Shown here: positions 1 to 64,000 of the stretch, one piece after another | How positions within the stretch are numbered: the first letter of the stretch is position 1 | How the letters are laid out: every line of letters begins with the position of its first letter | Assembly (NCBI RefSeq): GCF_009931435.1 | Contig: NZ_CP043414.1 | DNA length: 64,000 bases | Strand: one strand, 5' to 3' | From: Escherichia coli | Lineage (GTDB): Bacteria; Pseudomonadota; Gammaproteobacteria; Enterobacterales; Enterobacteriaceae | Notes under the pieces: model-generated | What the model was told of the DNA's origin: nothing | Databases searched by the model: none | What the model saw: only the letters and a program-made list of their open reading frames with translations | Program-made: the position numbers and the translations under genes

Positions 1-490
1 CGATAAGGATTAAACCACGGCGAGAAACCGGCGGCAGCTTGGCTTTAAGCTGCTGGAAACCGTCGGCTTTTTCCACGCGCGCACGGCTGTCTTTCTGAAA
101 TTCAGCACGCAGCAACGGGAAATCGCTCGGGTGCAGCTCGGTCAGTTGCAGACTGTCCTGTTCACGCAGTAACTGACGGGCAATCAACGGTGAACCGGGG
201 TAGTAACGCAACTGACCGCTACGGTTGAAGTGTTTTACCACATTGATGTACGCCTCCAGCTCCGCAGGCAGATCGTCCTGCTGCCAGATACGGGCGATAC
301 CTTCGAGATATTCGCCGGTACGCTCGGCATGTTCACTGCCTAACTGATAACGCCCCGCACCCGCGTGGGTATCCAGATAGAGAAACGGTTTATCTTTCTC
401 TTTCAGTGACTCGATGATCAGGCTCTGAACGGTATGTTTAAGGACGTCGGCGTGGTTGCCAGCGTGAAAGCTGTGGCGATAACTGAGCAT
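1..490 (-). CDS. rlmJ: 23S rRNA m6A2030 methyltransferase RlmJ, N-terminal part; gene runs off the window start
   Basis: Reverse-strand translation from ATG at 490..488 reads MLSYRHSFHAGNHADVLKHTVQSLIIESLKEKDKPFLYLDTHAGAGRY..., recognised as RlmJ; frame stays open to position 1. Confidence 0.85.
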   Translation of the reverse strand, partial: MLSYRHSFHAGNHADVLKHTVQSLIIESLKEKDKPFLYLDTHAGAGRYQLGSEHAERTGEYLEGIARIWQQDDLPAELEAYINVVKHFNRSGQLRYYPGSPLIARQLLREQDSLQLTELHPSDFPLLRAEFQKDSRARVEKADGFQQLKAKLPPVSRRGLILI

Positions 491-692
491 GGGTAAAGGT
501 GTTCCGGTAAGTAAAAATCGGCCCGTATTCGGGGCGCACAAAAGCCTATCAGGACAGTATACCGAAAAGAGGCCGTCGCCGCGAAAGCGTAACGTTTCTC
601 ATTGAAATTCACTACACTTAACCCCATGCTACACACATTATGTAAAGCGCCTGTTGAGCGCTTCCTTAACCTCTTTAACCAGGACTGCGCTA

Positions 693-2735
693 ATGACGAA
701 TCCGTTACTGACTCCCTTTGAATTGCCTCCGTTTTCTAAAATTCTCCCGGAACATGTCGTTCCAGCCGTGACGAAGGCATTGAATGACTGCCGCGAAAAT
801 GTGGAGCGCGTAGTAGCGCAAGGGGCACCGTACACCTGGGAAAATCTCTGCCAGCCGCTGGCGGAAGTGGACGATGTGTTGGGGCGTATCTTCTCCCCGG
901 TCAGCCACCTGAACTCGGTGAAAAATAGCCCGGAACTGCGTGAAGCGTACGAACAAACCCTGCCGCTGCTGTCGGAATACAGCACCTGGGTAGGGCAACA
1001 TGAGGGGCTGTATAAAGCGTACCGCGACCTGCGCGATGGCGATCATTACGCCACGCTGAATACGGCGCAGAAGAAAGCGGTTGATAACGCCCTGCGTGAT
1101 TTTGAACTCTCTGGCATCGGTCTGCCGAAAGAGAAACAGCAACGCTACGGCGAAATTGCTACCCGTCTTTCCGAGTTGGGCAACCAGTACAGCAACAACG
1201 TCCTTGATGCGACAATGGGCTGGACCAAACTCGTTACCGACGAAGCGGAACTGGCGGGTATGCCAGAAAGCGCGCTGGCGGCGGCAAAAGCCCAGGCCGA
1301 AGCGAAAGAACTGGAAGGCTACTTGCTGACGCTGGATATCCCAAGCTATTTGCCGGTAATGACCTACTGCGACAACCAGGCCTTGCGTGAAGAGATGTAT
1401 CGCGCTTACAGCACCCGCGCTTCCGATCAAGGCCCGAACGCCGGTAAGTGGGACAATAGCAAGGTGATGGAAGAGATCCTCGCTCTGCGTCACGAACTGG
1501 CGCAACTGCTGGGCTTTGAAAACTACGCCTTTAAATCTCTGGCTACCAAAATGGCGGAGAACCCGCAGCAGGTGCTTGATTTCTTAACCGATCTGGCAAA
1601 ACGCGCCCGTCCGCAGGGCGAAAAAGAGCTGGCGCAACTGCGCACTTTCGCCAAAGCCGAATTTGACGTCGATGAGTTGCAGCCGTGGGATATCGCATAC
1701 TACAGCGAAAAACAGAAACAGCACCTCTACAGCATCAGCGACGAACAGCTGCGTCCGTACTTCCCGGAAAACAAAGCGGTTAACGGCTTGTTTGAAGTGG
1801 TGAAACGTATTTACGGCATCACCGCTAAAGAGCGTAAAGATGTTGATGTCTGGCATCCGGATGTCCGTTTCTTCGAACTGTATGACGAGAACAACGAACT
1901 GCGCGGCAGCTTCTACCTCGACCTGTATGCCCGTGAAAACAAGCGCGGCGGGGCGTGGATGGATGACTGCGTAGGCCAGATGCGTAAAGCCGACGGTTCG
2001 CTGCAAAAACCGGTCGCGTACCTGACCTGTAACTTCAACCGCCCGGTGAATGGTAAACCAGCGCTGTTTACGCATGACGAAGTAATCACCCTGTTCCACG
2101 AGTTCGGTCATGGTCTGCATCATATGCTGACCCGCATCGAAACCGCCGGTGTGTCTGGTATCAGCGGGGTGCCGTGGGATGCGGTCGAACTGCCGAGCCA
2201 GTTTATGGAAAACTGGTGCTGGGAGCCGGAGGCGCTGGCGTTTATCTCCGGTCACTATGAAACCGGCGAACCGCTGCCGAAAGAGTTGCTGGATAAAATG
2301 CTGGCGGCGAAGAACTACCAGGCGGCGCTGTTTATTCTGCGCCAGCTGGAGTTCGGCCTGTTCGATTTCCGCCTCCATGCCGAGTTCCGCCCGGATCAGG
2401 GAGCGAAAATCCTCGAAACTCTGGCAGAAATCAAGAAACTGGTTGCCGTAGTACCGTCTCCATCCTGGGGCCGTTTCCCGCACGCTTTCAGCCATATTTT
2501 CGCCGGTGGTTATGCCGCAGGTTACTACAGCTACCTGTGGGCTGACGTACTGGCGGCAGATGCCTTCTCGCGCTTTGAGGAAGAGGGCATTTTCAACCGT
2601 GAAACCGGACAGTCGTTCCTCGACAACATTCTGAGCCGTGGCGGTTCAGAAGAGCCGATGGATCTGTTCAAACGCTTCCGTGGGCGTGAACCGCAACTGG
2701 ATGCGATGCTGGAGCATTACGGCATTAAGGGCTGA
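693..2735 (+). CDS. prlC: Oligopeptidase A (M3 family zinc metallopeptidase)
   Basis: ORF track 654..2735; likely true start is ATG at 693 ([17 protein letters not shown]...); HEFGH zinc-binding motif present; 680 aa. Confidence 0.95.
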
Positions 2736-2742
2736 TCATTCA

Positions 2743-3495
2743 GTGAAAATCTGTTTAATTGATGAAACAGGCGCCGGAGACGGCGCCTTATCTGTTCTGG
2801 CGGCCCGCTGGGGGCTGGAGCACGATGAAGACAACCTGATGGCGCTGGTGTTAACACCGGAGCATCTGGAACTGCGCAAGCGTGATGAGCCGAAGCTTGG
2901 TGGCATCTTTGTTGATTTTGTTGGCGGAGCGATGGCGCACCGTCGCAAATTCGGCGGTGGTCGCGGTGAGGCGGTGGCAAAAGCGGTGGGCATTAAAGGC
3001 GATTATTTGCCGGACGTAGTAGACGCTACCGCAGGCTTAGGTCGCGATGCCTTTGTGCTGGCTTCAGTCGGCTGCCGCGTGCGGATGCTGGAGCGTAATC
3101 CGGTGGTTGCTGCATTGCTCGACGACGGCCTGGCGCGTGGTTATGCGGATGCGGAAATCGGCGGCTGGTTGCAGGAGCGTTTGCAATTAATTCACGCTTC
3201 CAGCCTGACGGCGCTGACTGATATTACCCCGCGCCCGCAGGTGGTCTATCTCGACCCGATGTTCCCGCATAAGCAGAAAAGCGCGCTGGTGAAAAAAGAG
3301 ATGCGCGTGTTCCAGTCGCTGGTGGGGCCGGATCTCGACGCTGATGGATTGCTGGAGCCTGCACGCTTGCTGGCGACCAAACGCGTGGTGGTAAAGCGCC
3401 CGGACTACGCGCCGCCGCTGGCGAATGTCGCCACGCCAAACGCGGTTGTCACCAAAGGGCATCGCTTTGATATTTATGCAGGTACGCCGGTGTGA
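2743..3495 (+). CDS. rsmJ: 16S rRNA m2G1516 methyltransferase RsmJ
   Basis: In-frame GTG at 2743 gives [24 protein letters not shown]..., 250 aa; lies 8 nt after the prlC stop, consistent with an operon. Confidence 0.9.
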
Positions 3496-3503
3496 AAGTA
3501 AAG

Positions 3504-3527
3504 CAGGGTAGTGTTATTGCTACCCTG
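3504..3527. terminator. Perfect 8-bp stem hairpin (cagggtag/ctaccctg) between convergent rsmJ and dtpB; possible bidirectional terminator
   Basis: Inverted repeat read directly from sequence; flanking T/A runs are weak. Confidence 0.45.
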
Positions 3528-3543
3528 TGTTCTGCAAGAATAA

Positions 3544-5013
3544 TTAATGGCTTTCCGGCGTCGCAATCATGCGTTTCAGCCACGGCACCATCAGCAGCAT
3601 CACCACCGCAACGCCCAGCGTAACCAGGCCAATTTTACCAAACACGCTGGTATAGACGGGCAACGTCTCAAGCGGATCGGTAATGTTGTCTGGTACTGCG
3701 GTAAATGTTGCCACATAGCCGCCAAGCAAGAACGCGGCAGCTTGCGTCAGGAACCACATCCCGAGAATAAAGCCCATCAAATGCTGCGGCACCAGGGCAG
3801 CAATCATCGCCAGGCCAAGGGCACTAATAAACAGTTCACCTAAACTCTGGAATAAGTAAACCAGCACGATAAACCATGGTGATGTCAGCCCTTGTGCATC
3901 AGCAAACCACATTCCCGCAGCTGCAGCCGTCAAAAAGCCCAGCGAGCACATAAACATACCGAGAGTAAATTTCATCGGCATCGAGAGGTCTTTGCCTTTG
4001 TTACCCAAATGCGTGTAGATACCTGCCAGTATTGGGCTGGCGAGTACCACCCAGAACGGGTTAAGCGCCTGGAAGCTGACCGGGTTGATGGAAAAGCCGA
4101 GAATTTCATGATGCACGTTGTTGATGGCAAAGAAGTTCAGCGACGTTGGCATCTGGGCGTAGAGAATGTAAAACACCACCGCTTCGAGCATCAGAACAAA
4201 GGCGACAAACATTTTATTACGCCCGGTTTTATCCAGCTTGAATGCCTGACGAAAGAAGATGATGGTGACGACGATGGAGAGAACAATCAGCACTAGATTG
4301 GCGACTTCTACGTTGTGCATCAGCCATGCACAGACGAAGATCATCACCACGCTGCCAAGTAACACGTACAACAGTTTGCTGAAGCTCATCGGCTTGAAGT
4401 CGGGTTCAGAACCAATGTCTTTCACCATTCCGCGACAGGCGATGTAAACCAATAGCGCGATAATTAATCCCGCACCGCACAGGTTGTAGGTGACTGAATA
4501 GCCGAATCTATCAGCGATCACAGGGGCCAACGATAACGCTATCAACGAGCCGATATTGATCGACATATAGAACAGGGTGAATGCGCCATCAAGCCGTGGA
4601 TCTTTCGGCGGATAGCACTTCGAAAGCAAGCTGGCGGGGTTAGCTTTAAACAGGCCGTTACCGACAGCGATAGTGCCCAGGGCGATGAAAATCAGGTCAG
4701 GCTTAAGTAGCGACATCCCGGTCATGAAGTAGCCAATCGCCAGCACAAGCGCTCCAAGAACAATGGTGCGTTTGGTCCCCAGTAGGTGGTCGCCGACATA
4801 GCCGCCAATGGAGATGAGGCCATAGACCAGCGCAGCAAACGCACCAAAGGTGACAAAAGCCTGTTCTTGCGAGAATCCAAGCTGTTTAACGAAGAAAACC
4901 GCCAGTACGCCCTGCACGCCGTAGTAGCCGAATCGCTCCCATAACTCGACAAAAAAGATCATGAAAAATGGGCGAGGTTGCTGCAGCATCCCCATGGGTG
5001 TTGTTGTATTCAT
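3544..5013 (-). CDS. dtpB: Dipeptide/tripeptide:H+ symporter (POT/PTR2 family MFS)
   Basis: 489-aa [35 protein letters not shown]... with the PTR2 signature; polytopic membrane protein. Confidence 0.93.
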
Positions 5014-5228
5014 ATTTATTAACCTTCCAATACCATCCTGAAAAGTATGAACGCGTAAGGGATAACGCGCGAAAAAGTTTACATCTGTCAGAGATTCTTA
5101 ATATTGATGCGGTGAATAGATTAATACACTATTACAACAGAAAATAACCAGCTGATCACACTAATGATGGAAAATATGATGGTGTTAAATGTTGTATTGG
5201 CTGGGGATTTTGATTGCGTACGCAGATC

Positions 5229-5261
5229 GTAGGCCAGATAAGGCGTATACGCTGCATCAGG
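5229..5261. repeat. REP (repetitive extragenic palindrome) unit
   Basis: gtaggccagataaggcgtatacgctgcatcagg matches the E. coli REP consensus family. Confidence 0.7.
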
Positions 5262-5273
5262 TAACAAGGCGCG

Positions 5274-5306
5274 CCAAAAAGCAAAACGCCCGCATATGCG
5301 GGCGTT
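5274..5306 (-). terminator. Rho-independent terminator downstream of uspA
   Basis: Minus-strand hairpin acgcccgcatatgcgggcgt followed by a U-rich tract (tttgcttttt), 25 nt after the uspA stop. Confidence 0.7.
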
Positions 5307-5330
5307 CAGGCACACGTCGTGGAGGGAAGA

Positions 5331-5765
5331 TTATTCTTCTTCGTCGCGCAGCGGAACAATCAGCATATCAACGTGAACGGTGTTGATCAGCTGACGTGCG
5401 GAAGACATTAGTTTGCTCCAGAAGTCCTGGTGGTGACCACAAACCACCAGATCCATATCGTATTTCTTGATTGCATCGACCAGAACCTGGCCCAGATCGC
5501 CGCTGCCGCTCAGGGTTTCAGTGATTGGGTAGCCTGCATTAGTGGAAAGCTCGGTCAGCGCATGATGTGTCTCTTCAGAGATGCGTTTCTGCATATCACC
5601 CAGATTCACATCAATAAGCCCGGTGTATAGGTCAGAGTAGTTTACATCTACGTGGATCAGAGAAACTTTCGCATTGTAGGGGCGAGCCATAGAGACTGCT
5701 TTCTCTACCAGAACTTTGCTTTCCGGGGAGAGATCGACCGCGATGAGAATGTGTTTATAAGCCAT
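5331..5765 (-). CDS. uspA: Universal stress protein A
   Basis: 144-aa [52 protein letters not shown]... Confidence 0.96.
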
Positions 5766-6155
5766 AGTGTTACTCCTTCCATAAAGTTGTCGATGACTGG
5801 CCAGCTAGCGTTTCTTGTGCCGTTACGTCACCCGCGTCCTGCGAACTACGTGCGCGGGGCTAACCCAGCCGTAAAGATTCAGTGTTAAGACCATCCTTAC
5901 CTTATAGCGACCCGGATGATCCGTCAATCCGCCTTGCTTACCCGTTAGATAAACAAATTTTCGGCATGAATATATTGATAGTGGTTAACCTTCTGGAAAA
6001 AAAACAACCTGATCTCCTACACTATCTATAGAGCCGCTCGGATGTTGGTCACCACAAAAGCGGTTTCTCCAGGACCTGGTGTTAACTGATTGGCAGCGTA
6101 TCGGGAGCGGTAGCCCCGGGGTGGAACTCCGCGGGCAGGTCGCCGGGGAGGAGGT

Positions 6156-6491
6156 ATGATAAGCACCGTCGCATTATTTTGGGCTTTATGTGTCGTTTGC
6201 ATTGTTAACATGGCGCGCTATTTCTCATCACTACGCGCGTTGTTAGTGGTACTGCGTAACTGCGATCCATTGCTCTATCAATATGTTGATGGAGGGGGCT
6301 TTTTTACCTCACATGGCCAACCCAACAAACAGGTGCGTCTCGTTTGGTATATCTATGCCCAACGTTATCGCGATCATCACGATGATGAGTTTATTCGCCG
6401 CTGTGAGCGGGTGCGTCGGCAGTTTATTCTGACCAGCGCATTGTGTGGTCTGGTGGTGGTCAGTCTGATTGCATTGATGATTTGGCATTAA
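6156..6491 (+). CDS. uspB: Universal stress protein B (small inner-membrane protein)
   Basis: 111-aa [53 protein letters not shown]..., divergent from uspA. Confidence 0.93.
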
Positions 6492-6568
6492 GCACTTCAG
6501 AAAAAATAACGCATAAAAAAAGCGGGCCAGCAAACTGACCCGCTCGAGACTGATTACAAACGCAAAAT

Positions 6569-6668
6569 TGCCTGATGCGCTACGCTTATCAGGCCTACAT
6601 AATCTCTGCAATCTATTGAATTTGCATGTTTTTGTAGGCTGGATAAGGCGTTCACGCCGCATCCGGCA
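6569..6668. repeat. BIME (two inverted REP units) between uspB and pitA
   Basis: tgcctgatgcgctacgcttatcaggcctaca ... gtaggctggataaggcgttcacgccgcatccggca; flanked by two gcgggccag..ctgacccgc hairpins at about 6520-6548 and 6700-6722. Confidence 0.8.
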
Positions 6669-6735
6669 TGAACAAAGCGCACTATGTCAACAATCTGAAG
6701 CGGGCCAGCTGACCCGCTCGTTTTGGTGCGTGCGA

Positions 6736-8235
6736 TTACAGGAACTGCAAGGAGAGCCAGTAAAGCCCGCCGGAAAGCAGTACCGCAGCCGGAAGGGTAA
6801 ACACCCAGGCCATCAGAATACTGGTCACGGTTTTACGCTGTAAGCCGCCGCCATCTACCACCATCGTCCCCGCGACAGAAGAGGAGAGTACGTGGGTAGT
6901 GGAAACCGGCATCCCGGTATAACTCGCCAGGCCGATAGACACTGCCGCAGTCATCTGGGCAGACATCCCCTGAGCGTAGGTCATGCCTTTCTTACCGATT
7001 TTCTCACCGATAGTCGTTGCCACACGACGCCAGCCAATCATCGTACCGATACCTAACGCCAGCGCGACCGCCATGATGATCCACACCGGCGCATACTCGA
7101 TGGTGCTAAGCATGTCGGACTTCAGTTTCTTCAACAGGCGCTGATCGTCTGCACTCACGCCAGGCATCTTCACCACTTTGTCGATAGTGTCAGAAACGCA
7201 CAGCATAATGCGGCGCATCTGGCTACGTTGATCAAGCGACAGCTTGTCGTAGCTTTCCACATCGGTAGTCAACATGCCTTTCAGGCGGTTGAGCGCGTTA
7301 ATGGTATTCGATGGATGGCAATGGAACTCCGCAGGTTGCGTTGCGCCAGCTTCCGGAGCCGGTACTAACTGATCAGCACCGGTAGCCTGTTTCAGCAGCG
7401 CAGGGTGCTGCTCAAAGTAAGCTTCCACGTTGTTGATGGCATCACGGGTACGGGTGATTTCGTAGCCAGTGGCATTCATATTCACCACGAAGCCTGCTGG
7501 CGCGACGCCAATCAGTACCAACATAACCAGACCAATGCCTTTCTGACCATCATTTGCGCCGTGAGAAAACGCCACACCGATAGCGGAAAGGATCAGCGCG
7601 ATACGCGTCCAGAACGGCGGCTTTTTCTTGCCGTCTTTCTTTTCACGCTCCGCTGGGGTCAGGTGGATACGGGCGCGTTTCTTGGTGCCGCTCCAGTAGC
7701 GACGCAGCAAGAAAATCAGACCGCCAGCAAACACCAGGCCGACAATAGGGGAAACGATCAGAGAACCGAAAATACTTAATACTTTCGGGATATTGAGTGC
7801 ATCCACCACTGACGTCCCGGTCATCAACGCATTGGTTAAACCAATCCCGATGATCGCGCCAATCAGCGTATGAGAGCTGGATGCAGGTAAACCAAAGTAC
7901 CAGGTACCCAGGTTCCAGATAATCGCCGCTAATAACATAGAGAACACCATGGCAAGGCCATGAGACGATCCCATATTAAGCAGCAGATCCGTCGGCAGCA
8001 TATGCACAATGGCATAGGCAACACTCAGACCACCCAGCAAAACACCCAGAAAGTTGAACACCGCCGCCATAACCACGGCGAGCTGAGAACGCATCGCGCG
8101 GGTATAGATAACGGTTGCCACGGCGTTGGCTGTGTCATGGAAACCATTGATGGCTTCGTAGAACAGCACAAAAGCCAGTGCAAGCAATAATAACAGCCCG
8201 GTATGCAAATCCAGGCCAGCAAACAAATGTAGCAT
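6736..8235 (-). CDS. pitA: Low-affinity inorganic phosphate / metal-phosphate:H+ symporter
   Basis: 499-aa [51 protein letters not shown]... (PiT family signature GxHDxAN). Confidence 0.95.
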
Positions 8236-8466
8236 AGGACGTTACGCCATTTTGAGGACATGAACGCGGCGCATTATCAGTGACTTTCGCGGCGCGGGCA
8301 AAGTGAAATATAGACTTTTTTTGATTTGCCTCCTGTATAGATTGCACTCAAAAAATAATTATCTTATATAATTCAGGCAAATACTTCCTTTTAGTAATAT
8401 TGATGCTGGTGCGACCACTGAGGAATCTTTACAATTCACGCCCGTTTTTTCTTAGAGGAGCGCAAC

Positions 8467-9669
8467 GTGGAAAGGTTTGATGCCATTATTATAGGCGCTG
8501 GTGCGGCGGGTATGTTCTGTTCTGCGCTGGCAGGTCAGGCAGGACGCCGGGTTCTGCTGATCGATAATGGTAAAAAACCAGGGCGCAAAATCCTCATGTC
8601 TGGCGGTGGGCGCTGCAACTTTACCAACCTTTATGTCGAACCGGGCGCTTATCTGAGCCAGAATCCGCATTTTTGTAAGTCTGCACTCGCGCGTTTTACC
8701 CAGTGGGATTTCATTGATCTGGTCAATAAACACGGCATTGCCTGGCACGAGAAAACGTTAGGGCAACTCTTCTGCGATGACTCCGCGCAGCAGATTGTCG
8801 ACATGCTGGTGGATGAGTGCGAGAAGGGCAATGTGACCTTCAGATTGCGAAGCGAAGTGCTGAGTGTGGCGAAGGATGAAACAGGCTTCACGCTTGAACT
8901 GAATGGCATGACCGTCGGTTGCGAAAAGCTGGTCATCGCGACCGGTGGACTGTCAATGCCAGGGCTGGGCGCGTCGCCGTTTGGTTATAAGATTGCCGAA
9001 CAATTTGGCCTCAACGTGCTGCCGACCCGCGCGGGTCTGGTGCCATTCACTCTGCATAAACCGTTGCTCGAAGAGTTACAGGTACTGGCAGGCGTGGCGG
9101 TGCCTTCCGTGATTACCGCTGAAAACGGCACCGTTTTCCGTGAGAACTTACTCTTCACCCACCGCGGCTTATCTGGACCGGCGGTGTTGCAGATTTCCAG
9201 CTACTGGCAACCGGGGGAATTTGTCAGCATCAATCTGCTACCGGATGTAGACCTCGAAACCTTCCTGAATGAGCAGCGTAACGCACATCCGAATCAGAGC
9301 CTGAAAAACACACTGGCGGTTCATCTACCGAAGCGGTTGGTTGAACGCTTACAGCAACTTGGGCAAATCCCGGATGTTTCGCTAAAACAGCTCAACGTGC
9401 GTGACCAACAGGCACTGATTAGCACATTGACCGACTGGCGCGTACAACCCAACGGCACTGAAGGCTATCGCACTGCCGAAGTGACGCTCGGCGGCGTGGA
9501 CACCAACGAACTCTCTTCACGGACGATGGAAGCGCGCAAAGTGCCTGGGCTGTACTTTATCGGCGAAGTGATGGACGTTACCGGCTGGCTGGGGGGCTAT
9601 AACTTCCAGTGGGCGTGGTCGAGTGCGTGGGCTTGTGCGCAGGATTTGATTGCAGCGAAGTCGTCCTGA
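8467..9669 (+). CDS. yhiN: FAD/NAD(P)-binding flavoprotein (HI0933/BaiN-like family)
   Basis: 400-aa ORF with N-terminal Rossmann dinucleotide motif IIGAGAAGMFCSA. Confidence 0.9.
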   Translation: MERFDAIIIGAGAAGMFCSALAGQAGRRVLLIDNGKKPGRKILMSGGGRCNFTNLYVEPGAYLSQNPHFCKSALARFTQWDFIDLVNKHGIAWHEKTLGQLFCDDSAQQIVDMLVDECEKGNVTFRLRSEVLSVAKDETGFTLELNGMTVGCEKLVIATGGLSMPGLGASPFGYKIAEQFGLNVLPTRAGLVPFTLHKPLLEELQVLAGVAVPSVITAENGTVFRENLLFTHRGLSGPAVLQISSYWQPGEFVSINLLPDVDLETFLNEQRNAHPNQSLKNTLAVHLPKRLVERLQQLGQIPDVSLKQLNVRDQQALISTLTDWRVQPNGTEGYRTAEVTLGGVDTNELSSRTMEARKVPGLYFIGEVMDVTGWLGGYNFQWAWSSAWACAQDLIAAKSS

Positions 9670-9922
9670 CCTATTACCTAAAGATGAAAATTATTAGAGC
9701 CGCATTAAAAATGAGCTAATTTTGATAGTGGCTATCTTGTGATTATTTTCTAATAAGCCCGTGAACTGAAACCCTCCATGCTTAAAATAAGGTGGGGGAA
9801 TGGTGATTAAAAATCGACCGAAGTCCAGATCTTTATAAAATATGAACAGGTTGAAAAAAGACAGTAACTTTACTGTTTTTTATACTTAACCATCAATGTT
9901 AAGTTATTTCATGATACCTAAG

Positions 9923-9960
9923 AAAAACCAGCGTTACGCAATTGGTCGACGCTGGTTTTA
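9923..9960 (-). terminator. Rho-independent terminator downstream of yhiM
   Basis: Perfect 8-bp stem accagcgt/acgctggt at 9927..9956, flanked by an A run on the plus strand (a U run for the minus-strand transcript), about 20 nt past the yhiM stop. Confidence 0.6.
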
Positions 9961-9975
9961 TCCGGTACGTTGCAA

Positions 9976-11028
9976 TTATTTTTTAGCAGAACCTGCTTCT
10001 AATATTGAAACGATTGAGAACAACGTAAAGCATACCGCTCCCAAACCGACAAGAACCCGCGAAGGAATAAAATATCCCATGTCGGTCTGCGCCATTTCCG
10101 CAAGAAACGATGCCAGGAAAAGGCAAAACAGGCAGGTGAAGACGGGAATCATCGGAATTCTGTTGGCTAACGAACAGGTACGTCTCCAGACCAGTGCCAG
10201 TAGCCAGACTTTTGAGAATATGCTGTAACAGATCATTCCAAGGCAAATGAGAATAATGCCGGGAGCCAGCCGAGCGCTTGCATCGGAACTGACTAAGACG
10301 TATATGCCCTGCAGCACCGTGATTGAGCCGAGAAAAATAACCCAATAACACCACAGCCAGTGCTCTTTGGATGAGAACGTATTACGTGTTTGATGGACGA
10401 TTGTGGCTACAAGGCCAATGAGACAGGCACAGATTGCGGTTAACCCAAGCAATACGTGACCGGCGACATAATGTGGGGTTATGTCGGCACTGCGTAACAG
10501 CGTTATCGACCAAATGAAACCGAGCAGGGTGAGTAATACGGGAACGGCAATGAGGCAATTACCGATTAATGAAGAATAAGCCTGTACCGGCGTTCCGTCG
10601 CTTTTGCTCCCCGATGCATTTTTGGGAATGAGCAGAAAGTGACCGGATGACGCTGCCACTGTCGATACACAGGCGGCAATCATACCAACGCCGAAAATCA
10701 CATGACCGGCGACAAACTCGTCTGCCATCACATCATTGCCTGCTAACAGTGCCCAACCCCATATCATGGTGATAATTGACCCCGCATAGCCAATAATGGG
10801 GAACAGTGTATTGTAAAACGTATTAACGCCGCGCGTGAGCTGCGAAATGATAATAAATGCGGTAGTGAATAATGCCAGGCATATGGCTGCCAGAGAAATC
10901 AGCACATGACCCGCGACGAAATACTCGCTTTGCCCTGAACTTTCCAGCACAAAGCCACCTAACGCGATACAAATTAACCCCATAATCAAGGGGATTAATT
11001 TGAAAAGCCACCCGATATATATGTTCAC
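9976..11028 (-). CDS. yhiM: Inner-membrane protein YhiM (acid-resistance associated, DUF2776)
   Basis: ORF track 9976..11127; likely start is GTG at 11028 (VNIYIGWLFKLIPLIMGL...), with GAGGAG 7 nt upstream; 350 aa, polytopic. Confidence 0.85.
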   Translation of the reverse strand: MNIYIGWLFKLIPLIMGLICIALGGFVLESSGQSEYFVAGHVLISLAAICLALFTTAFIIISQLTRGVNTFYNTLFPIIGYAGSIITMIWGWALLAGNDVMADEFVAGHVIFGVGMIAACVSTVAASSGHFLLIPKNASGSKSDGTPVQAYSSLIGNCLIAVPVLLTLLGFIWSITLLRSADITPHYVAGHVLLGLTAICACLIGLVATIVHQTRNTFSSKEHWLWCYWVIFLGSITVLQGIYVLVSSDASARLAPGIILICLGMICYSIFSKVWLLALVWRRTCSLANRIPMIPVFTCLFCLFLASFLAEMAQTDMGYFIPSRVLVGLGAVCFTLFSIVSILEAGSAKK

Positions 11029-11409
11029 TTTAAACTCCTCAGGTATCCCTGCTAATATCGAAATGTGCATTAATGATAATTTCAGCCTGTTAATAAAATG
11101 ACGAGATATCATTAAAGACAAATGCATAGCATAACTATAGCTGGGTTTACTTTGCCGAGTGCCACTTTTCAGCGTTCAAAAGGCCATGGTAAATAAATAT
11201 TTATCCTAAGATTAATTCTTATTCTGTAGTTCTTTACAATTATCTTCCAGGGAGGGATTATTTTTCATTATTGGTAAAAGACCGGATAGTCTCGGTGTTT
11301 AAAATCAGCGAACATATAATTATTATTGTTTTATATCGTCGTAAATATGTCTTTCAGACATGTATCGTTTATTTTGTAACAAACAATTCAAAAATATCAT
11401 AGGTTATTT

Positions 11410-22066: not shown

Positions 22067-22158
22067 TCACCACGCTAAAGCTCCGTGTCCACATAACCTA
22101 GGTCGGAGGCATGACCTTCTCTGGTTCGTCCCATCTAAAATGTCTATAAAGAACATGG

Positions 22159-22560
22159 TTATTCAATTATTTTTTCTTTGAGTTTATTCTCAATCCAGCT
22201 GTCTTTATACCTGATGAAAATTTGACACTCACCAATATTATCAATGTCTCCAGAATTTGTATTTGGAATTTGTCCAACTGCAACTATAGTTGATTCAAAA
22301 TATTCAACATTGACATTATCTGTAATTATTGAAATTATATAATCATCTGGAATAGAGCCATTAGGAGTTATATTGAAGAAACTAACACCTGAAAATACAA
22401 AATAACCATCTTCTAAGTCTTCATTATCATAAAAATTCCATTCTGTTGTACCATAGGCTATCCTTGAGATTAAATTAACCTGAATTCTAATTTGTTTACT
22501 CCATAAATCAAATTCAATTTTTTTTATTGCTCGATCACCAAGATATATTCTATCAAACAT
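22159..22560 (-). CDS. Hypothetical 133-aa protein in the Rhs-associated AT-rich region; candidate orphan immunity protein
   Basis: ATG start with AGGGGG 5 nt upstream; AT-rich; no recognisable family by eye. Confidence 0.55.
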   Translation of the reverse strand: MFDRIYLGDRAIKKIEFDLWSKQIRIQVNLISRIAYGTTEWNFYDNEDLEDGYFVFSGVSFFNITPNGSIPDDYIISIITDNVNVEYFESTIVAVGQIPNTNSGDIDNIGECQIFIRYKDSWIENKLKEKIIE

Positions 22561-23111
22561 ATTACCCCCCTATTCTAAAAATACTCAGGCATTCCGCACA
22601 TTATATCAGCCTCATCTTGATTGCTTCTCGTTTCCCGATACGGCGGCGCGGGGAGTCATAAAGGTAAGAAATTTCCAGCAGTACGGCGTCCTATTGTTCA
22701 CGGCGGTAATGCACCAGCCAGTATTGGCTATCGTAGTGATAACCGTGTAACCTGCCGCCGCATCGCGTATCTAATGTTCATTCTTTTCCATAAACCGTCC
22801 GTACACATTGTGATAGTAAAAATACAATACATCTTTGCTGATGCGGTTATTCTGCTGCATGTGGGGAGCGCCGAATACTGCTCCCGGTATGGCCAGTAAT
22901 TACTATTTAGTACGACGTTAGGGGGAGTCAATTAATCTCACAGATACTTCAAGTAACAGATGAAAATCGCTCCTGAAATGAAAAAAGAAATTTTTTTGAA
23001 TGTGTTCCTGTCAAATCAAGTGGTTTTTTCGTCGATATGTAGAGTCATATTGTAAACAAAATTGTTACGAAACACACCTTGGTAAAATATTTGAATCGAC
23101 TGTACAGTGGA

Positions 23112-23339
23112 TTATTTTGTGTGTATTACATTCAACACTTGCCCATCTTTTTTCGCTATTAGTATTGTAAAATTTCCTCCTAACGTCTTCGGTTGTTTTC
23201 CCTCGATTTTCCAACAATTATTGTCATCTGTAATACTATATGGTTTCTGAAATTCTGCTTTTTCTTTCCCGTATACATATTTAATGTAAACATATGATAA
23301 TTCCAAAGCCATTTCACGACTATTTACTAAAATTTCCAC
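23112..23339 (-). pseudogene. 5'-truncated paralog of the 21211..21609 secreted-protein gene (signal peptide lost)
   Basis: GTG-initiated 75-aa ORF VEILVNSREMALELSYVYIKYVYGKEKAEFQKPYSI...; homology to the paralog continues 6 codons upstream (VSGKENP) to an in-frame stop inside the palindrome. Confidence 0.6.
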
Positions 23340-23357
23340 TGGATTTTCTTTTCCAGA

Positions 23358-23395
23358 TACTTATTATGATATTGTAAACAATATCATAATAAGTA
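23358..23395. repeat. Perfect 18-bp inverted repeat with 2-bp spacer (tacttattatgatattgt aa acaatatcataataagta)
   Basis: Read directly; one arm is homologous to the coding sequence (..NIIIMRKY..) of the paralog at about 21470-21492, so the palindrome looks like an inverted duplication that truncated the gene. Confidence 0.8.
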
Positions 23396-23582
23396 ATATT
23401 AGTGAGTTTCTCGTGTTCTACACCTATCGAATCTCAAAAGTTGAGGGTAAAACATTACATTCAGAATATATGATATTCCTACCATCGGAATCCATTTTTC
23501 CAAATCGACCTTCTGGTGTGCCTGGATATCCATTAAGAACATGTTTTTCCGAATGGTTAATTTATTTTCTCAGGAAGATGTT

Positions 23583-24152
23583 TTATTTTTCTTCACTACG
23601 AAGCAGTTCATGCTGTATTTTTGTTAAACATTCGTAAGACTCATCTTTGTTCGGGAGATGTGCTGTCATTCGAGCATAAGTTGGCTTCTCATCTTTAAAA
23701 TATTTAACCATGATTGAATTATCAAGGACTGCCAACAACTGAGCTGGATCACTGCTCTTTTTTTGATAGATACCCGCTCTTATATAACTTCTAAACCGAT
23801 CGCCGAGAAACGCCGTTTTTTCTGCTGTATTTATCAACTCCTGCAACGTTCCTTTGATGGCATGATTTTCATTAAGGCGTAGTGACCCAACGCGAATTAA
23901 GAGTCTCGCCCCGCTTGGTGTGAATTTATTATTTTTACATGTACCCAGTTCTGTTTGCCAATAATACTCACCGATGTCCTCATTCTGATACCATCTCCAC
24001 ATGGCTTTATTATTTAAGACAGGAAACGCGGAAAAAATAGTACCCTTAGCGAAAATAGTAAAACAATCATGATCTTTAGCTTGTATTTCGCAATCAGCTA
24101 TAGCACCAAAACTAACAAATATCATCAGCAAAAAGAACAAAAATCTTTTCAT
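23583..24152 (-). CDS. Predicted secreted immunity protein for the RhsB C-terminal toxin (yhhH-like position)
   Basis: 189-aa ORF with Sec signal peptide [21 protein letters not shown]; its ATG overlaps the rhsB stop (ATGA at 24152..24149), typical toxin-immunity coupling; AT-rich. Confidence 0.7.
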
Positions 24153-27100
24153 TTTCTTATTCCTCTCGATGTTCTCTGTTTCATTTTAGCTAAAATTTCA
24201 CCCAAATCATCTATCCCTGCTGTTGCTGGCCCATCGGGTTTATTAATGTCTGGGAATAAATAGGGTTCTGCACAAGTATATCCTGGTGGTAATTGAGTTG
24301 TTGGCCAATTTGTCTGTGGCAGGTAATCACTTGCTGTCTTTGTATCCATCCCTGGATACTGGGGATCATCCTGTGGCGTACAAGTCAGATTTGGTTTTAC
24401 CCACTTCCTGCAATACAGTGTGTAGTCGTAAGGGCTTAATGCTCTGAAGAATGTTTTGAAAACATTAGGCGCACTACTGGCCTGGTCAATAGGATATGGC
24501 AGTCTTAATTGTTTCGCTATGTCTGGCAATTTACTTGGATCGGGCGTAGGCGGTTTGTTGGGTCTCGCTCCATATCCGCCATTATTTAAGTGTCCATATT
24601 TTGATGCCAGTCCCATTGAATCTATATACTGAACCGGATTCAACGGATACTGATAAAAATTCCACCCGCCTTCCAGCCCAATCGGATCCTGAGTGATATA
24701 CCGCCCCTGCAGCGGGTCATAATAGCGATGGCGGTTGTAATACAGGCCGGACTCCTCCTCATACTGCTGACCCGGCAGGCGGATGAGCTGCTGCAGCTGG
24801 TGCGGGTTCTCTTCATTCAGCAGGTTGCCCCACTCATCGTATTCTGCGCACCATTCTGTTGCCCCTTCCGTGCTGACAAGCGCCAGCGGCAGGCCGCGAT
24901 GGTCGCAGTGGTACAGGTGGATTTTTCGCGCCGGCGTGTACACCGGGTCCATCTGGTTTTGCATCTGCTCCACCGTCAGGCCGCACGATGCCAGCCAGCG
25001 GCGGCTTTCCTCACTCACCCGGTCAGCCAGGATTTCACTTTCCAGCCGGTCGGGCATCTGCACCAGCACCGGCGGGAACACCACATGGCCACCGTCTTCA
25101 CCGCCGGACTGCTGAAGAGCGTCCGCCAGGCTGCGGCGCTGCGTTTTCGCCAGCTCACCGGTGGCGGTTTCAACTCTGATGAGTGGTGCGAAGCTCCCCG
25201 GCTGATAAACCGTCTGGATGCGGGTTCTGTCGTTCTGTATCGTGGTCAGCCGGTCGCCGTCCCAGCCGTACCAGGTCACTTCCGGTTTCCGTGACAGCGA
25301 CATCCAGCCCGTCAGGTCCCGTTCACGCCGCCACACCCGTTTTGCCACCCTGCGGCCCAGCGGGTCGTAAAGATAGCGACTTTCGACCAGCGGCTCTGCA
25401 TATTGTGTCCGCGTGTAGTGCACCAGCCGGTGCTGACTGTCGTAATGGTACCGGTGAGTCCGCTCATCATCCGTGCGGATAACCCCTTCCGGGATGAGGT
25501 CGGTTTTCTCCGTCAGCCTGCCGTGACGGTCATACCGGTAAAGATAGTGCGCGTCACGTGTTATACGATTATCCGGCCATATGCAGAGGGTGCTGTCCGG
25601 GTGCAGCTCCGGGTCAGGCAGGCGGTTACCTGCCGGGTCCGTGGCATACGGGATGCGGATATCCAGATTTGAGGTGGTGGTGTGGACGCCGGTCAGCCTG
25701 CCGGAGTCGCTGTAGCTGTAACTCCGGGTCTGGCGCGGGCTGCTGATGCGAATGAGTTCGCCGTTGTCGTTCCAGGTGTAATCGCGGTCATACTGCAGGC
25801 TGTTCAGGTGCTGGCTCTGTAACTGCCCGGCAGGGGTGTAAGCGGTGGTGAGTTCATAACGGCCGAAGCTGCGCAGCGTTTCCCGGTGCAGGCGGTCGCG
25901 GGTGAAATCCACCAGCGGTGTGTCGCCGAGTTTCATCCCTGCCAGGTAACCACTGCCATAAGTCAGCCATTCCACGGCGGGCAGGCTGTCCGGTATACAG
26001 CGGTTCGCCAGCCCCTGCGCGTTGTACGCATGTCTGGTTTCATGCTGCCAGAGCAGTGCTTCCGTCTGCGGGTGATGCACCGTCTGGCGCTCACCGGTCA
26101 GGCGGCCTTTCTCATCATACCCGTAATGCACCGTCACCCGGTGCCCTTCGCTGAGATGGCTGATGCCTGTCAGCCAGCCGCGTTCGTCGTACCGCCACTG
26201 TTCTGCGGTTTCACCATTCACCGTTCGCTGCGTGATGCGGTCTGCTTCGTCATAGTGCCAGTGGGTGACCAGTCCCTCATCCTCGCTGCGGATAAGTTTG
26301 CCGGTCAGGTCGTGGTGATAACGCTGTGTGCGGCCGTCAAAGCCGGTTTCCTGTATCAGCCGGTCGAGTACATCGTAACGGAAGGTGGTGTGGCTGCCGT
26401 TTTCGTTTGTCAGGCGGATGACCCGTCCTGCAGCATCGTATTCCATACTGCGGGTCAGCCCGCCCTGCGTGGTACGGACGGCCTTTCCCCACGCATCGTA
26501 CTGTGCCCCGTATCTGCTGCCGTCCGGGGCAATGACGGTGGTCAGGTCACCGGCGGCGTTGTATTCATACCGCGTTTCATGGCCCTGCGTGTCTTTCACC
26601 GCAATTAACTGTCCATGGCTGTCGTATGCGCGGCACTGGCTCAGGCCTTCCTCGCGGTGCACCGCCGTCATCTGCCCGAAGCGGTCATGGTCATAACGGG
26701 TCTGGTAGCCGGAACAGTCGGTGAAGGTCAGCAACTGACCGTAACGGCTCCACGTCATGGTTTTCCGGCTGCCGGTGGCATCTTCCGTTGCGCAGGGGAA
26801 GTCACTGTGTGGATTATCATAACGGTAGCGGATGATATCGCCGTCAGGGGCAGTTTCCTGAATCAGACGGCCGGATTCATCATATTCCCGGCGTATTTCC
26901 AGCCCGTCAGGCCCGGTGGCTGACGTTAACTGGTTGTGGTGGTTATAGTAAAACGCCGATGCCCTGCCATCCGGCGTGGTGATGCGCGTGATGAGTCCCG
27001 TCACCACATCCGGGCTGTATTCTGTTGTCCGGCCTGCGGCATCCGTCTGTGTCCTGAGCCTGCCCACCGCGTCAAACTGACTCTGCGTGACGCTGCCGTC

Positions 27101-28348
27101 CGCGTGTTCCTTTTTCACCACCCGCTTCAGCCCGCCTTCGCCTGCGGTATGCAGGACTTCATGGCGGTCCAGGCTGTCGGTGATGGTGATGCGGTCTTTC
27201 TCATACTGATACGTGTAGCTTAAGCCTGCCGGGTTTAGCTGTTCTGTCACCCGCCCGTCGCTGTCGTAACGGTAACGGATTTCCGGCCGGCCCGTGTGAC
27301 GGTGCGCCACCATCCGGCCCCGGTATTTATCATCGTAAGTAAAGCTGCGCACCTGTGTATTGCTGCGGTCATACACCGCCGCCAGTTCGCCGCGCGGCGT
27401 CCAGCCATAGCGCACCAGCGGCGTGGCTGGCAGGTTGTCCGGGTATTCCGGGTCGTGCGTCAGCCACACGGCAGACAGACGGATACCGTTGTCCCGGCCA
27501 TATTCCGTGTAGTCCGGCAGGGTATCAGGAAAAGCGGACTGTTCCGCCCCGCCGGAAGAGGCCTGCTGCCGGGCCTCTTCTGCCCGCTGCGCCTGCGTGG
27601 TCAGTGCCAGCCGGAAGTGACGCCCGGCACCATCCGTCACGCCGGTGATTTCGCCGCTGAATTCACCGGCGGCTTCGCGGTGAAACGTCTGTGTGCGCCC
27701 GAAGCGGTCCACCAGCCCGGTCAGTACCCGGTACGGCGGCAGCGGCGCGGGCAGCACCTCATCCGCCTCCGGCACCCGCTCACACCAGCCGAGTACCCAC
27801 CACGGCCCCTGCGGACTGTTCGTCGCCAGATAACGATGCGGACTCAGGCGAAGCTCTTCCGGCAGCGCCTGCCAGAGTGCGGCCAGCCGGTGACCTTCAT
27901 CCAGTCTCAGGACGCCGCCGCGCACCAGCCAGAGTGACTCGCTGCGGCTGTAACCGTCCTCACCGGGAAACAGGTGCTCAAAATACAGGCTTCTGCCGCC
28001 GTTATCACTGAGTATCAGTGTGTTATCGCGCAGCTGTAAGCGGATATCCGCAGGCATTTTCCAGCCGGGGCCGAGAATACCCACCGGCGCGGGCGTTTTT
28101 GTCCGGTAACTGCTGTACGTGCGGGAGAGGATGAACGGCAGCGGTCCGGGCAGGGCAATGTCTGTCTCGCCGGGAAGGACCTTTGCACCGAGCAGGGGAT
28201 TGACCGGATGGCCGGACGTCACCCCGCCGGGGCACACCGAACAGGCCACGCCGGTGGGGGCACCAATACGTACCCCGGCTGAACCCTGAACAATGCTACC
28301 GCCATACTGCGTCATGTCGCCCTGACGCGCCGCCGGTTTTCCGCTCAT
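24149..28348 (-). CDS. rhsB: Rhs-family polymorphic toxin (RhsB-like): N-terminal domain, YD-repeat shell, core ending in the DPxGL motif ([17 protein letters not shown]), and a roughly 177-aa C-terminal variable toxin domain
   Basis: 1399-aa ORF; numerous YD repeats (RYxYDxxGRL); GC-rich core against an AT-poorer C-terminal tip; RBS aagga upstream. Confidence 0.92.
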
Positions 28349-28550
28349 CGTAAAATCCTTTTCTATTATTTTAATGACAGTATCTTCATACGAAAAAGCG
28401 AAGAAAAACTTGTGGTCACAATGAATTGAAGATTTTTAGGAATATATTTAGAACGTTACAAAAGAGAAGGTTCGGATAGGGTATTTAGAGAGGAATCAGG
28501 TGTGCTAGTGGCCCTTTGTTGATCGTTCACCAAAGGACCCAATAATAGGC

Positions 28551-31353
<2,803 letters not shown>

Positions 31354-31357
<4 letters not shown>

Positions 31358-32298
31358 GCGTGCGCTCCTTCATGACGACGAATGCGCGGGTCCAGCGCGG
31401 CGTTGAGCAAATCGACAATCAAATTACAGACCACAAAAACCACCACCATCATCAGCGTAAAGCATTGGATCACCGGATAGTCACGGTTAAAAATCGCCGA
31501 CACCGCATAGCGCCCGACGCCCGGCCAGGCAAAGATGTTTTCGATAATCATCGTCCCGCCAATCAGTTCGCCAATGTGCATCCCCACGGCGGTGATCATC
31601 GGCAGCGAGGCATTGCGCAGGATATGGCGGCGTTCGGTCTGTTTGTCGTTCAGGCCGCGCAGTCGCGCCCAGGTCACATGACGCTGACCGGCGACGTCCA
31701 GCATGCTGGCGCGCAGCAGACGCGCGTTAATCGCCAGCGACATAAAGGCGATGGAAACCGCAGGCAAAATGATGTGCTGCCAGCCGCCGTAACCCATCGC
31801 GGGCAGCCATTGCAGATACACTGAAAATGCCATCACCAGTAAAAACGCCAACCAGAAGTTGGGCATTGAAACGCCAAGAAACGCGATAAAACGCACGGCG
31901 AAATCCGGCAGGCGGTCGCGATGGCGCGCCGCCCAGATGCCGAGCGGCACGGAAGTGAGCAGAATTAATACCAGCGCCGCGCCCGCCAGTTCCAGCGTGG
32001 CGGGCAGGAAGGTCAGCATATCGTCCAGCACCGGGCGTTGGCTGGCGAATGAGATACCAAAGTCAAGATGCAGCGCTTTCCACAACCAGGTTCCGTACTG
32101 CACGTACAACGGCTGATCCAGCCCCAGCATGGTGCGGGTAGAAGCCAGCATTTCCGGCGTCGGCGGTAGGTTAGACAGACGCAGATAATCGAGCGCCGGG
32201 TCGCCGGTGCCGAGGCGCAGCATCAGAAAAATGATCACCGAGGCGGCGAGCACCATCGGGATCAGCAGCAGAAAGCGGCGTAATACATAACGCAACAT
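31354..32298 (-). CDS. nikB: Nickel ABC transporter permease NikB
   Basis: 314-aa polytopic ORF. Confidence 0.92.
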
Positions 32299-33872
32299 TA
32301 AGGTTTCACCGGTTTAATCTGTTCGAACGGGATTTCGGTGGCGATCGGCGCGTAGGGGATGTTACCCAGTTCCGGTTTTGAAACCACCATCATTGAGATA
32401 TAGCTGATGGGCAGATAAACCGCCTCGTCATGCAGACGGGTCAGAATGTCGCGATACAGTGCCTGACGTTGGGTTTCGTCGTGTGTCGCCAGCACTTCGC
32501 CAATCTCTTTATCAATCAGTGGCTTGTCGGCTAAACCTTGCTGTGCCTGGAAGTCAGCGTGCGACGGTACGCGCATTGAACTCAGGAAGGCGTGTGGATC
32601 GTATGGCGCGCCCCAGGTACGGTGGAAAATCATGCCAAAACGACCGTCGCGCTGACGAGCATAGATACTGCTCTCTTCTTCGCCGATCAGCGTGACATCC
32701 GCGCCAATCTGGCGCATATCAGCCTGAATGATTTCGGCCATTGATTTGCTTAACGCATCGGTGCCGATGAACGACAGTTCAATGCGCAGCGGCTGACCAT
32801 TTTTCTCGCGGATGTCTTTGCCTGCGGGCAGCGTCCAGCCTGCTTGTTCCAGCAACGCTTTCGCTTTCTGCGGATCGTACTGGCGCGGTTTCAGGCCGAG
32901 ATTGGCATAGGGCACGGAAGGGGCAAACAGGGTGTCGGCGACCTGCTGGGTGCCATACAACGCGTTATCGATCAGCGATTTTTTGTTTACCGCGTAATTG
33001 AGCGCTTCACGTACGGCCAGCTCGTTGGTGGGGGCTTTGGCAGTATTGAGCGCCAGCATCACGGTTTCGATCGGCTGTGACAGTTGGGTGTGGTAAGCCG
33101 GGTTCTGGCTAAAGCGGGCGAAGGTATCGAGCGGTAATAGCCCTTCATTACCGTATAGTAGATCGATATCGCCGGTTTCAAACGCTACTGCGCGGGTAGT
33201 CGGGTCTGGGATGACGTTAAAAGTGATCTTCTTAATCGCCGGCTTTTCGCCCCAGTAGTTTTCGTTACGGACGAAGACATCGTACTGATTCAGTTTCGAT
33301 TCCTGCAAAACCCACGGCCCGGTGCCAATCGGCGCTTTAATCCCATTCATGGTTTCATGGTTTTTAAACTGCGAAGGGGCGATAAAGCGGAAAGGACGGG
33401 GCAGGGCCAGTTCTTGCAGGAAAGGGTAGTAGGCGCTTTTCAGGGTGATTTGCAGCTCGGTTTTACTGAGAGCTTTGACATCAACAATCTGGTTTGCCAG
33501 CTCCAGCCAGGCGTGACGTTGACGGTTGTCGAGCACAGCGCGGAAGTTTTCTGCCGCGGCCTCTGCATCAAACGGTTCACCGTTAGAGAATTTCACATCA
33601 TCACGCAGGGTGAAGGTCCAGGTTTTGCCATCTTCTGAATGGGTCCAGCTTTTTGCCAGCCACGGGATCACCGAACCGTCTGCCTGATATTTCACCAGTG
33701 GTTCATAAACCATGCTCTGGGCGAACATCTGGTTGGGTGTGTAAAGGTGCGGGTTTAGTGGCCCGACATTCACCGGCCAGGCGGTGGTGATTTCATCTGG
33801 TGCAGCGGCATGGACGATAAAAGACGCACAAGCCAGCAGCGCAAATAGAGTGCGGCGTAGTGTGGAGAGCAT
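32298..33872 (-). CDS. nikA: Periplasmic nickel-binding protein NikA
   Basis: 524-aa ORF with signal peptide [25 protein letters not shown]. Confidence 0.94.
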
Positions 33873-33909
33873 TGTAACCCCAATGGATTAAAATAGATGG
33901 CGGAAATAA

Positions 33910-33937
33910 GTATGACGATTTTAAGTATTCGTCATAC
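33910..33937 (-). promoter_or_regulatory. NikR operator (GTATGA-N16-TCATAC) in the nikA promoter
   Basis: Exact match to the dyad gtatga cgattttaagtattcg tcatac, 38 nt upstream of the nikA start codon. Confidence 0.85.
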
Positions 33938-33982
33938 TGATAACCTGTTCTGGATCAATAGATGGGCAGTCGGATGGGCTGA

Positions 33983-34570
33983 TCAGTTAACTGAATCGAT
34001 CCATTGCACACTGTCGGCGGTGAGCGTAAAGGGAGTAGGGGTGCAGATCGCCAGACTTAAATTTTCAAGCTGACAATGGCTGACTGACAGCGAGGACTGA
34101 TAGGTGCTGTCTACGCTGACGATTTGCCAGGCGCTGCCGCCACGTTGTTTAACGATGGCTTCTTTGCGTGTCCAGATGCGCCAGAACATTTCCAGTTGCT
34201 GATCTGGATGCACGGCGTCCATCTCGGCATGTTCTCCGAGGCTGAACACCGCGTTCGCCAGCCAGCGCCAGTTGGCACGCGGGCGAATCACTTCGATATC
34301 GCAGCCGACTTCGCCCTCATCGCTCAACAGTAGGGCAATATCGTCACCGCTATGGCTTAAGTTGAACCATAGCGGCGTTTCCGATGCGAATGCGGGTTTG
34401 CCTTGTTCGCCGTAGATGATCTCAGGTAGCGGGGAAAGCGTGTGTGAAAGCAATGCACGCCCCGCCAGCCAGCGTTCGCGCCGTGGACCTTGCGGTGCTT
34501 TATCGCGTAAAGCCGGTGGCAGTGGAGCTGCGCTTAAGGTCGAAACTTTCCCCAGAACTATCCGATACAT
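33983..34570 (-). CDS. acpT: 4'-phosphopantetheinyl transferase AcpT
   Basis: 195-aa ORF MYRIVLGKVSTLSAAPLPPALRDKAPQGPRRERWLAGRALLSHTLSP... Confidence 0.88.
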   Translation of the reverse strand: MYRIVLGKVSTLSAAPLPPALRDKAPQGPRRERWLAGRALLSHTLSPLPEIIYGEQGKPAFASETPLWFNLSHSGDDIALLLSDEGEVGCDIEVIRPRANWRWLANAVFSLGEHAEMDAVHPDQQLEMFWRIWTRKEAIVKQRGGSAWQIVSVDSTYQSSLSVSHCQLENLSLAICTPTPFTLTADSVQWIDSVN

Positions 34571-34624
34571 ATCAGGGCCAACGTTTAATGGAAAATGAAA
34601 GTGCGTATCGTATCACTTGTCGCC

Positions 34625-35674
34625 TCATCCCGGTAACCGACTTTTCGGTCTGCCCGGCCCCAGTAAGATCGCCAGTTTGCTGCCGCCTTTGGTGGTTTCC
34701 ATCCAGATTTTACACACGCTAGTTAATGGCACCGAAAGCAACATACCTACCGGGCCGAGCAGCCATCCCCAAATCAATAATGAAAGAAATACCACCATGG
34801 TGGACATCCCCAGGCGATGGCCCATCATTCGCGGTTCTAAAATATTGCCGATGACCATATGGACAACTAAAAACAATGCGCCGACCAGAATACATTCGTA
34901 AACGCCATTAAACAGCAGCACCTGAATCATTGGCGGTACGGCGGAAATTACCGCGCCGATATTGGGCACGTAGTTGAGCAAAAACGCCAGTACTGCCCAC
35001 ATCAGCGCAAACTGTACGCCCATAAGTTCCAGCCCCAGCCAGACGATAATGCCTGTCCATAAACTTAGCAGTGTCTTCAATGCAAGATAGTGCGAAACAC
35101 CTTTTAAGGCGCGGTGTAGTCCGGCGATGTGAATCTGTGGATTATTCAACGCAAAACGCATTTTGTAAGGGACGTGGCGCACTTCAAACAGCATGAAAAC
35201 TACGGTCATCACCAGCAAAAGCACGCTCGCCATTGCCCCGGAAAGCCCGGTCATTAGCGCCGTGGTGAAGGTAACCACTTTTTCCGAGTCCATCCGCTGC
35301 AGCATTCGCTCCGGCGACATATGCAAATTAAGAAAAGGCAACATCTCCTGCAATTTAAAAAGTTTGCGCGTCAGCTCCTTATTAAACTTCGGCAGCATAG
35401 AGATGAATTCGTTAAACGAAGCTGCCAGTACACCGACCAGCGCGGTTAGTGCGATCAGCATCACCACCACCACAATCGTAATTGCAACGGGGCGTTGTAC
35501 TCCGCGACGAATAAACCAGGTGACGAGCGGGTTGAGGACGATGGCAAAAAACAGCGCCAGTAACAGTTGCACAATGATATCTGCCGCTGCGTGAATTCCC
35601 GCGAGGATCACTACCAGCGAGGCCAGCTTGAGCAGAATGTGCATGCCCGTTTTATCGGGTTGAGGGGTTTCCAT
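34625..35674 (-). CDS. yhhT: AI-2E/PerM-family membrane transporter
   Basis: ORF track 34625..35755; ATG at 35674 gives METPQPDKTGMHILLKLASLVVILAG..., 349 aa. Confidence 0.85.
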   Translation of the reverse strand: METPQPDKTGMHILLKLASLVVILAGIHAAADIIVQLLLALFFAIVLNPLVTWFIRRGVQRPVAITIVVVVMLIALTALVGVLAASFNEFISMLPKFNKELTRKLFKLQEMLPFLNLHMSPERMLQRMDSEKVVTFTTALMTGLSGAMASVLLLVMTVVFMLFEVRHVPYKMRFALNNPQIHIAGLHRALKGVSHYLALKTLLSLWTGIIVWLGLELMGVQFALMWAVLAFLLNYVPNIGAVISAVPPMIQVLLFNGVYECILVGALFLVVHMVIGNILEPRMMGHRLGMSTMVVFLSLLIWGWLLGPVGMLLSVPLTSVCKIWMETTKGGSKLAILLGPGRPKSRLPG

Positions 35675-35805
35675 TGGGGCTTCCTTGTGACTTTTTGTAT
35701 TAAGTGTAGCGGGAGTCACGCCAGCAATATTCTGATTCTTCCTGCTGATTTTCACGTCAGCACGTGGTAAAAATGAAACACTGTTGTAAAAATGTGGTGA
35801 TCCTC

Positions 35806-37023
35806 ATGCCCGAACCCGTAGCCGAACCCGCGCTAAACGGATTGCGCCTGAATTTGCGCATTGTCTCCATTGTCATGTTTAACTTCGCCAGCTACCTCAC
35901 CATCGGGTTGCCGCTCGCTGTATTACCGGGCTATGTCCATGATGTGATGGGCTTTAGCGCTTTCTGGGCAGGATTGGTTATCAGCCTGCAATATTTCGCC
36001 ACCTTGCTGAGCCGCCCTCATGCCGGACGTTACGCCGATTTGCTGGGACCCAAAAAGATTGTCGTCTTCGGTTTATGCGGCTGCTTTTTGAGCGGTTTGG
36101 GGTATCTGACGGCAGGGTTAACCGCCAGTCTGCCCGTCATCAGCCTGTTATTACTGTGCCTGGGGCGCGTGATCCTTGGGATTGGGCAAAGTTTTGCCGG
36201 AACGGGATCGACCCTATGGGGCGTTGGCGTGGTTGGTTCGCTGCATATCGGGCGGGTGATTTCGTGGAACGGCATTGTCACTTACGGGGCGATGGCAATG
36301 GGCGCGCCGTTAGGTGTGGTGTTTTATCACTGGGGCGGCTTGCAGGCGTTAGCGTTAATCATTATGGGTGTGGCGCTGGTGGCCATTTTGTTAGCGATCC
36401 CGCGTCCGACGGTAAAAGCCAGCAAAGGCAAACCGCTGCCGTTTCGCGCGGTGCTTGGGCGTGTCTGGTTATACGGCATGGCGCTGGCGTTGGCTTCTGC
36501 CGGATTTGGCGTTATCGCCACCTTTATCACATTGTTTTATGACGCTAAAGGCTGGGACGGTGCGGCTTTTGCGCTGACGCTGTTTAGCTGTGCGTTTGTC
36601 GGTACGCGTTTGTTATTTCCTAACGGCATTAACCGTATCGGCGGCTTAAATGTGGCGATGCTCTGCTTTAGCGTTGAGATTATTGGCCTGCTGTTGGTCG
36701 GCGTGGCGACCATGCCGTGGATGGCGAAAATTGGCGTCTTACTGGCAGGGGCGGGGTTTTCGCTGGTGTTCCCGGCGCTTGGTGTGGTGGCGGTCAAAGC
36801 AGTGCCGCAGCAGAATCAGGGGGCGGCGCTGGCAACTTACACCGTATTTATGGATTTATCGCTTGGCGTGACCGGACCACTGGCTGGGCTGGTGATGAGT
36901 TGGGCGGGCGTCCCGGTGATTTATCTGGCGGCGGCGGGACTGGTCGCAATCGCGTTATTACTGACGTGGCGATTAAAAAAACGGCCTCCGGTGGAAGTAC
37001 CTGAGGCCATCTCATCATCTTAA
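35806..37023 (+). CDS. yhhS: MFS-family transporter YhhS
   Basis: ORF track 35764..37023; ATG at 35806 gives MPEPVAEPALNGLRLNLRIVSIVMFNF..., 405 aa. Confidence 0.87.
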   Translation: MPEPVAEPALNGLRLNLRIVSIVMFNFASYLTIGLPLAVLPGYVHDVMGFSAFWAGLVISLQYFATLLSRPHAGRYADLLGPKKIVVFGLCGCFLSGLGYLTAGLTASLPVISLLLLCLGRVILGIGQSFAGTGSTLWGVGVVGSLHIGRVISWNGIVTYGAMAMGAPLGVVFYHWGGLQALALIIMGVALVAILLAIPRPTVKASKGKPLPFRAVLGRVWLYGMALALASAGFGVIATFITLFYDAKGWDGAAFALTLFSCAFVGTRLLFPNGINRIGGLNVAMLCFSVEIIGLLLVGVATMPWMAKIGVLLAGAGFSLVFPALGVVAVKAVPQQNQGAALATYTVFMDLSLGVTGPLAGLVMSWAGVPVIYLAAAGLVAIALLLTWRLKKRPPVEVPEAISSS

Positions 37024-37026
37024 AAC

Positions 37027-37584
37027 TTACTGAATAACCAGCGTATTAATGATGTTTTCTGCGGTGGTCTGTGCTTTTTGCTGATCGTCAGCTGGCAGCG
37101 TAATTTGCATGGTCAGCAGTTGATTACCCACGTTACCCAGAATAACGGAAGAGTACGCCGTCTGGCCTTTCGCGGAGATAATGCTGTCTAACTGCTGCAT
37201 TTTGTGACCTTTCAGCTCAATGGCTTTATTGGTTACCACTTGCAGCTGCGGATCGCGGCTACGTTGCTGATCTTCCAGGCGCTTCGCCAGCACCGCCAGA
37301 TCTTCTTTCGGATCATCGCCCATGATGACGATGACTGCTTTTTGCCCGGTGGCGTCGGACCAGACATGCATGTTATTAGCCTGCGTTCCCAGCTTACCGC
37401 TCTGGTCGGTCATATCCGCTGGCAGCGAGAAACTTAACTTGCCATCAAGCAGGTTGACGGGATTCCCGGTAGCGTTACTTTCCGCGACCGAACCCTGCGC
37501 CGTAGCGTTAGTGTTTTTATCATCACAGGCCGCAAGCCCCATAACCAGCAGGCCAATTCCGACATATTTAACCAGATTGCGCAT
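37027..37584 (-). CDS. dcrB: Periplasmic lipoprotein DcrB
   Basis: ORF track 37027..37638; ATG at 37584 gives [23 protein letters not shown] with a lipobox, 185 aa. Confidence 0.88.
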
Positions 37585-37656
37585 TGACTTCTTCCTTTCG
37601 ATAAACGGCCATAACGGCTCATTCATCCATCTTATCACAACTCTGATAACGAACCT

Positions 37657-38322
37657 TTAACTCGCCTGCAAAGCGTTGATTTCGGATTTATCTGCCAGTC
37701 TTTTCAACAGCATATTGAGTAATACGCCATACATTGGCAGGAAGAAAACGATACTGATTAACACTTTGAAACAGTAATCGACCAGCGCGATTTCCATCCA
37801 GTGTTCAGCCATAAAGGCATCTGGGCTGCGCCAGAAGGCAATGAAGAAGAAGGCCAGCGTGTCGCTGACGTTCCCAAACAGGGTGGAAGCCGTCGGTGCC
37901 AGCCACCAGCGACGACTCTGACGCAGGCGGTTAAAAACGTGCACGTCGAGGATTTGCCCCAGCGCGTAGGCCATGAAACTGGCGGTGGCGATACGGGCGA
38001 CAAACAGGTTGAAGTGGGCGAGCGCGCCGAACCCCTGCCATGAACCCATATAGAACAGCGACGAGATGACGTAGGAGATCAGCAATGCGGGGATCATCAC
38101 CGCAAAGATGATGCGACGAGCCAGCGGCGCGCCAAAAATACGCACAGTCAGGTCGGTAGCAAGGAAAATAAACGGAAAGCTAAACGCGCCCCAGGTGGTA
38201 TGGAAACCAAAAATGGATACGGGAAGCTGAACCAGATAGTTACTGGAGGTGATCACCAACAGATGAAATAACGATAACCAGAACAACGCCTTATAGCGTT
38301 GAGTTTGCGAGAAAACGTTCAT
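37657..38322 (-). CDS. yhhQ: Queuosine-precursor transporter (YhhQ/COG1738)
   Basis: 221-aa polytopic ORF MNVFSQTQRYKALFWLSLFHLLVITSSNYLVQLPV... Confidence 0.88.
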   Translation of the reverse strand: MNVFSQTQRYKALFWLSLFHLLVITSSNYLVQLPVSIFGFHTTWGAFSFPFIFLATDLTVRIFGAPLARRIIFAVMIPALLISYVISSLFYMGSWQGFGALAHFNLFVARIATASFMAYALGQILDVHVFNRLRQSRRWWLAPTASTLFGNVSDTLAFFFIAFWRSPDAFMAEHWMEIALVDYCFKVLISIVFFLPMYGVLLNMLLKRLADKSEINALQAS

Positions 38323-38542
38323 ATTGTACCTTTTTGATTAACCATTGGGGTGAGGGAACCCAATACGTACGACACGTCTGTTACCTTAACATAATAACGT
38401 GCTGACCCTTTTTTCGAGCCGCCGCATGATACTGCTTTACGTTGACAATGCAATGGTTAATTTTCACGCAATCGTTAACCTGGTTTGCTTACGGACTCAC
38501 AGGGCGTAAACTAGCGCCGTTTTTTTATGTGATGAGAAGAAA

Positions 38543-38788
38543 ATGACCGATCTCTTTTCCAGCCCTGACCACACACTCGACGCACTTGGCCTGCGCTGCC
38601 CGGAACCAGTAATGATGGTGCGCAAAACTGTGCGCAATATGCAGCCAGGTGAAACGTTGCTGATTATTGCTGACGATCCGGCGACGACACGCGATATTCC
38701 TGGGTTTTGTACCTTTATGGAACACGAACTGGTTGCGAAAGAGACCGATGGACTGCCTTATCGTTATTTGATTCGCAAATCGGGGTAA
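38543..38788 (+). CDS. tusA: Sulfur-carrier protein TusA
   Basis: 81-aa [36 protein letters not shown]... with the CPxP motif. Confidence 0.95.
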
Positions 38789-38842
38789 GGTGGATCAGGC
38801 TAGCGGACCGATCGCGCTCAATTTTGCGGCTTGAAACCGGTT

Positions 38843-39080
38843 TGTAGGACGGATAAGGCGTTCAAGCTGCATCTGGCGATACGGTGCACAATGCCTGATG
38901 CGACGCTGTCGCGTCTTATCATGCCTACGAGTTCTATGCTCTGTGTAGGACGGATAAGGCGTTCACGCCGCATCCGGCGGTTGTGTGTGGATGCCTGATG
39001 CGACGCTGTCGCGTCTTATCATGCCTACGAGTTCAATGCCCTGTGTAGGCCAGATAAGGCGTTTACGCCGCATCCGGCAC
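38843..39080. repeat. BIME cluster (at least four REP units) containing a tandemly duplicated unit of about 100 bp
   Basis: Unit atgcctgatgcgacgctgtcgcgtcttatcatgcctacgagttc.atgc.ctgtgtagg.c.gataaggcgtt.acgccgcatccggc occurs twice (about 38891-38978 and 38991-39079). Confidence 0.8.
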
Positions 39081-39102
39081 GCAAACGTAATGGAATGCAC
39101 AA

Positions 39103-39411
39103 ATGGATTATTTAATTCCAGTTTGTCTGGCATTGCTGGGATTGCTCGCGATCTTCACCCCCAATTGGCTGATCCCTGTTTTTATCGTCGTGGGGGGATG
39201 GCTGGGGGTACTTGCCTGGGGTTGGCTCTGGCTAATGATTTTTTTACCTTTACTTAACGGTGTCGGGCTTGCTTATGCCCTGTGGTTGATGTTCAAAAGG
39301 CCATCCATAGCATCCCGCCTGGTTGCTGCATGCTGTGTTATCTCCGTCATTCTGATGTTAGCGCTTTATTATGCTTTCCTGACTATGCCGCCGTTCCCGC
39401 CTCAGCACTAA
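39103..39411 (+). CDS. Candidate small hydrophobic membrane protein (102 aa, Trp-rich, about three TM segments); not recognised
   Basis: ORF MDYLIPVCLALLGLLAIFTPNWLIPVFIVVGGWLGVLAWGWLWLMIFLPLL... between the BIME cluster and the zntA 3' end; weak RBS. Confidence 0.4.
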   Translation: MDYLIPVCLALLGLLAIFTPNWLIPVFIVVGGWLGVLAWGWLWLMIFLPLLNGVGLAYALWLMFKRPSIASRLVAACCVISVILMLALYYAFLTMPPFPPQH

Positions 39412-39443
39412 GCCTGATAGCCAGAGGCTATCAGGCAACACTT

Positions 39444-41642
39444 TTACTTCCTGCGCAACAATCTTAACGCATTCGCTGTTACCAGCACCGTCGCACCCGT
39501 ATCTGCCAGCACCGCCAGCCATAGTCCGGTCATCCCTAACAGCGTTGTGACGAGGAAGATCCCTTTCAGCCCCAGCGCAATGGTGATGTTCTGGCGGATG
39601 TTGGCGTGAGTGGCGCGTGCCAGTTCAATCATCTGCGCCAGGCCGCGCAGGTGGTTATGGGTTAATGCTGCGTCGGCGGTTTCCAGCGCCACATCTGTGC
39701 CACTGCCCATTGCAATTCCTATGGCGGCAGCTTTCATGGCGGGCGCGTCGTTAATACCGTCACCGACCATCGCCAGAGGCGCATGTTGATTCAGCTCGGT
39801 CACCGCTTTGACTTTATCTTCTGGTAATAGGCCCGCTTTAAATTCCAGCCCCAGTTCACCGGCGATTGCCGCCGCTGCGCGTGGATTATCGCCAGTGAGG
39901 ATCACCCCTTTGACACCCAGGGCGCTCAGTTCGCTGATGGCAGTTGCGGCGTCGGCGCGCAGGGTATCCTGCAATGCAATTACGCCAAGCACGTCATCGT
40001 TACGCACCACCAGTACTACCGTTTGCCCGGCGCTTTCCAGTTCGTTAATTAAACCAGCAAATGCAACAGCCGGATGTTTTCCGGCAGCGCATATCAACAC
40101 GCGCTCGCCGTTAATCAGTGCTTCAATACCAGACCCGACCAGCGCCCGCTGTGATTCGGCGGCGGGAATGGCGAGTTCAGCAACCTGTGCTTCGCGTACG
40201 ATGGCTTGCGCCAATGGATGCGTCGCGCCTTGCTCGACCGCCGCTGCCAGTGTCAGCAGTTCAGATTCACTAATACCCGTTGCCGGATGAATCGCGGTAA
40301 CGCGCGGTTTACCGACGGTCAGCGTACCGGTTTTATCAAACGCCACCTGGGTAACACGACCTAGTTGTTCCAGCGCCGCACCGCCTTTAATCAACGCCCC
40401 ACGACGCGCTGCGGCTGCCAGCCCGGAGGTGATCGCCGCAGGTGTTGAGATCACCAGCGCACACGGGCAGCCAATCAGCAGCAGCGTCAGCCCTTTATAA
40501 ATCCACTCCTGCCAGCTTGCGGCAAACAGCAGCGGCGGCACCAGCGTCACCAGCAGGGCGACGGCCATAATCGCTGGCGTGTAAATACGGCTGAAACGGT
40601 CGATAAACCGCTCAATCGGTGCGCGGCGCTCTTCAGCTTCTTCGATCAGTTTCAGAATCCGGTCAATGGCGCTGGCACCCGGTTCTGACAGCACTTCCAG
40701 CGTTACCAGACGGTCTACGCTGGTGGCGCCTGCAGGAACTTTATCACCCGTCGCGCGTTCCACCGGAATGGATTCGCCGGTCAGGGCGCTTTCATCAAAA
40801 CTGGCAAAGGGCGAGAGCAGTTTACCGTCGGCAGGTAAACGCCCACCTGCCGCAACTTCGATAACATCGCCCGGACGCAGGCTGTTAATTGCTACCTCTT
40901 CACGCTTGCCATTACGCAGGCGCGTGGCGGTTTCCGGTTTCAGCGCCATTAACGCGCTGACCCCTTGACGCGCGCGGCTGGCGGCCCAGCCTTCCAGTCG
41001 TTCACCAATCAAAAACAGCAGCAACACCATCGCAGCTTCAGCCGTTGCGCCAATAAACAGCGCACCAATAGCGGCTACGCTCATTAAGGTTTCAATAGCG
41101 AAGTAGCTGCCGGATTTGATCAGCCGTAATGCCTGACGAGCAATCGGGTACAGCCCAACCAGCGTGGTCGCGATAAACGCCAGTTGACCGAACGGATGAT
41201 TAAACTGCTCCAGACCCCAGCTGATTGCCATCAACACGATTAGCGTAATCAGCGGCAGATTCTCTTTCAGGCGTGATTCTTGTTGTTCGTCGGCGGACTG
41301 TTCATCGCGCAGGGAATAGCCCGCTTTTTGCACCGCAGATTCAACTTGTGCACGGATGTCATTGTCGGCATCAACCACCAGTTTTTCGGTGGCGAACAGC
41401 ACCTGCACCTGATTCACGCCTGCAAGCTGGCGCACGGCATTTTCTACCTTGCGCGCGCAGGCGGCGCAGTCCATGCCGCTGACTTTCCAGCTATAGCGGG
41501 TGCCGGAGACGTTTTCAGAGAGCGTTGGCGTGCTGGAACATGCGCCGTCGCAGCAACAGTCGTTGACGTTCTGTACCGTGGTTAGCGGTTTGAACGCAGA
41601 AAATTGAGGGGCTTTCTTGCCGTGATTGTCAGGAGTCGACAT
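39444..41642 (-). CDS. zntA: Zn/Cd/Pb-exporting P1B-type ATPase ZntA
   Basis: 732-aa ORF; N-terminal metal-binding GMDCAACARKVE, CPC transmembrane motif, DKTGTLT phosphorylation site. Confidence 0.96.
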   Translation of the reverse strand: MSTPDNHGKKAPQFSAFKPLTTVQNVNDCCCDGACSSTPTLSENVSGTRYSWKVSGMDCAACARKVENAVRQLAGVNQVQVLFATEKLVVDADNDIRAQVESAVQKAGYSLRDEQSADEQQESRLKENLPLITLIVLMAISWGLEQFNHPFGQLAFIATTLVGLYPIARQALRLIKSGSYFAIETLMSVAAIGALFIGATAEAAMVLLLFLIGERLEGWAASRARQGVSALMALKPETATRLRNGKREEVAINSLRPGDVIEVAAGGRLPADGKLLSPFASFDESALTGESIPVERATGDKVPAGATSVDRLVTLEVLSEPGASAIDRILKLIEEAEERRAPIERFIDRFSRIYTPAIMAVALLVTLVPPLLFAASWQEWIYKGLTLLLIGCPCALVISTPAAITSGLAAAARRGALIKGGAALEQLGRVTQVAFDKTGTLTVGKPRVTAIHPATGISESELLTLAAAVEQGATHPLAQAIVREAQVAELAIPAAESQRALVGSGIEALINGERVLICAAGKHPAVAFAGLINELESAGQTVVLVVRNDDVLGVIALQDTLRADAATAISELSALGVKGVILTGDNPRAAAAIAGELGLEFKAGLLPEDKVKAVTELNQHAPLAMVGDGINDAPAMKAAAIGIAMGSGTDVALETADAALTHNHLRGLAQMIELARATHANIRQNITIALGLKGIFLVTTLLGMTGLWLAVLADTGATVLVTANALRLLRRK

Positions 41643-41684
41643 GGCATCCTCCGGTTAAGTTTTTTCTCATTAACCGAAGGATAC

Positions 41685-41706
41685 ACTCTGGAGTCGACTC
41701 CAGAGT
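41685..41706 (-). promoter_or_regulatory. ZntR (MerR-family) operator dyad within the zntA promoter
   Basis: Perfect palindrome actctggagtcgactccagagt between a cttgac -35-like hexamer and the zntA start, matching the known PzntA architecture from memory. Confidence 0.85.
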
Positions 41707-41715
41707 CAAGTTTTA

Positions 41716-42342
41716 TCAGAGATACAGCGAGCGGACGATGAGGAAATGTCCGGCAAAATAACAAGCGGCGGCAATCGCGTTATCCGCACGGAAGCGTCGG
41801 CGATAGTGGCTACCCAGCCAGACAAAGTTACTGATAAACAGCAACGAAGCGCCGACAAATGCAGAAAGTGCCGGAGCGGTTGGACGGAAGAACCACAGTT
41901 CACCTGCCAGCCATACCATCACCAGCGTCATGCCGATAAACGTGCAGATAGGCCAACGATACTCTTCCAGACGCGTCCAGATAATCGCCAGTAACAGCGC
42001 GCCCAGAACCAGCAATACCAGTGGCAGAGGCCAGAAGAAAGAGAGCGTCATCTGACTGGCGAAATAGATGGTGTAAAGCAGGTGCGAGAGGAAAAACGCG
42101 CCGATGGCGTACATCAGACGTTGACGTGGCAACAGGGTTAGCGCATCGCCCAGCAGTGAGGCGCACAGCCCCGCCAGCACCAGATAGCTAATGGCGTCGA
42201 ACATCGGCGCTTGCCATGCCAGTAACAGCAGGAGAAGAAGGGTTAACGGTTTAAACACCCAGCGTTGCCAGGTTGGCCCACGATACGATGCATCCACAGA
42301 TAGCCATGCGGAAAGACAGACTGCGATAAACGACCAAAGCAT
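41716..42342 (-). CDS. yhhN: YhhN-family inner-membrane protein
   Basis: 208-aa polytopic [41 protein letters not shown]... Confidence 0.85.
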
Positions 42343-42482
42343 CTTAGTTCCTTGAATTCGTTATTTTTTCGTAAGCGGAATGCCTACGGTCTTGCTTCCA
42401 GTTTAGTGGCGAGGGTGGACGGATGACAACACCATAACTGGCAGGGTATGCTTATTTCCGCATTTTCCGATGAGGGATAAAG

Positions 42483-42842
42483 ATGAGCAAACCACCTCTT
42501 TTCTTTATTGTTATCATTGGCTTAATTATCGTCGCCGCATCGTTTCGTTTTATGCAACAGCGACGGGAAAAAGCTGATAATGATATAGCGCCACTCCAGC
42601 AAAAGTTGGTGGTGGTGAGCAATAAGCGGGAAAAACCGATTAACGATCGCCGTTCGCGCCAGCAGGAAGTAACTCCGGCAGGCACCAGCATGCGCTATGA
42701 GGCGAGCTTCAAACCGCAAAGCGGAGGAATGGAACAGACGTTTCGCCTCGACGCCCAGCAGTACCATGCCCTGACAGTGGGCGATAAAGGTACGCTGAGC
42801 TATAAAGGAACGCGCTTTGTCAGCTTTGTCAGCAAACAATAA
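42483..42842 (+). CDS. yhhM: DUF2500-family protein YhhM
   Basis: 119-aa ORF with N-terminal TM segment MSKPPLFFIVIIGLIIVAASFRFMQQRREKADND... Confidence 0.82.
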   Translation: MSKPPLFFIVIIGLIIVAASFRFMQQRREKADNDIAPLQQKLVVVSNKREKPINDRRSRQQEVTPAGTSMRYEASFKPQSGGMEQTFRLDAQQYHALTVGDKGTLSYKGTRFVSFVSKQ

Positions 42843-42844
42843 GG

Positions 42845-43114
42845 TTATTTTTTAACGTTAAATTTCTTCTGCCAGACCAGCAGTTCAAACACGCCGAAAA
42901 GGAAAATGCGCACCTTTTCGGCGGTGGTCATCTGCGGGCCATCTTTCGGTAAAGTGGATTTCAACAGCGCCAGCTGCATACCATGCATCAGCACGGTAAA
43001 AATCAGCGCCACGTTAACGAAAATATTCAGCGGACGCGGGAAGGGATGCACCAGGTTGAGGATTAAAAATCCCCAAACACAGAGCATTAACACACGACCA
43101 ATATTAATCAGCAT
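42845..43114 (-). CDS. yhhL: DUF1145-family small membrane protein YhhL
   Basis: ORF track 42845..43237; ATG at 43114 gives MLINIGRVLMLCVWGFLILNLVHPF..., 89 aa; sits 5 nt after the rsmD stop. Confidence 0.75.
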   Translation of the reverse strand: MLINIGRVLMLCVWGFLILNLVHPFPRPLNIFVNVALIFTVLMHGMQLALLKSTLPKDGPQMTTAEKVRIFLFGVFELLVWQKKFNVKK

Positions 43115-43700
43115 CACTTTCTCCTTGTGCTTCGCGTTGATACAGGCGGTAAGCCACCTGACCTGCCACTTTTTCCCGATGTAATGACCAGTTCGCCGGA
43201 ACGGTGGGGAGCCCGTTTTCGACTTCGCTTTCGACATAAATCAGGGCTTCGTCAGCCAGCCAGCCGTTATCTTCCAGTAAATTTATCGTCTCTTCTAACA
43301 AGCCACGGCGGAACGGTGGATCGACAAAAACGATATTATGCGGTGTGCCTTTTTGCGCCAGGAATGACATCGCGTTGCTGTTCACCACGCGTGCATTACC
43401 TGCTTTTAGTGTCGCCAGATTCTTAATTAACTGTTGAGAAACCGCGCGATCCATCTCAATCAACGTGGCCCCCGCAGCGTAGCGCGATAACGCTTCCAGC
43501 CCCAGCGCGCCGCTCCCGGCGAAGCAATCCAGACATTGGGCGTCAACAATGACCGGAGCCAGCCAGTTAAACAACGTTTCGCGTACGCGGTCGGTGGTGG
43601 GGCGCAGACCTGGGCTATCAGGAACCGGGAGTTTACGGCCTCGCCACTGCCCGCCAATAATGCGGATTTGGCCGCTGCCGGAATGATTCGGTTTTTTCAT
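43104..43700 (-). CDS. rsmD: 16S rRNA m2G966 methyltransferase RsmD
   Basis: 198-aa ORF MKKPNHSGSGQIRIIGGQWRGRKLPVPDSPGLRPTTDRVRETLFNWL... with SAM-MTase motif DCFAGSGALGLEALSR. Confidence 0.93.
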   Translation of the reverse strand: MKKPNHSGSGQIRIIGGQWRGRKLPVPDSPGLRPTTDRVRETLFNWLAPVIVDAQCLDCFAGSGALGLEALSRYAAGATLIEMDRAVSQQLIKNLATLKAGNARVVNSNAMSFLAQKGTPHNIVFVDPPFRRGLLEETINLLEDNGWLADEALIYVESEVENGLPTVPANWSLHREKVAGQVAYRLYQREAQGESDAD

Positions 43701-43849
43701 GATAAATTGCTCAATCCGCCAGATAACACATACTTGCAGGCGGTGATGTGAATTAAGTTAAGTGATAGACTATTTCATCATTTTTTTAGCTGCTATGTAC
43801 ATAGCGTTAACGCTGTGCCATGAAGCAACAGCGAGGAGTGTAGTCGCAA

Positions 43850-45388
43850 ATGGCGAAAGAAAAAAAACGTGGCTTTTTTTCCTGGCTGGGCTTTGGTCAA
43901 AAAGAGCAGACCCCGGAAAAAGAGACAGAAGTCCAGAACGAACAACCGGTTGTAGAAGAAATCGTTCCGGCGCAAGAGCCTGCGAAGGCTTCTGAACAAG
44001 CCGTTGAAGAGCAGCCGCAGGCGCATACTGAAGCCGAGGCGGAAACTTTTGCTGCCGACGTTGTGGAAGTTACTGAACAGGTTGCTGAAAGTGAAAAAGC
44101 GCAGCCTGAAGCTGTTGCTGAACCGGAAGTTATTACTGAGCCGGAAACGATAGTTGAAGAAACGCCAGCGTCAGTCATTGAACCTGAAGTTACGCCAGAG
44201 CCTGTGGCTATCGAGCGTGAAGAGCTGCCGTTGCCGGAAGACGTCAAAGCCGAAGAGGTTTCGCCAGAAGAGTGGCAGGCCGAAGCGGAAACCGTAGAGA
44301 TTGTCGAAGCGGCGGAAGAAGAAGCGGCTAAAGACGAAATCACCGACGAAGAGCTGGAAGCACAGGCGCTGGCTGCCGAAGCGGCAGAAGAGGCGGTGAT
44401 GGTGGTTCCTCCGGCAGAAGAAGAGCAGCCGGTGGAAGAAATCGCTCAGGAGCAGGAAAAACCGACCAAAGAAGGTTTCTTCGCGCGCCTGAAACGCAGC
44501 CTGTTAAAAACCAAAGAAAACCTCGGTTCCGGATTTATCAGCCTGTTCCGCGGTAAAAAAATCGACGATGATCTGTTTGAAGAATTGGAAGAGCAATTGC
44601 TCATCGCCGATGTGGGCGTGGAAACCACGCGTAAAATTATCACCAATCTAACAGAAGGTGCGACCCGCAAGCAGCTTCGTGATGCCGAGGCGCTCTATGG
44701 CCTATTGAAAGAAGAGATGGGTGAGATTCTGGCGAAAGTCGATGAACCGCTGAACGTTGAAGGTAAAACGCCGTTCGTGATCCTGATGGTGGGCGTCAAC
44801 GGTGTGGGTAAAACCACGACGATCGGTAAGCTGGCGCGTCAGTTTGAGCAGCAGGGTAAATCAGTGATGCTGGCGGCGGGCGATACTTTCCGTGCAGCAG
44901 CGGTTGAACAGCTTCAGGTCTGGGGTCAGCGTAATAATATTCCGGTGATTGCCCAGCATACCGGTGCGGATTCCGCTTCTGTTATCTTCGACGCCATTCA
45001 GGCCGCTAAAGCGCGTAACATCGACGTTCTGATTGCCGATACCGCCGGACGCCTGCAGAACAAATCGCACTTGATGGAAGAGTTGAAGAAAATCGTCCGC
45101 GTGATGAAGAAACTCGACGTTGAAGCTCCGCATGAAGTTATGCTGACTATCGACGCCAGTACCGGGCAGAATGCAGTAAGCCAGGCCAAACTGTTCCACG
45201 AAGCCGTTGGCTTAACCGGCATCACGCTAACGAAACTGGACGGCACGGCGAAAGGCGGGGTAATTTTCTCGGTGGCTGACCAGTTTGGTATCCCTATCCG
45301 CTACATTGGTGTCGGCGAACGTATTGAGGATTTGCGTCCGTTTAAGGCGGACGACTTTATAGAGGCACTTTTTGCCCGAGAGGATTAA
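43850..45388 (+). CDS. ftsY: Signal-recognition-particle receptor FtsY (acidic A domain plus NG GTPase domain)
   Basis: 512-aa ORF MAKEKKRGFFSWLGFGQKEQTPEKE...; GTPase motifs GVNGVGKTTT and DTAGR; the E/P/V-rich A domain looks longer than the roughly 497 aa I recall for K-12. Confidence 0.95.
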   Translation: MAKEKKRGFFSWLGFGQKEQTPEKETEVQNEQPVVEEIVPAQEPAKASEQAVEEQPQAHTEAEAETFAADVVEVTEQVAESEKAQPEAVAEPEVITEPETIVEETPASVIEPEVTPEPVAIEREELPLPEDVKAEEVSPEEWQAEAETVEIVEAAEEEAAKDEITDEELEAQALAAEAAEEAVMVVPPAEEEQPVEEIAQEQEKPTKEGFFARLKRSLLKTKENLGSGFISLFRGKKIDDDLFEELEEQLLIADVGVETTRKIITNLTEGATRKQLRDAEALYGLLKEEMGEILAKVDEPLNVEGKTPFVILMVGVNGVGKTTTIGKLARQFEQQGKSVMLAAGDTFRAAAVEQLQVWGQRNNIPVIAQHTGADSASVIFDAIQAAKARNIDVLIADTAGRLQNKSHLMEELKKIVRVMKKLDVEAPHEVMLTIDASTGQNAVSQAKLFHEAVGLTGITLTKLDGTAKGGVIFSVADQFGIPIRYIGVGERIEDLRPFKADDFIEALFARED

Positions 45389-45390
45389 CA

Positions 45391-46059
45391 ATGATTCGCT
45401 TTGAACATGTCAGCAAGGCTTATCTCGGTGGGAGACAGGCGCTGCAGGGCGTTACGTTCCATATGCAGCCGGGTGAGATGGCGTTTCTGACCGGTCATTC
45501 CGGCGCAGGGAAAAGTACCCTCCTGAAGCTGATCTGTGGGATTGAGCGGCCCAGCGCCGGGAAAATCTGGTTTAGCGGCCATGACATCACGCGTCTGAAA
45601 AACCGTGAAGTTCCGTTTCTGCGCCGCCAGATTGGCATGATTTTCCAGGATCACCATCTACTGATGGACCGTACTGTCTACGATAACGTGGCGATCCCGC
45701 TGATTATCGCCGGTGCCAGCGGTGACGATATTCGTCGTCGTGTATCGGCGGCGCTGGATAAAGTCGGGCTACTGGACAAAGCGAAGAACTTCCCTATTCA
45801 GCTTTCCGGCGGTGAACAACAGCGTGTTGGCATTGCCCGCGCGGTGGTGAACAAGCCCGCGGTACTGCTGGCGGATGAACCGACCGGTAACCTTGACGAC
45901 GCGTTGTCAGAAGGAATTCTACGTCTGTTTGAAGAATTTAACCGCGTTGGGGTAACCGTATTGATGGCAACGCACGACATCAACCTGATTTCGCGGCGTT
46001 CCTATCGCATGCTCACCCTGAGCGATGGTCACTTGCATGGAGGCGTGGGCCATGAATAA
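45391..46059 (+). CDS. ftsE: Cell-division ABC ATPase FtsE
   Basis: 222-aa ORF with Walker [10 protein letters not shown] and signature LSGGEQQR. Confidence 0.96.
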
Positions 46060-47110
46060 GCGCGATGCAATCAATCATATCCGGCAGTTTGGCGGGCGTC
46101 TGGATCGCTTCCGTAAATCGGTCGGCGGCTCTGGCGACGGCGGTCGTAACGCGCCAAAACGGGCGAAATCCTCGCCAAAACCGGTAAATCGCAAAACCAA
46201 CGTTTTCAACGAACAGGTGCGCTATGCCTTCCACGGCGCATTGCAGGATCTGAAAAGTAAACCGTTCGCCACGTTTTTAACGGTGATGGTTATCGCCATC
46301 TCCCTGACGCTGCCCAGCGTCTGTTATATGGTGTACAAAAACGTTAACCAGGCGGCGACGCAGTATTATCCGTCACCGCAAATCACTGTTTATCTGCAAA
46401 AAACGCTGGATGATGACGCCGCTGCGGGTGTGGTGGCACAGTTGCAGGCCGAGCAAGGCGTAGAGAAAGTAAACTATCTTTCTCGTGAAGACGCACTGGG
46501 CGAGTTCCGTAACTGGTCTGGTTTTGGTGGTGCGCTGGATATGCTGGAGGAAAACCCGCTTCCGGCAGTGGCGGTGGTAATCCCGAAACTCGATTTTCAG
46601 GGGACCGAGTCACTGAATACCTTGCGCGATCGTATCACCCAGATCAACGGCATTGACGAAGTGCGAATGGATGACAGCTGGTTTGCCCGTCTGGCGGCGT
46701 TGACCGGGCTGGTCGGGCGCGTTTCGGCAATGATCGGCGTATTGATGGTGGCGGCAGTGTTCCTCGTCATCGGTAACAGTGTGCGTCTGAGCATCTTTGC
46801 TCGCCGTGACTCCATTAACGTACAGAAACTGATTGGTGCGACAGATGGTTTCATCCTGCGCCCGTTCCTGTACGGTGGCGCATTGCTGGGATTTTCTGGC
46901 GCATTGTTGTCATTAATTTTGTCAGAGATTCTGGTACTGCGTTTGTCTTCGGCGGTTGCGGAAGTGGCACAGGTTTTCGGAACGAGGTTTGATATCAATG
47001 GCTTATCTTTCGATGAATGTCTGCTTTTGCTGCTGGTGTGTTCGATGATTGGCTGGGTGGCAGCCTGGCTTGCCACGGTACAACATTTACGCCACTTTAC
47101 GCCTGAATAA
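46052..47110 (+). CDS. ftsX: Cell-division ABC permease-like protein FtsX
   Basis: ORF track 46025..47110; ATG at 46052 gives [23 protein letters not shown]..., 352 aa; overlaps the ftsE 3' end. Confidence 0.93.
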
Positions 47111-47234
47111 TAAAAGCGTGTTATACTCTTTCCCTGCAATGGGTTCCGTAGCAGGGAAAGAGACCCCGTTGTCTCTTCCCGGTATTTCATCTCTATGTCA
47201 CATTTTGTGCGTAATTTATTCACAGCGTTGCATT

Positions 47235-47261
47235 GAACTTGTGGATAAAATCACGGTCTGA
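47235..47261 (+). promoter_or_regulatory. rpoH P3 promoter (sigma-E dependent)
   Basis: GAACTT-N16-TCTGA (ttgaacttgtggataaaatcacggtctgataaaa) matches the sigma-E consensus and the known rpoH P3. Confidence 0.8.
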
Positions 47262-47354
47262 TAAAACAGTGAATGATAACCTCGTTGCTCTTAAGCTCTG
47301 GCACAGTTGTTGCTACCACTGAAGCGCCAGAAGATATCGATTGAGAGGATTTGG

Positions 47355-48209
47355 ATGACTGACAAAATGCAAAGTTTAGCTTTAGCCCCAGTTGGCAACC
47401 TGGATTCCTACATCCGGGCAGCTAACGCGTGGCCGATGTTGTCGGCTGACGAGGAGCGGGCGCTGGCTGAAAAGCTGCATTACCATGGCGATCTGGAAGC
47501 AGCAAAAACGCTGATCCTGTCTCACCTGCGGTTTGTTGTTCATATTGCTCGTAATTATGCGGGCTATGGCCTGCCACAGGCGGATTTGATTCAGGAAGGT
47601 AACATCGGCCTGATGAAAGCAGTGCGCCGTTTTAACCCGGAAGTGGGTGTGCGCCTGGTCTCCTTCGCCGTTCACTGGATCAAAGCAGAGATCCACGAAT
47701 ACGTTCTGCGCAACTGGCGTATCGTCAAAGTTGCGACCACCAAAGCGCAGCGCAAACTGTTCTTCAACCTGCGTAAAACCAAGCAGCGTCTGGGCTGGTT
47801 TAATCAGGATGAAGTCGAAATGGTGGCCCGTGAACTGGGCGTAACCAGCAAAGACGTACGTGAGATGGAATCGCGTATGGCGGCACAGGACATGACCTTT
47901 GACCTGTCTTCCGATGACGATTCCGACAGCCAGCCGATGGCTCCGGTGCTTTATCTGCAGGATAAATCGTCCAACTTTGCCGACGGCATTGAAGATGATA
48001 ACTGGGAAGAGCAGGCGGCAAACCGTCTGACCGACGCGATGCAGGGCCTGGATGAGCGTAGCCAGGACATTATCCGCGCACGCTGGTTGGACGAAGACAA
48101 CAAGTCCACGTTGCAGGAACTGGCTGACCGTTACGGTGTTTCCGCTGAGCGTGTGCGCCAGCTGGAAAAGAACGCGATGAAAAAACTTCGCGCTGCTATT
48201 GAAGCGTAA
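47355..48209 (+). CDS. rpoH: RNA polymerase sigma-32 (heat-shock sigma factor)
   Basis: ORF track 47307..48209; ATG at 47355 gives [41 protein letters not shown]..., 284 aa. Confidence 0.97.
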
Positions 48210-48230
48210 TTTCCACTATTAATCAGAGAA

Positions 48231-48260
48231 CCCTGGATGAGAGTCCGGGGTTTTTGTTTT
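48231..48260 (+). terminator. rpoH Rho-independent terminator
   Basis: Stem ccctgga/tccgggg (one G-U pair) followed by tttttgttttttgg, 22 nt after the rpoH stop. Confidence 0.7.
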
Positions 48261-48480
48261 TTGGACCTCTGCAATAATCAATTACCCCCTCCGACAAAAC
48301 GCCAATCCCCACGCAGATTGTTAATAAACTGTCAAAATAGCTATTCCAATATCATAAAAATCGGGTATGTTTTAGCAGAGTATGCTGCTAAAGCACGGGT
48401 AGTCATGCATAAAACGAAATAAAGTGCTGAACAACAACATCACAACACACGTAATAACCAGATGAATGGGGATTCTCAGG

Positions 48481-49584
48481 ATGAATATAAAGGGTAAAGC
48501 GTTACTGGCAGGATGTATCGCGCTGGCATTCAGCAATATGGCTCTGGCAGAAGATATTAAAGTCGCGGTTGTGGGCGCAATGTCCGGTCCGGTGGCCCAG
48601 TACGGCGACCAGGAGTTTACTGGCGCAGAGCAGGCAGTTGCGGATATTAACGCTAAAGGCGGTATCAAAGGCAACAAACTGCAAATCGTAAAATATGACG
48701 ATGCCTGTGACCCGAAACAGGCGGTCGCGGTGGCGAACAAAGTCGTTAACGACGGCATTAAATATGTCATTGGCCACCTCTGTTCTTCATCAACGCAGCC
48801 AGCGTCTGACATCTACGAAGACGAAGGCATTTTAATGATCACCCCAGCAGCAACCGCACCAGAGCTGACCGCCCGTGGCTATCAGCTGATCCTGCGCACC
48901 ACCGGCCTGGATTCCGACCAGGGGCCGACGGCGGCGAAATATATTCTTGAGAAAGTGAAACCGCAGCGTATTGCTATCGTTCACGACAAACAGCAGTACG
49001 GCGAAGGTCTGGCGCGTGCGGTGCAGGACGGCCTGAAGAAAGGCAATGCTAACGTGGTGTTCTTTGACGGCATCACCGCCGGGGAAAAAGATTTCTCAAC
49101 GCTGGTGGCGCGTTTGAAGAAAGAGAATATCGACTTCGTTTACTACGGTGGTTACCACCCGGAAATGGGGCAGATCCTGCGTCAGGCACGCGCGGCAGGG
49201 CTGAAAACTCAGTTTATGGGGCCGGAAGGCGTGGCTAACGTCTCGCTGTCTAACATTGCGGGCGAGTCAGCTGAAGGGTTGCTGGTAACCAAGCCGAAGA
49301 ACTACGATCAGGTTCCGGCGAACAAACCAATTGTTGACGCGATCAAAGCGAAAAAACAGGACCCAAGCGGCGCGTTCGTCTGGACCACCTACGCCGCGCT
49401 GCAATCTTTGCAGGCGGGCCTGAATCAGTCTGACGATCCGGCTGAAATCGCCAAATACCTGAAAGCGAACTCCGTGGATACCGTGATGGGGCCGCTGACC
49501 TGGGATGAGAAAGGTGATCTGAAAGGCTTTGAGTTCGGCGTATTTGACTGGCACGCCAACGGCACGGCGACCGATGCGAAGTAA
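48481..49584 (+). CDS. livJ: Periplasmic Leu/Ile/Val-binding protein LivJ
   Basis: ORF track 48466..49584; ATG at 48481 gives [43 protein letters not shown]..., 367 aa. Confidence 0.95.
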
Positions 49585-49644
49585 TCATTAATCGGCAACT
49601 TTGGGTTGCCGCCAAATTGCTAATATCGAGTACGCATGCTTCAT

Positions 49645-49744
<100 letters not shown>

Positions 49745-49784
49745 ATTTCTCGTTGGTCATCACTTTTGAAATCAAACTTGACGA

Positions 49785-50168
49785 TTAACGCTTCTCCCAG
49801 CCGCCCTGTTGTGCCGTAAACCCCAGCGCCTGCATAAACGCCGTCATCACGCCGCGATCTTCCACGCCTGCATCCGCCATCCACCAGCCTGAAACGCCAG
49901 GATTGTTACGCAAAACCTCTTCCAGCAGATATTGCCCCACACCGCGACGTCGGGTGACTTCCCGCACGTGCAGGGAATCCAGTGCCCCCTCGGTGCCGTT
50001 TAAGGTTACCCGCACGGCCGCGAGCAGGCGCTCGTTAAAACGCGCGGCGTAGATGCGGTGGTTATCGTCAACCTGTAAAGAGGAAGGGGAGTACTCCGGC
50101 CAGATCTTTTGCAGGTCAATCCGGTCCTGGTCGCTAAAGTGTTCTAAACGAATGATGGTCAGCTTCAT
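49785..50168 (-). CDS. panM: PanD maturation factor PanM/PanZ (GNAT fold)
   Basis: 127-aa ORF MKLTIIRLEHFSDQDRIDLQKIWPEYSPSSLQVDDNHRIYAARFNERLLAAVRV... Confidence 0.9.
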   Translation of the reverse strand: MKLTIIRLEHFSDQDRIDLQKIWPEYSPSSLQVDDNHRIYAARFNERLLAAVRVTLNGTEGALDSLHVREVTRRRGVGQYLLEEVLRNNPGVSGWWMADAGVEDRGVMTAFMQALGFTAQQGGWEKR

Positions 50169-50591
50169 GGGAAACCCGTGTAAATCACAAAAGTGGAACC
50201 AGTGTAGCGAAATAATTTAATCGGAGGCTTTCTCTTTTTTATTTCTTTTGGCAGGTGATTAATTTTTTAACAGCAATAATTACAAATTAAAAACATTAGA
50301 GAATGAAAAATGTCCAGCATAATCCCCTGAATGGTAGTGAATTATTCCGCCCTTTGTACCGTTATTTTATGCTGACAACGGCGCTTTTTTCTGTTTATCT
50401 ATCAATAAATTCAGAATATTATCTGTTCTTAATCGACTGAAAAATAGGGATTTTAATCGCTATTATCACAAAATACTGCGCTAAACCCTTAATCAGACAG
50501 GCAAAAACAGTGCAGTATAAAAAAAGTACAGTCTGATTTGTTAACACATAAAAACAAAGCAACACAACATCACGAATGGGGATTTTTGACT

Positions 50592-51701
50592 ATGAAACGG
50601 AATGCGAAAACTATCATCGCAGGGATGATTGCACTGACAATTTCACACACCGCTATGGCCGACGATATTAAAGTCGCCGTTGTCGGCGCGATGTCCGGTC
50701 CGATTGCCCAGTGGGGCGATATGGAATTTAACGGCGCGCGTCAGGCGATTAAAGACATTAATGCCAAAGGGGGAATTAAAGGCGATAAGCTGGTGGGCGT
50801 GGAATATGACGACGCCTGCGACCCGAAACAAGCCGTTGCGGTCGCCAACAAAATCGTTAACGACGGCATTAAATACGTTATTGGTCATCTGTGTTCTTCT
50901 TCTACCCAACCTGCATCAGATATCTACGAAGATGAAGGTATTTTGATGATCTCGCCGGGGGCGACCAACCCGGAGCTGACTCAACGCGGTTATCAACACA
51001 TCATGCGGACTGCCGGGCTGGACTCTTCCCAGGGGCCAACAGCGGCAAAATACATTCTTGATACGGTGAAGCCCCAGCGCATCGCCATCATTCACGACAA
51101 ACAACAGTATGGCGAAGGGCTGGCGCGTTCGGTGCAGGACGGATTGAAAGCAGCCAATGCCAACGTCGTCTTCTTCGACGGTATTACCGCTGGTGAGAAA
51201 GATTTCTCCGCGCTGATCGCCCGCCTGAAAAAAGAAAACATCGACTTCGTTTACTACGGCGGTTACTACCCGGAAATGGGGCAGATGCTGCGCCAGGCCC
51301 GTTCCGTTGGCCTGAAAACTCAGTTTATGGGGCCGGAAGGGGTGGGTAATGCGTCGCTGTCGAACATTGCTGGTGATGCCGCCGAAGGTATGTTGGTCAC
51401 TATGCCAAAACGCTATGACCAGGACCCGGCAAACAAAGGCATCGTTGATGCGCTGAAAGCAGACAAGAAAGATCCGTCCGGGCCATATGTCTGGATCACC
51501 TACGCGGCGGTGCAATCTCTGGCGACTGCCCTTGAGCGTACCGGCAGCGATGAGCCGCTGGCGCTGGTGAAAGATTTAAAAGCTAACGGTGCAAACACCG
51601 TGATTGGGCCGCTGAACTGGGATGAAAAAGGCGATCTTAAGGGATTTGATTTTGGTGTCTTCCAGTGGCACGCCGACGGTTCATCGACGGCAGCCAAGTG
51701 A
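50592..51701 (+). CDS. livK: Periplasmic leucine-specific binding protein LivK
   Basis: ORF track 50538..51701; ATG at 50592 gives [43 protein letters not shown]..., 369 aa; paralog of livJ. Confidence 0.95.
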
Positions 51702-51748
51702 TCATCCCACCGCCCGTGAAATGCGGGCGGTTTTAGAAAGGTTACCTT

Positions 51749-52675
51749 ATGTCTGAGCAGTTTTTGTATTTCTTGCAGCAGATGTTTAACGGCGTCACGC
51801 TGGGCAGTACCTACGCGCTGATAGCCATCGGCTACACCATGGTTTACGGCATTATCGGCATGATCAACTTCGCCCACGGCGAGGTTTATATGATCGGCAG
51901 CTACGTCTCTTTTATGATCATCGCCGCACTGATGATGCTGGGCATTGATACCGGCTGGCTGCTGGTGGCGGCGGGATTCGTCGGCGCAATCGTCATTGCC
52001 AGCGCCTATGGCTGGAGTATCGAACGTGTGGCTTACCGCCCGGTGCGTAACTCTAAGCGCCTGATTGCGCTCATCTCGGCAATCGGCATGTCCATCTTCC
52101 TGCAAAACTACGTCAGCCTGACCGAAGGTTCGCGCGACGTGGCGCTACCCAGCCTGTTTAACGGTCAGTGGGTTGTGGGCCATAGTGAAAACTTCTCTGC
52201 CTCTATTACCACCATGCAGGCGGTGATCTGGATTGTTACCTTCCTTGCCATGCTGGCGCTGACAATTTTCATCCGCTATTCCCGCATGGGGCGCGCCTGT
52301 CGTGCCTGCGCGGAAGACCTGAAAATGGCGAGCCTGCTTGGCATCAACACTGACCGGGTGATTGCGCTGACCTTTGTGATTGGCGCGGCGATGGCGGCGG
52401 TGGCAGGTGTGCTGCTCGGTCAGTTCTATGGCGTAATTAACCCCTACATCGGCTTTATGGCCGGGATGAAAGCCTTTACTGCTGCGGTACTCGGTGGGAT
52501 TGGCAGTATTCCGGGAGCGATGATTGGCGGCCTGATCCTGGGGATTGCGGAAGCGCTCTCTTCTGCCTATCTGAGTACGGAATATAAGGATGTGGTTTCA
52601 TTTGCCCTGCTGATTCTGGTACTGCTGGTGATGCCGACCGGTATTCTGGGTCGCCCGGAGGTAGAGAAAGTATGA
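51749..52675 (+). CDS. livH: Branched-chain amino-acid ABC permease LivH
   Basis: 308-aa polytopic [48 protein letters not shown]... Confidence 0.95.
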
Positions 52676-53949
52676 AACCGATGCATATTGCAATGGCGCT
52701 GCTCTCTGCCGCCATGTTCTTTGTTCTCGCGGGCGTCTTTATGGGTGTGCAACTGGAGCTGGACGGCACCAAACTGGTGGTCGACACGGCTTCAGACATC
52801 CGATGGCAGTGGGTGTTTATTGGCACTGCGGTGGTCTTTTTCTTCCAGCTTGTGCGACCTGCGTTTCAGAAAGGATTGAAAAGCGTTTCCGGGCCGAAGT
52901 TTATTCTGCCCGCGATTGATGGCTCCACGGTGAAGCAAAAGCTGTTCCTCGTCGCACTGTTGGTGCTTGCGGTGGCGTGGCCGTTTATGGTGTCGCGCGG
53001 GACGGTGGATATCGCCACCCTGACCATGATCTACATTATCCTCGGCCTCGGGCTGAACGTGGTGGTGGGGCTGTCTGGCTTACTGGTACTGGGTTACGGT
53101 GGTTTTTACGCCATCGGCGCTTACACCTTTGCCTTGCTCAATCACTATTACGGTCTTGGCTTCTGGACCTGTTTGCCGATTGCCGGGTTGATGGCGGCGG
53201 CGGCGGGCTTCCTGCTCGGCTTCCCGGTGTTGCGTTTACGTGGCGACTATCTGGCGATCGTTACTCTCGGTTTCGGCGAAATTGTGCGCATATTGCTGCT
53301 CAATAACACGGAAATCACCGGCGGTCCGAACGGAATCAGTCAGATCCCGAAACCGACACTCTTCGGACTCGAGTTCAGTCGCACCGCCCGCGAAGGCGGC
53401 TGGGATACGTTCAGCAATTTCTTTGGCCTGAAATACGACCCGTCCGATCGCGTCATCTTCCTCTACCTGGTGGCGTTACTGTTGGTGGTGTTAAGCCTGT
53501 TTGTCATTAACCGCTTACTGCGAATGCCGCTGGGCCGCGCGTGGGAAGCGTTGCGTGAAGATGAAATCGCTTGTCGTTCGCTGGGCTTAAGCCCGCGTCG
53601 TATCAAGCTGACTGCCTTTACCATCAGCGCTGCGTTTGCCGGTTTTGCCGGAACGCTGTTCGCGGCGCGTCAGGGATTTGTCAGCCCGGAATCTTTCACC
53701 TTTGCCGAATCGGCGTTTGTGCTGGCGATAGTGGTGCTCGGTGGTATGGGTTCGCAATTTGCGGTGATTCTGGCGGCAATTTTGCTGGTGGTGTCGCGAG
53801 AGTTGATGCGTGATTTCAACGAATACAGCATGTTAATGCTCGGTGGTTTGATGGTGCTGATGATGATCTGGCGTCCGCAGGGCTTGCTGCCCATGACGCG
53901 CCCGCAACTCAAGCTGAAAAACGGCGCAGCGAAAGGAGAGCAGGCATGA
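52672..53949 (+). CDS. livM: Branched-chain amino-acid ABC permease LivM
   Basis: 425-aa polytopic ORF; start overlaps the livH stop. Confidence 0.95.
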
Positions 53950-54713
53950 GTCAGCCATTATTATCTGTTAACGGCCTGATGATGCGCTTCGGCGGCCTGC
54001 TGGCGGTGAATAACGTCAATCTTGAACTGTACCCGCAGGAGATCGTCTCGTTAATCGGCCCTAACGGTGCCGGAAAAACCACGGTTTTTAACTGCCTGAC
54101 CGGTTTCTACAAACCCACCGGTGGCACTATTTTACTGCGCGATCAGCATCTGGAAGGTTTGCCCGGCCAGCAAATCGCCCGCATGGGCGTGGTGCGCACC
54201 TTCCAGCATGTGCGTCTGTTTCGTGAAATGACGGTGATTGAAAACTTGCTGGTGGCGCAGCATCAGCAACTGAAAACCGGGCTGTTCTCCGGCCTGTTGA
54301 AAACGCCTTCTTTCCGCCGCGCCCAGAGCGAAGCCCTCGACCGTGCCGCAACCTGGCTTGAGCGCATTGGTTTGCTCGAACACGCTAACCGTCAGGCGAG
54401 TAACCTGGCCTACGGTGACCAGCGCCGTCTGGAGATCGCCCGCTGCATGGTAACGCAGCCGGAGATTTTAATGCTCGACGAACCGGCAGCAGGTCTTAAC
54501 CCGAAAGAGACGAAAGAGCTGGATGAGCTGATTGCCGAACTGCGTAACCATCACAACACCACTATCTTGTTGATTGAACACGATATGAAGCTGGTGATGG
54601 GGATTTCAGACAGAATTTACGTGGTCAATCAGGGGACGCCGCTGGCAAACGGTACGCCGGAGCAGATCCGTAATAACCCGGACGTGATCCGTGCCTATTT
54701 AGGTGAGGCATAA
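53946..54713 (+). CDS. livG: Branched-chain amino-acid ABC ATPase LivG
   Basis: 255-aa ORF with Walker [10 protein letters not shown]. Confidence 0.95.
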
Positions 54714-54714
54714 G

Positions 54715-55428
54715 ATGGAAAAAGTCATATTGTCCTTTGACAAAGTCAGCGCCCACTACGGCAAAATCCAGGCGCTGCATGAGGTGAGCCTGCATATCAA
54801 TCAGGGCGAAATTGTCACGCTGATTGGCGCGAACGGGGCGGGGAAAACCACCTTGCTCGGCACGTTATGCGGCGACCCACGCGCCACCAGCGGGCGAATT
54901 GTGTTTGATGATAAAGACATTACCGACTGGCAGACGGCGAAAATCATGCGCGAAGCGGTGGCGATTGTCCCGGAAGGACGTCGCGTCTTCTCACGCATGA
55001 CGGTGGAAGAGAATCTGGCGATGGGCGGCTTTTTTGCTGAACGCGACCAGTTCCAGGAGCGCATAAAGTGGGTGTATGAACTGTTTCCACGTCTGCATGA
55101 GCGCCGTGTTCAGCGGGCGGGCACCATGTCCGGCGGTGAGCAGCAGATGCTGGCGATTGGTCGCGCGCTGATGAGTAACCCACGTTTGCTATTGCTTGAT
55201 GAACCCTCGCTCGGACTGGCACCGATTATCATCCAGCAAATTTTCGACACCATCGAGCAACTGCGCGAGCAGGGGATGACCATCTTCCTCGTCGAGCAGA
55301 ACGCCAACCAGGCGCTAAAGCTGGCGGATCGCGGCTATGTGCTGGAAAACGGTCATGTCGTGCTTTCCGATACCGGCGACGCGCTACTGGCGAATGAAGC
55401 GGTGAGAAGTGCGTATTTAGGCGGGTAA
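54715..55428 (+). CDS. livF: Branched-chain amino-acid ABC ATPase LivF
   Basis: ORF track 54703..55428; ATG at 54715 gives MEKVILSFDKVSAHYGKIQALHEVSLHINQGEIVTLIGANGAGKTT..., 237 aa. Confidence 0.95.
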   Translation: MEKVILSFDKVSAHYGKIQALHEVSLHINQGEIVTLIGANGAGKTTLLGTLCGDPRATSGRIVFDDKDITDWQTAKIMREAVAIVPEGRRVFSRMTVEENLAMGGFFAERDQFQERIKWVYELFPRLHERRVQRAGTMSGGEQQMLAIGRALMSNPRLLLLDEPSLGLAPIIIQQIFDTIEQLREQGMTIFLVEQNANQALKLADRGYVLENGHVVLSDTGDALLANEAVRSAYLGG

Positions 55429-55445
55429 TAACACGTTGATTGATA

Positions 55446-55470
55446 AGGAGTCAAAAGACTCCTTTGAGAC
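55446..55470 (+). terminator. Likely liv operon terminator
   Basis: Hairpin ggagtc aaaa gactcc followed by tttgag, 18 nt after the livF stop; U tract is weak. Confidence 0.5.
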
Positions 55471-55488
55471 AGGTTACAAATGTAAAAT

Positions 55489-55589
<101 letters not shown>

Positions 55590-55688
55590 TGAAACGATGA
55601 GCAATCTGTAGAGTTTGATTAAGACCTTCTATTTTTCCCGCTTATCCGTGCCCCATCTCCCATTTTCCCTCACCCGCGCCGTCACCGC

Positions 55689-55708
55689 CTTGTCATCTTT
55701 CTGACACC
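55689..55708 (+). promoter_or_regulatory. Putative PhoB box in the ugpB promoter
   Basis: cTTGTCATctttCTGACAcc resembles the Pho box CTGTCATA-N3-CTGTCAC direct repeat; ugp is a known Pho-regulon operon; exact register not verified. Confidence 0.45.
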
Positions 55709-55825
55709 TTACTATCTTAAAAATGTAACAAAAAAGTTATTTTTCTGTAATTCGAGCATGTCATGTTACCCCGCGAGCATAAAACGCGTGAATTCGCGCA
55801 TTCGGTACAACAAGAGAGATAAACG

Positions 55826-57142
55826 ATGAAACCGTTACATTATACAGCTTCAGCACTGGCGCTCGGACTGGCGTTAATGGGGAATGCACAGGCAGTGACG
55901 ACCATTCCGTTCTGGCATTCTATGGAAGGGGAATTGGGTAAAGAGGTGGATTCTCTGGCCCAACGTTTTAACGCCGAAAACCCGGATTACAAAATTGTAC
56001 CGACCTATAAAGGCAACTACGAACAGAATTTAAGTGCGGGAATTGCCGCATTTCGTACCGGCAACGCGCCGGCTATTTTGCAGGTTTATGAAGTTGGCAC
56101 CGCCACCATGATGGCGTCGAAAGCCATTAAACCGGTGTATGACGTGTTTAAAGAAGCGGGGATTCAATTCGATGAGTCGCAGTTTGTGCCGACGGTTTCA
56201 GGCTACTACTCCGACAGCAAAACCGGACATTTACTCTCCCAGCCGTTCAACAGCTCGACTCCTGTTCTCTATTACAACAAAGATGCTTTCAAGAAAGCGG
56301 GATTAGACCCGGAACAGCCGCCGAAAACCTGGCAGGATCTGGCAGACTATGCCGCGAAACTGAAAGCCTCCGGTATGAAGTGCGGCTACGCCAGCGGCTG
56401 GCAGGGCTGGATCCAACTGGAAAACTTTAGCGCCTGGAACGGTCTGCCGTTTGCCAGCAAAAACAACGGCTTTGACGGCACGGACGCGGTGCTTGAGTTC
56501 AACAAGCCGGAGCAGGTGAAACACATCGCCATGCTCGAAGAGATGAACAAGAAGGGCGACTTCAGCTACGTCGGTCGTAAGGATGAATCCACCGAGAAGT
56601 TCTATAACGGTGATTGCGCGATGACCACCGCCTCTTCTGGTTCTCTTGCCAATATTCGTGAGTACGCCAAATTCAACTACGGCGTAGGTATGATGCCTTA
56701 CGACGCCGATGCGAAAGATGCGCCACAAAACGCCATTATCGGCGGAGCCAGCCTGTGGGTGATGCAGGGCAAAGATAAAGAAACTTACACCGGCGTGGCG
56801 AAGTTCCTCGACTTCCTTGCTAAGCCAGAAAACGCTGCCGAGTGGCATCAGAAAACCGGTTATCTGCCAATCACCAAAGCGGCGTATGACCTGACCCGTG
56901 AGCAGGGCTTTTACGAGAAAAACCCAGGGGCGGATACCGCGACGCGTCAGATGCTGAACAAGCCGCCGTTGCCGTTCACCAAAGGGCTGCGTCTGGGCAA
57001 TATGCCGCAGATCCGCGTGATTGTGGATGAAGAGCTGGAAAGCGTGTGGACCGGTAAGAAGACGCCACAGCAGGCGCTGGATACCGCTGTTGAGCGTGGG
57101 AACCAGTTACTGCGCCGCTTTGAGAAATCTACGAAGTCTTAA
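55826..57142 (+). CDS. ugpB: Periplasmic sn-glycerol-3-phosphate-binding protein UgpB
   Basis: 438-aa ORF with signal peptide [23 protein letters not shown]. Confidence 0.95.
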
Positions 57143-57153
57143 CCAGTGAAATG

Positions 57154-57219
57154 TCGGATGCGTTTCGCTTATCTGACCTGGCATCGCGTGTAGGCCGGAT
57201 AAGCGAAGCGCATCCGGCA
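57154..57219. repeat. REP units between ugpB and ugpA
   Basis: tcggatgcgtttcgcttatctgacc ... gtaggccggataagcgaagcgcatccggca. Confidence 0.75.
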
Positions 57220-57239
57220 CAGTTCAGGAATTAACCGTA

Positions 57240-58127
57240 ATGTCATCATCCCGTCCGGTGTTCCGCTCGCGCTGGCTGCCTTATTTGCTGGTCGCGCCGC
57301 AGCTTATCATCACCGTTATCTTTTTTATCTGGCCTGCGGGCGAAGCGTTGTGGTACTCGCTACAAAGCGTCGATCCGTTTGGCTTTTCCAGCCAGTTTGT
57401 CGGCCTGGATAACTTCGTCACGCTGTTTCATGACAGCTACTATCTCGACTCCTTCTGGACGACGATAAAATTCAGCACCTTTGTCACGGTCAGCGGTTTG
57501 CTGGTGTCGCTGTTCTTCGCGGCGCTGGTGGAGTACATCGTGCGCGGCAGCCGTTTCTATCAAACCTTAATGCTGCTGCCGTATGCCGTGGCTCCCGCCG
57601 TTGCCGCCGTATTGTGGATCTTCCTGTTTAACCCTGGTCGCGGGCTGATCACTCATTTTCTCGCTGAGTTCGGCTACGACTGGAACCATGCGCAAAACAG
57701 CGGTCAGGCAATGTTCCTGGTGGTGTTTGCCTCAGTATGGAAGCAAATCAGCTACAACTTTCTGTTCTTCTATGCCGCGCTGCAATCCATTCCCCGTTCG
57801 TTGATTGAAGCCGCAGCCATCGACGGTGCAGGCCCGATTCGCCGCTTCTTTAAGATTGCGCTGCCGCTGATTGCGCCGGTGAGTTTCTTCCTGCTGGTGG
57901 TGAACCTGGTGTATGCCTTCTTCGACACCTTCCCGGTGATCGACGCCGCCACGTCCGGCGGACCGGTTCAGGCCACCACGACGCTGATTTATAAGATCTA
58001 CCGCGAAGGCTTTACCGGACTGGATCTGGCTTCGTCTGCCGCGCAGTCGGTGGTGTTGATGTTCCTCGTCATCGTGCTGACGGTGGTGCAGTTCCGCTAT
58101 GTTGAAAGCAAGGTGCGTTACCAATGA
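57240..58127 (+). CDS. ugpA: sn-glycerol-3-phosphate ABC permease UgpA
   Basis: 295-aa polytopic ORF with the EAA-loop region ..[20 protein letters not shown].. Confidence 0.95.
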
Positions 58128-58969
58128 TTGAGAACCGTCCGTGGCTGACGATATTCAGCCATACCATGCTGATCCTCGGGATCGCGGTGATCCTCTTCCC
58201 GCTGTACGTGGCGTTTGTCGCGGCGACGCTGGATAAACAGGCCGTCTACGCCGCGCCGATGACGCTAATCCCCGGCACACATCTGCTGGAAAACATCCAC
58301 AACATCTGGGTAAACGGGGTAGGCACGAATAGCGCGCCGTTCTGGCGGATGTTGCTTAACAGCTTTGTGATGGCGTTCAGCATTACGCTCGGCAAGATTA
58401 CCGTCTCGATGCTCTCGGCATTTGCCATTGTCTGGTTTCGTTTTCCGCTGCGTAACCTCTTCTTCTGGATGATTTTTATCACCCTGATGCTGCCAGTTGA
58501 AGTGCGTATTTTCCCGACGGTGGAAGTCATCGCCAATCTGAAGATGCTCGACAGCTACGCCGGTTTAACGCTGCCGCTGATGGCCTCGGCGACCGCCACG
58601 TTTCTGTTCCGCCAGTTCTTTATGACGCTGCCGGATGAGCTGGTGGAAGCGGCGCGGATCGACGGCGCGTCGCCAATGCGTTTCTTTTGCGACATCGTTT
58701 TTCCGCTGTCGAAAACCAATCTGGCGGCGCTGTTTGTGATCACTTTTATTTACGGCTGGAACCAGTATTTGTGGCCGTTGTTGATTATTACCGACGTTGA
58801 TCTCGGCACCACTGTGGCAGGGATCAAAGGGATGATCGCTACAGGCGAAGGCACCACGGAATGGAATTCGGTGATGGCGGCGATGTTGTTAACGCTTATC
58901 CCTCCGGTGGTGATTGTTTTAGTGATGCAGCGTGCCTTCGTGCGCGGCCTGGTCGATAGTGAGAAATAA
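58124..58969 (+). CDS. ugpE: sn-glycerol-3-phosphate ABC permease UgpE
   Basis: 281-aa polytopic ORF; start overlaps the ugpA stop. Confidence 0.95.
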
Positions 58970-58970
58970 G

Positions 58971-64000: not shown

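What the first reader, a model, noticed from the sequence alone, without database searches (positions are those of the whole stretch)
22600..22790. GC-rich patch of uncertain origin inside the AT-rich orphan region
About 150-190 bp (..cgatacggcggcgcggggagtcataaaggtaag...cggcggtaatgcaccagccag...cctgccgccgcatcgcg..) is visibly more GC-rich than its surroundings and has no convincing ORF. One minus-strand frame gives ..GRLHGYHYDSQYWLVHYRREQ*, which loosely recalls YD-repeat/Rhs core-end sequence, but I could not establish homology by eye. It may be another core-fragment relic or a remnant of a different element.
Basis: seen in the sequence. Interest (0 to 1): 0.3.

Follow-up and report, generated by a model that had tools for sequence, protein, structure and literature searches.

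The report
Decayed Rhs toxin-gene core relic
The GC-rich patch is a dead, unannotated 263-bp scrap of an Rhs toxin gene's shell-coding core, left next to an orphan immunity gene after a deletion removed the toxin. It is an ordinary kind of genomic fossil, though unusually old and from a lineage that is not the resident E. coli one.

Summary
Window 22600-22790 is 48.7% GC against 27-32% in its flanks, and it has no credible ORF. The patch belongs to a 263-nt pseudogene relic on the minus strand (22891..22629). The relic matches positions 939-1019 of the 1261-position NCBIfam RHS_core model (E 2.8e-13), so it is an internal piece of the Rhs core, not the core end. It carries two 1-nt deletions and two in-frame TAG stops.

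Its nearest relatives are Rhs cores from Salmonella and Citrobacter (76% and 74% nt). The rhs gene 1.3 kb upstream is more distant (65% over 119 nt). No intact core of this lineage turned up in 5,426 complete E. coli genomes.

At 22632..22627 the relic joins the last 58 nt of an Rhs C-terminal toxin ORF through a 6-nt microhomology (AACGGG). An intact DUF6258 gene follows, which is probably the cognate immunity gene. Intact toxin plus DUF6258 pairs exist in 58 E. coli genomes and in Rahnella. This implies a deletion of about 1.2 kb.

The same relic, with the same lesions and junction, is in 874 of 5,426 E. coli genomes and in E. albertii. Derived changes run 29 GC→AT to 3 AT→GC and are spread evenly over codon positions, which indicates neutral decay. 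Interest is low.

The parts
22629..22891 (-). Rhs core pseudogene relic (263 nt), equivalent to about 88 codons and to positions 939-1019 of the 1261-position RHS_core model. Degenerate YD repeats are readable: YFYYHNVYGRF, YHYDSQYWLV, YLYDSPRRRIGKR.
   Evidence: tblastn vs the window's Rhs: aa 926-950 and 963-1004. NF041261 E 2.8e-13. 76%/265 nt to the S. enterica houtenae Rhs core, L007 146-410, E 4e-52. Repaired translation 54/87 identical to Salmonella.
22860..22861 (-). Frameshift 1: a 1-nt deletion relative to the Salmonella and Citrobacter cores (CCCAC-ATG).
   Evidence: Alignments, coordinates. Shared with E. albertii.
22771..22773 (-). In-frame TAG stop 1 (CAG Gln in Salmonella).
   Evidence: Shared with E. 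albertii.
22761..22762 (-). Frameshift 2: a 1-nt deletion (GCGAT-GCGG).
   Evidence: Shared with E. albertii.
22691..22693 (-). In-frame TAG stop 2 (CAG Gln in Salmonella).
   Evidence: Shared with E. albertii.
22627..22632 (-). Deletion junction. The 6-nt microhomology AACGGG (AACGAG in this window through a later G>A change at 22628) is shared by the core sequence (Salmonella ..GGGAAACGGGTG..) and the toxin 3' end (O55:H7 ..GTCAACGGGAAGC..).
   Evidence: The polymorphism at 22628 is.
22575..22632 (-). Last 58 nt (19 codons plus the TAG at 22577..22575) of an Rhs C-terminal toxin ORF (..SNQDEADIMCGMPEYF*). The rest of the toxin is deleted.
   Evidence: 97.6-98% identity starting exactly at 22632 to the intact toxin genes of O139:H1 P15-25 (L004 6001-) and O55:H7 RM12579 (L010 6472-).
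22159..22560 (-). Intact DUF6258 gene (133 aa). It is the inferred cognate immunity gene of the deleted toxin and the likely reason this stretch persists.
   Evidence: Pfam PF19772 E 2.3e-25. It lies directly downstream of the homologous toxin in E. coli O55:H7 and P15-25 and in Rahnella sikkimica.
23112..23339 (-). Upstream neighbour: an NTF2-fold immunity gene (Imm-NTF2-2), another toxin-less orphan. It marks the 5' side of the relic's module.
   Evidence: Pfam PF15631 E 9e-21. RefSeq annotation.

Best explanation
The patch is a non-functional fossil. An rhs gene or dissociated rhs 'tip' once lay downstream of the ybfC and NTF2 immunity genes. Its core belonged to a Salmonella/Citrobacter-like sub-lineage, and it carried a particular C-terminal toxin followed by a DUF6258 immunity gene. 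A deletion of about 1.2 kb between two AACGGG microhomologies then removed the rest of the core (from about profile position 1020 onward) and all but the last 19 codons of the toxin. The immunity gene survived. The stranded core scrap was originally about 62% GC, like Rhs cores generally. It has since drifted by AT-biased mutation to 49% GC and picked up two frameshifts and two nonsense codons. It still stands out as GC-rich only because its surroundings are very AT-rich toxin/immunity DNA. It has no activity of its own. It travels with the orphan immunity array, which has moved between rhs loci (rhsC in BL21 and O157, rhsB here). Shown here: the homology, the boundaries, the lesions, the junction sequence, the distribution, and the direction of the substitutions. 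Inferred: that the core scrap and the toxin tail were once one gene, that the deletion was microhomology-mediated, and that DUF6258 confers immunity.
For: Homology to the Rhs core. Boundaries and lesions. Lineage: 76% to the S. enterica houtenae core, 74% to Citrobacter sp. wls619, 70% to an Enterobacter MAG, 65% (119 nt only) to the window's own core, and 58% with 16 gaps to K-12 rhsD. The best protein hits among 1.84 billion representatives are Rhs fragments from S. bongori, S. enterica and C. amalonaticus. blastn at word size 11 across 5,426 E. coli genomes found only copies of the relic itself. Junction and intact comparators. The toxin-DUF6258 pairing is conserved in Rahnella. Neutral decay: 35 derived changes shared by E. 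coli and E. albertii, split 14/10/11 over codon positions, with 29 GC→AT against 3 AT→GC. A 5-nt deletion in O157 and IS3 insertions are tolerated. Age: E. albertii NBRC 107761 has the same array at 93.5% over 1301 nt with identical frameshifts, stops and junction. No Rfam match. Promoter-like sites are not above chance.
Against: I found no intact gene that combines a relic-like core with this toxin and DUF6258. All intact E. coli carriers have a resident-type core at these positions (64% over 119 nt). The single-gene ancestry is therefore unproven. The codon-position test has low power: 35 changes, and functional Salmonella vs Citrobacter cores are themselves only mildly third-position biased (7/10/16). 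The imbalance of 35 shared changes against 12 lineage-specific ones implies either a very long decay before the E. coli/E. albertii split or later transfer between the two species, and I could not tell which. Transcription of the region was not examined.
Confidence: 0.85

Rival explanations
1. The scrap and the toxin tail were never part of one gene. Two unrelated rearrangements, such as successive tip displacements and deletions, placed a foreign core scrap next to the 3' end of a resident-core toxin/DUF6258 module.
For: Every intact carrier of the toxin seen in E. coli has a resident-type core. Orphan arrays at rhs loci are known to be built by serial insertion and deletion (PMC2935791).
Against: The junction falls exactly on a 6-nt identity between the core and toxin sequences. 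Order and strand are those of a single core-toxin-immunity unit. Either history leaves the same non-functional relic.
Confidence: 0.2
2. The patch is a heavily decayed piece of the resident E. coli RhsA/B/C-type core, the same lineage as the gene upstream, not of a foreign lineage.
For: It lies 1.3 kb downstream of a resident rhs gene. Published work finds dissociated core fragments nearly identical to the upstream core (PMC2935791).
Against: It is 76% identical to the Salmonella core over its full 263 nt. It aligns to the resident core only over 119 nt at 65%. It lacks the resident core's 12-nt block at the [12 protein letters not shown] stretch and shares the Salmonella/Citrobacter arrangement there. 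At sites where Salmonella and Citrobacter agree, the relic's differences are almost all GC→AT decay.
Confidence: 0.04
3. The stretch is kept because it does something: a promoter or 5' leader for the orphan DUF6258 gene, a small RNA, or a small protein.
For: It has persisted in 874 E. coli genomes and in E. albertii. DUF6258 needs transcription from somewhere. One promoter-like site (22931..22902, minus strand) lies just upstream of the relic.
Against: Promoter-like sites are at the chance level, 7 found against 6.1 expected. No Rfam family matches. Indels and IS3 insertions are tolerated. Substitutions look neutral and AT-biased. The ORFs have no family match and are broken in O157. Gene callers' products for this spot (P0001, P0002, P0038) differ in frame between strains.
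Confidence: 0.05
4. It is a remnant of an insertion sequence, prophage or other mobile element.
For: IS elements (ISEc1/H-repeat, IS3) are frequent in this array.
Against: Genomes that have it carry a median of one copy, always in the same context, and never on an E. coli plasmid. No phage record matches the relic. The only plasmid-collection hit to the relic is one 10-kb E. coli record carrying the whole stretch. The only protein-family match is RHS_core.
Confidence: 0.01

Closest known systems
Dissociated (orphan) rhs C-terminal tips and rhs gene relics downstream of rhs genes (Jackson et al. 2009, PMC2935791; orphan rhs-CT/rhsI modules, Poole et al. 2011, PMC3150448)
   Same: It lies in the AT-rich trough downstream of a full-length rhs gene. 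It has the order core fragment, then toxin remnant, then immunity gene. It shows as a GC peak marking the core fragment. It is degenerate, with frameshifts and stops, and transcriptionally silent in appearance.
   Different: The core piece is internal and lacks the hyperconserved core end and the PxxxxDPxGL motif. The toxin is reduced to 19 codons. The core fragment is not near-identical to the upstream core, as reported for typical dissociated tips, but only about 65% identical, and it is closer to Salmonella/Citrobacter cores.
Annotated Rhs-fragment pseudogenes of E. coli K-12 and relatives (e.g. ylbH downstream of rhsD-ybbC; the 'RHS domain-containing protein' pseudogenes that PGAP marks downstream of DUF6258 in BL21(DE3))
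   Same: Short non-functional Rhs pieces interleaved with orphan immunity genes.
   Different: This one is too decayed for PGAP and is annotated in none of the genomes inspected.
Rhs cores of Salmonella enterica subsp. houtenae, S. bongori and Citrobacter spp. (P0055/L007, P0003, L025, P0004/L008)
   Same: The best sequence matches: 76/74/67% nt and 62% aa over the repaired frame. They share the indel pattern and the HYRREQQ and GRRIGKR motifs.
   Different: Those are parts of reading frames with a complete core end and toxin. The relic is truncated at both ends and disabled. Clade membership in the sense of Jackson et al. was not formally determined. The Salmonella protein is 59% identical to the E. 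coli core and 43% to a Rahnella one.

Membership tests
Rhs core (NCBIfam NF041261 RHS_core; YD-repeat shell) | Significant sequence similarity to the core model or to bona fide cores | tested here: met
   NF041261 E 2.8e-13, positions 939-1019 of 1261. tblastn E 2.7e-9. blastn E 4e-52 to a Salmonella core.
Rhs core (NCBIfam NF041261 RHS_core; YD-repeat shell) | Full-length open reading frame reaching the model's curated cut-off (2000 bits) | tested here: not met
   48.6 bits. Only about 81 of 1261 positions are present, with two frameshifts and two TAG stops. It is a pseudogene fragment, not a member gene.
Rhs core (NCBIfam NF041261 RHS_core; YD-repeat shell) | Core-end motif (PxxxxDPxGL) and the RHS repeat-associated core domain TIGR03696 | tested here: not met
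   The relic stops at profile position 1019. TIGR03696 matches the comparator orphan from P15-25 but not the relic.
Dissociated/orphan rhs tip module (core 3' fragment + toxin CT + immunity gene) | Core fragment followed by a variable C-terminal toxin domain | tested here: not met
   Only the last 58 nt of the toxin ORF remain. The intact version exists elsewhere.
Dissociated/orphan rhs tip module (core 3' fragment + toxin CT + immunity gene) | Cognate immunity gene immediately downstream | tested here: inconclusive
   An intact DUF6258 gene starts 14 nt after the toxin stop. The pairing is conserved in E. coli and Rahnella. Immunity function has not been tested experimentally, and I found no literature on DUF6258.
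Dissociated/orphan rhs tip module (core 3' fragment + toxin CT + immunity gene) | Core fragment nearly identical to the core of the rhs gene upstream (Jackson et al. 2009) | tested here: not met
   65% over 119 nt to the upstream core, against 76% over 265 nt to Salmonella.
Insertion sequence or other mobile-element remnant | Multiple dispersed copies, or similarity to transposase or IS ends | tested here: not met
   A median of one place per genome that has it, always in a fixed context. No IS-like family hit. No phage hit to the relic, and a single plasmid-collection record carrying the whole stretch.
Known structured RNA (Rfam 15) | Covariance-model match | tested here: not met
   0 matches at E ≤ 1 over 21800-23600 on both strands.

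The most novel reading that the evidence does not exclude
The relic may be the only surviving trace in Escherichia of an Rhs core lineage now seen intact only in Salmonella and Citrobacter. Together with the Salmonella-like 155-nt spacer next to it, this would mean the toxin/DUF6258 module entered an ancestor of E. coli and E. albertii on a foreign core. That would be a tip exchange across a greater core distance than the 'near-identical core' rule of the C-terminal displacement model allows. A further step would be that the scrap is retained because it still serves, for example as a leader or promoter for the orphan immunity gene.
Probability: 0.25. Interest if true: 0.35.

Novelty: new member of a known kind. 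Interest (0 to 1): 0.15.

Why it matters
There are three modest reasons. First, it explains an unannotated stretch present in about 16% of complete E. coli genomes, including BL21(DE3) and O157:H7 EDL933. Second, it gives a clean, datable example of how orphan immunity genes are made: a microhomology deletion removes the toxin and most of the core and spares the immunity gene. Third, it shows that a dissociated core fragment can come from a sub-lineage different from the resident rhs gene, which slightly qualifies the published rule that such fragments match the upstream core. None of this changes how Rhs systems are understood.

Tried and rejected
1. A word-indexed protein search with the repaired fragment found only a spurious 55-aa gene call on the same relic. 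The full HMMER scan was needed to reach the Salmonella and Citrobacter relatives.
2. The partial hits H24 and H78, which looked like alternative junctions near 22796, turned out to be IS3 insertions.
3. P0038, an apparently different continuation of the relic, comes from an indel-rich assembly (39 gaps in 1587 nt) with a further deletion from 22618 to 20897. It was not informative.
4. The promoter/terminator scan, the Rfam scan and RNA folding of the adjacent spacer (z-scores 1.0 and 0.04) gave nothing above chance.
5. The plasmid and phage searches gave no mobile-element origin for the relic. They did reveal the Salmonella-like spacer.
6. A search for the toxin domain in other taxa found only 55-69% relatives (Rahnella, Diaphorobacter, metagenomes), and none was tied to a relic-type core.
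7. The literature searches found no description of DUF6258 and none of this relic in ybfC/rhs papers.

Full report
**Context.** The window covers the E. coli rhsB locus. The gene order is yhiI, rbbA, yhhJ, a truncated ISEc1/H-repeat gene, an AT-rich array of orphan genes, ybfC, a 1399-aa rhs gene on the minus strand (28348..24149), then nikR, nikE and nikD. On the minus strand, downstream of rhs, come the following features:
- ybfC (24152..23583)
- an NTF2-fold immunity gene (23339..23112)
- the patch under study
- a DUF6258 gene (22560..22159)
- a second tiny Rhs scrap
- pentapeptide-repeat and YbbC/YhhH genes
- a yibA fragment

**Observation.** Window 22600-22790 is 48.7% GC. The gene to its left is 27.4%, the stretch to its right is 31.7%, and the whole orphan region is 35.6%. 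The patch holds the highest-GC 224-nt window of that region. No ORF here is credible. The 92-aa (+) and 67-aa (−) ORFs start at TTG. They are cut by a 5-nt deletion in O157:H7 and by IS3 insertions in other strains. RefSeq annotates nothing at this spot in any genome examined.

**What it is.** tblastn of the window's own Rhs protein finds two colinear matches on the minus strand: aa 926-950 to 22851..22777 and aa 963-1004 to 22753..22628. They lie in different frames, and the second contains a stop (combined E 2.7e-9). After frame repair, the conceptual protein matches NCBIfam NF041261 (RHS_core) at positions 939-1019 of 1261, E 2.8e-13. It is therefore an internal piece of the YD-repeat shell, not the core end. 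TIGR03696 and the DPxGL end motif are absent.

An exhaustive HMMER scan of 1.84 billion representative proteins returned spurious gene calls on the same relic at the top. Next came Rhs fragments from S. bongori, S. enterica and Citrobacter amalonaticus at 49-62% identity.

At the DNA level the relic (22891..22629, 263 nt) compares as follows:

| Comparator | Identity |
|---|---|
| S. enterica subsp. houtenae Rhs core | 76% over 265 nt, two 1-nt gaps, E 4e-52 |
| Citrobacter sp. wls619 | 74% |
| Enterobacter MAG | 70% |
| C. amalonaticus | 62-67% |
| rhs core 1.3 kb upstream in the window | 65% over 119 nt only |
| K-12 rhsD | 58% with 16 gaps |

A word-11 blastn over 5,426 complete E. coli genomes found only copies of the relic itself. 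No intact E. coli core of this sub-lineage was therefore detected.

**Lesions.** Relative to the Salmonella and Citrobacter reading frame, the relic has four lesions and is truncated at both ends:
- a 1-nt deletion between 22861 and 22860
- a 1-nt deletion between 22762 and 22761
- a CAG→TAG stop at 22773..22771
- a CAG→TAG stop at 22693..22691

The repaired translation is 54/87 identical to Salmonella.

**The 3' junction.** Homology to the core ends at ..ATCGGGAAACG (22629). From 22632 downward the window is 97.6-98% identical to DNA that, in two other strains, forms the last 58 nt of an Rhs C-terminal toxin ORF followed by DUF6258. In O139:H1 P15-25 this is an orphan tip. In O55:H7 RM12579 it is the full-length gene at the rhsA locus. 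The two homologies overlap on AACGGG. Salmonella core reads AAACGGGTG, the toxin reads CAACGGGAAG, and E. albertii still reads AAACGGGAAG. This window has a later G>A change at 22628. In the intact O55:H7 gene, the equivalent core position and the tail start are 1,209 nt apart.

I infer a microhomology-mediated deletion of about 1.2 kb that removed the distal core and the toxin and spared the immunity gene. The toxin-DUF6258 pairing recurs in Rahnella sikkimica, with 56% and 44% aa identity. This supports DUF6258 as the cognate immunity protein, but it rests on conserved synteny only. No paper mentions DUF6258.

**Distribution and age.** The 401-bp stretch occurs in 874 of 5,426 E. coli genomes at 95-100% identity, with a median of one copy. 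It always lies between the NTF2 and DUF6258 genes. It is usually at the rhsC locus (BL21(DE3), EDL933), and here it is at rhsB. The intact toxin is in only 58 genomes. The E. albertii type strain has the same array at 93.5% over 1301 nt, with the same two frameshifts, both stops, the same 5' edge and the same junction. The relic therefore predates the split of the two species, or it was exchanged between them.

**Why it is GC-rich.** I polarised changes using sites where Salmonella and Citrobacter agree. Thirty-five derived changes are shared by the E. coli and E. albertii relics. They are spread 14/10/11 over codon positions, and 29 are GC→AT against 3 AT→GC (the same trend is). The Salmonella homologue is 62% GC and the relic is 49%. 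The patch is thus a high-GC Rhs core segment partway through AT-biased neutral decay. It remains conspicuous only against 27-32% GC neighbours.

**Function.** None is indicated. Promoter-like sites are at the chance level. Rfam has no match. Indels and IS insertions are tolerated. Its persistence is most simply explained by linkage to immunity genes under selection.

**Comparison with the literature.** Jackson et al. 2009 (PMC2935791) described dissociated rhs tips and relics as GC peaks in AT-rich troughs. They stated that such core fragments are almost identical to the upstream core, and that exchange is limited to the same clade. They also noted that clade I occurs in S. bongori, some S. 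enterica and C. rodentium. The present relic fits the general kind but departs in three ways. It is an internal fragment. It has lost its tip. It comes from a different sub-lineage than the resident core. I did not formally assign a clade. The Salmonella relative is 59% identical at the protein level to the E. coli core and 43% to a Rahnella core.

**Uncertainties.** I found no intact gene with a relic-type core, this toxin and DUF6258, so common ancestry of the scrap and the toxin tail is inferred from order, strand and the junction microhomology. The codon-position test is weak. Vertical inheritance and lateral sharing with E. albertii were not distinguished. Expression was not examined.

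**Verdict.** This is an ordinary, previously unannotated Rhs pseudogene fragment with a well-resolved origin. Interest is low.

Noticed in passing
window 22928-23083: The spacer between the NTF2 immunity gene and the relic is 81% identical (158-nt alignment, 4 gaps, E 8e-35) to a Salmonella intergenic stretch immediately 3' of the GNAT toxin gene of a toxin-antitoxin pair (STM4318 homologue; S. Infantis SARB27 and the pPJT1 record). That is not an rhs context. The indels are not multiples of three, and the 31-aa ORF 22960..23055 (+) is not conserved. Neither Rfam nor folding gave a signal. Its nature is unexplained.
   Followed up: partly
window 22525 (within DUF6258 gene 22159-22560): A poly-A tract is A8 here, in strain 2014C-3075 and in the O55:H7-type allele, but A7 in BL21(DE3), EDL933 and two other strains. 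The A7 form shifts the frame, so RefSeq annotates only N-terminally shortened DUF6258 proteins there (270-321 nt against 402 nt). The orphan immunity gene is itself decaying in many lineages.
   Followed up: partly
window 21995-22039 (GC-rich patch about 21950-22100): A second, much shorter Rhs core scrap lies downstream of DUF6258. LALISTERTTAWYAE aligns to core aa 1155-1169, [19 protein letters not shown] marks the equivalent 87 nt as an 'RHS domain-containing protein' pseudogene in BL21(DE3), and a longer 285-nt version exists in O55:H7 and P15-25.
   Followed up: partly
window about 20345-20392 (ISEc1/H-repeat gene yhhI): Compared with the otherwise near-identical strain 2020CK-00188, the window lacks about 713 nt inside the ISEc1 transposase gene (L001 4120-4832). 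This leaves only a 144-aa ORF at 20344..20778.
   Followed up: partly
window 24149-28348 and 20800-24148 vs L002/L003: The rhs tip, ybfC and the whole orphan array found here at the rhsB locus (next to nikR) sit at the rhsC locus (kdp-ybfA ... ybgA-phrB) in BL21(DE3), O157:H7 EDL933 and others. This indicates that the entire distal rhs segment has been exchanged between rhs loci.
   Followed up: no
L004 5156-6058 / L010 2252-6529 (comparators): The toxin domain paired with DUF6258 (..NPIGHANNSTPHAHAHLPGTG..) has no Pfam or NCBIfam assignment beyond the Rhs core part. Its relatives are 55-69% identical in Rahnella, Diaphorobacter and metagenomes. Its activity is unknown.
   Followed up: no

Follow-up and report, generated by a model that had tools for sequence, protein, structure and literature searches.

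Probable origin of a perfect palindrome in a decaying orphan Rhs immunity gene of Escherichia coli by quasipalindrome template switching

Introduction

At the rhsB locus of Escherichia coli, within the 64-kb stretch of DNA analysed here (the window), a perfect inverted repeat lies inside a coding region and carries in-frame stop codons, which raises the question of whether it is a functional element or a mutational scar and, in the latter case, from where the sequence of its arms was copied. A preliminary description proposed an inverted duplication in which one arm was homologous to the codons for NIIIMRKY in a full-length immunity paralogue, with removal of the signal peptide of the affected gene, an end to its homology at the palindrome and possible later use of the repeat as a terminator or operator. 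Correction of imperfect to perfect inverted repeats has been proposed in proteobacteria from comparative genomics, as a process maintaining perfect repeats (PMC5941160), and template switching at quasipalindromes is an established mechanism in E. coli, documented at a thyA hotspot and in lacZ reporters with an 18-bp quasipalindrome (PMC7202029, PMC6357072). Comparison of the window with orthologous loci and complete genomes indicates that the palindrome is very probably the product of a quasipalindrome-associated template-switch mutation, as in the Ripley model.

Geometry and setting of the palindrome

The perfect 18-bp palindrome is present as first described, the + strand of 23358-23395 reading TACTTATTATGATATTGT (left arm, 23358-23375), AA, and ACAATATCATAATAAGTA (right arm, 23378-23395), with arms that are 100% complementary. 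It is the sole perfect inverted repeat of at least 12 bp with a loop of at most 10 nt in the window, and in 300 of 300 first-order Markov simulations of the AT-rich surrounding 4 kb (36.5% G+C) the longest stem was 12 bp or less. As single-stranded DNA, the window allele folds into a hairpin of -13.4 kcal/mol (z = -6.6), whereas the ancestral allele defined below reaches -5.6. The uniqueness in 64 kb, the simulations and the single-stranded fold together establish that the palindrome is real and far beyond chance. The exact 38-mer had no match in contigs representing one genome per species. At 38 bp, the palindrome falls short of the length at which instability is known in E. coli.

Across the locus, the order of genes is rbbA and yhhJ (both +), a truncated ISEc1/H-repeat transposase, orphan modules, a 75-aa NTF2-fold ORF (-), the palindrome, a YbfC-like gene (-), the RHS core (-) and nikR (Table 1). 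The segment containing the YbfC-like and NTF2 genes occurs at rhsB or rhsC in 844-845 of the 5,426 complete E. coli genomes. Orphan pieces further downstream occupy 20864-22560 on the minus strand. Relative to strain 2020CK-00188 (L001), which has the same rhsB locus, the window is without 760 bp (L001 1633-2392; window 20344-20778, with the junction near 20392), corresponding to the 3' part of the ISEc1/ISAs1 (yhhI, H-repeat) transposase gene, of which a 144-aa N-terminal ORF is left. Divergence from the same strain over 20392-28700 is ~0.1% in the orphan modules (20892-24891), ~2% in the Rhs core (24892-28700) and 3% in the H-repeat remnant, a mosaic that suggests recombination within the Rhs element.

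Table 1. Coordinates of features at and around the palindrome in the window
Feature	Position	Strand	Basis or remark
yibA-like HEAT-repeat fragment, annotated 'lyase'	20864-21121	-	
Paralogue, 132-aa YbbC/YhhH-family immunity protein	21211-21609	-	32% identity to intact orthologue
Pentapeptide-repeat toxin fragment	21563-21940	-	Overlaps YbbC/YhhH-family gene 21211-21609
DUF6258 ORF	22159-22560	-	
Orphan Imm-NTF2-2 (PF15631) immunity pseudogene	23112-23414	-	Translation, intact orthologues, Pfam
Residual 75-aa GTG-start ORF	23112-23339	-	PGAP in relatives: NTF2 fold immunity protein WP_000404862.1
Perfect palindrome	23358-23395	.	18-bp arms, 2-nt spacer
Putative templated patch, + strand GAGTG to TATTA	23362-23366	.	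Alignments with L001-L004, mismatch list, variable-site table
Unchanged arm, presumed template	23378-23395	.	Identical across all E. coli alleles examined
Displaced Rhs toxin tip remnant, last 45 codons and stop	23424-23561	-	Translation; alignment with L009-L014
YbfC-like 189-aa protein, presumed cognate immunity of main Rhs	23583-24152	-	Annotation
RHS element core protein, 1399 aa	24149-28348	-	Annotation

A decaying orphan immunity gene

The palindrome is located within the signal-peptide coding part of an orphan Imm-NTF2-2 gene on the minus strand, the former start codon of which, at 23414-23412, is ACG following mutation of ATG, and the stop codon of which is at 23114-23112. In the frame of this gene the window reads ...NTRNSLILLIMILFTIS, two stop codons and VSGKENPVEILVNS..., such that the in-frame stop previously noticed inside the palindrome is confirmed and is in fact a pair, TAA TAA at 23366-23361 in the minus-strand reading. 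The intact form of the pseudogene is 100 aa long, beginning MRNSLILLIMILFTISHSVFGKENPVEIL, and a protein search with the translated ORF recovered intact 100-aa forms beginning MRNSLILLIMILFTISHSVFGKENPVEILVNSREM (P0004, P0006, P0007). Residues 35-100 of the intact 100-aa orthologue match PF15631 (Imm-NTF2-2) at E = 4e-19, and in other genomes the intact immunity gene begins 10 nt past a Rhs protein with a DUF4329 tip; by domain and position, the 100-aa protein is a predicted member of the Imm-NTF2-2 (PF15631) immunity family of a Rhs toxin. A comparison of the immunity proteins with NCBIfam yielded no names.

Each of the two arms codes for part of a hydrophobic N-terminal segment, L-L-I-M-I-L-F-T-I-S-(H-S)-V, which on inspection looks like a signal peptide. 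The earlier proposal that the signal peptide had been removed does not hold, as its codons are still there; they are severed from the remainder of the gene by TAA TAA, and the ATG has become ACG as well. The residual 75-aa ORF retains the NTF2 domain without the signal peptide. Beyond the former start codon lies the toxin-tip remnant, reading INHSEKHVLNGYPGTPEGRFGKMDSDGRNIIYSECNVLPSTFEIR and then a stop. Where the same module is intact, as in the Rhs-DUF4329 and immunity gene pairs of L009-L014, it has a DUF4329 C-terminal domain; the toxins of L009 and L010 match PF14220 (DUF4329), a domain of uncharacterised activity. The signal peptide on the immunity protein hints at a periplasmic target for the DUF4329 toxin.

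Inactivation of the orphan Imm-NTF2-2 gene has occurred in several independent ways in E. coli (the window, L001-L004, L006, L016). The change from ATG to ACG is common to the window, 2020CK-00188, strain B and TUM13936, O157:H7 has a separate nonsense change (TTA to TAA at the position equivalent to 23329), frameshifted forms are represented by P0008, P0009 and P0031, and the palindrome-derived lesions take the form of TAA TAA or TAA CAA. PGAP annotates the same 75-aa WP_000404862.1 in most of the inactivated alleles. The double stop adds a further lesion to an orphan gene in decay. Since the ATG had already been lost in this lineage, the event that created the double stop was most likely neutral, and the palindrome is most likely a scar and not a device.

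Three concerted base changes

Over 23100-23600, strain 2020CK-00188 differs from the window only at G23362T, G23364T and G23366A, and the two have ~20 private markers in common over 2.1 kb. The three changes fall within 5 nt, against only four other SNPs in the 4 kb of 20892-24891, and are in this sense concerted; no allele with just one or two of the three was found among the loci and protein clusters examined. Every change installs the exact complement of the opposite arm, the new TATTA being the reverse complement of 23387-23391, which raises pairing from 15/18 to 18/18 and recodes CAC TCA (His-Ser) to TAA TAA.

In the sense of the gene, the second arm reads ACAATATCATAATAAGTA in the window and ACAATATCACACTCAGTA in all four relatives compared, namely 2020CK-00188, RIVM_C037884 (L002), B (L003) and O157:H7 SS52 (L004). 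A 15/18 quasi-palindrome accordingly lay within the signal-peptide codons beforehand (LLIMILFTISHSV), and is found in ~828 of the 845 complete E. coli genomes with the segment. Orthologues at 86-65% protein identity, situated beside intact Rhs-DUF4329 toxins, have CACACTCA or CACATTTT here, encoding His-Ser or His-Phe at the position of the patch. The majority allele within the species and the unconverted bases in these distant orthologues identify the 15/18 state as ancestral. Pairing differs by clade: the window pairs at 18/18 positions and the E. coli orphan clade at 15/18, with a fall to 12/18 at the loci of P0006 and P0007 and to 6/18 at those of P0010. Judged from these orthologues, the inverted repeat arose by chance from AT-rich codons for hydrophobic residues and is not conserved as a structure. 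Inspection of related strains, which had been suggested as a check, therefore gave a divided answer: the repeat is indeed present there with no homology to the paralogue in its arm, but as an imperfect coding accident rather than as a regulatory site.

Within the window, the mutated 14-mer ATCATAATAAGTAT is matched closely only by the inverted sequence of the opposite arm. As far as blastn can detect, E. coli genomes carry essentially one copy each of the 461-nt segment (851 places in 847 genomes), with one copy in 2020CK-00188 and two in some other genomes. Given no other near-copy in the window and a segment that is essentially single-copy, the opposite arm is the only plausible template. 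The full-length paralogue of the preliminary description is a genuine family relative, but it is not the donor of the arm: a comparison of 23100-23480 with 21200-21620 gave ~55-60% DNA similarity in the coding part and no specific match to the arm.

Under the proposed mechanism, the ancestral orphan Rhs immunity gene would have held the accidental imperfect inverted repeat, 15/18 paired. During DNA synthesis a nascent 3' end would leave its proper template, anneal to the complementary arm of its own strand or of the strand across the fork, copy at least 5 nt from that arm and then return. A single event of this kind would swap all three mismatched bases for their complements, yielding a perfect repeat and converting CAC TCA to TAA TAA. 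Direct observations are that the 15/18 state is ancestral, that three bases changed, that each new base is the exact complement of the opposite arm, and that another donor is absent. From these we infer the replication mechanism and the identity of the switching strand. Template switching had been named at the outset as a possible class of mechanism, and the three arm-complementary changes support it.

Recurrence and replication orientation

An identical perfect palindrome is present in TUM13936, the sole such genome among the complete genomes (1 of 845), and the metagenome contig OLHG01000949.1 bears the TUM13936 haplotype. This haplotype is situated at the rhsC locus and has five marker differences from the window in 500 nt; one is 23444 and another is 23356, which lies 2 nt from the arm and 6 nt from the patch. 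Furthermore, a 17/18 allele, ACAATATCATAACAAGTA, is found in 16 complete genomes, all at rhsC, and comprises the three templated changes together with a T-to-C change that restores one mismatch, the resulting codons being TAA CAA. It is located at position 1445-1482 of each of L016-L019, L021 and L023-L025. Assembly noise was considered as the source of this allele, first seen in L015, and was rejected, ten further loci showing it to be real. The nearest sampled haplotype to the 17/18 genomes, L022, has three derived markers in common with them, yet carries the ancestral 15/18 form. The T-to-C change (equivalent to 23363) counts against template switching in that it is not predicted by the template and needs either an extra mutation or a misincorporation; it could be a later point mutation of the perfected palindrome or a misincorporation at the switch itself. 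As a near-perfect quasi-palindrome, the 17/18 allele should in turn be prone to further correction.

On a tree-like reading of the haplotypes, the same arm may have been converted independently two, possibly three, times. The perfect patch and its 17/18 variant suggest a recurrent hotspot, or else short-patch recombination. The reciprocal correction, in which the other arm would be changed, is absent from the 5,426 complete genomes, where the best matches were the ancestral allele with three mismatches; this absence is not expected under simple symmetric models, though the events number only two or three.

The two loci would be replicated in opposite directions relative to the gene, as judged from GC skew and KOPS. 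In the window, + strand skew (Rhs element excluded) is +0.038, Chi sites (+:-) are distributed 16:7 and KOPS 4:0, from which the + strand would be leading, the fork would move left to right and the gene would be head-on to it. With the gene in the same orientation, TUM13936 has a skew of -0.014 (Rhs element excluded), Chi at 6:7 and KOPS at 2:7, which would make the gene co-directional with the fork. The rhsB and rhsC loci map to opposite replichores of K-12, and the skew and KOPS readings agree with these positions. The corrected arm is the gene-3' arm in both genomes. If the switch was intramolecular, it would have taken place on the lagging strand in the window and on the leading strand in TUM13936; if it was intermolecular, the strands would be the other way round. 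Two or three events are too few for a claim of strand bias.

It is possible, if doubtful, that the site is a naturally recurrent hotspot at which the same arm has been corrected two to three times, at two loci and in opposite replication directions. If so, the choice of arm would be set by something other than leading- or lagging-strand identity, candidates being transcription direction, local sequence, or a mixture of intramolecular and intermolecular switching, and the coexisting 15/18, 17/18 and 18/18 alleles would be a natural system for measuring the rates and biases of switching in the wild.

Alternative explanations

The alternative to recurrence is that the patch arose once by template switching and then reached the window by very short-patch recombination or by intragenomic conversion between rhsC and rhsB. 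E. coli recombines often, some genomes hold two copies of the segment, the Rhs region is a mosaic (0.1% vs ~2% divergence from 2020CK-00188 in adjoining stretches), and TUM13936 and the 17/18 alleles have the same rhsC architecture. Such an import would, however, have left the window fitting the 2020CK-00188 haplotype at the ~20 private markers on either side, would have been confined to a tract of at most 87 nt (between markers 23356 and 23444) with one end inside a 6-nt interval, and would have entered a lineage whose relative 2020CK-00188 holds a single copy of the segment; this route is therefore considered unlikely, although not negligible. Much less can be said for three independent point mutations, a local cluster of damage, or a sequencing or assembly artefact. 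All three changed bases are G on the + strand, and two of the changes are G to T, as expected of 8-oxoG, but the chance of three hits on precisely the mismatched positions, each with the complementing base, estimated from counts at ~7 substitutions per 4 kb, is of the order of 1e-11, and the same triple change recurs in independent assemblies and in a metagenome. The probability left to this explanation is minimal.

The inverted duplication originally envisaged, with a paralogue-related arm that created the palindrome, deleted the signal peptide and ended the homology, draws on a 13-nt AT-rich likeness (AATATYATAATAA) to 21470-21492. Part of this DNA similarity was produced by the mutation itself, the ancestral allele resembling the paralogue less, and the NIIIMRKY reading with which the arm had been equated is in a different frame from the immunity gene, CNNIIIMRKYESEG standing opposite a 14-residue gap when the intact orthologue and the paralogue are aligned as proteins. 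Aligned with its orthologues, the gene stays collinear and keeps its length across both arms, up to the old start codon and on into the toxin remnant, such that homology runs on where it had been thought to stop; no sequence was gained, inverted or lost, and both arms existed beforehand in the 15/18 form. Together with the retained signal-peptide codons, these observations make an inverted duplication extremely improbable. The hairpin could instead be a selected element, serving as a ybfC terminator, an RNA stability element or an operator, as its position 187 nt 3' of the ybfC stop codon and its stable RNA fold (-25 kcal/mol in a 91-nt context, z = -6) might suggest. The stem is AU-rich, with 2 G-C pairs in 18, and the sequence downstream, UCUGGAAAAG, has no U-run, unlike an intrinsic terminator; the terminator and promoter scan made no call at the palindrome, Rfam gave no match there, and just one of the 845 complete genomes has the perfect form. 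On these grounds, selection for use as a terminator or operator is unlikely. The position inside coding sequence and the decay of pairing across orthologous loci, from 18/18 to 12/18 and 6/18, likewise speak against a conserved operator, and selection for the hairpin in any of these forms is held to be very improbable. The end of a mobile element or a MITE was also considered, and was rejected on the grounds that the repeat lies within conserved coding sequence.

Comparison with known systems

Quasipalindrome-associated template switching is thus the preferred reading, and the locus represents a well-supported natural instance of a known mutational mechanism, possibly at a recurrent hotspot, with no evidence of new biology and no new element or function revealed by the palindrome. 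It offers a clean, phylogenetically polarised case of a one-step multinucleotide mutation by template switching in wild E. coli, which standard variant callers and substitution models would score as three independent SNPs, and which annotation conceals, PGAP yielding the same 75-aa protein under either upstream allele. It also illustrates one route by which perfect bacterial palindromes can arise without selection, and adds one more path to the inactivation of orphan Rhs immunity genes.

The experimental quasipalindrome systems, as cited in PMC7202029 and PMC6357072, comprise the 1982 model of Ripley, the thyA hotspot (Viswanathan et al. 2000; Dutra and Lovett 2006) and the lacZ QP5/QP6 reporters (Seier et al. 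2011). As in the thyA and lacZ mutations, an imperfect repeat was made perfect in the window by bases complementary to the opposite arm, several changes occurred at once, the outcome recurs identically, and the stem equals the 18 bp of the laboratory reporters. Unlike the revertants selected in those systems, this is a natural polymorphism in wild isolates. It is made up of three interleaved substitutions, in place of a frameshift or single base change, and it affects the same arm at two loci that are replicated in opposite orientations.

Comparative-genomic cases include the template switches of Löytynoja and Goldman 2017 (as cited in PMC5941160), the conservation of inverted repeats in Proteobacteria (PMC5941160) and coding-sequence cases in yeast (PMC8604942). 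In common with these, a clustered multinucleotide change in the window copies an adjacent reverse complement and homogenises a short repeat in coding sequence, whereas the double nonsense in a pseudogenising orphan gene and the coexistence of 15/18, 17/18 and 18/18 alleles in one species set the present case apart. The module itself follows the pattern of orphan Rhs/CDI modules, with a 3' toxin fragment followed 10 nt later by an immunity gene, a position downstream of the main Rhs and immunity pair and upstream of an ISAs1/H-repeat element, and an intact version elsewhere fused to a full Rhs; in these respects nothing about it is unusual, and it is decaying, as in other lineages, by various lesions.

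Follow-up and report, generated by a model that had tools for sequence, protein, structure and literature searches.

The closest described counterparts of the locus presented here are the orphan module at the rhsC locus of Escherichia coli K-12, formed by ybfO (b0703, a pseudogene) and ybfC (b0704), and the full-length RhsC (z0847) of EHEC EDL933. The latter is a 'neighbourless' Rhs protein from a strain bearing a type VI secretion system (T6SS), and has been proposed in silico, together with 'RhsCI' (z0853), as a T6SS effector-immunity pair; the accessible part of that study reports no function for the two proteins and makes no mention of a signal peptide on RhsCI (PMC7216683). Beyond E. coli, Tse5 (RhsP1) of Pseudomonas aeruginosa, with its partner Tsi5, combines an Rhs cage, a DUF6531 plug and DPXG-X18/19-DPXG autocleavage, and its ~16-kDa fragment acts from the periplasmic side, the N-terminus being without a membrane-translocation module (PMC10684867). 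Among T6SS cargo effectors active in the periplasm, the pairs Tae/Tai, Tge/Tgi, Tlde1/Tldi1, Tle/Tli and Tox-Act1/Imm-Act1 consist of an effector without a signal peptide and a Sec-exported immunity protein, with a target approached from the periplasmic side (PMC6833914, PMC11996579), and the compartment of an immunity protein is taken to indicate that of the effector's target (PMC6833914).

The locus described here lies in the window, i.e., the whole stretch of 64,000 nucleotides of E. coli DNA that was analysed, and is best read, with a probability of about 0.7, as an Rhs toxin-immunity module with a YbfO-type C-terminal payload, YbfC as the immunity protein and a periplasmic or envelope site of action. 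It has the tip, immunity gene and ATGA overlap of the K-12 module (tip 99.3%, ybfC 97.9% identical), but in K-12 the tip lies behind rhsC-ybfB as an orphan that has lost its 5' part, whereas in the window it forms a single reading frame with a complete Rhs at the rhsB locus. EDL933 RhsC, situated at the rhsC locus, has the same tip as judged by the rhsC-specific primer (PMC7216683), which matches window 24547-24566 exactly. The name 'RhsB' given in the earlier note thus holds in the positional sense only, and the module is not new as a sequence. K-12 RhsB/YhhH itself shares the chromosomal site and, as far as the autocleavage motif, a core of 95% identity; however, its tip differs and its immunity protein belongs to another family (PF15631, K-12 annotation). 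The likeness to Tse5 extends to cage, plug and autocleavage, while Tse5-CT inserts into membranes as a hydrophobic pore former and the window tip is hydrophilic, with a partner predicted to be a soluble, exported beta-sandwich. An immunity protein with an export signal is shared with the Tae/Tai-like pairs, yet those cargo effectors mostly stand alone as enzymes whose folds are recognised and whose catalysis relies on Cys-His or Glu, in contrast to an Rhs-fused tip with no Pfam match and no conserved His. In the literature searched, no work on the function of YbfO or YbfC was found.

Architecture and mosaic structure of the rhsB locus

The Rhs gene occupies the chromosomal position nikR-rhsB-yhhJ and is followed by a 189-aa reading frame, in agreement with the earlier note, the coordinates and frames of which match the ORF list (Table 1). 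The 4.2-kb ORF is intact and free of frameshifts, and its counterpart in strain 2020CK-00188 is annotated as 'RHS element core protein'. On the basis of domain content, cleavage motif and variable tip, the 1399-aa product is predicted to be an Rhs/YD-repeat polymorphic toxin: apart from the N-terminal plug, it shows 12 matches to the RHS repeats (PF05593) at E <= 0.001 and carries the RHS-associated core domain (Pfam PF03527, E 5e-14). The 45 residues ahead of DUF6531 are Gly- and Cys-rich and include a literal P-A-A-R at aa 5-8, and the Pfam PAAR_motif gave no match to this N-terminus even at E <= 10; a review ascribes a PAAR motif to this 'neighbourless' Rhs class (PMC6730261). The protein is free of hydrophobic segments over its whole length (19-residue Kyte-Doolittle maximum 0.98).

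Table 1. Coordinates of the features of the locus within the window
Feature	Position	Strand	Basis
Full-length rhs gene, 1399 aa + stop	24149..28348	minus	ORF list
DUF6531 N-terminal plug, aa 46-123	27980..28213	minus	Pfam PF20148, E 1.9e-17
RHS/YD repeat shell, aa 318-981	25406..27397	minus	Pfam PF05593 matches
Predicted aspartyl-protease autocleavage motif DPIG-X18-DSMG-L, aa 1221-1247	24608..24688	minus	Regular-expression search of translation
Pro-rich linker of released fragment, Rhs aa 1248-1294 (47 aa)	24467..24607	minus	Sequence and length vary in alignment A3
Conserved 105-aa putative toxin domain, Rhs aa 1295-1399	24152..24466	minus	Alignments A2 and A3
Translational-coupling junction	24149..24165	minus	Read directly from sequence
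ybfC, 189-aa putative immunity protein	23583..24152	minus	ORF list
ybfC signal peptide, aa 1-19	24096-24152	minus	
Mature YbfC, 170 aa	23586-24095	minus	
Array of orphan immunity-type genes without toxin tips	20864..23339	minus	2020CK-00188 annotation, NCBIfam matches
NTF2-fold immunity	23112-23339	minus	
DUF6258	22159-22560	minus	
Pentapeptide-repeat	21563-21940	minus	
YbbC/YhhH (yhhH), cognate of K-12 RhsB tip	21211-21609	minus	
yrhC-like lyase fragment	20864-21121	minus	
Shortened ISAs1/H-repeat transposase (yhhI) closing the rhs element	20344..20778	minus	NCBIfam transpos_ISAs1, E 3e-39

The boundary between core and tip required revision. The core had been thought to end at DPIGL, with a tip of roughly 177 aa behind it; DPIGL is indeed present (aa 1221-1225), but the conserved core runs 22 residues further (NCBIfam RHS_core covers residues 2-22 of the piece after DPIGL), and this piece measures 174 aa, with the toxin beginning only after DSMGL. 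In Tse5, the aspartyl-protease motif DPXG-X18-DPXG directs cleavage after the second DPXG-L (PMC10684867). The window protein reads DPIG(1221)-X18-DSMG(1243)-L1247, with the second Pro replaced by Ser, and the second half of the motif is DPMG, DPLG, DSLG or DALG in relatives; no further DPxGL motif occurs on the rhs strand between 20000 and 29000. By analogy, cleavage is predicted after L1247, and the RHS_core match together with the motif sets the variable tip at 152 aa (24152-24607).

Homology to K-12 rhsB (95% DNA identity) ends at window position 24629 and picks up again at yhhH; over window 25654-23544, the DNA shares 97.3% identity with K-12 ybfO-ybfC. These breakpoints show that a YbfO-tip-ybfC cassette was recombined onto the rhsB core, displacing the K-12-type RhsB tip and leaving yhhH and other immunity genes as downstream orphans. 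The orphan array was annotated from the near-identical locus in strain 2020CK-00188, and the yhhI remnant bears an internal deletion of ~713 bp relative to K-12 yhhI (junction at 20391/20392). The tip-ybfC module is present in 3508 of 5426 complete E. coli genomes (about 65%), and the rhsC locus of TUM13936 encodes a full-length 1399-aa Rhs with a tip identical to that of the window.

A partner with a predicted export signal and a hydrophilic tip

The ATG of ybfC (24152-24150) overlaps the rhs stop codon TGA (24151-24149) as ATGA, just as had been described, and a Shine-Dalgarno GAGGA (24165-24161) lies 8 nt upstream of the start. The Sec signal peptide previously assigned to the product is likewise borne out at the level of prediction: it is tripartite, with a charged n-region (K2 R3), a 13-residue hydrophobic core (11-residue Kyte-Doolittle maximum 2.95, residues 4-14) and small residues at -3 and -1 (A-I-A before D20), and no lipobox, twin-arginine motif or further transmembrane segment was found in YbfC. 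A Sec-type signal peptide, with a charged n-region ahead of a hydrophobic stretch, opens all 28 YbfC homologues; small residues at -3/-1 are seen in most of them, less clearly so in the distant L019 members. Across the same 28 sequences C30 and C175 never vary, and C21 and C72 go together (23 sequences with both, 3 with neither, 2 ambiguous). Owing to the A-x-A site and the conserved cysteine pairs, YbfC fits a soluble, oxidised periplasmic protein. Its structure model is a confident Ig-like beta-sandwich (pLDDT 85.7), whereas searches of Pfam, NCBIfam and PDB sequences with the single sequence and with profiles returned no match. A Salmonella homologue is annotated as 'periplasmic protein', and ybfC has been listed as a 'putative secreted protein' (PMC6033998).

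Since YbfC is predicted to be exported, the toxin most likely acts on the envelope from the periplasm. This reading, put forward earlier on the argument that a secreted immunity protein implies a periplasmic or envelope target rather than a cytoplasmic nuclease, is well supported by inference, and the pairing, signal peptides, cysteines, beta-sandwich model and tip features all agree with it.

The tip is Cys-containing (3 Cys), rich in Pro (14.5%) and Tyr (6.6%) and AT-richer than the core, as the earlier note had observed: its GC content is 0.43, and that of the 105-aa domain 0.41 and of ybfC 0.37, against 0.62 for the Rhs core. The linker is modelled by AlphaFold2 with pLDDT below 50. The 105-aa domain holds the three conserved Cys and the motifs SPYDYxxYCxKW, PGxDxKTxxDYxP, LPxGYxCxEPYxFPxL and AxAGxDD, followed by a C-terminal RK. 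Its family comprises 27 representatives among 1.84 billion proteins, and those matches whose sequences were inspected correspond to the C-terminal ends of Rhs proteins or to short fragments. The tip could be placed in no recognisable family, as claimed before, all searches of Pfam, NCBIfam and PDB sequences with single sequences and profiles being empty; a Pfam search of 19 tip-family members also gave zero matches. The AlphaFold2 model of the tip is poor (pLDDT 55), with a weak topology of one helix and then three strands, and no structural match to it was found. Alignment A3 reveals neither a conserved His column nor a clearly catalytic residue set (E114 is not invariant).

Several known toxin types were considered for the tip and rejected. 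A pore-forming or membrane-inserting toxin (Tse5-CT, Ssp6, Tme or colicin-type) is at odds with a hydrophilic tip (19-residue Kyte-Doolittle maximum 0.14) of such high Pro content. A Cys-His peptidoglycan amidase or L,D-transpeptidase-like effector (Tae1-4, TseH, Tlde1) was discarded on the lack of a conserved His and of any Pfam match. A nuclease toxin (HNH, WHH, AHH, BECR or other) was set aside on the lack of a Pfam or NCBIfam domain and of a conserved His, and on the signal peptide of the partner.

The toxin might instead be cytoplasmic, with YbfC intercepting it en route in the periplasm, or with the hydrophobic stretch of YbfC serving as an uncleaved membrane anchor. Of the Rhs-carried toxins that have been characterised, the majority are cytoplasmic enzymes (PMC11996579, PMC10684867), and the neighbourless core class to which this Rhs belongs includes proteins with tips that act in the cytoplasm, for example the Rhs-CT5 RNase of EHEC (PMC6730261); therefore, the Rhs carrier itself is no indicator of a periplasmic target, and the weakly modelled helix with three strands is compatible with a small RNase-like fold. 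Nevertheless, no nuclease, ADP-ribosyltransferase or deaminase domain was found in any tip-family member (Pfam/NCBIfam), their alignment shows no conserved His, the Rhs lacks a transmembrane or prePAAR-type hydrophobic region that would take the payload across the inner membrane, and the A-x-A site and paired cysteines of YbfC suit a soluble, oxidised protein of the periplasm. We know of no precedent for an immunity protein that intercepts a cytoplasm-acting toxin in the periplasm, and a cytoplasmic site of action is considered improbable.

Pairing, delivery and activity of the module

Tip and YbfC are co-inherited and co-diverging across distant relatives. Divergent relatives (~35% identity) occur in Enterobacteriaceae, a Ralstonia MAG and metagenomes, and each of the seven independent divergent pairs has a YbfC homologue immediately behind the tip, with a 4-nt overlap in six; the same overlap is seen in K-12, TUM13936, Phytobacter and the metagenomic loci L004, L009 and L010. 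Identity across the seven pairs ranges from 38-73% for the toxin domain and from 21-68% for the immunity protein, the two divergences being correlated (Pearson 0.87, the pairs being non-independent). YbfC might, in principle, be an unrelated secreted protein or accessory factor with the true immunity gene elsewhere, given that its Ig-like fold is generic and common to many binding proteins. However, no gene other than the YbfC homologue is conserved beside the tip over the seven loci, the remaining downstream genes varying by locus, and profile searches place YbfC relatives essentially only where the tip family occurs, which makes this explanation highly improbable.

As regards delivery, the window is devoid of vgrG, eagR and other T6SS genes, and so is the vicinity of rhs in the collinear annotated genome. 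In Phytobacter ursingii, vgrG (TIGR03361, E 1.6e-150) stands immediately upstream of an Rhs with the same tip and a YbfC homologue, this Rhs being 66% identical to the window Rhs over its full length, and at metagenomic locus L004 an orphan tip-YbfC pair is adjoined by VgrG, DUF2169 and PAAR-like genes. With two relatives located beside vgrG genes, delivery by type VI secretion is suggested.

The missing T6SS genes also bear on whether the module is a silent relic in this strain, unexpressed or, for want of a matching T6SS, VgrG or chaperone, undeliverable, with ybfC kept as protection against firing neighbours. A promoter scan at the locus stayed at chance level, the K-12 tip is an orphan pseudogene beside an intact ybfC, and ybfC loci lacking the tip are found in Citrobacter, Pseudocitrobacter and Escherichia sp. 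Against this, the window ORF is unbroken and its tip matches other E. coli copies either fully or at 99.3% identity; furthermore, rhsC and ybfC transcripts were reported to be strongly up in some STEC strains (PMC6033998), and the same-clade neighbourless Rhs-CT5 mediates antagonism in O157:H7 (PMC6730261). A relic is accordingly regarded as unlikely, and it would concern activity in this one strain and not the identity of the module.

Proposed mode of action and biological meaning

Under the preferred reading of a periplasm-acting module, the Rhs protein, as its domain content shows, forms a YD-repeat cage plugged by DUF6531, within which the DPIG-X18-DSMG motif would cut after L1247 and free the 152-aa fragment, as in Tse5, RhsA and Rhs1. 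The T6SS may then fire the loaded cage into a neighbouring Gram-negative cell, as the vgrG-linked relatives suggest. The fragment might stay in the target periplasm, where its soluble, basic 105-aa domain might fold, probably with a C66-C112 disulfide, and damage an envelope target. Peptidoglycan or the lipid-II pathway, over membrane insertion, is a weak best guess at that target, for which exclusion and precedent from other periplasm-acting T6SS effectors are the whole basis. In the producing cell and its kin, YbfC would be made through translational coupling to rhs and leave the cytoplasm by the Sec route, with cleavage after A-I-A19 and the formation of two disulfides, and the Ig-like protein may bind the toxin one-to-one in the periplasm and block it; the export signal, cysteine pattern, fold and co-inheritance behind this step are read from sequence and model.

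Rhs cages are usually discussed as carriers of cytoplasm-acting enzymes, and a cognate immunity protein predicted to be exported makes this payload a less common Rhs case. The architecture and logic are those of textbook polymorphic-toxin biology, so that no concept changes. The module nevertheless sits in the best-studied bacterium, as ybfO/ybfC in K-12, as RhsC in EHEC and in nearly two thirds of complete E. coli genomes, and solving its target would, in addition, assign a role to the K-12 gene ybfC, long an orphan. Since both proteins are without a family assignment, the target could reveal a new mode of attack on the Gram-negative envelope. It is a tentative and rather doubtful further suggestion that the YbfO-type domain founds a class of soluble periplasmic toxins of new fold, activated by disulfide formation in the target periplasm, delivered by Rhs, directed at an envelope target for which no attack by T6SS effectors is known and blocked by a new Ig-like family of periplasmic immunity proteins; if true, a pair of this new class would be present, frequently in orphan form, in some two thirds of E. 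coli, K-12 among them.

Locus and payload of the rhsB site

The locus lies between nikABCDE-nikR and yhhJ-rbbA, the chromosomal position that rhsB occupies in E. coli. Homology to the K-12 rhsB locus (95%) extends from nikR through the core and sets in again at window position 21649 with yhhH, whose product is the immunity protein for the K-12 RhsB tip. As compared to K-12, ~3 kb are inserted (24628-21650); besides the YbfO-type tip and ybfC, this stretch holds genes for an NTF2-fold immunity protein, a DUF6258 protein and a pentapeptide-repeat protein. As judged from this comparison, the tip swap is a classical C-terminal displacement. The name 'RhsB', used in the earlier note, is correct for the chromosomal position, while the payload is not that of K-12 RhsB (homology to K-12 rhsB stops at 24629).

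At least 80% of the tip and ybfC module is present in 3508 of 5426 complete E. coli genomes, annotated as 'RHS element core protein' and 'protein YbfC'. In K-12, the module (97.3% identical to window 25654-23544) is an orphan ybfO pseudogene plus ybfC, located behind rhsC-ybfB, while the rhsC locus of strain TUM13936 encodes a complete Rhs of 1399 aa whose tip is identical to that of the window. The rhsC-specific primer of EHEC EDL933 (PMC7216683) matches window 24547-24566 exactly; therefore, by sequence, RhsC/'RhsCI' of EDL933 is the same module. Among complete genomes that share this arrangement, that of strain 2020CK-00188 is the closest. The E. coli copies differ too little from each other for informative dN/dS estimates.

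The minus-strand run of immunity-type genes downstream of ybfC contains neither a toxin tip nor a DPxGL motif, and its pentapeptide-repeat gene corresponds to two annotated pseudogene fragments in 2020CK-00188. The rhs element ends with the ISAs1/H-repeat transposase gene yhhI, which lacks ~713 bp of internal sequence present in K-12 (junction 20391/20392); in 2020CK-00188, otherwise the nearest genome, the gene is intact (1137 bp). The mechanically called yhhJ ORF opens at a TTG and spans 430 aa, against 374 aa (1125 bp) for the gene as annotated in K-12 and 2020CK-00188; the called start probably lies too far upstream, and the additional N-terminal residues are probably not real.

Features of the rhs locus in window coordinates
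Feature	Position	Strand	Remark
rhs ORF	24149..28348	minus	1399 aa; ORF list
Second ORF (ybfC)	23583..24152	minus	189 aa; ORF list
Released toxin fragment (predicted)	24152-24607		Rhs 1248-1399
R-G-x-R-K codons	24149-24175		toxin extreme C-terminus
Immunity-type run	20864-23339	minus	NTF2-fold, DUF6258, pentapeptide-repeat, YbbC/YhhH, yrhC-like lyase fragment
yhhI	20344-20778		ISAs1/H-repeat transposase
yhhJ, mechanical ORF	18898-20190	plus	430 aa

Gene junction and anatomy of the tip

Both the rhs ORF and the overlapping 189-aa ORF described in the earlier note are present. On direct reading, the junction DNA is ...CGA GAG GAA TAA GAA AAT GAA AAG..., with the rhs frame ending as AGA AAA TGA; the ybfC start codon (ATG, 24152-24150) and the rhs stop codon (24151-24149) overlap as ATGA, and a GAGGA Shine-Dalgarno sequence lies 8 nt upstream of the ybfC start. 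Scans for promoters and terminators around this junction yielded matches at chance level only. The R-G-x-R-K sequence at the extreme C-terminus of the toxin is retained even in relatives of ~35% identity. Its codons share bases with the Shine-Dalgarno sequence (R-G codons) and with the immunity start codon; thus, its conservation may reflect dual coding and a constraint on translation signals instead of toxin function.

The Rhs protein comprises a DUF6531 plug (aa 46-123), ~12 RHS repeats and the RHS core domain (Pfam). The core has a GC content of 0.62, against 0.43 for the tip and 0.37 for the ybfC ORF. Pro and Tyr make up 14.5% and 6.6% of the tip residues, respectively, and there are three Cys, in agreement with the earlier description of the tip as AT-richer than the core, Cys-containing and Pro/Tyr-rich.

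The Rhs autocleavage motif is DPXG-X18-DPXG, with the cut placed after the Leu behind the second DPXG, as in Tse5 (L1168|I1169; PMC10684867). The motif here reads DPIG(1221)-X18-DSMG(1243)-L1247, and the NCBIfam RHS_core model also covers the 22 residues past DPIGL. Therefore, the released fragment is predicted to be of 152 aa, and the core end at DPIGL with a tip of ~177 aa, as proposed earlier, has to be shifted by these 22 residues. Alignments with relatives divide the fragment into a variable, Pro-rich linker of 47 aa (pLDDT <50 in the structure model) and a conserved domain of 105 aa, which carries the motifs SPYDYxxYCxKW, PGxDxKTxxDYxP, LPxGYxCxEPYxFPxL and AxAGxDD and a C-terminal RK.

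YbfC as probable exported partner and the putative site of toxin action

The tip family is small: of 1.84 billion representative proteins searched with a profile, 27 matched. The matches inspected at the sequence level are either C-terminal ends of Rhs proteins or short fragments; a weak one (E 5.6e-4), to a 2084-aa protein, touches the Pro-rich linker region only. Pairing was assessed at seven independent, divergent loci with a readable downstream gene (E. coli, Phytobacter ursingii, a Ralstonia MAG, one NCBI assembly and three metagenomic contigs). The gene following the tip is a YbfC homologue in all seven, overlapping the toxin gene by 4 nt in six, while the remaining neighbours vary from locus to locus. 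The divergence of toxin domain (38-73% identity) and partner (21-68%) is correlated; the pairs are non-independent, hence no p-value is attached. YbfC profile searches recover essentially only proteins from the tip-family context, and returned no distant relatives beside toxins of known type. The constant neighbour, the correlated divergence and the confinement of YbfC to this context together form, at the sequence level, the pattern expected of a toxin-immunity pair.

YbfC homologues lacking an upstream tip occur in a Citrobacter sp. MAG, Pseudocitrobacter vendiensis and Escherichia sp. MOD1-EC7003 (L013, L014 and L015, respectively), and second, tandem copies follow the tip-immunity pair at two further loci (L009, 5404-5976; L019, 2464-3072). 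These tip-less and tandem homologues look like stockpiled orphan immunity genes. The ybfO-ybfC genes on short contigs of MAGs labelled Flavobacterium psychrophilum (L011) and Candidatus Nanosynbacter (L012) show 97% protein identity to E. coli and almost certainly stem from E. coli DNA that contaminated the bins.

The localisation of the immunity protein is the indicator used in the field for the target compartment of an effector (PMC6833914). All 28 YbfC family members carry a hydrophobic stretch behind a charged n-region, with small residues at -3/-1 in most, which bears out the Sec signal assigned earlier; a scan of the window protein (signal region [20 protein letters not shown]) detected no lipobox, twin-arginine or second hydrophobic segment. 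Mature YbfC has four Cys, of which C30 and C175 are invariant in the family, while C21 and C72 occur together in 23 members, are missing together from three and are ambiguous in two, a pattern that fits two disulfides. A soluble, oxidised, Ig-like periplasmic binder, as YbfC appears to be, is what would be expected of the immunity protein for a periplasm-acting effector. The family-wide signal peptide, the cysteine pattern and the absence of a conserved His from the tip favour action in the periplasm or on the envelope over a cytoplasmic nuclease, as had been suggested. We thus consider it probable (about 0.7) that the Rhs payload acts in the periplasm and that exported YbfC neutralises it.

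The tip, described earlier as of no recognisable family, remains so in Pfam, NCBIfam and PDB sequence searches with single sequences, profiles and every member; the same searches with YbfC were negative. The structure model of the tip is poor (pLDDT 55), has no structural neighbour and suggests a helix, three strands and a helix in its core region (pLDDT 66-78). In the family alignment, P107, G109, C112, A130, D134, D94, P97, F118 and R151 are invariant or near-invariant, and C66 and usually C76 are also kept.

Several activities were considered for the tip. A pore-former or membrane inserter is ruled out with reasonable confidence by the lack of a hydrophobic segment (19-residue Kyte-Doolittle maximum 0.14). 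Cys-His hydrolases and His-dependent nucleases are ruled out by the absence of a conserved His in the family alignment, and a Glu-dependent muramidase by the replacement of E114 with K, S or T in relatives. The tip sequence 'PYDY..YCR' superficially resembles the colicin M motif DxYDx5HR; a colicin-M-like phosphatase was rejected because the tip lacks the His and has a different spacing. In the periplasmic reading, the tip would be soluble and would fold once inside the periplasm of the target cell, probably with a disulfide between C66 and C112. Our best guess for its target is the cell-wall or lipid-II pathway, although this target class is less likely than not. ybfC is not named in the available part of the supplements to a Salmonella T6SS effector catalogue with 'STox' families (PMC12994826).

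Delivery and standing of the module

The window contains no T6SS genes. The Rhs N-terminus has no match to Pfam PAAR_motif, although a literal PAAR is present, and no hydrophobic or prePAAR-like segment was found in the whole protein. In Phytobacter ursingii, a vgrG (TIGR03361, E 1.6e-150) directly precedes the gene of an Rhs with 66% full-length identity to the window protein; the two proteins share N-terminus and tip, and the next gene encodes a YbfC homologue. On a metagenomic contig (L004), an orphan tip-YbfC pair adjoins VgrG, DUF2169 and PAAR-like genes. These E. coli proteins are classed as 'neighbourless' Rhs related to T6SS2 Rhs, and T6SS-linked antagonism is reported for another member, Rhs-CT5 (PMC6730261). 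Therefore, by analogy with the vgrG-linked relatives and this literature, T6SS delivery is likely; which VgrG carries these Rhs proteins is called unclear in PMC7216683.

The gene order of L004 (1-8981) is main Rhs, ankyrin-repeat gene, orphan Rhs C-terminus with a 72-aa gene, YbfO-type orphan with a YbfC-like gene, vgrG, DUF2169 and a PAAR-like toxin gene; this contig illustrates, in compact form, how orphans stack up beside a second T6SS spike cassette.

The genes of the module are long-known sequences (b0703/b0704 in K-12 and z0847/z0853 in EDL933), and PMC7216683 proposes, in silico, that the EDL933 pair is an effector with its immunity protein. In the literature searched, no function, family assignment or explicit argument for periplasmic action was found for this Rhs payload. 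The observation made in the earlier note is confirmed and its interpretation supported, while its novelty is less than was assumed. The architecture and logic are those of a standard polymorphic toxin, and the module is a good and cheap experimental lead rather than a surprise.

Follow-up and report, generated by a model that had tools for sequence, protein, structure and literature searches.

Tandem copies of an approximately 100-bp unit lie 3′ of tusA in the window analysed here, a 64-kb stretch of Escherichia coli DNA, and raise the question of what kind of element they form and how the additional unit was acquired. A reading made from the sequence alone had described a BIME cluster at 38843-39080 in which one REP pair with its linker recurs with only a few substitutions, as after a recent local duplication, and had attributed gyrase and IHF binding, mRNA stabilization and frequent rearrangement to clusters of this kind.

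Tandem Repeats Finder returned a single array at 38843-39078 (period 100, 2.3 copies, 88% matches, no indels, score 360), the only tandem array with a score of at least 50 in the 64-kb window. A repeat search resolved an 88-nt pair at 38891-38978 and 38991-39078 with 94% identity (83/88) and three copies of a 36-nt element, starting at 38843, 38944 and 39044 with spacings of 101 and 100 nt. In a dot-plot-type comparison of 38800-39100 with itself, the top offset was 100 with 52% identity (median of all offsets, 25%), a value above that of every one of 500 shuffles of the same segment, the best of which reached 44% at any offset. A tandem unit of ~100 bp in a BIME cluster 3′ of tusA was thus confirmed, and its previously proposed span was accurate to within 2 nt. 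The array consists of five REPs of alternating orientation in the order Y1-S1-Z2a-l1-Y2-S2-Z2b-l2-Y3, with the following parts:

38843-38878, minus strand: Y1, a decayed y-type REP with more than three mismatches to the y consensus
38879-38890: S1, a 12-nt short head-to-head linker (ATACGGTGCACA), delimited by segmentation
38891-38928, plus strand: Z2a, a z2-type REP with one mismatch to the z2 consensus (match at 38893-38928)
38929-38943: l1, a tail-to-tail linker (GAGTTCTATGCTCTG)
38944-38979, minus strand: Y2, an intact y-type REP with one mismatch to the consensus (match at 38945-38978)
38980-38990: S2, an 11-nt head-to-head linker (GTTGTGTGTGG), unrelated to S1 and the diagnostic junction of this allele
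38991-39028, plus strand: Z2b, a z2-type REP with one mismatch to the z2 consensus (match at 38993-39028)
39029-39043: l2, a tail-to-tail linker (GAGTTCAATGCCCTG)
39044-39079, minus strand: Y3, a y-type REP with two mismatches to the consensus (match at 39045-39078) and a hairpin of -6.7 kcal/mol
38948-39025, plus strand: full-length match of the Y2-S2-Z2b doublet to the Rfam family naRNA4 (RF02564), above the gathering score

On the plus strand, each Y starts with TGTAGG and each Z2 ends with CCTAC. The strand assigned to Y1 is that of the classical GCC...CTAC consensus, the plus strand reading 5′-TGTAGG. Allele comparison showed that three mutations in the Y1 stem (CAAGCTGCATCTGG) are common to all tusA alleles, including that of E. 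marmotae, and that S1 is conserved in all tusA BIME alleles; the DNA hairpin of Y1 (-1.9 kcal/mol) is no better than those of shuffles. The strongest hairpin of the array belongs to Y2 (-9.0 kcal/mol), the 5′ half of which resembles Y1 and the 3′ half Y3 or the consensus. Z2a folds at -7.1 kcal/mol, and l2 is found unchanged in a 1.3-unit allele (L006).

The array starts 55 nt 3′ of the tusA stop codon. Its surroundings, according to the ORF list, the RefSeq annotation of matching loci and a side-by-side intergenic comparison, are as follows:

38543-38788, plus strand: tusA, encoding the sulfurtransferase TusA (81 aa)
38789-38842: tusA-array spacer, from which a GC-rich palindrome is deleted here
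39103-39411, plus strand: ORF of 102 aa (RefSeq hypothetical protein WP_000385055.1), 23 nt 3′ of the array
39412-39436: hairpin with a perfect 11-bp stem (GCCTGATAGCC-AGA-GGCTATCAGGC), flanked by the stop codons that end the 102-aa ORF and zntA
39444-41642, minus strand: zntA, encoding a Zn/Cd/Pb P-type ATPase and transcribed towards tusA and the 102-aa ORF

The GC-rich palindrome (~42-56 bp, CCCTCACCCTAACCCTCTCCCCAGAGGG...), which we take to be Box C-like, lies between tusA and the array site in K-12, N61, R32_14_1F and E. marmotae (in relatives at 900-965 of L001 and 895-960 of L004) and has been lost by deletion from the window, AST262, 2017-02-2CC and 2020CK-00188. TusA ends in ...IRKSG in the window and in alleles without the palindrome, and in ...IRKGG in K-12; in the sequences compared, the IRKSG variant travels with the palindrome-deletion haplotype. 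A copy of the palindrome is also present beside the BIME-2 between ytfQ and ytfR (L022). The product of the 102-aa ORF is strongly hydrophobic and gave no match in a Pfam search. The ORF was detected in 314 of 5,426 complete E. coli genomes, is absent from K-12 and CFT073-type strains, and has homologues only in Escherichia (E. coli, E. marmotae and cryptic clades, with a truncated form in E. albertii). Because it always comprises 102 codons and shows pairwise dN/dS values of 0.25-0.5, it probably encodes a real small membrane protein. The hairpin at 39412-39436 is a possible bidirectional terminator; genomes without the ORF carry a different short sequence in its place.

To assign the array to a family, we searched for REP consensus sequences and found y matches on the minus strand and z2 matches on the plus strand, with zero expected in shuffles. 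The y and z2 consensus strings used are presumably the standard ones. They agree with the description by Ton-Hoang et al. (2012, PMC3333891), where the Bachellier/Gilson/Hofnung nomenclature is summarized and BIME-2 are characterized by y and z2 REPs in tandem copies, a short S between REP and iREP and flanking linkers of s, l or r type. At tusA we observed y and z2 REPs, alternating orientation with the GTAG/CTAC foot, short S linkers of 12 and 11 nt, multiple tandem copies and strain variation in copy number and linker. Since all sequence-level defining features tested are present, the array is, as judged by these features, an ordinary E. coli BIME-2 built of y and z2 REPs. The likeness extends to REP types, alternation, S and l linkers, ~100-bp units, extragenic location and strain-variable linkers and copy number, and nothing essential differs. 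Noteworthy at this locus are the lack of any REP in K-12, the decay of the first y REP and an unusually stable copy number, with three REPs in >99% of sampled carriers.

BIME-1, by comparison, are single z1-L-y pairs in which the long L linker carries the IHF site (PMC3333891). The tusA array has in common with BIME-1, RIB and RIP elements an inverted REP pair at the 3′ end of a transcription unit. Whereas BIME-1 comprise z1, a single copy and an L of ~35 nt with an IHF site, the array has z2 REPs as partners of y and S linkers of 11-12 nt, and its sequence contains no IHF core (WATCAANNNNTTR) at 0 or 1 mismatch; it thus falls outside the BIME-1/RIB definition. Three BIME-1 (z1, long L, y) are present elsewhere in the window (~6570-6670, 49645-49745 and 55490-55590), each with a one-mismatch IHF core in its L linker. 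Because the array is a gyrase-type BIME and not a BIME-1, the suggestion of IHF binding does not apply to it, and such binding by the tusA array is not expected from its sequence. Two Rfam matches to small RNAs were observed elsewhere in the window: ES036 (CssrF) at 6591-6631 on the minus strand, within the L linker of the first BIME-1, and the RyhB sRNA gene at 63762-63826 on the plus strand (RF00057, 83.1 bits).

Two further groups of BIME-2 were compared with the array. On the plus strand, Y2-S2-Z2b scored 67.5 bits against RF02564 (gathering score 59.5, model positions 1-77), and Y1-S1-Z2a (38847-38925) reached 58.4 bits, just under the gathering score. naRNA4 corresponds to a single unit of the BIME-2 REP325, which comprises six, and an HU-bound, transcribed and DNA-condensing RNA has been shown only for REP325 (Qian et al. 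2015, PMC4550694). Both loci contain the same 77-nt Y-linker-Z2 unit in the sense orientation of the upstream gene, but the units of REP325, located between yjdM and yjdN, number six and are nearly identical, while the tusA array has two doublets, one of them sub-threshold. The match suggests that HU binding of Y2-S2-Z2b RNA is possible, its meaning being limited by the fact that RF02564 effectively describes BIME-2 units in general. The second group, REPtrons, are BIME-2 flanking rayT (Nunvar 2010, PMC2817692; Ton-Hoang 2012, PMC3333891). The tusA array does not flank rayT (tnpA-REP) and is no REPtron; the best tblastn match to RayT in the 64-kb window had E = 0.14.

We compared the units with each other and with BIME-2 at other loci. 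Identity was complete between Z2a and Z2b (38/38), high between l1 and l2 (13/15), Y1 and Y2 (33/36) and Y2 and Y3 (32/36), and low between S1 and S2 (4/11). The description of the copies as differing by only a few substitutions therefore holds for the Z2-l-Y blocks, with 83 of 88 positions identical, and fails for the S linker. The Y2-S2-Z2b doublet is closer to the BIME-2 directly 3′ of rayT in O55:H7 (80/84, 95.2%) than to its own neighbour Y1-S1-Z2a (75/86, 87.2%). This rayT-flanking BIME-2, the nearest sequence relative of the new doublet, also contains the closest linker to S2 found elsewhere (GGTTGTGCGCGG), two C-to-T changes apart (GGTTGTGCGCGG versus GGTTGTGTGTGG). Its tail-to-tail linkers are of the AAAACTGCACTCAACC type, unrelated to GAGTTCAATGCCCTG at tusA, and there is no rayT near the tusA array. 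No donor or template for S2 was found within the window, and none among the 5,426 genomes besides R32_14_1F, where the sequence occurs at one place only; two matches in the metagenome collection were both chance matches inside unrelated coding DNA.

The Z2-l-Y blocks of the window, 83/88 identical to each other, agree at 85/88 positions with the N61 and E. marmotae alleles, at 81/87 and 80/88 with the ytfQ-ytfR BIME-2 and at 88% or less with the rayT and yjjV arrays. The ytfQ-ytfR BIME-2 holds a linker of the l1 family (GAGTTCGGTGCTCTG) that matches at 13-14 of 15 positions, and for this reason the l linker was withdrawn as tusA-specific proof of local copying. Likewise rejected was the use of the GCTCTG and GCCCTG variants of the l linker as proof of two separate deletions from a five-REP ancestor, E. 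marmotae being polymorphic for both.

To place the allele among its relatives, we surveyed the tusA-zntA spacer across strains. Two-anchor BLAST detected the tusA BIME in 796-809 of the 5,426 complete E. coli genomes. In 529 genomes, the BIME occurs without the ORF, with a three-REP span in all 39 sampled. In another 264, it is combined with the ORF, and the span was that of three REPs in every genome listed except R32_14_1F, the listing consisting of 80 rows from two overlapping lists of one search. REP counts were read from the spans of the two-anchor queries in the records. A statistic based on at least 80% coverage was dropped as unusable because a three-REP genome reaches 100% coverage once BLAST pieces that align repeatedly to its one unit are merged. 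Copy number was surveyed in a sample of rows that represents about 120 of the roughly 800 carriers, and further expanded alleles may have escaped this survey. Strain 2020CK-00188 surfaced by accident, only through an l1-Y2 query, and was absent from the top of the coverage-ranked listing. The architectures found at the locus besides that of the window were the following:

K-12: GC-rich palindrome only, with no REP and no ORF
33E: one Y and the ORF
some cryptic-clade loci: Z2 ... Y and the ORF
a metagenome scaffold (L016): Z2 ... Y-S-Z2 ... Y and the ORF
N61, CFT073, Nissle 1917 and relatives: Y-S-Z2-l-Y without the ORF
AST262, 2017-02-2CC, SMS-3-5 and E. marmotae: Y-S-Z2-l-Y and the ORF
2020CK-00188 (L021, 730-970): Y1-S1-Z2-l-[GGCCAG...CAAGCTGCATCTGGCG]-S1-Z2-l1-Y2-flank, a second and different five-REP allele

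REP numbers of 0, 1, 2, 3, 4 and 5 were thus met at the locus, the last in two different alleles. With at least seven architectures in Escherichia, the view of such clusters as rearrangement hotspots was borne out at tusA. The comparison of copy number across strains confined the extra unit, among the genomes listed, to R32_14_1F, besides the different allele in 2020CK-00188. The latter contains S1 twice and a hybrid REP with Y3 sequence at its 5′ and Y1 sequence at its 3′ end; its left flank is the same as that of the window. R32_14_1F, from a goat, was the only one of the 5,426 genomes with the S2 junction at 100% identity and equals the window base for base over the array and right flank (38843-39102). 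It is also the closest complete E. coli genome, with 98.6% identity over 22 kb (28000-50000), which places the strain of the window outside the complete-genome collection, in a sparsely sampled lineage. Because E. marmotae shares the three-REP form, Y1-S1-Z2-l-Y3 is, by this comparison, the ancestral arrangement at tusA, and the five-REP form is derived and rare.

Together, we consider it very probable that the array is a BIME-2 of three-REP ancestry that gained one ~100-bp unit by recombination among BIME units. On its sequence, the extra unit is not a clean duplication of its neighbour, because S1 and S2 agree at only 4 of 11 positions, Y2 is unlike both Y1 and Y3, and the doublet is nearer to the rayT BIME-2. 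We propose that the ancestral Y1-S1-Z2-l-Y3 would have grown to five REPs by one added unit in the lineage of the window, through recombination among BIME units and not through verbatim copying. The Z2 and l parts of the new unit would be of local type, and its head-to-head Y2-S2 part would be consensus-like or rayT-BIME-like, with a new linker. Candidate enzymes would be RecA, by unequal exchange or gene conversion with diverged partners, or the REP transposase RayT. In vitro, RayT cleaves TGCC/TGAT and GCC/TAC (slash, cleavage site) and generates recombinants with an additional REP and varied linkers, and linker and copy-number variation at a given BIME-2 locus is typical (PMC3333891). As such recombinants are made by RayT in vitro, RayT-type joining has to be considered alongside RecA-type exchange or conversion.

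A recent one-step tandem duplication of the 100-bp unit, in line with the sequence-only reading, would have proceeded by replication slippage or by RecA-dependent unequal crossover of Y3 with Y1, the few substitutions arising later. This account agrees with a period of exactly 100-101 nt without indels and with the near-identity of Z2a and Z2b, l1 and l2 and the Z2-l-Y blocks. Such an event does occur at tusA, where 2020CK-00188 carries the expected product. That product contains S1 twice and a hybrid Y with a Y3-like 5′ and a Y1-like 3′ end, whereas in the window Y2 is intact, consensus-like and of reversed polarity, and S2 takes the place of a second S1. At least seven changes in 11 nt against five in the other 88 nt correspond to no mutation pattern, and the arrays of the window and R32_14_1F are identical despite 1.4% divergence over 22 kb, so the differences between the units were already present when the allele formed. 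We regard this one-step event as unlikely here. Of the recent local duplication, it stands that the extra unit is derived and rare; the unit is not a plain copy, S2 being unrelated to S1 and Y2 not being a Y3/Y1 hybrid. Yet another reading takes the five-REP form as the older one in the sublineage and derives nearby three-REP alleles by homologous deletion between Z2a and Z2b or Y2 and Y3. Indeed, L006 equals the window minus Z2a-l1-Y2-S2, as recombination between identical Z2 copies would leave it, and the terminal l1-Y2-flank in 2020CK-00188 is the expected remnant of a Y2/Y3 deletion. Three REPs are, however, also present in E. marmotae, in nearly all ORF-bearing carriers and in the BIME-only type (529 genomes, including CFT073 and Nissle 1917), and with this wide spread the five-REP form would still have arisen by gain within E. 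coli; we rate deletion as very unlikely. Although tandem repeats are error-prone in assembly, an artefact from a mis-assembled repeat is extremely improbable, given that 38843-39102 recurs base for base in the independent complete genome R32_14_1F and that the array, at 236 bp, is below typical read length.

A gain mediated by RayT (TnpA-REP), in which a rayT-type Y-S-Z2 doublet was cut at the C/T sites of iREP or linker and joined in with its own S, is possible, and we entertain it tentatively. It would fit the greater similarity of Y2-S2-Z2b to the BIME-2 3′ of rayT in O55:H7 than to the neighbouring doublet, although the 95% partly reflects the closeness of Y2 and Z2 to the family consensus. 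Both cleavage motifs, TGCC/TGAT and GCC/TAC, flank Z2a and Z2b. Against it, the exact S2 donor was not found anywhere searched, R32_14_1F included, no rayT exists within the window, and the second l linker belongs to the tusA/ytfQ type instead of the rayT type, so that plain insertion of a doublet fails to explain the full 100-bp period. That Y2-S2-Z2b represents a natural footprint of RayT activity in vivo, with a rayT-type doublet joined into a partly decayed tusA BIME, seems doubtful though conceivable.

Regarding function, a scan of 38300-39700 detected no promoter and hence none between tusA and the 102-aa ORF. As no promoter-like site separates them, the array is probably transcribed from tusA, with the tusA transcript predicted to extend into it. 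Folding of the array RNA gave -115.9 kcal/mol for the plus strand (z = -4.6) and -103.1 kcal/mol for the minus strand (z = -5.4). Within the array, only the Y2 stem with the T-containing S2 behind it was scored as terminator-like, and weakly so. Intercistronic REPs of the malE-malF type are the classical mRNA-stabilizing REPs. The tusA array resembles them in that its REP hairpins separate two co-directional genes and that the intervening DNA showed no promoter. At the RNA level, the very stable plus-strand hairpins would protect tusA mRNA against 3′ exonucleases, and the array would reduce read-through from tusA into the 102-aa ORF. BIME-2 are enriched in gyrase cleavage, mostly at y REPs and independently of transcription (PMC6379681). 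At the DNA level, the y REPs would accordingly serve as preferred gyrase sites, one intact y REP having been added just upstream of a convergent gene pair. These putative roles in gyrase action, mRNA stability, attenuation and HU binding are transferred from other BIME-2 loci; gyrase targeting and mRNA stabilization are plausible for the tusA array from the literature.

BIME-2 arrays, their tandem growth and their strain variation have been described since the 1990s. The tusA array is an already known kind of element, as it belongs to a long-known family, matches an Rfam model and is present in public genomes. If the RayT footprint were true, it would mean that an intact Y-Z2 pair was restored by an event still polymorphic between close E. 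coli relatives, and the case would be among very few captured gains of a REP doublet in E. coli. Indels cluster in the compact tusA-zntA spacer, a hotspot in which REPs, the Box C-like palindrome and the Escherichia-specific 102-aa ORF are gained and lost in varying combinations. Within it, closely related strains carry either a product of unequal crossover (2020CK-00188) or a product beyond unequal crossover (the window and R32_14_1F). The locus thus constitutes a small natural test case of BIME-2 unit addition, setting RecA exchange against RayT-type joining with a new linker.

Follow-up and report, generated by a model that had tools for sequence, protein, structure and literature searches.

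The stretch of DNA analysed here (the window, 64,000 nt) is a chromosomal segment of Escherichia coli, and at positions 39103–39411 of its plus strand, stop codon included, the listing of open reading frames gives an ATG-started ORF of 102 amino acids, the product of which is predicted to be a four-helix inner-membrane protein. Upstream and in the same direction lies tusA (38543–38788, plus strand; sulfurtransferase TusA), the constant left-hand neighbour of all family members found, and from the right zntA (39444–41642, minus strand; Zn/Cd/Pb P-type ATPase) converges on the ORF, 32 nt from its stop codon. The wider neighbourhood includes yhhQ (37657–38322, minus strand), yhhN (41716–42342, minus strand) and yhhM (42483–42842, plus strand), all three named from matching RefSeq records. 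Between tusA and the ORF there is a REP/BIME cluster composed of three units of about 100 nt belonging to the repeat families D1 and D2 (38843–39079, plus strand), the end of which is separated from the start codon of the ORF by 24 nt. Rfam matches to naRNA4 cover the units (38847–38925, 38948–39025 and 39048–39082), and one of them passes the gathering score. The REP consensus was not detected within the ORF, the units ending at 39079–39082 and the ORF beginning at 39103; the sole Rfam overlap with the latter is a weak minus-strand naRNA4 (REP) match extending to 39122 (E = 0.039), and no Rfam family was found inside the ORF body. The cluster lies outside the gene, yet any read-through from tusA must cross it. 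The number of REP copies at this junction varies, being three in the window and one or two in other carriers: strains CB6837 and GF4-3 have one unit fewer than the window, and in O145 the distance from tusA to the ORF is about 145 nt. Across the whole window the Rfam scan at gathering score also revealed the sRNAs RyhB (63762–63826, plus strand) and ES036 (CssrF; 6591–6631, minus strand), both expected in this chromosomal region and unrelated to the ORF.

The product contains 6 Trp (5.9%) and 22 Leu (21.6%) residues, has a GRAVY index of 1.45, and carries only five ionisable residues (D2, K65, R66, R72 and H102). It is 100% identical to the RefSeq entry WP_000385055.1, a “hypothetical protein” represented by annotated coding sequences in two other E. 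coli loci (L001 and L019). An earlier note on this DNA, drawn up from the letters alone, had given the ORF the coordinates cited above, had placed it between the BIME cluster and convergent zntA, and had described its product as highly hydrophobic, Trp- and Leu-rich and not recognisable as that of a named E. coli gene. The gene listing, the positions of the REP units and the amino acid composition bear out this description, and the lack of a name agrees with the RefSeq label and with the absence of the segment from K-12 (JM83) and most other E. coli. RefSeq already lists this sequence, and the ORF as such is therefore no discovery; what the present analysis adds is the evidence of selection, the four-helix architecture, the short-form relatives and the history of the tusA–zntA junction.

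Signals for translation and transcription are modest. The motif TGGAATGC (39091–39098, plus strand), with its GGA located 8 nt before the ATG, is likely a weak Shine-Dalgarno (SD) element, and alignment of the upstream regions showed GGAAT to be invariant in all nine Escherichia loci compared below as well as in the distant short-form homologue. The best SD:anti-SD duplex amounts to −3.3 kcal/mol, in line with the weak ribosome binding site remarked on previously; since the values for the real neighbours tusA (−2.7 kcal/mol) and yhhQ (−3.9 kcal/mol) are similar, this weakness does not disqualify the ORF. No sigma-70-like site was found by promoter scan of the region 38400–39700, which, together with the gap of only 27–36 nt between tusA and the short-form genes in loci L005 and L007, suggests that read-through from tusA may supply the transcript of the ORF. 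The two convergent stop codons are 32 nt apart, and this gap is filled by a perfect 11-bp hairpin, GCCUGAUAGCC-AGA-GGCUAUCAGGC (39412–39436), with a folding energy of −20.9 kcal/mol (z = −3.5; as stable in 0 of 200 shuffles). It is a candidate shared, bidirectional terminator, and the ORF transcript would then end at a hairpin common to the ORF and zntA. The simple terminator scan did not pick this element up because no strong T-run follows the hairpin.

Conservation of the reading frame and its damaged alleles

The length of the ORF is not beyond chance: an open frame of at least 102 amino acids was present in some frame of 28% of 5,000 composition-matched random sequences of 655 nt, and T/G-rich sequence readily translates to hydrophobic peptides rich in Trp and Leu. 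No other open frame spans the segment. Since the length is unremarkable, the case for a gene rests on comparative evidence, for which nine sequence-distinct loci from several Escherichia species were used, with two further E. coli loci (L001 and L019) encoding exactly the protein of the window, eleven in all. All nine distinct loci are exactly 309 nt long, with neither stop codons nor indels, and their 77 variable sites are distributed over codon positions 1, 2 and 3 as 22, 16 and 39. Of 85 changes inferred, 39 are synonymous, against 24.9 ± 4.1 expected when the same types of mutation are placed at random on the sequence, and just one of the 5,000 simulations reached this number (P about 2e-4); in either of the other forward frames only 17 changes would be synonymous.

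Pairwise Nei-Gojobori dN/dS for the ORF ranges from 0.11 to 0.71, typically 0.3–0.5, compared to 0.03–0.05 for zntA of the same genomes, about ten times the zntA ratio, and its dN is about four times that of zntA. Constraint is unevenly spread, the C-terminal half (residues 47–102) being usually the more conserved one and the N-terminal half showing dN/dS of at least 1 in a few pairs. Nucleotide divergence of the ORF between species is about 10%, and dS of flanking zntA is 0.35–0.59. In-frame length variants of 105 (P0016) and 99 (P0021) amino acids also exist. These data support the assignment of the ORF as probably protein-coding and subjected to moderate purifying selection, though weakly constrained. 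The earlier note had left undecided whether the frame encodes a real small membrane protein or is open by chance and had pointed to conservation of the frame and to dN/dS across relatives as a way to decide; comparison with other genomes favours a gene on both counts, given the dN/dS values, the synonymous excess, the 309-nt frame intact in nine distinct Escherichia loci and a distant syntenic homologue (see below). In most inter-lineage pairs (L007–L010, L017 and L018) the ORF shows only about one half of the dS of its two neighbours, tusA and zntA; between the window and L007, for instance, its dS is 0.07, as against 0.44 in tusA and 0.37 in zntA. Such low values could reflect noise expected for 102 codons, recombination of the segment among lineages or a constraint on the nucleotide sequence.

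Damaged alleles are known as well, and all those examined differ by loss of one nucleotide in a homopolymer. DNA alignment of L021 and L023 with the window located one of the sites at the T7 run in codons 46–48 (39239–39245, plus strand), where T6 instead of T7 produces truncated alleles of 61 amino acids (P0032–P0036) on two different allele backgrounds. The other is the G6 run in codons 30–32 (39192–39197, plus strand; L025, proteins P0023 and P0026), reduced to G5 in some E. marmotae genomes, so that the N-terminal third is in another frame and the protein acquires a chimeric N-terminus read from an ATG at 39090. Altogether about 290 distinct full-length sequences stand against about 30 truncated ones, some of which come from contig ends or old assemblies prone to homopolymer errors. 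The frameshifts could mark a slippage hot spot or, in some cases, errors of sequencing or assembly (older assemblies, e.g. B093).

Distribution in Escherichia and history of the tusA–zntA junction

Of the 5,426 complete E. coli genomes, 317 contain the 354-nt segment as a single chromosomal copy with identity of 90–100% (at least 99% in 92 genomes, 95–99% in 172 and 90–95% in 53), meaning that the ORF is absent from about 94% of the complete genomes. In 40 out of 40 sampled rows the annotation under the match is “hypothetical protein”, and an intact non-pseudo coding sequence of 309 nt is present in the five loci fetched; besides the entry identical to the window, RefSeq holds WP_000385056.1, WP_000385059.1 (O145 strains) and WP_171460688.1. 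The ORF is missing from the genomes that represent E. coli and E. fergusonii, and the segment was detected neither in K-12 (JM83), where about 100 nt separate tusA from zntA, nor in a CFT073-like strain, where REPs are kept together with what appears to be one arm of the downstream hairpin. The ORF is located at the same place in species representatives of E. albertii, E. whittamii, Escherichia sp. E1V33 and Escherichia sp. MOD1-EC7003 and in a divergent lineage labelled E. coli SCPM-O-B-8794, and it is also found among proteins of E. marmotae and cryptic clades; the scan of species-representative contigs returned five Escherichia representatives and none outside the genus. Wherever the surroundings were compared (the window, L001, L002, L005–L010, L017–L019 and L021–L025), the family member is codirected with tusA and lies downstream of it, and identity of the window’s product to its Escherichia counterparts is 84–100%. 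Its occurrence in outgroup species indicates that the ORF is ancestral to the genus and was lost by deletion in most E. coli. In K-12 JM83 (L004, about 1090–1190) and the CFT073-like strain (L003), the sequence …CCCTCTCCCCAGAG(A/G)GGCGAGGGGACCGATCGC… directly follows tusA, and the window has no such piece in the interval 38789–39443. As the strains devoid of the ORF carry a different piece after tusA, the junction has been remodelled on both sides, and not by simple deletion alone. Two peculiarities concern E. albertii: in the type strain (L008, 4001–4306) residues 41–42 are EP instead of WL (GEPW versus GWLW), a multi-nucleotide change in the otherwise conserved Trp-rich junction of helices 2 and 3, and in another record of this species only the C-terminal 58 amino acids are annotated (P0031).

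Exhaustive phmmer search over 1.84 billion representatives yielded a single distant match, P0039, a protein of 83 amino acids with 39% identity (E = 6.6e-6), encoded on the Logan contig ERR10299652_22468 (L005; 1.4 kb), the TusA of which clusters with TusA of Superficieibacter. Identity of P0039 to the product of the ORF is 37–39%, and the Smith-Waterman score, 148 compared to 35.7 ± 6.4 for shuffled sequences (z = 17.5), places the similarity beyond shared composition. The gene starts 36 nt after tusA and is preceded, just as the ORF of the window, by the motif GGAATGC; the protein begins with MKYLVP (MDYLIP in the window) and ends with FPAQH, and differs from the window’s product in being 19 residues shorter, in having K2 instead of D2 and in the absence of the first helix (three predicted helices versus four). 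A word-based search with P0039 returned only itself, the profile search with alignment A4 brought no new relatives, and in six Superficieibacter loci tusA is present with no family member beside it. One more short form, a frameshifted paralogue, was found in the SCPM-O-B-8794 lineage (L007, 3575–3816, plus strand), 27 nt after tusA and ahead of the intact long form, and no complete E. coli genome contains DNA matching this paralogue. The long form (102 amino acids) and the short form (83 amino acids) compose a tiny orphan family, and all of its members found are encoded just downstream of tusA.

In L005 the gene for P0039 converges on a gene for a protein of 162 amino acids (688–1176, minus strand), their 3′ ends overlapping by 4 nt. 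Homologues of the latter with 57–64% identity, 162–164 amino acids long and annotated by PGAP as “DUF2004 domain-containing protein”, separate the ORF from zntA in E. coli GF4-3 (L018, 3382–3876), E. albertii (L008, 4372–4863) and Escherichia sp. MOD1-EC7003 (L009, 4381–4872); the gene also occurs in L020 (3501–3995), and all these copies are on the minus strand. Only two among the 5,426 complete E. coli genomes have this gene, and strain 6EVA, being one of the two, carries it without the ORF. Its 164-aa product showed no match to Pfam, even at E ≤ 10, to NCBIfam or to PDB sequences, and its AlphaFold2 (AF2) model is too poor for use (pLDDT 40.6). The ancestral order was likely tusA, short form, long form, convergent 164-aa gene, zntA, the three middle genes having been lost independently in different lineages; the history of this locus is unusually clear.

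Predicted architecture and comparison with known families

The AF2 model built on an alignment of 15 sequences (mean pLDDT 72.8, pTM 0.54) contains helices at residues 4–18, 21–39, 41–65 and 69–94, thus one more than the three or so transmembrane helices that the earlier note had predicted. All four would span the membrane. The only cluster of basic residues (K65, R66 and R72) falls between helices 3 and 4, and by the positive-inside rule this loop would be cytoplasmic and both ends of the protein, the conserved FP(P/A)QH tail at the C-terminus among them, periplasmic. The short form aligns from residue 21 of the long form onward, and residues 2–17 of the long form resemble residues 21–36 (z = 4.5), from which we infer that its extra N-terminal helix probably arose by internal duplication of the “xYLIPV...” helix. 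Replacement of K2 in the short form by D2 in the long one would fit a flipped N-terminus according to the same rule, if one helix was added. P25, G32, W33, R72, S81 and F98-P99-x-Q101 are among the residues invariant between both forms, and many alleles have F and S in place of C77 and C78.

Scans of the ORF product and P0039 against Pfam (E ≤ 1), NCBIfam and PADLOC gave nothing usable. The only profile match, to subunit F of monovalent cation/H+ antiporters (MnhF/PhaF, NF009243; residues 45–91, E = 0.0069), scored 17.1 bits against a cutoff of 95. Both proteins are hydrophobic and about 90–100 amino acids long, and shared hydrophobic composition is the best explanation of the match; identity with this subunit was rejected in view of the score, of tusA and zntA as neighbours and of no mnh or pha genes nearby. 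Profile search of PDB sequences returned no match, Foldseek comparison of the AF2 model with PDB retrieved only generic helical bundles, all with E > 0.9, and a search of the available library of papers by RefSeq accessions, DUF2004 and the tusA/zntA context brought nothing relevant. Type I toxin-like peptides such as Hok, Ldr, Ibs and TisB are under about 60 amino acids, have a single transmembrane helix and are overlapped by an antisense sRNA. The product of the ORF, with its 102 amino acids and four helices, was not assigned to this class, and no Rfam antitoxin sRNA was found in 38300–39800 at E ≤ 1. A component of anti-phage defence was discarded as well, PADLOC giving no match at E ≤ 1 for the ORF, P0039 or the 164-aa neighbour. 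TusA partners of the YeeE/YedE type are proteins of about 350 amino acids with multiple helices, the Pfam sulphur-transport domain and conserved cysteines; the ORF product has 102 amino acids, no Pfam match at E ≤ 1 and cysteines (C77/C78) that many alleles do not keep, and it was not placed among them. The closest resemblance in kind is to small inner-membrane accessory proteins (AcrZ, KdpF, CydX and MgtS), which are likewise short, extremely hydrophobic, non-catalytic-looking, dispensable, easily overlooked and encoded beside larger genes. Those proteins are mostly under 50 amino acids, have one helix and are encoded in the operon of their partner, whereas the product considered here has 102 residues and four helices and shares no sequence similarity with them.

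Nature of the gene

Taken together, these comparisons make it probable, at roughly 70%, that we are dealing with a real accessory gene, restricted to certain lineages, that encodes a small polytopic protein of the inner membrane. Moderate purifying selection has preserved its frame of 102 codons throughout Escherichia, and the gene is nevertheless dispensable, having been deleted in the large majority of E. coli with a few surviving alleles frameshifted in homopolymers. A caveat for this reading is that only one homologue is available outside Escherichia, and it resides on a contig of 1.4 kb. As to the role, our best guess is that the protein assists or modulates some membrane process without being essential, rather than acting as an enzyme or transporter, because it is small and has neither polar or catalytic residues nor pore-like features. 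The ORF would then be a conserved but optional gene missed by the K-12-centred gene list, and one more uncharacterised small membrane protein of the Escherichia accessory genome. Its practical use is small, namely as a presence/absence marker at the tusA–zntA junction and as a candidate for screens of small membrane proteins, and no new biology of broad interest is suggested short of a proven connection with TusA or ZntA.

A different fate may be imagined for the same gene, i.e., that it was functional in the ancestor of Escherichia, became effectively neutral in E. coli and is now being lost, the copy in the window staying intact only because no disabling mutation has occurred yet. The scale of loss is consistent with such decay (the gene is deleted in 5,109 of the 5,426 complete genomes of E. 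coli, and the ancestral 164-aa neighbour survives in only two), as are the recurrent frameshifts in the two homopolymers (T7 and G6), which involve different allele backgrounds, and dN/dS values about ten times those of zntA, which in the N-terminal half rise to 1 or above in some pairs. However, neutrality is at odds with the low ratios observed within E. coli itself, which are 0.11 for the window versus CB6837 and 0.13 for the window versus GF4-3, and with the value of 0.16 for O145 versus E1V33. The sampled E. coli carriers are all annotated as “hypothetical protein”, the five loci fetched contain intact 309-nt coding sequences, and distinct full-length sequences outnumber truncated ones by about 290 to about 30. 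We therefore regard a decaying relic as unlikely.

Functional coupling to a neighbour is the subject of other readings, each of which we hold to be less credible than the genuine accessory gene of general kind. It is improbable that the protein serves as a dedicated partner of TusA in the membrane, comparable to the YeeE–YeeD pair, or as a regulatory subunit of ZntA, comparable to KdpF, MgtS or MgtR. Here the argument comes from position only, the members being codirected with tusA and following it, with the short forms 27–36 nt away, and the long form abutting zntA in Escherichia; yet the 94% of E. coli devoid of the ORF retain both tusA and zntA, which presumably function there, the six Superficieibacter loci have tusA with no relative of the ORF, the ORF converges on zntA and is thus outside its operon, and no similarity to YeeE/YedE or to known small ATPase subunits is seen. 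We would likewise give poor odds to the more specific version, in which an undescribed family, originally encoded at the distal end of the tusA transcript by one cistron or more, works with TusA. If that were true, the family might, for instance, hold the sulphur carrier at the inner membrane or link TusA to a membrane process, and most E. coli would have lost an optional branch of the sulphur relay. Convergent arrangement of the ORF family and the 164-aa gene in four distant settings (L008, L009, L018 and L005) could speak for a two-gene module, for example a membrane toxin with its cytoplasmic immunity protein or antitoxin, or a membrane anchor with a soluble partner. All four states of presence and absence exist, though, with the 164-aa gene alone in E. 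coli 6EVA and the ORF alone in about 315 E. coli genomes, in E. whittamii, in L006 and in L007, and an addictive toxin could not have remained so widespread in genomes devoid of the antidote, which led us to reject the toxin–antitoxin reading; the missing PADLOC match and the dissimilarity to type I toxins weigh against it too, and a module of any sort appears very unlikely. Hardly credible, finally, is a chance ORF in a non-coding spacer conserved for the sake of a DNA or RNA feature, such as the 3′ UTR of tusA or zntA or a REP-associated element. The non-significant length, the failure to find a promoter in the scanned region and the halved dS, which could point to constraint on nucleotides, are compatible with it, but the body of the ORF contains no Rfam family and the segment no alternative open frame, third-position bias and the synonymous excess follow the frame, and P0039 at its low level of identity retains the length class, the hydrophobic pattern, the C-terminal FPAQH and the position after tusA, protein features that a non-coding element would not conserve.

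Follow-up and report, generated by a model that had tools for sequence, protein, structure and literature searches.

The window (the whole stretch of DNA analysed, 64 kb) includes an open reading frame of 512 codons plus stop that is, judged by its sequence, an intact ftsY gene, specifying the SRP receptor (Table 1). The predicted protein scores 385.9 bits against TIGR00064 (the NCBIfam FtsY equivalog, cut-off 260.7), the NCBIfam models for Ffh and SRP54 each fall under their own cut-offs against it, and the solved E. coli FtsY chains 5gad_l and 2yhs_A align to it over their full length (E ~4e-294). Pfam finds the SRP54_N helical bundle (PF02881) and the SRP54-type GTPase (PF00448), both well over their gathering scores, and the GTPase motifs are intact (GVNGVGKT, aa 315–322; DTFR, 345–348; DTAGR, 397–401; TKLD, 461–464; GVGE, 487–490). 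The gene stands first in the ftsYEX operon, in the context rsmD, ftsY-ftsE-ftsX, rpoH, and both the order and the spacing match those of annotated K-12 and other E. coli genomes. The preliminary description had named the gene ftsY, and the family models, the match to solved structures and the operon context all bear this out. A Ser-rich antisense reading frame of 148 aa (nt 43897–44343, minus strand) was attributed to the sense strand being rich in GAA and GCN codons, and was set aside.

Table 1. Features of the ftsY locus, with positions in the window and the basis of each assignment.
Feature	Position (nt)	Strand	Basis
rsmD, divergent upstream neighbour	43104–43700	-	ORF; comparison with annotated genomes
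ftsY coding sequence	43850–45388	+	ORF list of the window; Pfam; TIGR00064; PDB FtsY match; annotated in 5425 E. coli genomes
A domain, acidic low-complexity N-terminal region, aa 1–208	43850–44473	+	Composition; K-12 alignment
N-terminal lipid-binding helix region, aa 1–14	43850–43891	+	Identity to K-12
12-nt segment (VAEP, aa 89–92), missing in K-12-type ftsY	44112–44123	+	Alignments
30-nt segment (TPASVIEPEV, aa 105–114), missing in K-12-type ftsY	44162–44191	+	Alignments
15-nt imperfect tandem repeat, 2.2 copies (EAAEE/EAAKD)	44306–44338	+	Tandem Repeats Finder; sole tandem DNA repeat in ftsY
Codon Q172	44363–44365	+	Missing only in the 497-aa K-12-type allele; kept in the common 498-aa allele
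A/N-boundary helix, FFARLKRSL (K-12 195–203)	44477–44503	+	Sequence identity to K-12
NG domain: SRP54_N helical bundle (aa 225–290) and SRP54-type GTPase (aa 308–508)	44522–45373	+	Pfam; motifs in the translation
ftsE, next in the ftsYEX operon	45391–46059	+	ORF; order and spacing as in annotated K-12 and 2020CK-00188
ftsX	46052–47110	+	Coordinates from the annotated 1059-nt gene; mechanical ORF start at 46025

The FtsY protein of K-12 (497 aa; 2YHS and 5GAD chain l, with the NG part in 1FTS, 2QY9 and others) has the same domain order (A, N, G) and the same operon as the window protein, and its N-terminal helix, A/N-boundary helix and GTPase motifs (GxxGxGKT, DTFR, DTAGR, TKLD, GxGE) are identical. 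Residues 1–20 are the same in both proteins, as are residues 205–225 of the window protein and 190–210 of K-12. The window protein had been thought to be some 15 residues longer than the familiar form; against K-12 and BW25113 the excess is exactly 15 aa (512 versus 497), all of it in the A domain, and DNA and protein alignments resolve it into three in-frame indels of +12 nt, +30 nt and +3 nt. Besides all 15 indel residues, the A domain carries 11 substitutions relative to K-12, compared with two (T272S and T307A) in the 304 aa of the NG domain. The common 498-aa E. coli allele (e.g., P0019) is like that of K-12 in being without the 4-aa and 10-aa segments, but has kept Q172. Mismatches to K-12 number 3–14 per 150 nt and are alike in ftsY and the neighbouring genes, so that ftsY was rejected as a local hot spot of divergence; only the indels are special.

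The A domain is strongly acidic (pI 4.05, net charge -50, Glu 28%), and the residues E, A, V, P, Q and T make up 83% of aa 21–200. The motif EPE[VT] occurs three times (aa 91, 97 and 111), where shuffled sequences would give 0.25 (P ~0.0015); the segments that K-12 is without account for two of these occurrences. These values agree with the earlier account of an acidic, E/P/V-rich A domain with EPEV/EPET-like units. The EPE[VT] units repeat at the peptide level only: Tandem Repeats Finder (minimum score 30) detected no tandem array in the DNA at the indel sites, and the one tandem repeat that it found in the gene (Table 1) has equal length in K-12, the alignment being gap-free there. Shorter direct repeats are present. 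CTGAA at nt 44106–44110 and 44118–44122 brackets the 12-nt segment, the heptamer ACGCCAG opens the 30-nt segment (nt 44162–44168) and recurs immediately after it (nt 44192–44198), a spacing of exactly 30 nt, and imperfect direct repeats at spacings of 18, 30 and 60 nt occur within nt 44101–44205. The copies spaced 30 nt apart match at 76% over 21 nt.

An exact-sequence look-up returned the identical 512-aa protein on 381 public contigs, where it is named FtsY [Escherichia coli], and several complete genomes encode it. The gene is a familiar one, and this allele of it was already on record. Of 5426 complete E. coli genomes in RefSeq, a single one gave no match to ftsY; 18 match at 99% or more, each with a gene of 1539 nt, and a 131-nt probe (nt 44090–44220) spanning both larger indels detected the long segment in 49 of the 5426 (0.9%). 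The gene lengths in a systematic, evenly spaced sample of 30 E. coli genomes were 1497 nt (16 genomes), 1494 nt (11), and 1539, 1488 and 1377 nt (one each). The long form is rare in sequenced E. coli, yet well established. Among the 49 genomes, those nearest to the window include 2013C-4282, and the long form also occurs inside E. coli sensu stricto, in strain SMS-3-5 (a phylogroup F reference; PMC10100065) and about 30 similar genomes.

The comparison was extended to the genus with two sets of sequences. Clustered with the window protein at 90% identity are the 512-aa FtsY proteins of E. fergusonii, E. marmotae, E. ruysiae and Escherichia sp. E10V10. Further Escherichia came from a scan in which each species was represented by a single genome and the conserved N-terminus was sought with a degenerate pattern; it gave at least 120 loci. 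The loci listed include no complete-gene representative of E. coli, E. fergusonii, E. marmotae, E. ruysiae or Salmonella enterica, and the S. enterica arizonae locus breaks off after 27 codons; the four Escherichia species were compared via the cluster members, and Salmonella lies outside the comparison. The FtsY proteins of E. marmotae, E. ruysiae, E. whittamii and E10V10 are 512 aa long, are 87–93% identical to the window protein, and have both segments at its positions. Strain SCPM-O-B-8794 likewise has an FtsY of 512 aa. In Escherichia sp. E1V33 the protein is 509 aa, with both segments kept and a separate 3-aa gap elsewhere, and in E. albertii it is 504 aa, with the 4-aa segment kept and a gap of its own (8 aa). 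Overall, the alignment shows the 4-aa segment in every other Escherichia species examined and the 10-aa segment, at the window's positions, in all of them except E. albertii; among the aligned Escherichia, both segments are missing only in the K-12-type and 498-aa-type E. coli proteins. The FtsY of clade I and E. fergusonii type (P0001) is identical to the window protein in sequence, length, indel state and gene context. A reference FtsY of the same length and sequence, which the preliminary description had named as counting against its reading, is found when clade I or E. fergusonii is taken as the reference, and not with K-12 (497 aa).

The whole window is syntenic with K-12 and ~95–96% identical to it. 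Over nt 1–14000 and again over nt 30000–43800, one small set of strains (2020CK-00188, 2013C-4282, RMDEC465, R32_14_1F, N96 and others) matches best in RefSeq, at 98.2–99.2% identity, with most E. coli at 95–97%. The nearest public genomes differ from the window by 0.3–1.3% of their DNA over nt 43000–48000. According to PMC10100065, the complete genome of 2013C-4282 belongs to cryptic clade I, whose members share an average nucleotide identity (ANI) of >98.3% with one another and of >95.9% with E. coli sensu stricto. The window most likely comes from Escherichia cryptic clade I or from a strain very close to it, a placement made by identity over 64 kb of DNA, where the published criteria are genome-wide ANI values. 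As the window is clade-I-like, the long FtsY would be the normal allele of its lineage and not a peculiarity of the strain.

A side observation concerns E. fergusonii ATCC 35469, which is 98.2% identical to the window from nt 39447 to at least nt 55385 (a block of at least 16 kb, carrying zntA, yhhN, yhhM, yhhL, rsmD, ftsYEX, rpoH, livJ, panM and livKHMGF) and 84.3% identical over nt 34629–38779 (yhhT to tusA). Its own FtsY (CAQ90914.1) is 98% identical to that of the window over the A domain, and the exact window protein is found in three genomes whose match to ATCC 35469 extends through all 21.5 kb of the locus. In a neighbour-joining tree of nt 43000–48000, E. fergusonii falls inside the clade I cluster, at distances of up to 1.3%, with K-12 4.06% away. 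The identity of the window to K-12 is 95.8% inside the block and 95.2–96.2% outside it. For the other species, identity to K-12 within the block is 95.5% (E. fergusonii), 93–94% (E. whittamii) and 90.6% (E. albertii), and in the left flank it is 84.4% for E. fergusonii and 92.3% for E. albertii. The discontinuity at ~39.4 kb is seen in the comparison with E. fergusonii and is absent from that between the window and E. coli. The right edge of the block was sought by means of the E. fergusonii LivG protein, which is identical in ordinary E. coli, and the look-up gave common E. coli contigs. The step in identity points to an exchange between species, and E. fergusonii is the more likely recipient, with a clade-I-like donor, because it is E. 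fergusonii and not the window that shifts its distance to K-12. Gene flow between E. fergusonii and clade I is no new idea, since PopCOGenT puts E. fergusonii genomes in species-group 4, that of Walk clade I (PMC9830988).

The polarity of the length difference was judged on Escherichia species alone, because the A domains of Citrobacter and Klebsiella, considered as outgroups, align ambiguously at both indel sites. Across rsmD-rpoH, E. whittamii, SCPM-O-B-8794 and E1V33 differ from the window by ~6–7% of their DNA and, with E. albertii included, by 6–9%, a divergence that makes these four independent witnesses. E. fergusonii does not qualify as one, since its alleles fall within the clade I cluster. 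Given that the other Escherichia species share the long layout at the same positions, the short E. coli form would be the derived one, and by parsimony the 512-aa layout is most likely ancestral in Escherichia, with the 497/498-aa form of E. coli a contracted derivative. This polarity is a parsimony reading of a small number of species at a locus that clearly recombines. The SMS-3-5-like long alleles within E. coli sensu stricto mean that the short form either never became fully fixed or was replaced there when a long allele was brought back in. The 12-nt and 30-nt deletions would have arisen on the way to most E. coli sensu stricto; each falls between short direct repeats, as replication slippage or a deletion mediated by microhomology would leave it. 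Slippage is the likely mechanism, because CTGAA (copies 12 nt apart) and ACGCCAG (30 nt apart) flank the deletions. A further loss of 3 nt, removing Q172, would be specific to the 497-aa alleles such as that of K-12. The proposal that repeat expansion or contraction had produced a strain-level polymorphism is thereby retained in part: an in-frame length polymorphism of the A domain, linked to short repeats, does exist, but it is at the level of lineages, its polarity is probably reversed and it bears no signature of tandem duplication.

What the additional residues may do can be considered against published work on the receptor. The A domain is flexible, is non-essential in E. coli and is missing from many FtsY homologues, and it binds lipids and SecY, with residues 143–176 of the K-12 protein cross-linking to SecY (PMC4602035). 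The N-terminal lipid-binding helix is non-essential (PMC3128533, PMC4602035), and K-12 residues 195–203, R198 and K200 are essential (PMC3128533). In the window protein, the stretch equivalent to K-12 143–176 differs by D162E, A171T and the indel of Q172 only, this residue lying within it. All three indels are outside both lipid-binding helices, and those of 12 and 30 nt are also upstream of the SecY-contact peptide. Among the matches listed, ~80 complete Enterobacterales FtsY genes have A domains ranging from ~154 to 328 aa, and the rest of the protein is constant at 304 aa. Citrobacter, Klebsiella, Pantoea, Kluyvera and other Enterobacterales have the conserved MAKEKKRGFFSWLGFG start followed by an acidic low-complexity middle and, as in the window, the conserved EQEKPTKEGFFARLKRSL boundary and the 304-aa NG part; their middle regions differ in length and cannot be aligned in detail with that of the window. 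Because the length of the A domain varies about two-fold across the Enterobacterales, the linker would evidently be under weak length constraint. The window protein is expected to act as in K-12: its N-terminal and A/N-boundary helices would attach to anionic lipid, contacts with SecY would involve the G domain as well as the acidic, disordered A domain, and the NG domain would pair with Ffh and hydrolyse GTP. The near-identity of the NG domain to that of K-12 suggests a GTP-dependent complex with Ffh/4.5S RNA and targeting activity, and the extra 14 residues would merely lengthen the disordered acidic linker. Since the A domain is non-essential, the larger indels are outside the contact sites and the NG domain is near-identical, functional change is not expected, and the 512-aa FtsY probably behaves like that of K-12.

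We are confident, on the strength of these comparisons, that the window carries an ordinary, intact ftsY of clade I or of a close strain, that 512 aa is the length typical of the genus and probably ancestral, that the short form came about through deletions, and that the protein should work as in K-12. A recent, strain-specific expansion of EPEV/EPET-coding units in the A domain might be read from the clustering of the three EPE[VT] units in aa 86–118, two of them in the extra segments, and from the imperfect direct repeats that accompany them in the DNA. It is nonetheless most improbable, as five or more other Escherichia species, at 6–9% divergence, have the segments in matching positions, the identical protein is so widely deposited, the indel sites are free of any tandem array, and the low match of the 30-nt-spaced copies means that there was no recent duplication. 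An assembly or sequencing artefact could be suspected in low-complexity, GAA-rich coding sequence of this kind, which can be mis-assembled, but we give it practically no credence, given that hundreds of independent assemblies, several complete genomes among them, contain the identical protein, and that the indels preserve the reading frame and recur in other species.

The long allele could also be native neither to the strain nor to its lineage, the zntA-livF block of at least 16 kb having been imported from E. fergusonii by homologous recombination. The abrupt step in identity at the left of the block, the mingling of E. fergusonii sequences with clade I in the tree, the exact window protein in the three ATCC 35469-like genomes and the PopCOGenT grouping would all suit such an import. 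It is nevertheless unlikely: the distance between the window and K-12 is the same in and out of the block, as expected for native clade I DNA, while E. fergusonii is close to K-12 within the block and more distant in the flank than even E. albertii, and the break at the left edge does not appear when the window is compared with E. coli. A native clade I allele remains the preferred reading. A longer acidic tether might alter how the SRP receptor engages the membrane and SecYEG in clade I and other Escherichia, given that the A domain binds both lipids and SecY, and the near-fixation of the short form across the phylogroups of E. coli sensu stricto could reflect selection. We regard this as very unlikely, seeing that the A domain is reported to be non-essential, that neither of the larger indels touches a lipid-binding helix or the peptide mapped as contacting SecY, and that the two-fold range of lengths in the Enterobacterales suggests weak constraint. 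Only marginally better odds attach to a broader speculation, in which the short A domain became near-fixed in E. coli sensu stricto because it tunes the tethering of the SRP receptor to the membrane and SecYEG, and the long form (clade I, SMS-3-5-like phylogroup F strains, E. fergusonii) is the sign of a zntA-ftsYEX-rpoH-liv block of clade I type that is mobile between species. An ordinary clade-I-type ftsY of the length usual in the genus is the account we keep.

FtsY is the product of a textbook essential gene and this exact protein has been deposited many times, so little is at stake for the gene itself. K-12 FtsY would, however, carry a derived, shortened A domain, and its residue numbers, on which the SRP literature relies throughout, differ by as many as 15 from those of clade I and most other Escherichia. 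The pair of indels, 42 nt in all, offers a simple marker by which clade I and the other Escherichia can be told from the bulk of E. coli sensu stricto, though an imperfect one, as some phylogroup-F-like strains keep the long form. Finally, the near-identity of clade I and E. fergusonii over at least 16 kb may serve as a concrete example of exchange between species that includes essential genes.

Across two parts of the window (1–14000 and 30000–43800), identity is 98.2–99.2% to a small set of RefSeq genomes labelled 'E. coli', among them 2020CK-00188 and 2013C-4282, and 95–97% to the bulk of E. coli. The window appears, from these nucleotide comparisons, to originate from Escherichia cryptic clade I. 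It also carries RyhB and ES036/CssrF, both of which are expected features of E. coli (see the table).

The block from zntA to livF, extending over at least 16 kb, is about 98% identical to the corresponding locus of E. fergusonii ATCC 35469 (CU928158.2), whereas the adjoining yhhT–tusA region is only about 84% identical to that species. In a tree of window nt 43,000–48,000 the E. fergusonii alleles are enclosed within the clade I cluster. Together, the high identity of the block relative to its neighbour and the nested position of these alleles suggest interspecies recombination, with transfer from a clade-I-like donor to E. fergusonii as the more likely direction. Exchange between E. fergusonii and clade I is consistent with a published PopCOGenT grouping (PMC9830988).

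Elsewhere, several segments differ from E. coli K-12 or from related genomes. About 670 bp between tusA and zntA has no K-12 counterpart but is found in SMS-3-5, where it is annotated with a 102-aa hypothetical protein; the segment includes a direct repeat and a match to naRNA4. In the rhsB region, megablast aligned the flanks to the K-12 locus at 93–95% but left approximately 3 kb between them unmatched, and this stretch looks like the variable C-terminal tip of an Rhs protein together with its immunity region. In some related genomes, livJ and panM are separated by an inserted segment of about 0.9 kb (L005, nt 15,885–16,685; L133, nt 5043–5843), which encodes a TacA-like antitoxin and a GNAT acetyltransferase, a TacAT-type toxin‒antitoxin pair. 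The livJ–panM interval of the window (approximately nt 49,584–49,782) is without this insertion.

Features of the window and their coordinates
Feature	Position (nt)	Strand	Details
ES036/CssrF	6591–6631	-	Rfam match above gathering score, 42 bits
rhsB region, unmatched to K-12	~21650–24630		
yhhT–tusA region	34629–38779		adjoins the shared block
tusA–zntA segment	~38780–39448		
Direct repeat in tusA–zntA segment	38843–38978 and 38944–39078		~135 nt, 88% identity
naRNA4	38948–39025		REP-derived, Rfam match, within tusA–zntA segment
Block shared with E. fergusonii	39447 to at least 55385		zntA to livF, including ftsYEX and rpoH
Ser-rich ORF	43897–44343	-	148 aa, antisense to the ftsY A-domain coding region
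RyhB sRNA	63762–63826	+	Rfam match above gathering score, 83.1 bits

Rather than being a gene, the ORF lying antisense to ftsY most likely reflects the GAA/GCN richness of the sense strand. Among the matches listed for Enterobacterales (L011–L130, one genome per species), full-length FtsY proteins range from 458 to 612 aa. Counted from the GFFxRLK boundary onwards, the C-terminal remainder measures 304 aa in every one of these matches, and the length variation is confined to the A domain (approximately 154–328 aa). Within E. coli, further in-frame A-domain length variants occur as genes of 1488 nt and about 1377 nt (genome matches H4 and H30), and a member of the 90%-identity protein cluster of the window FtsY (P0014) is a 466-aa protein that lacks 32 A-domain residues, corresponding to aa 144–175 of the window protein. 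These shortened variants show this part of the protein to be tolerant of deletions.
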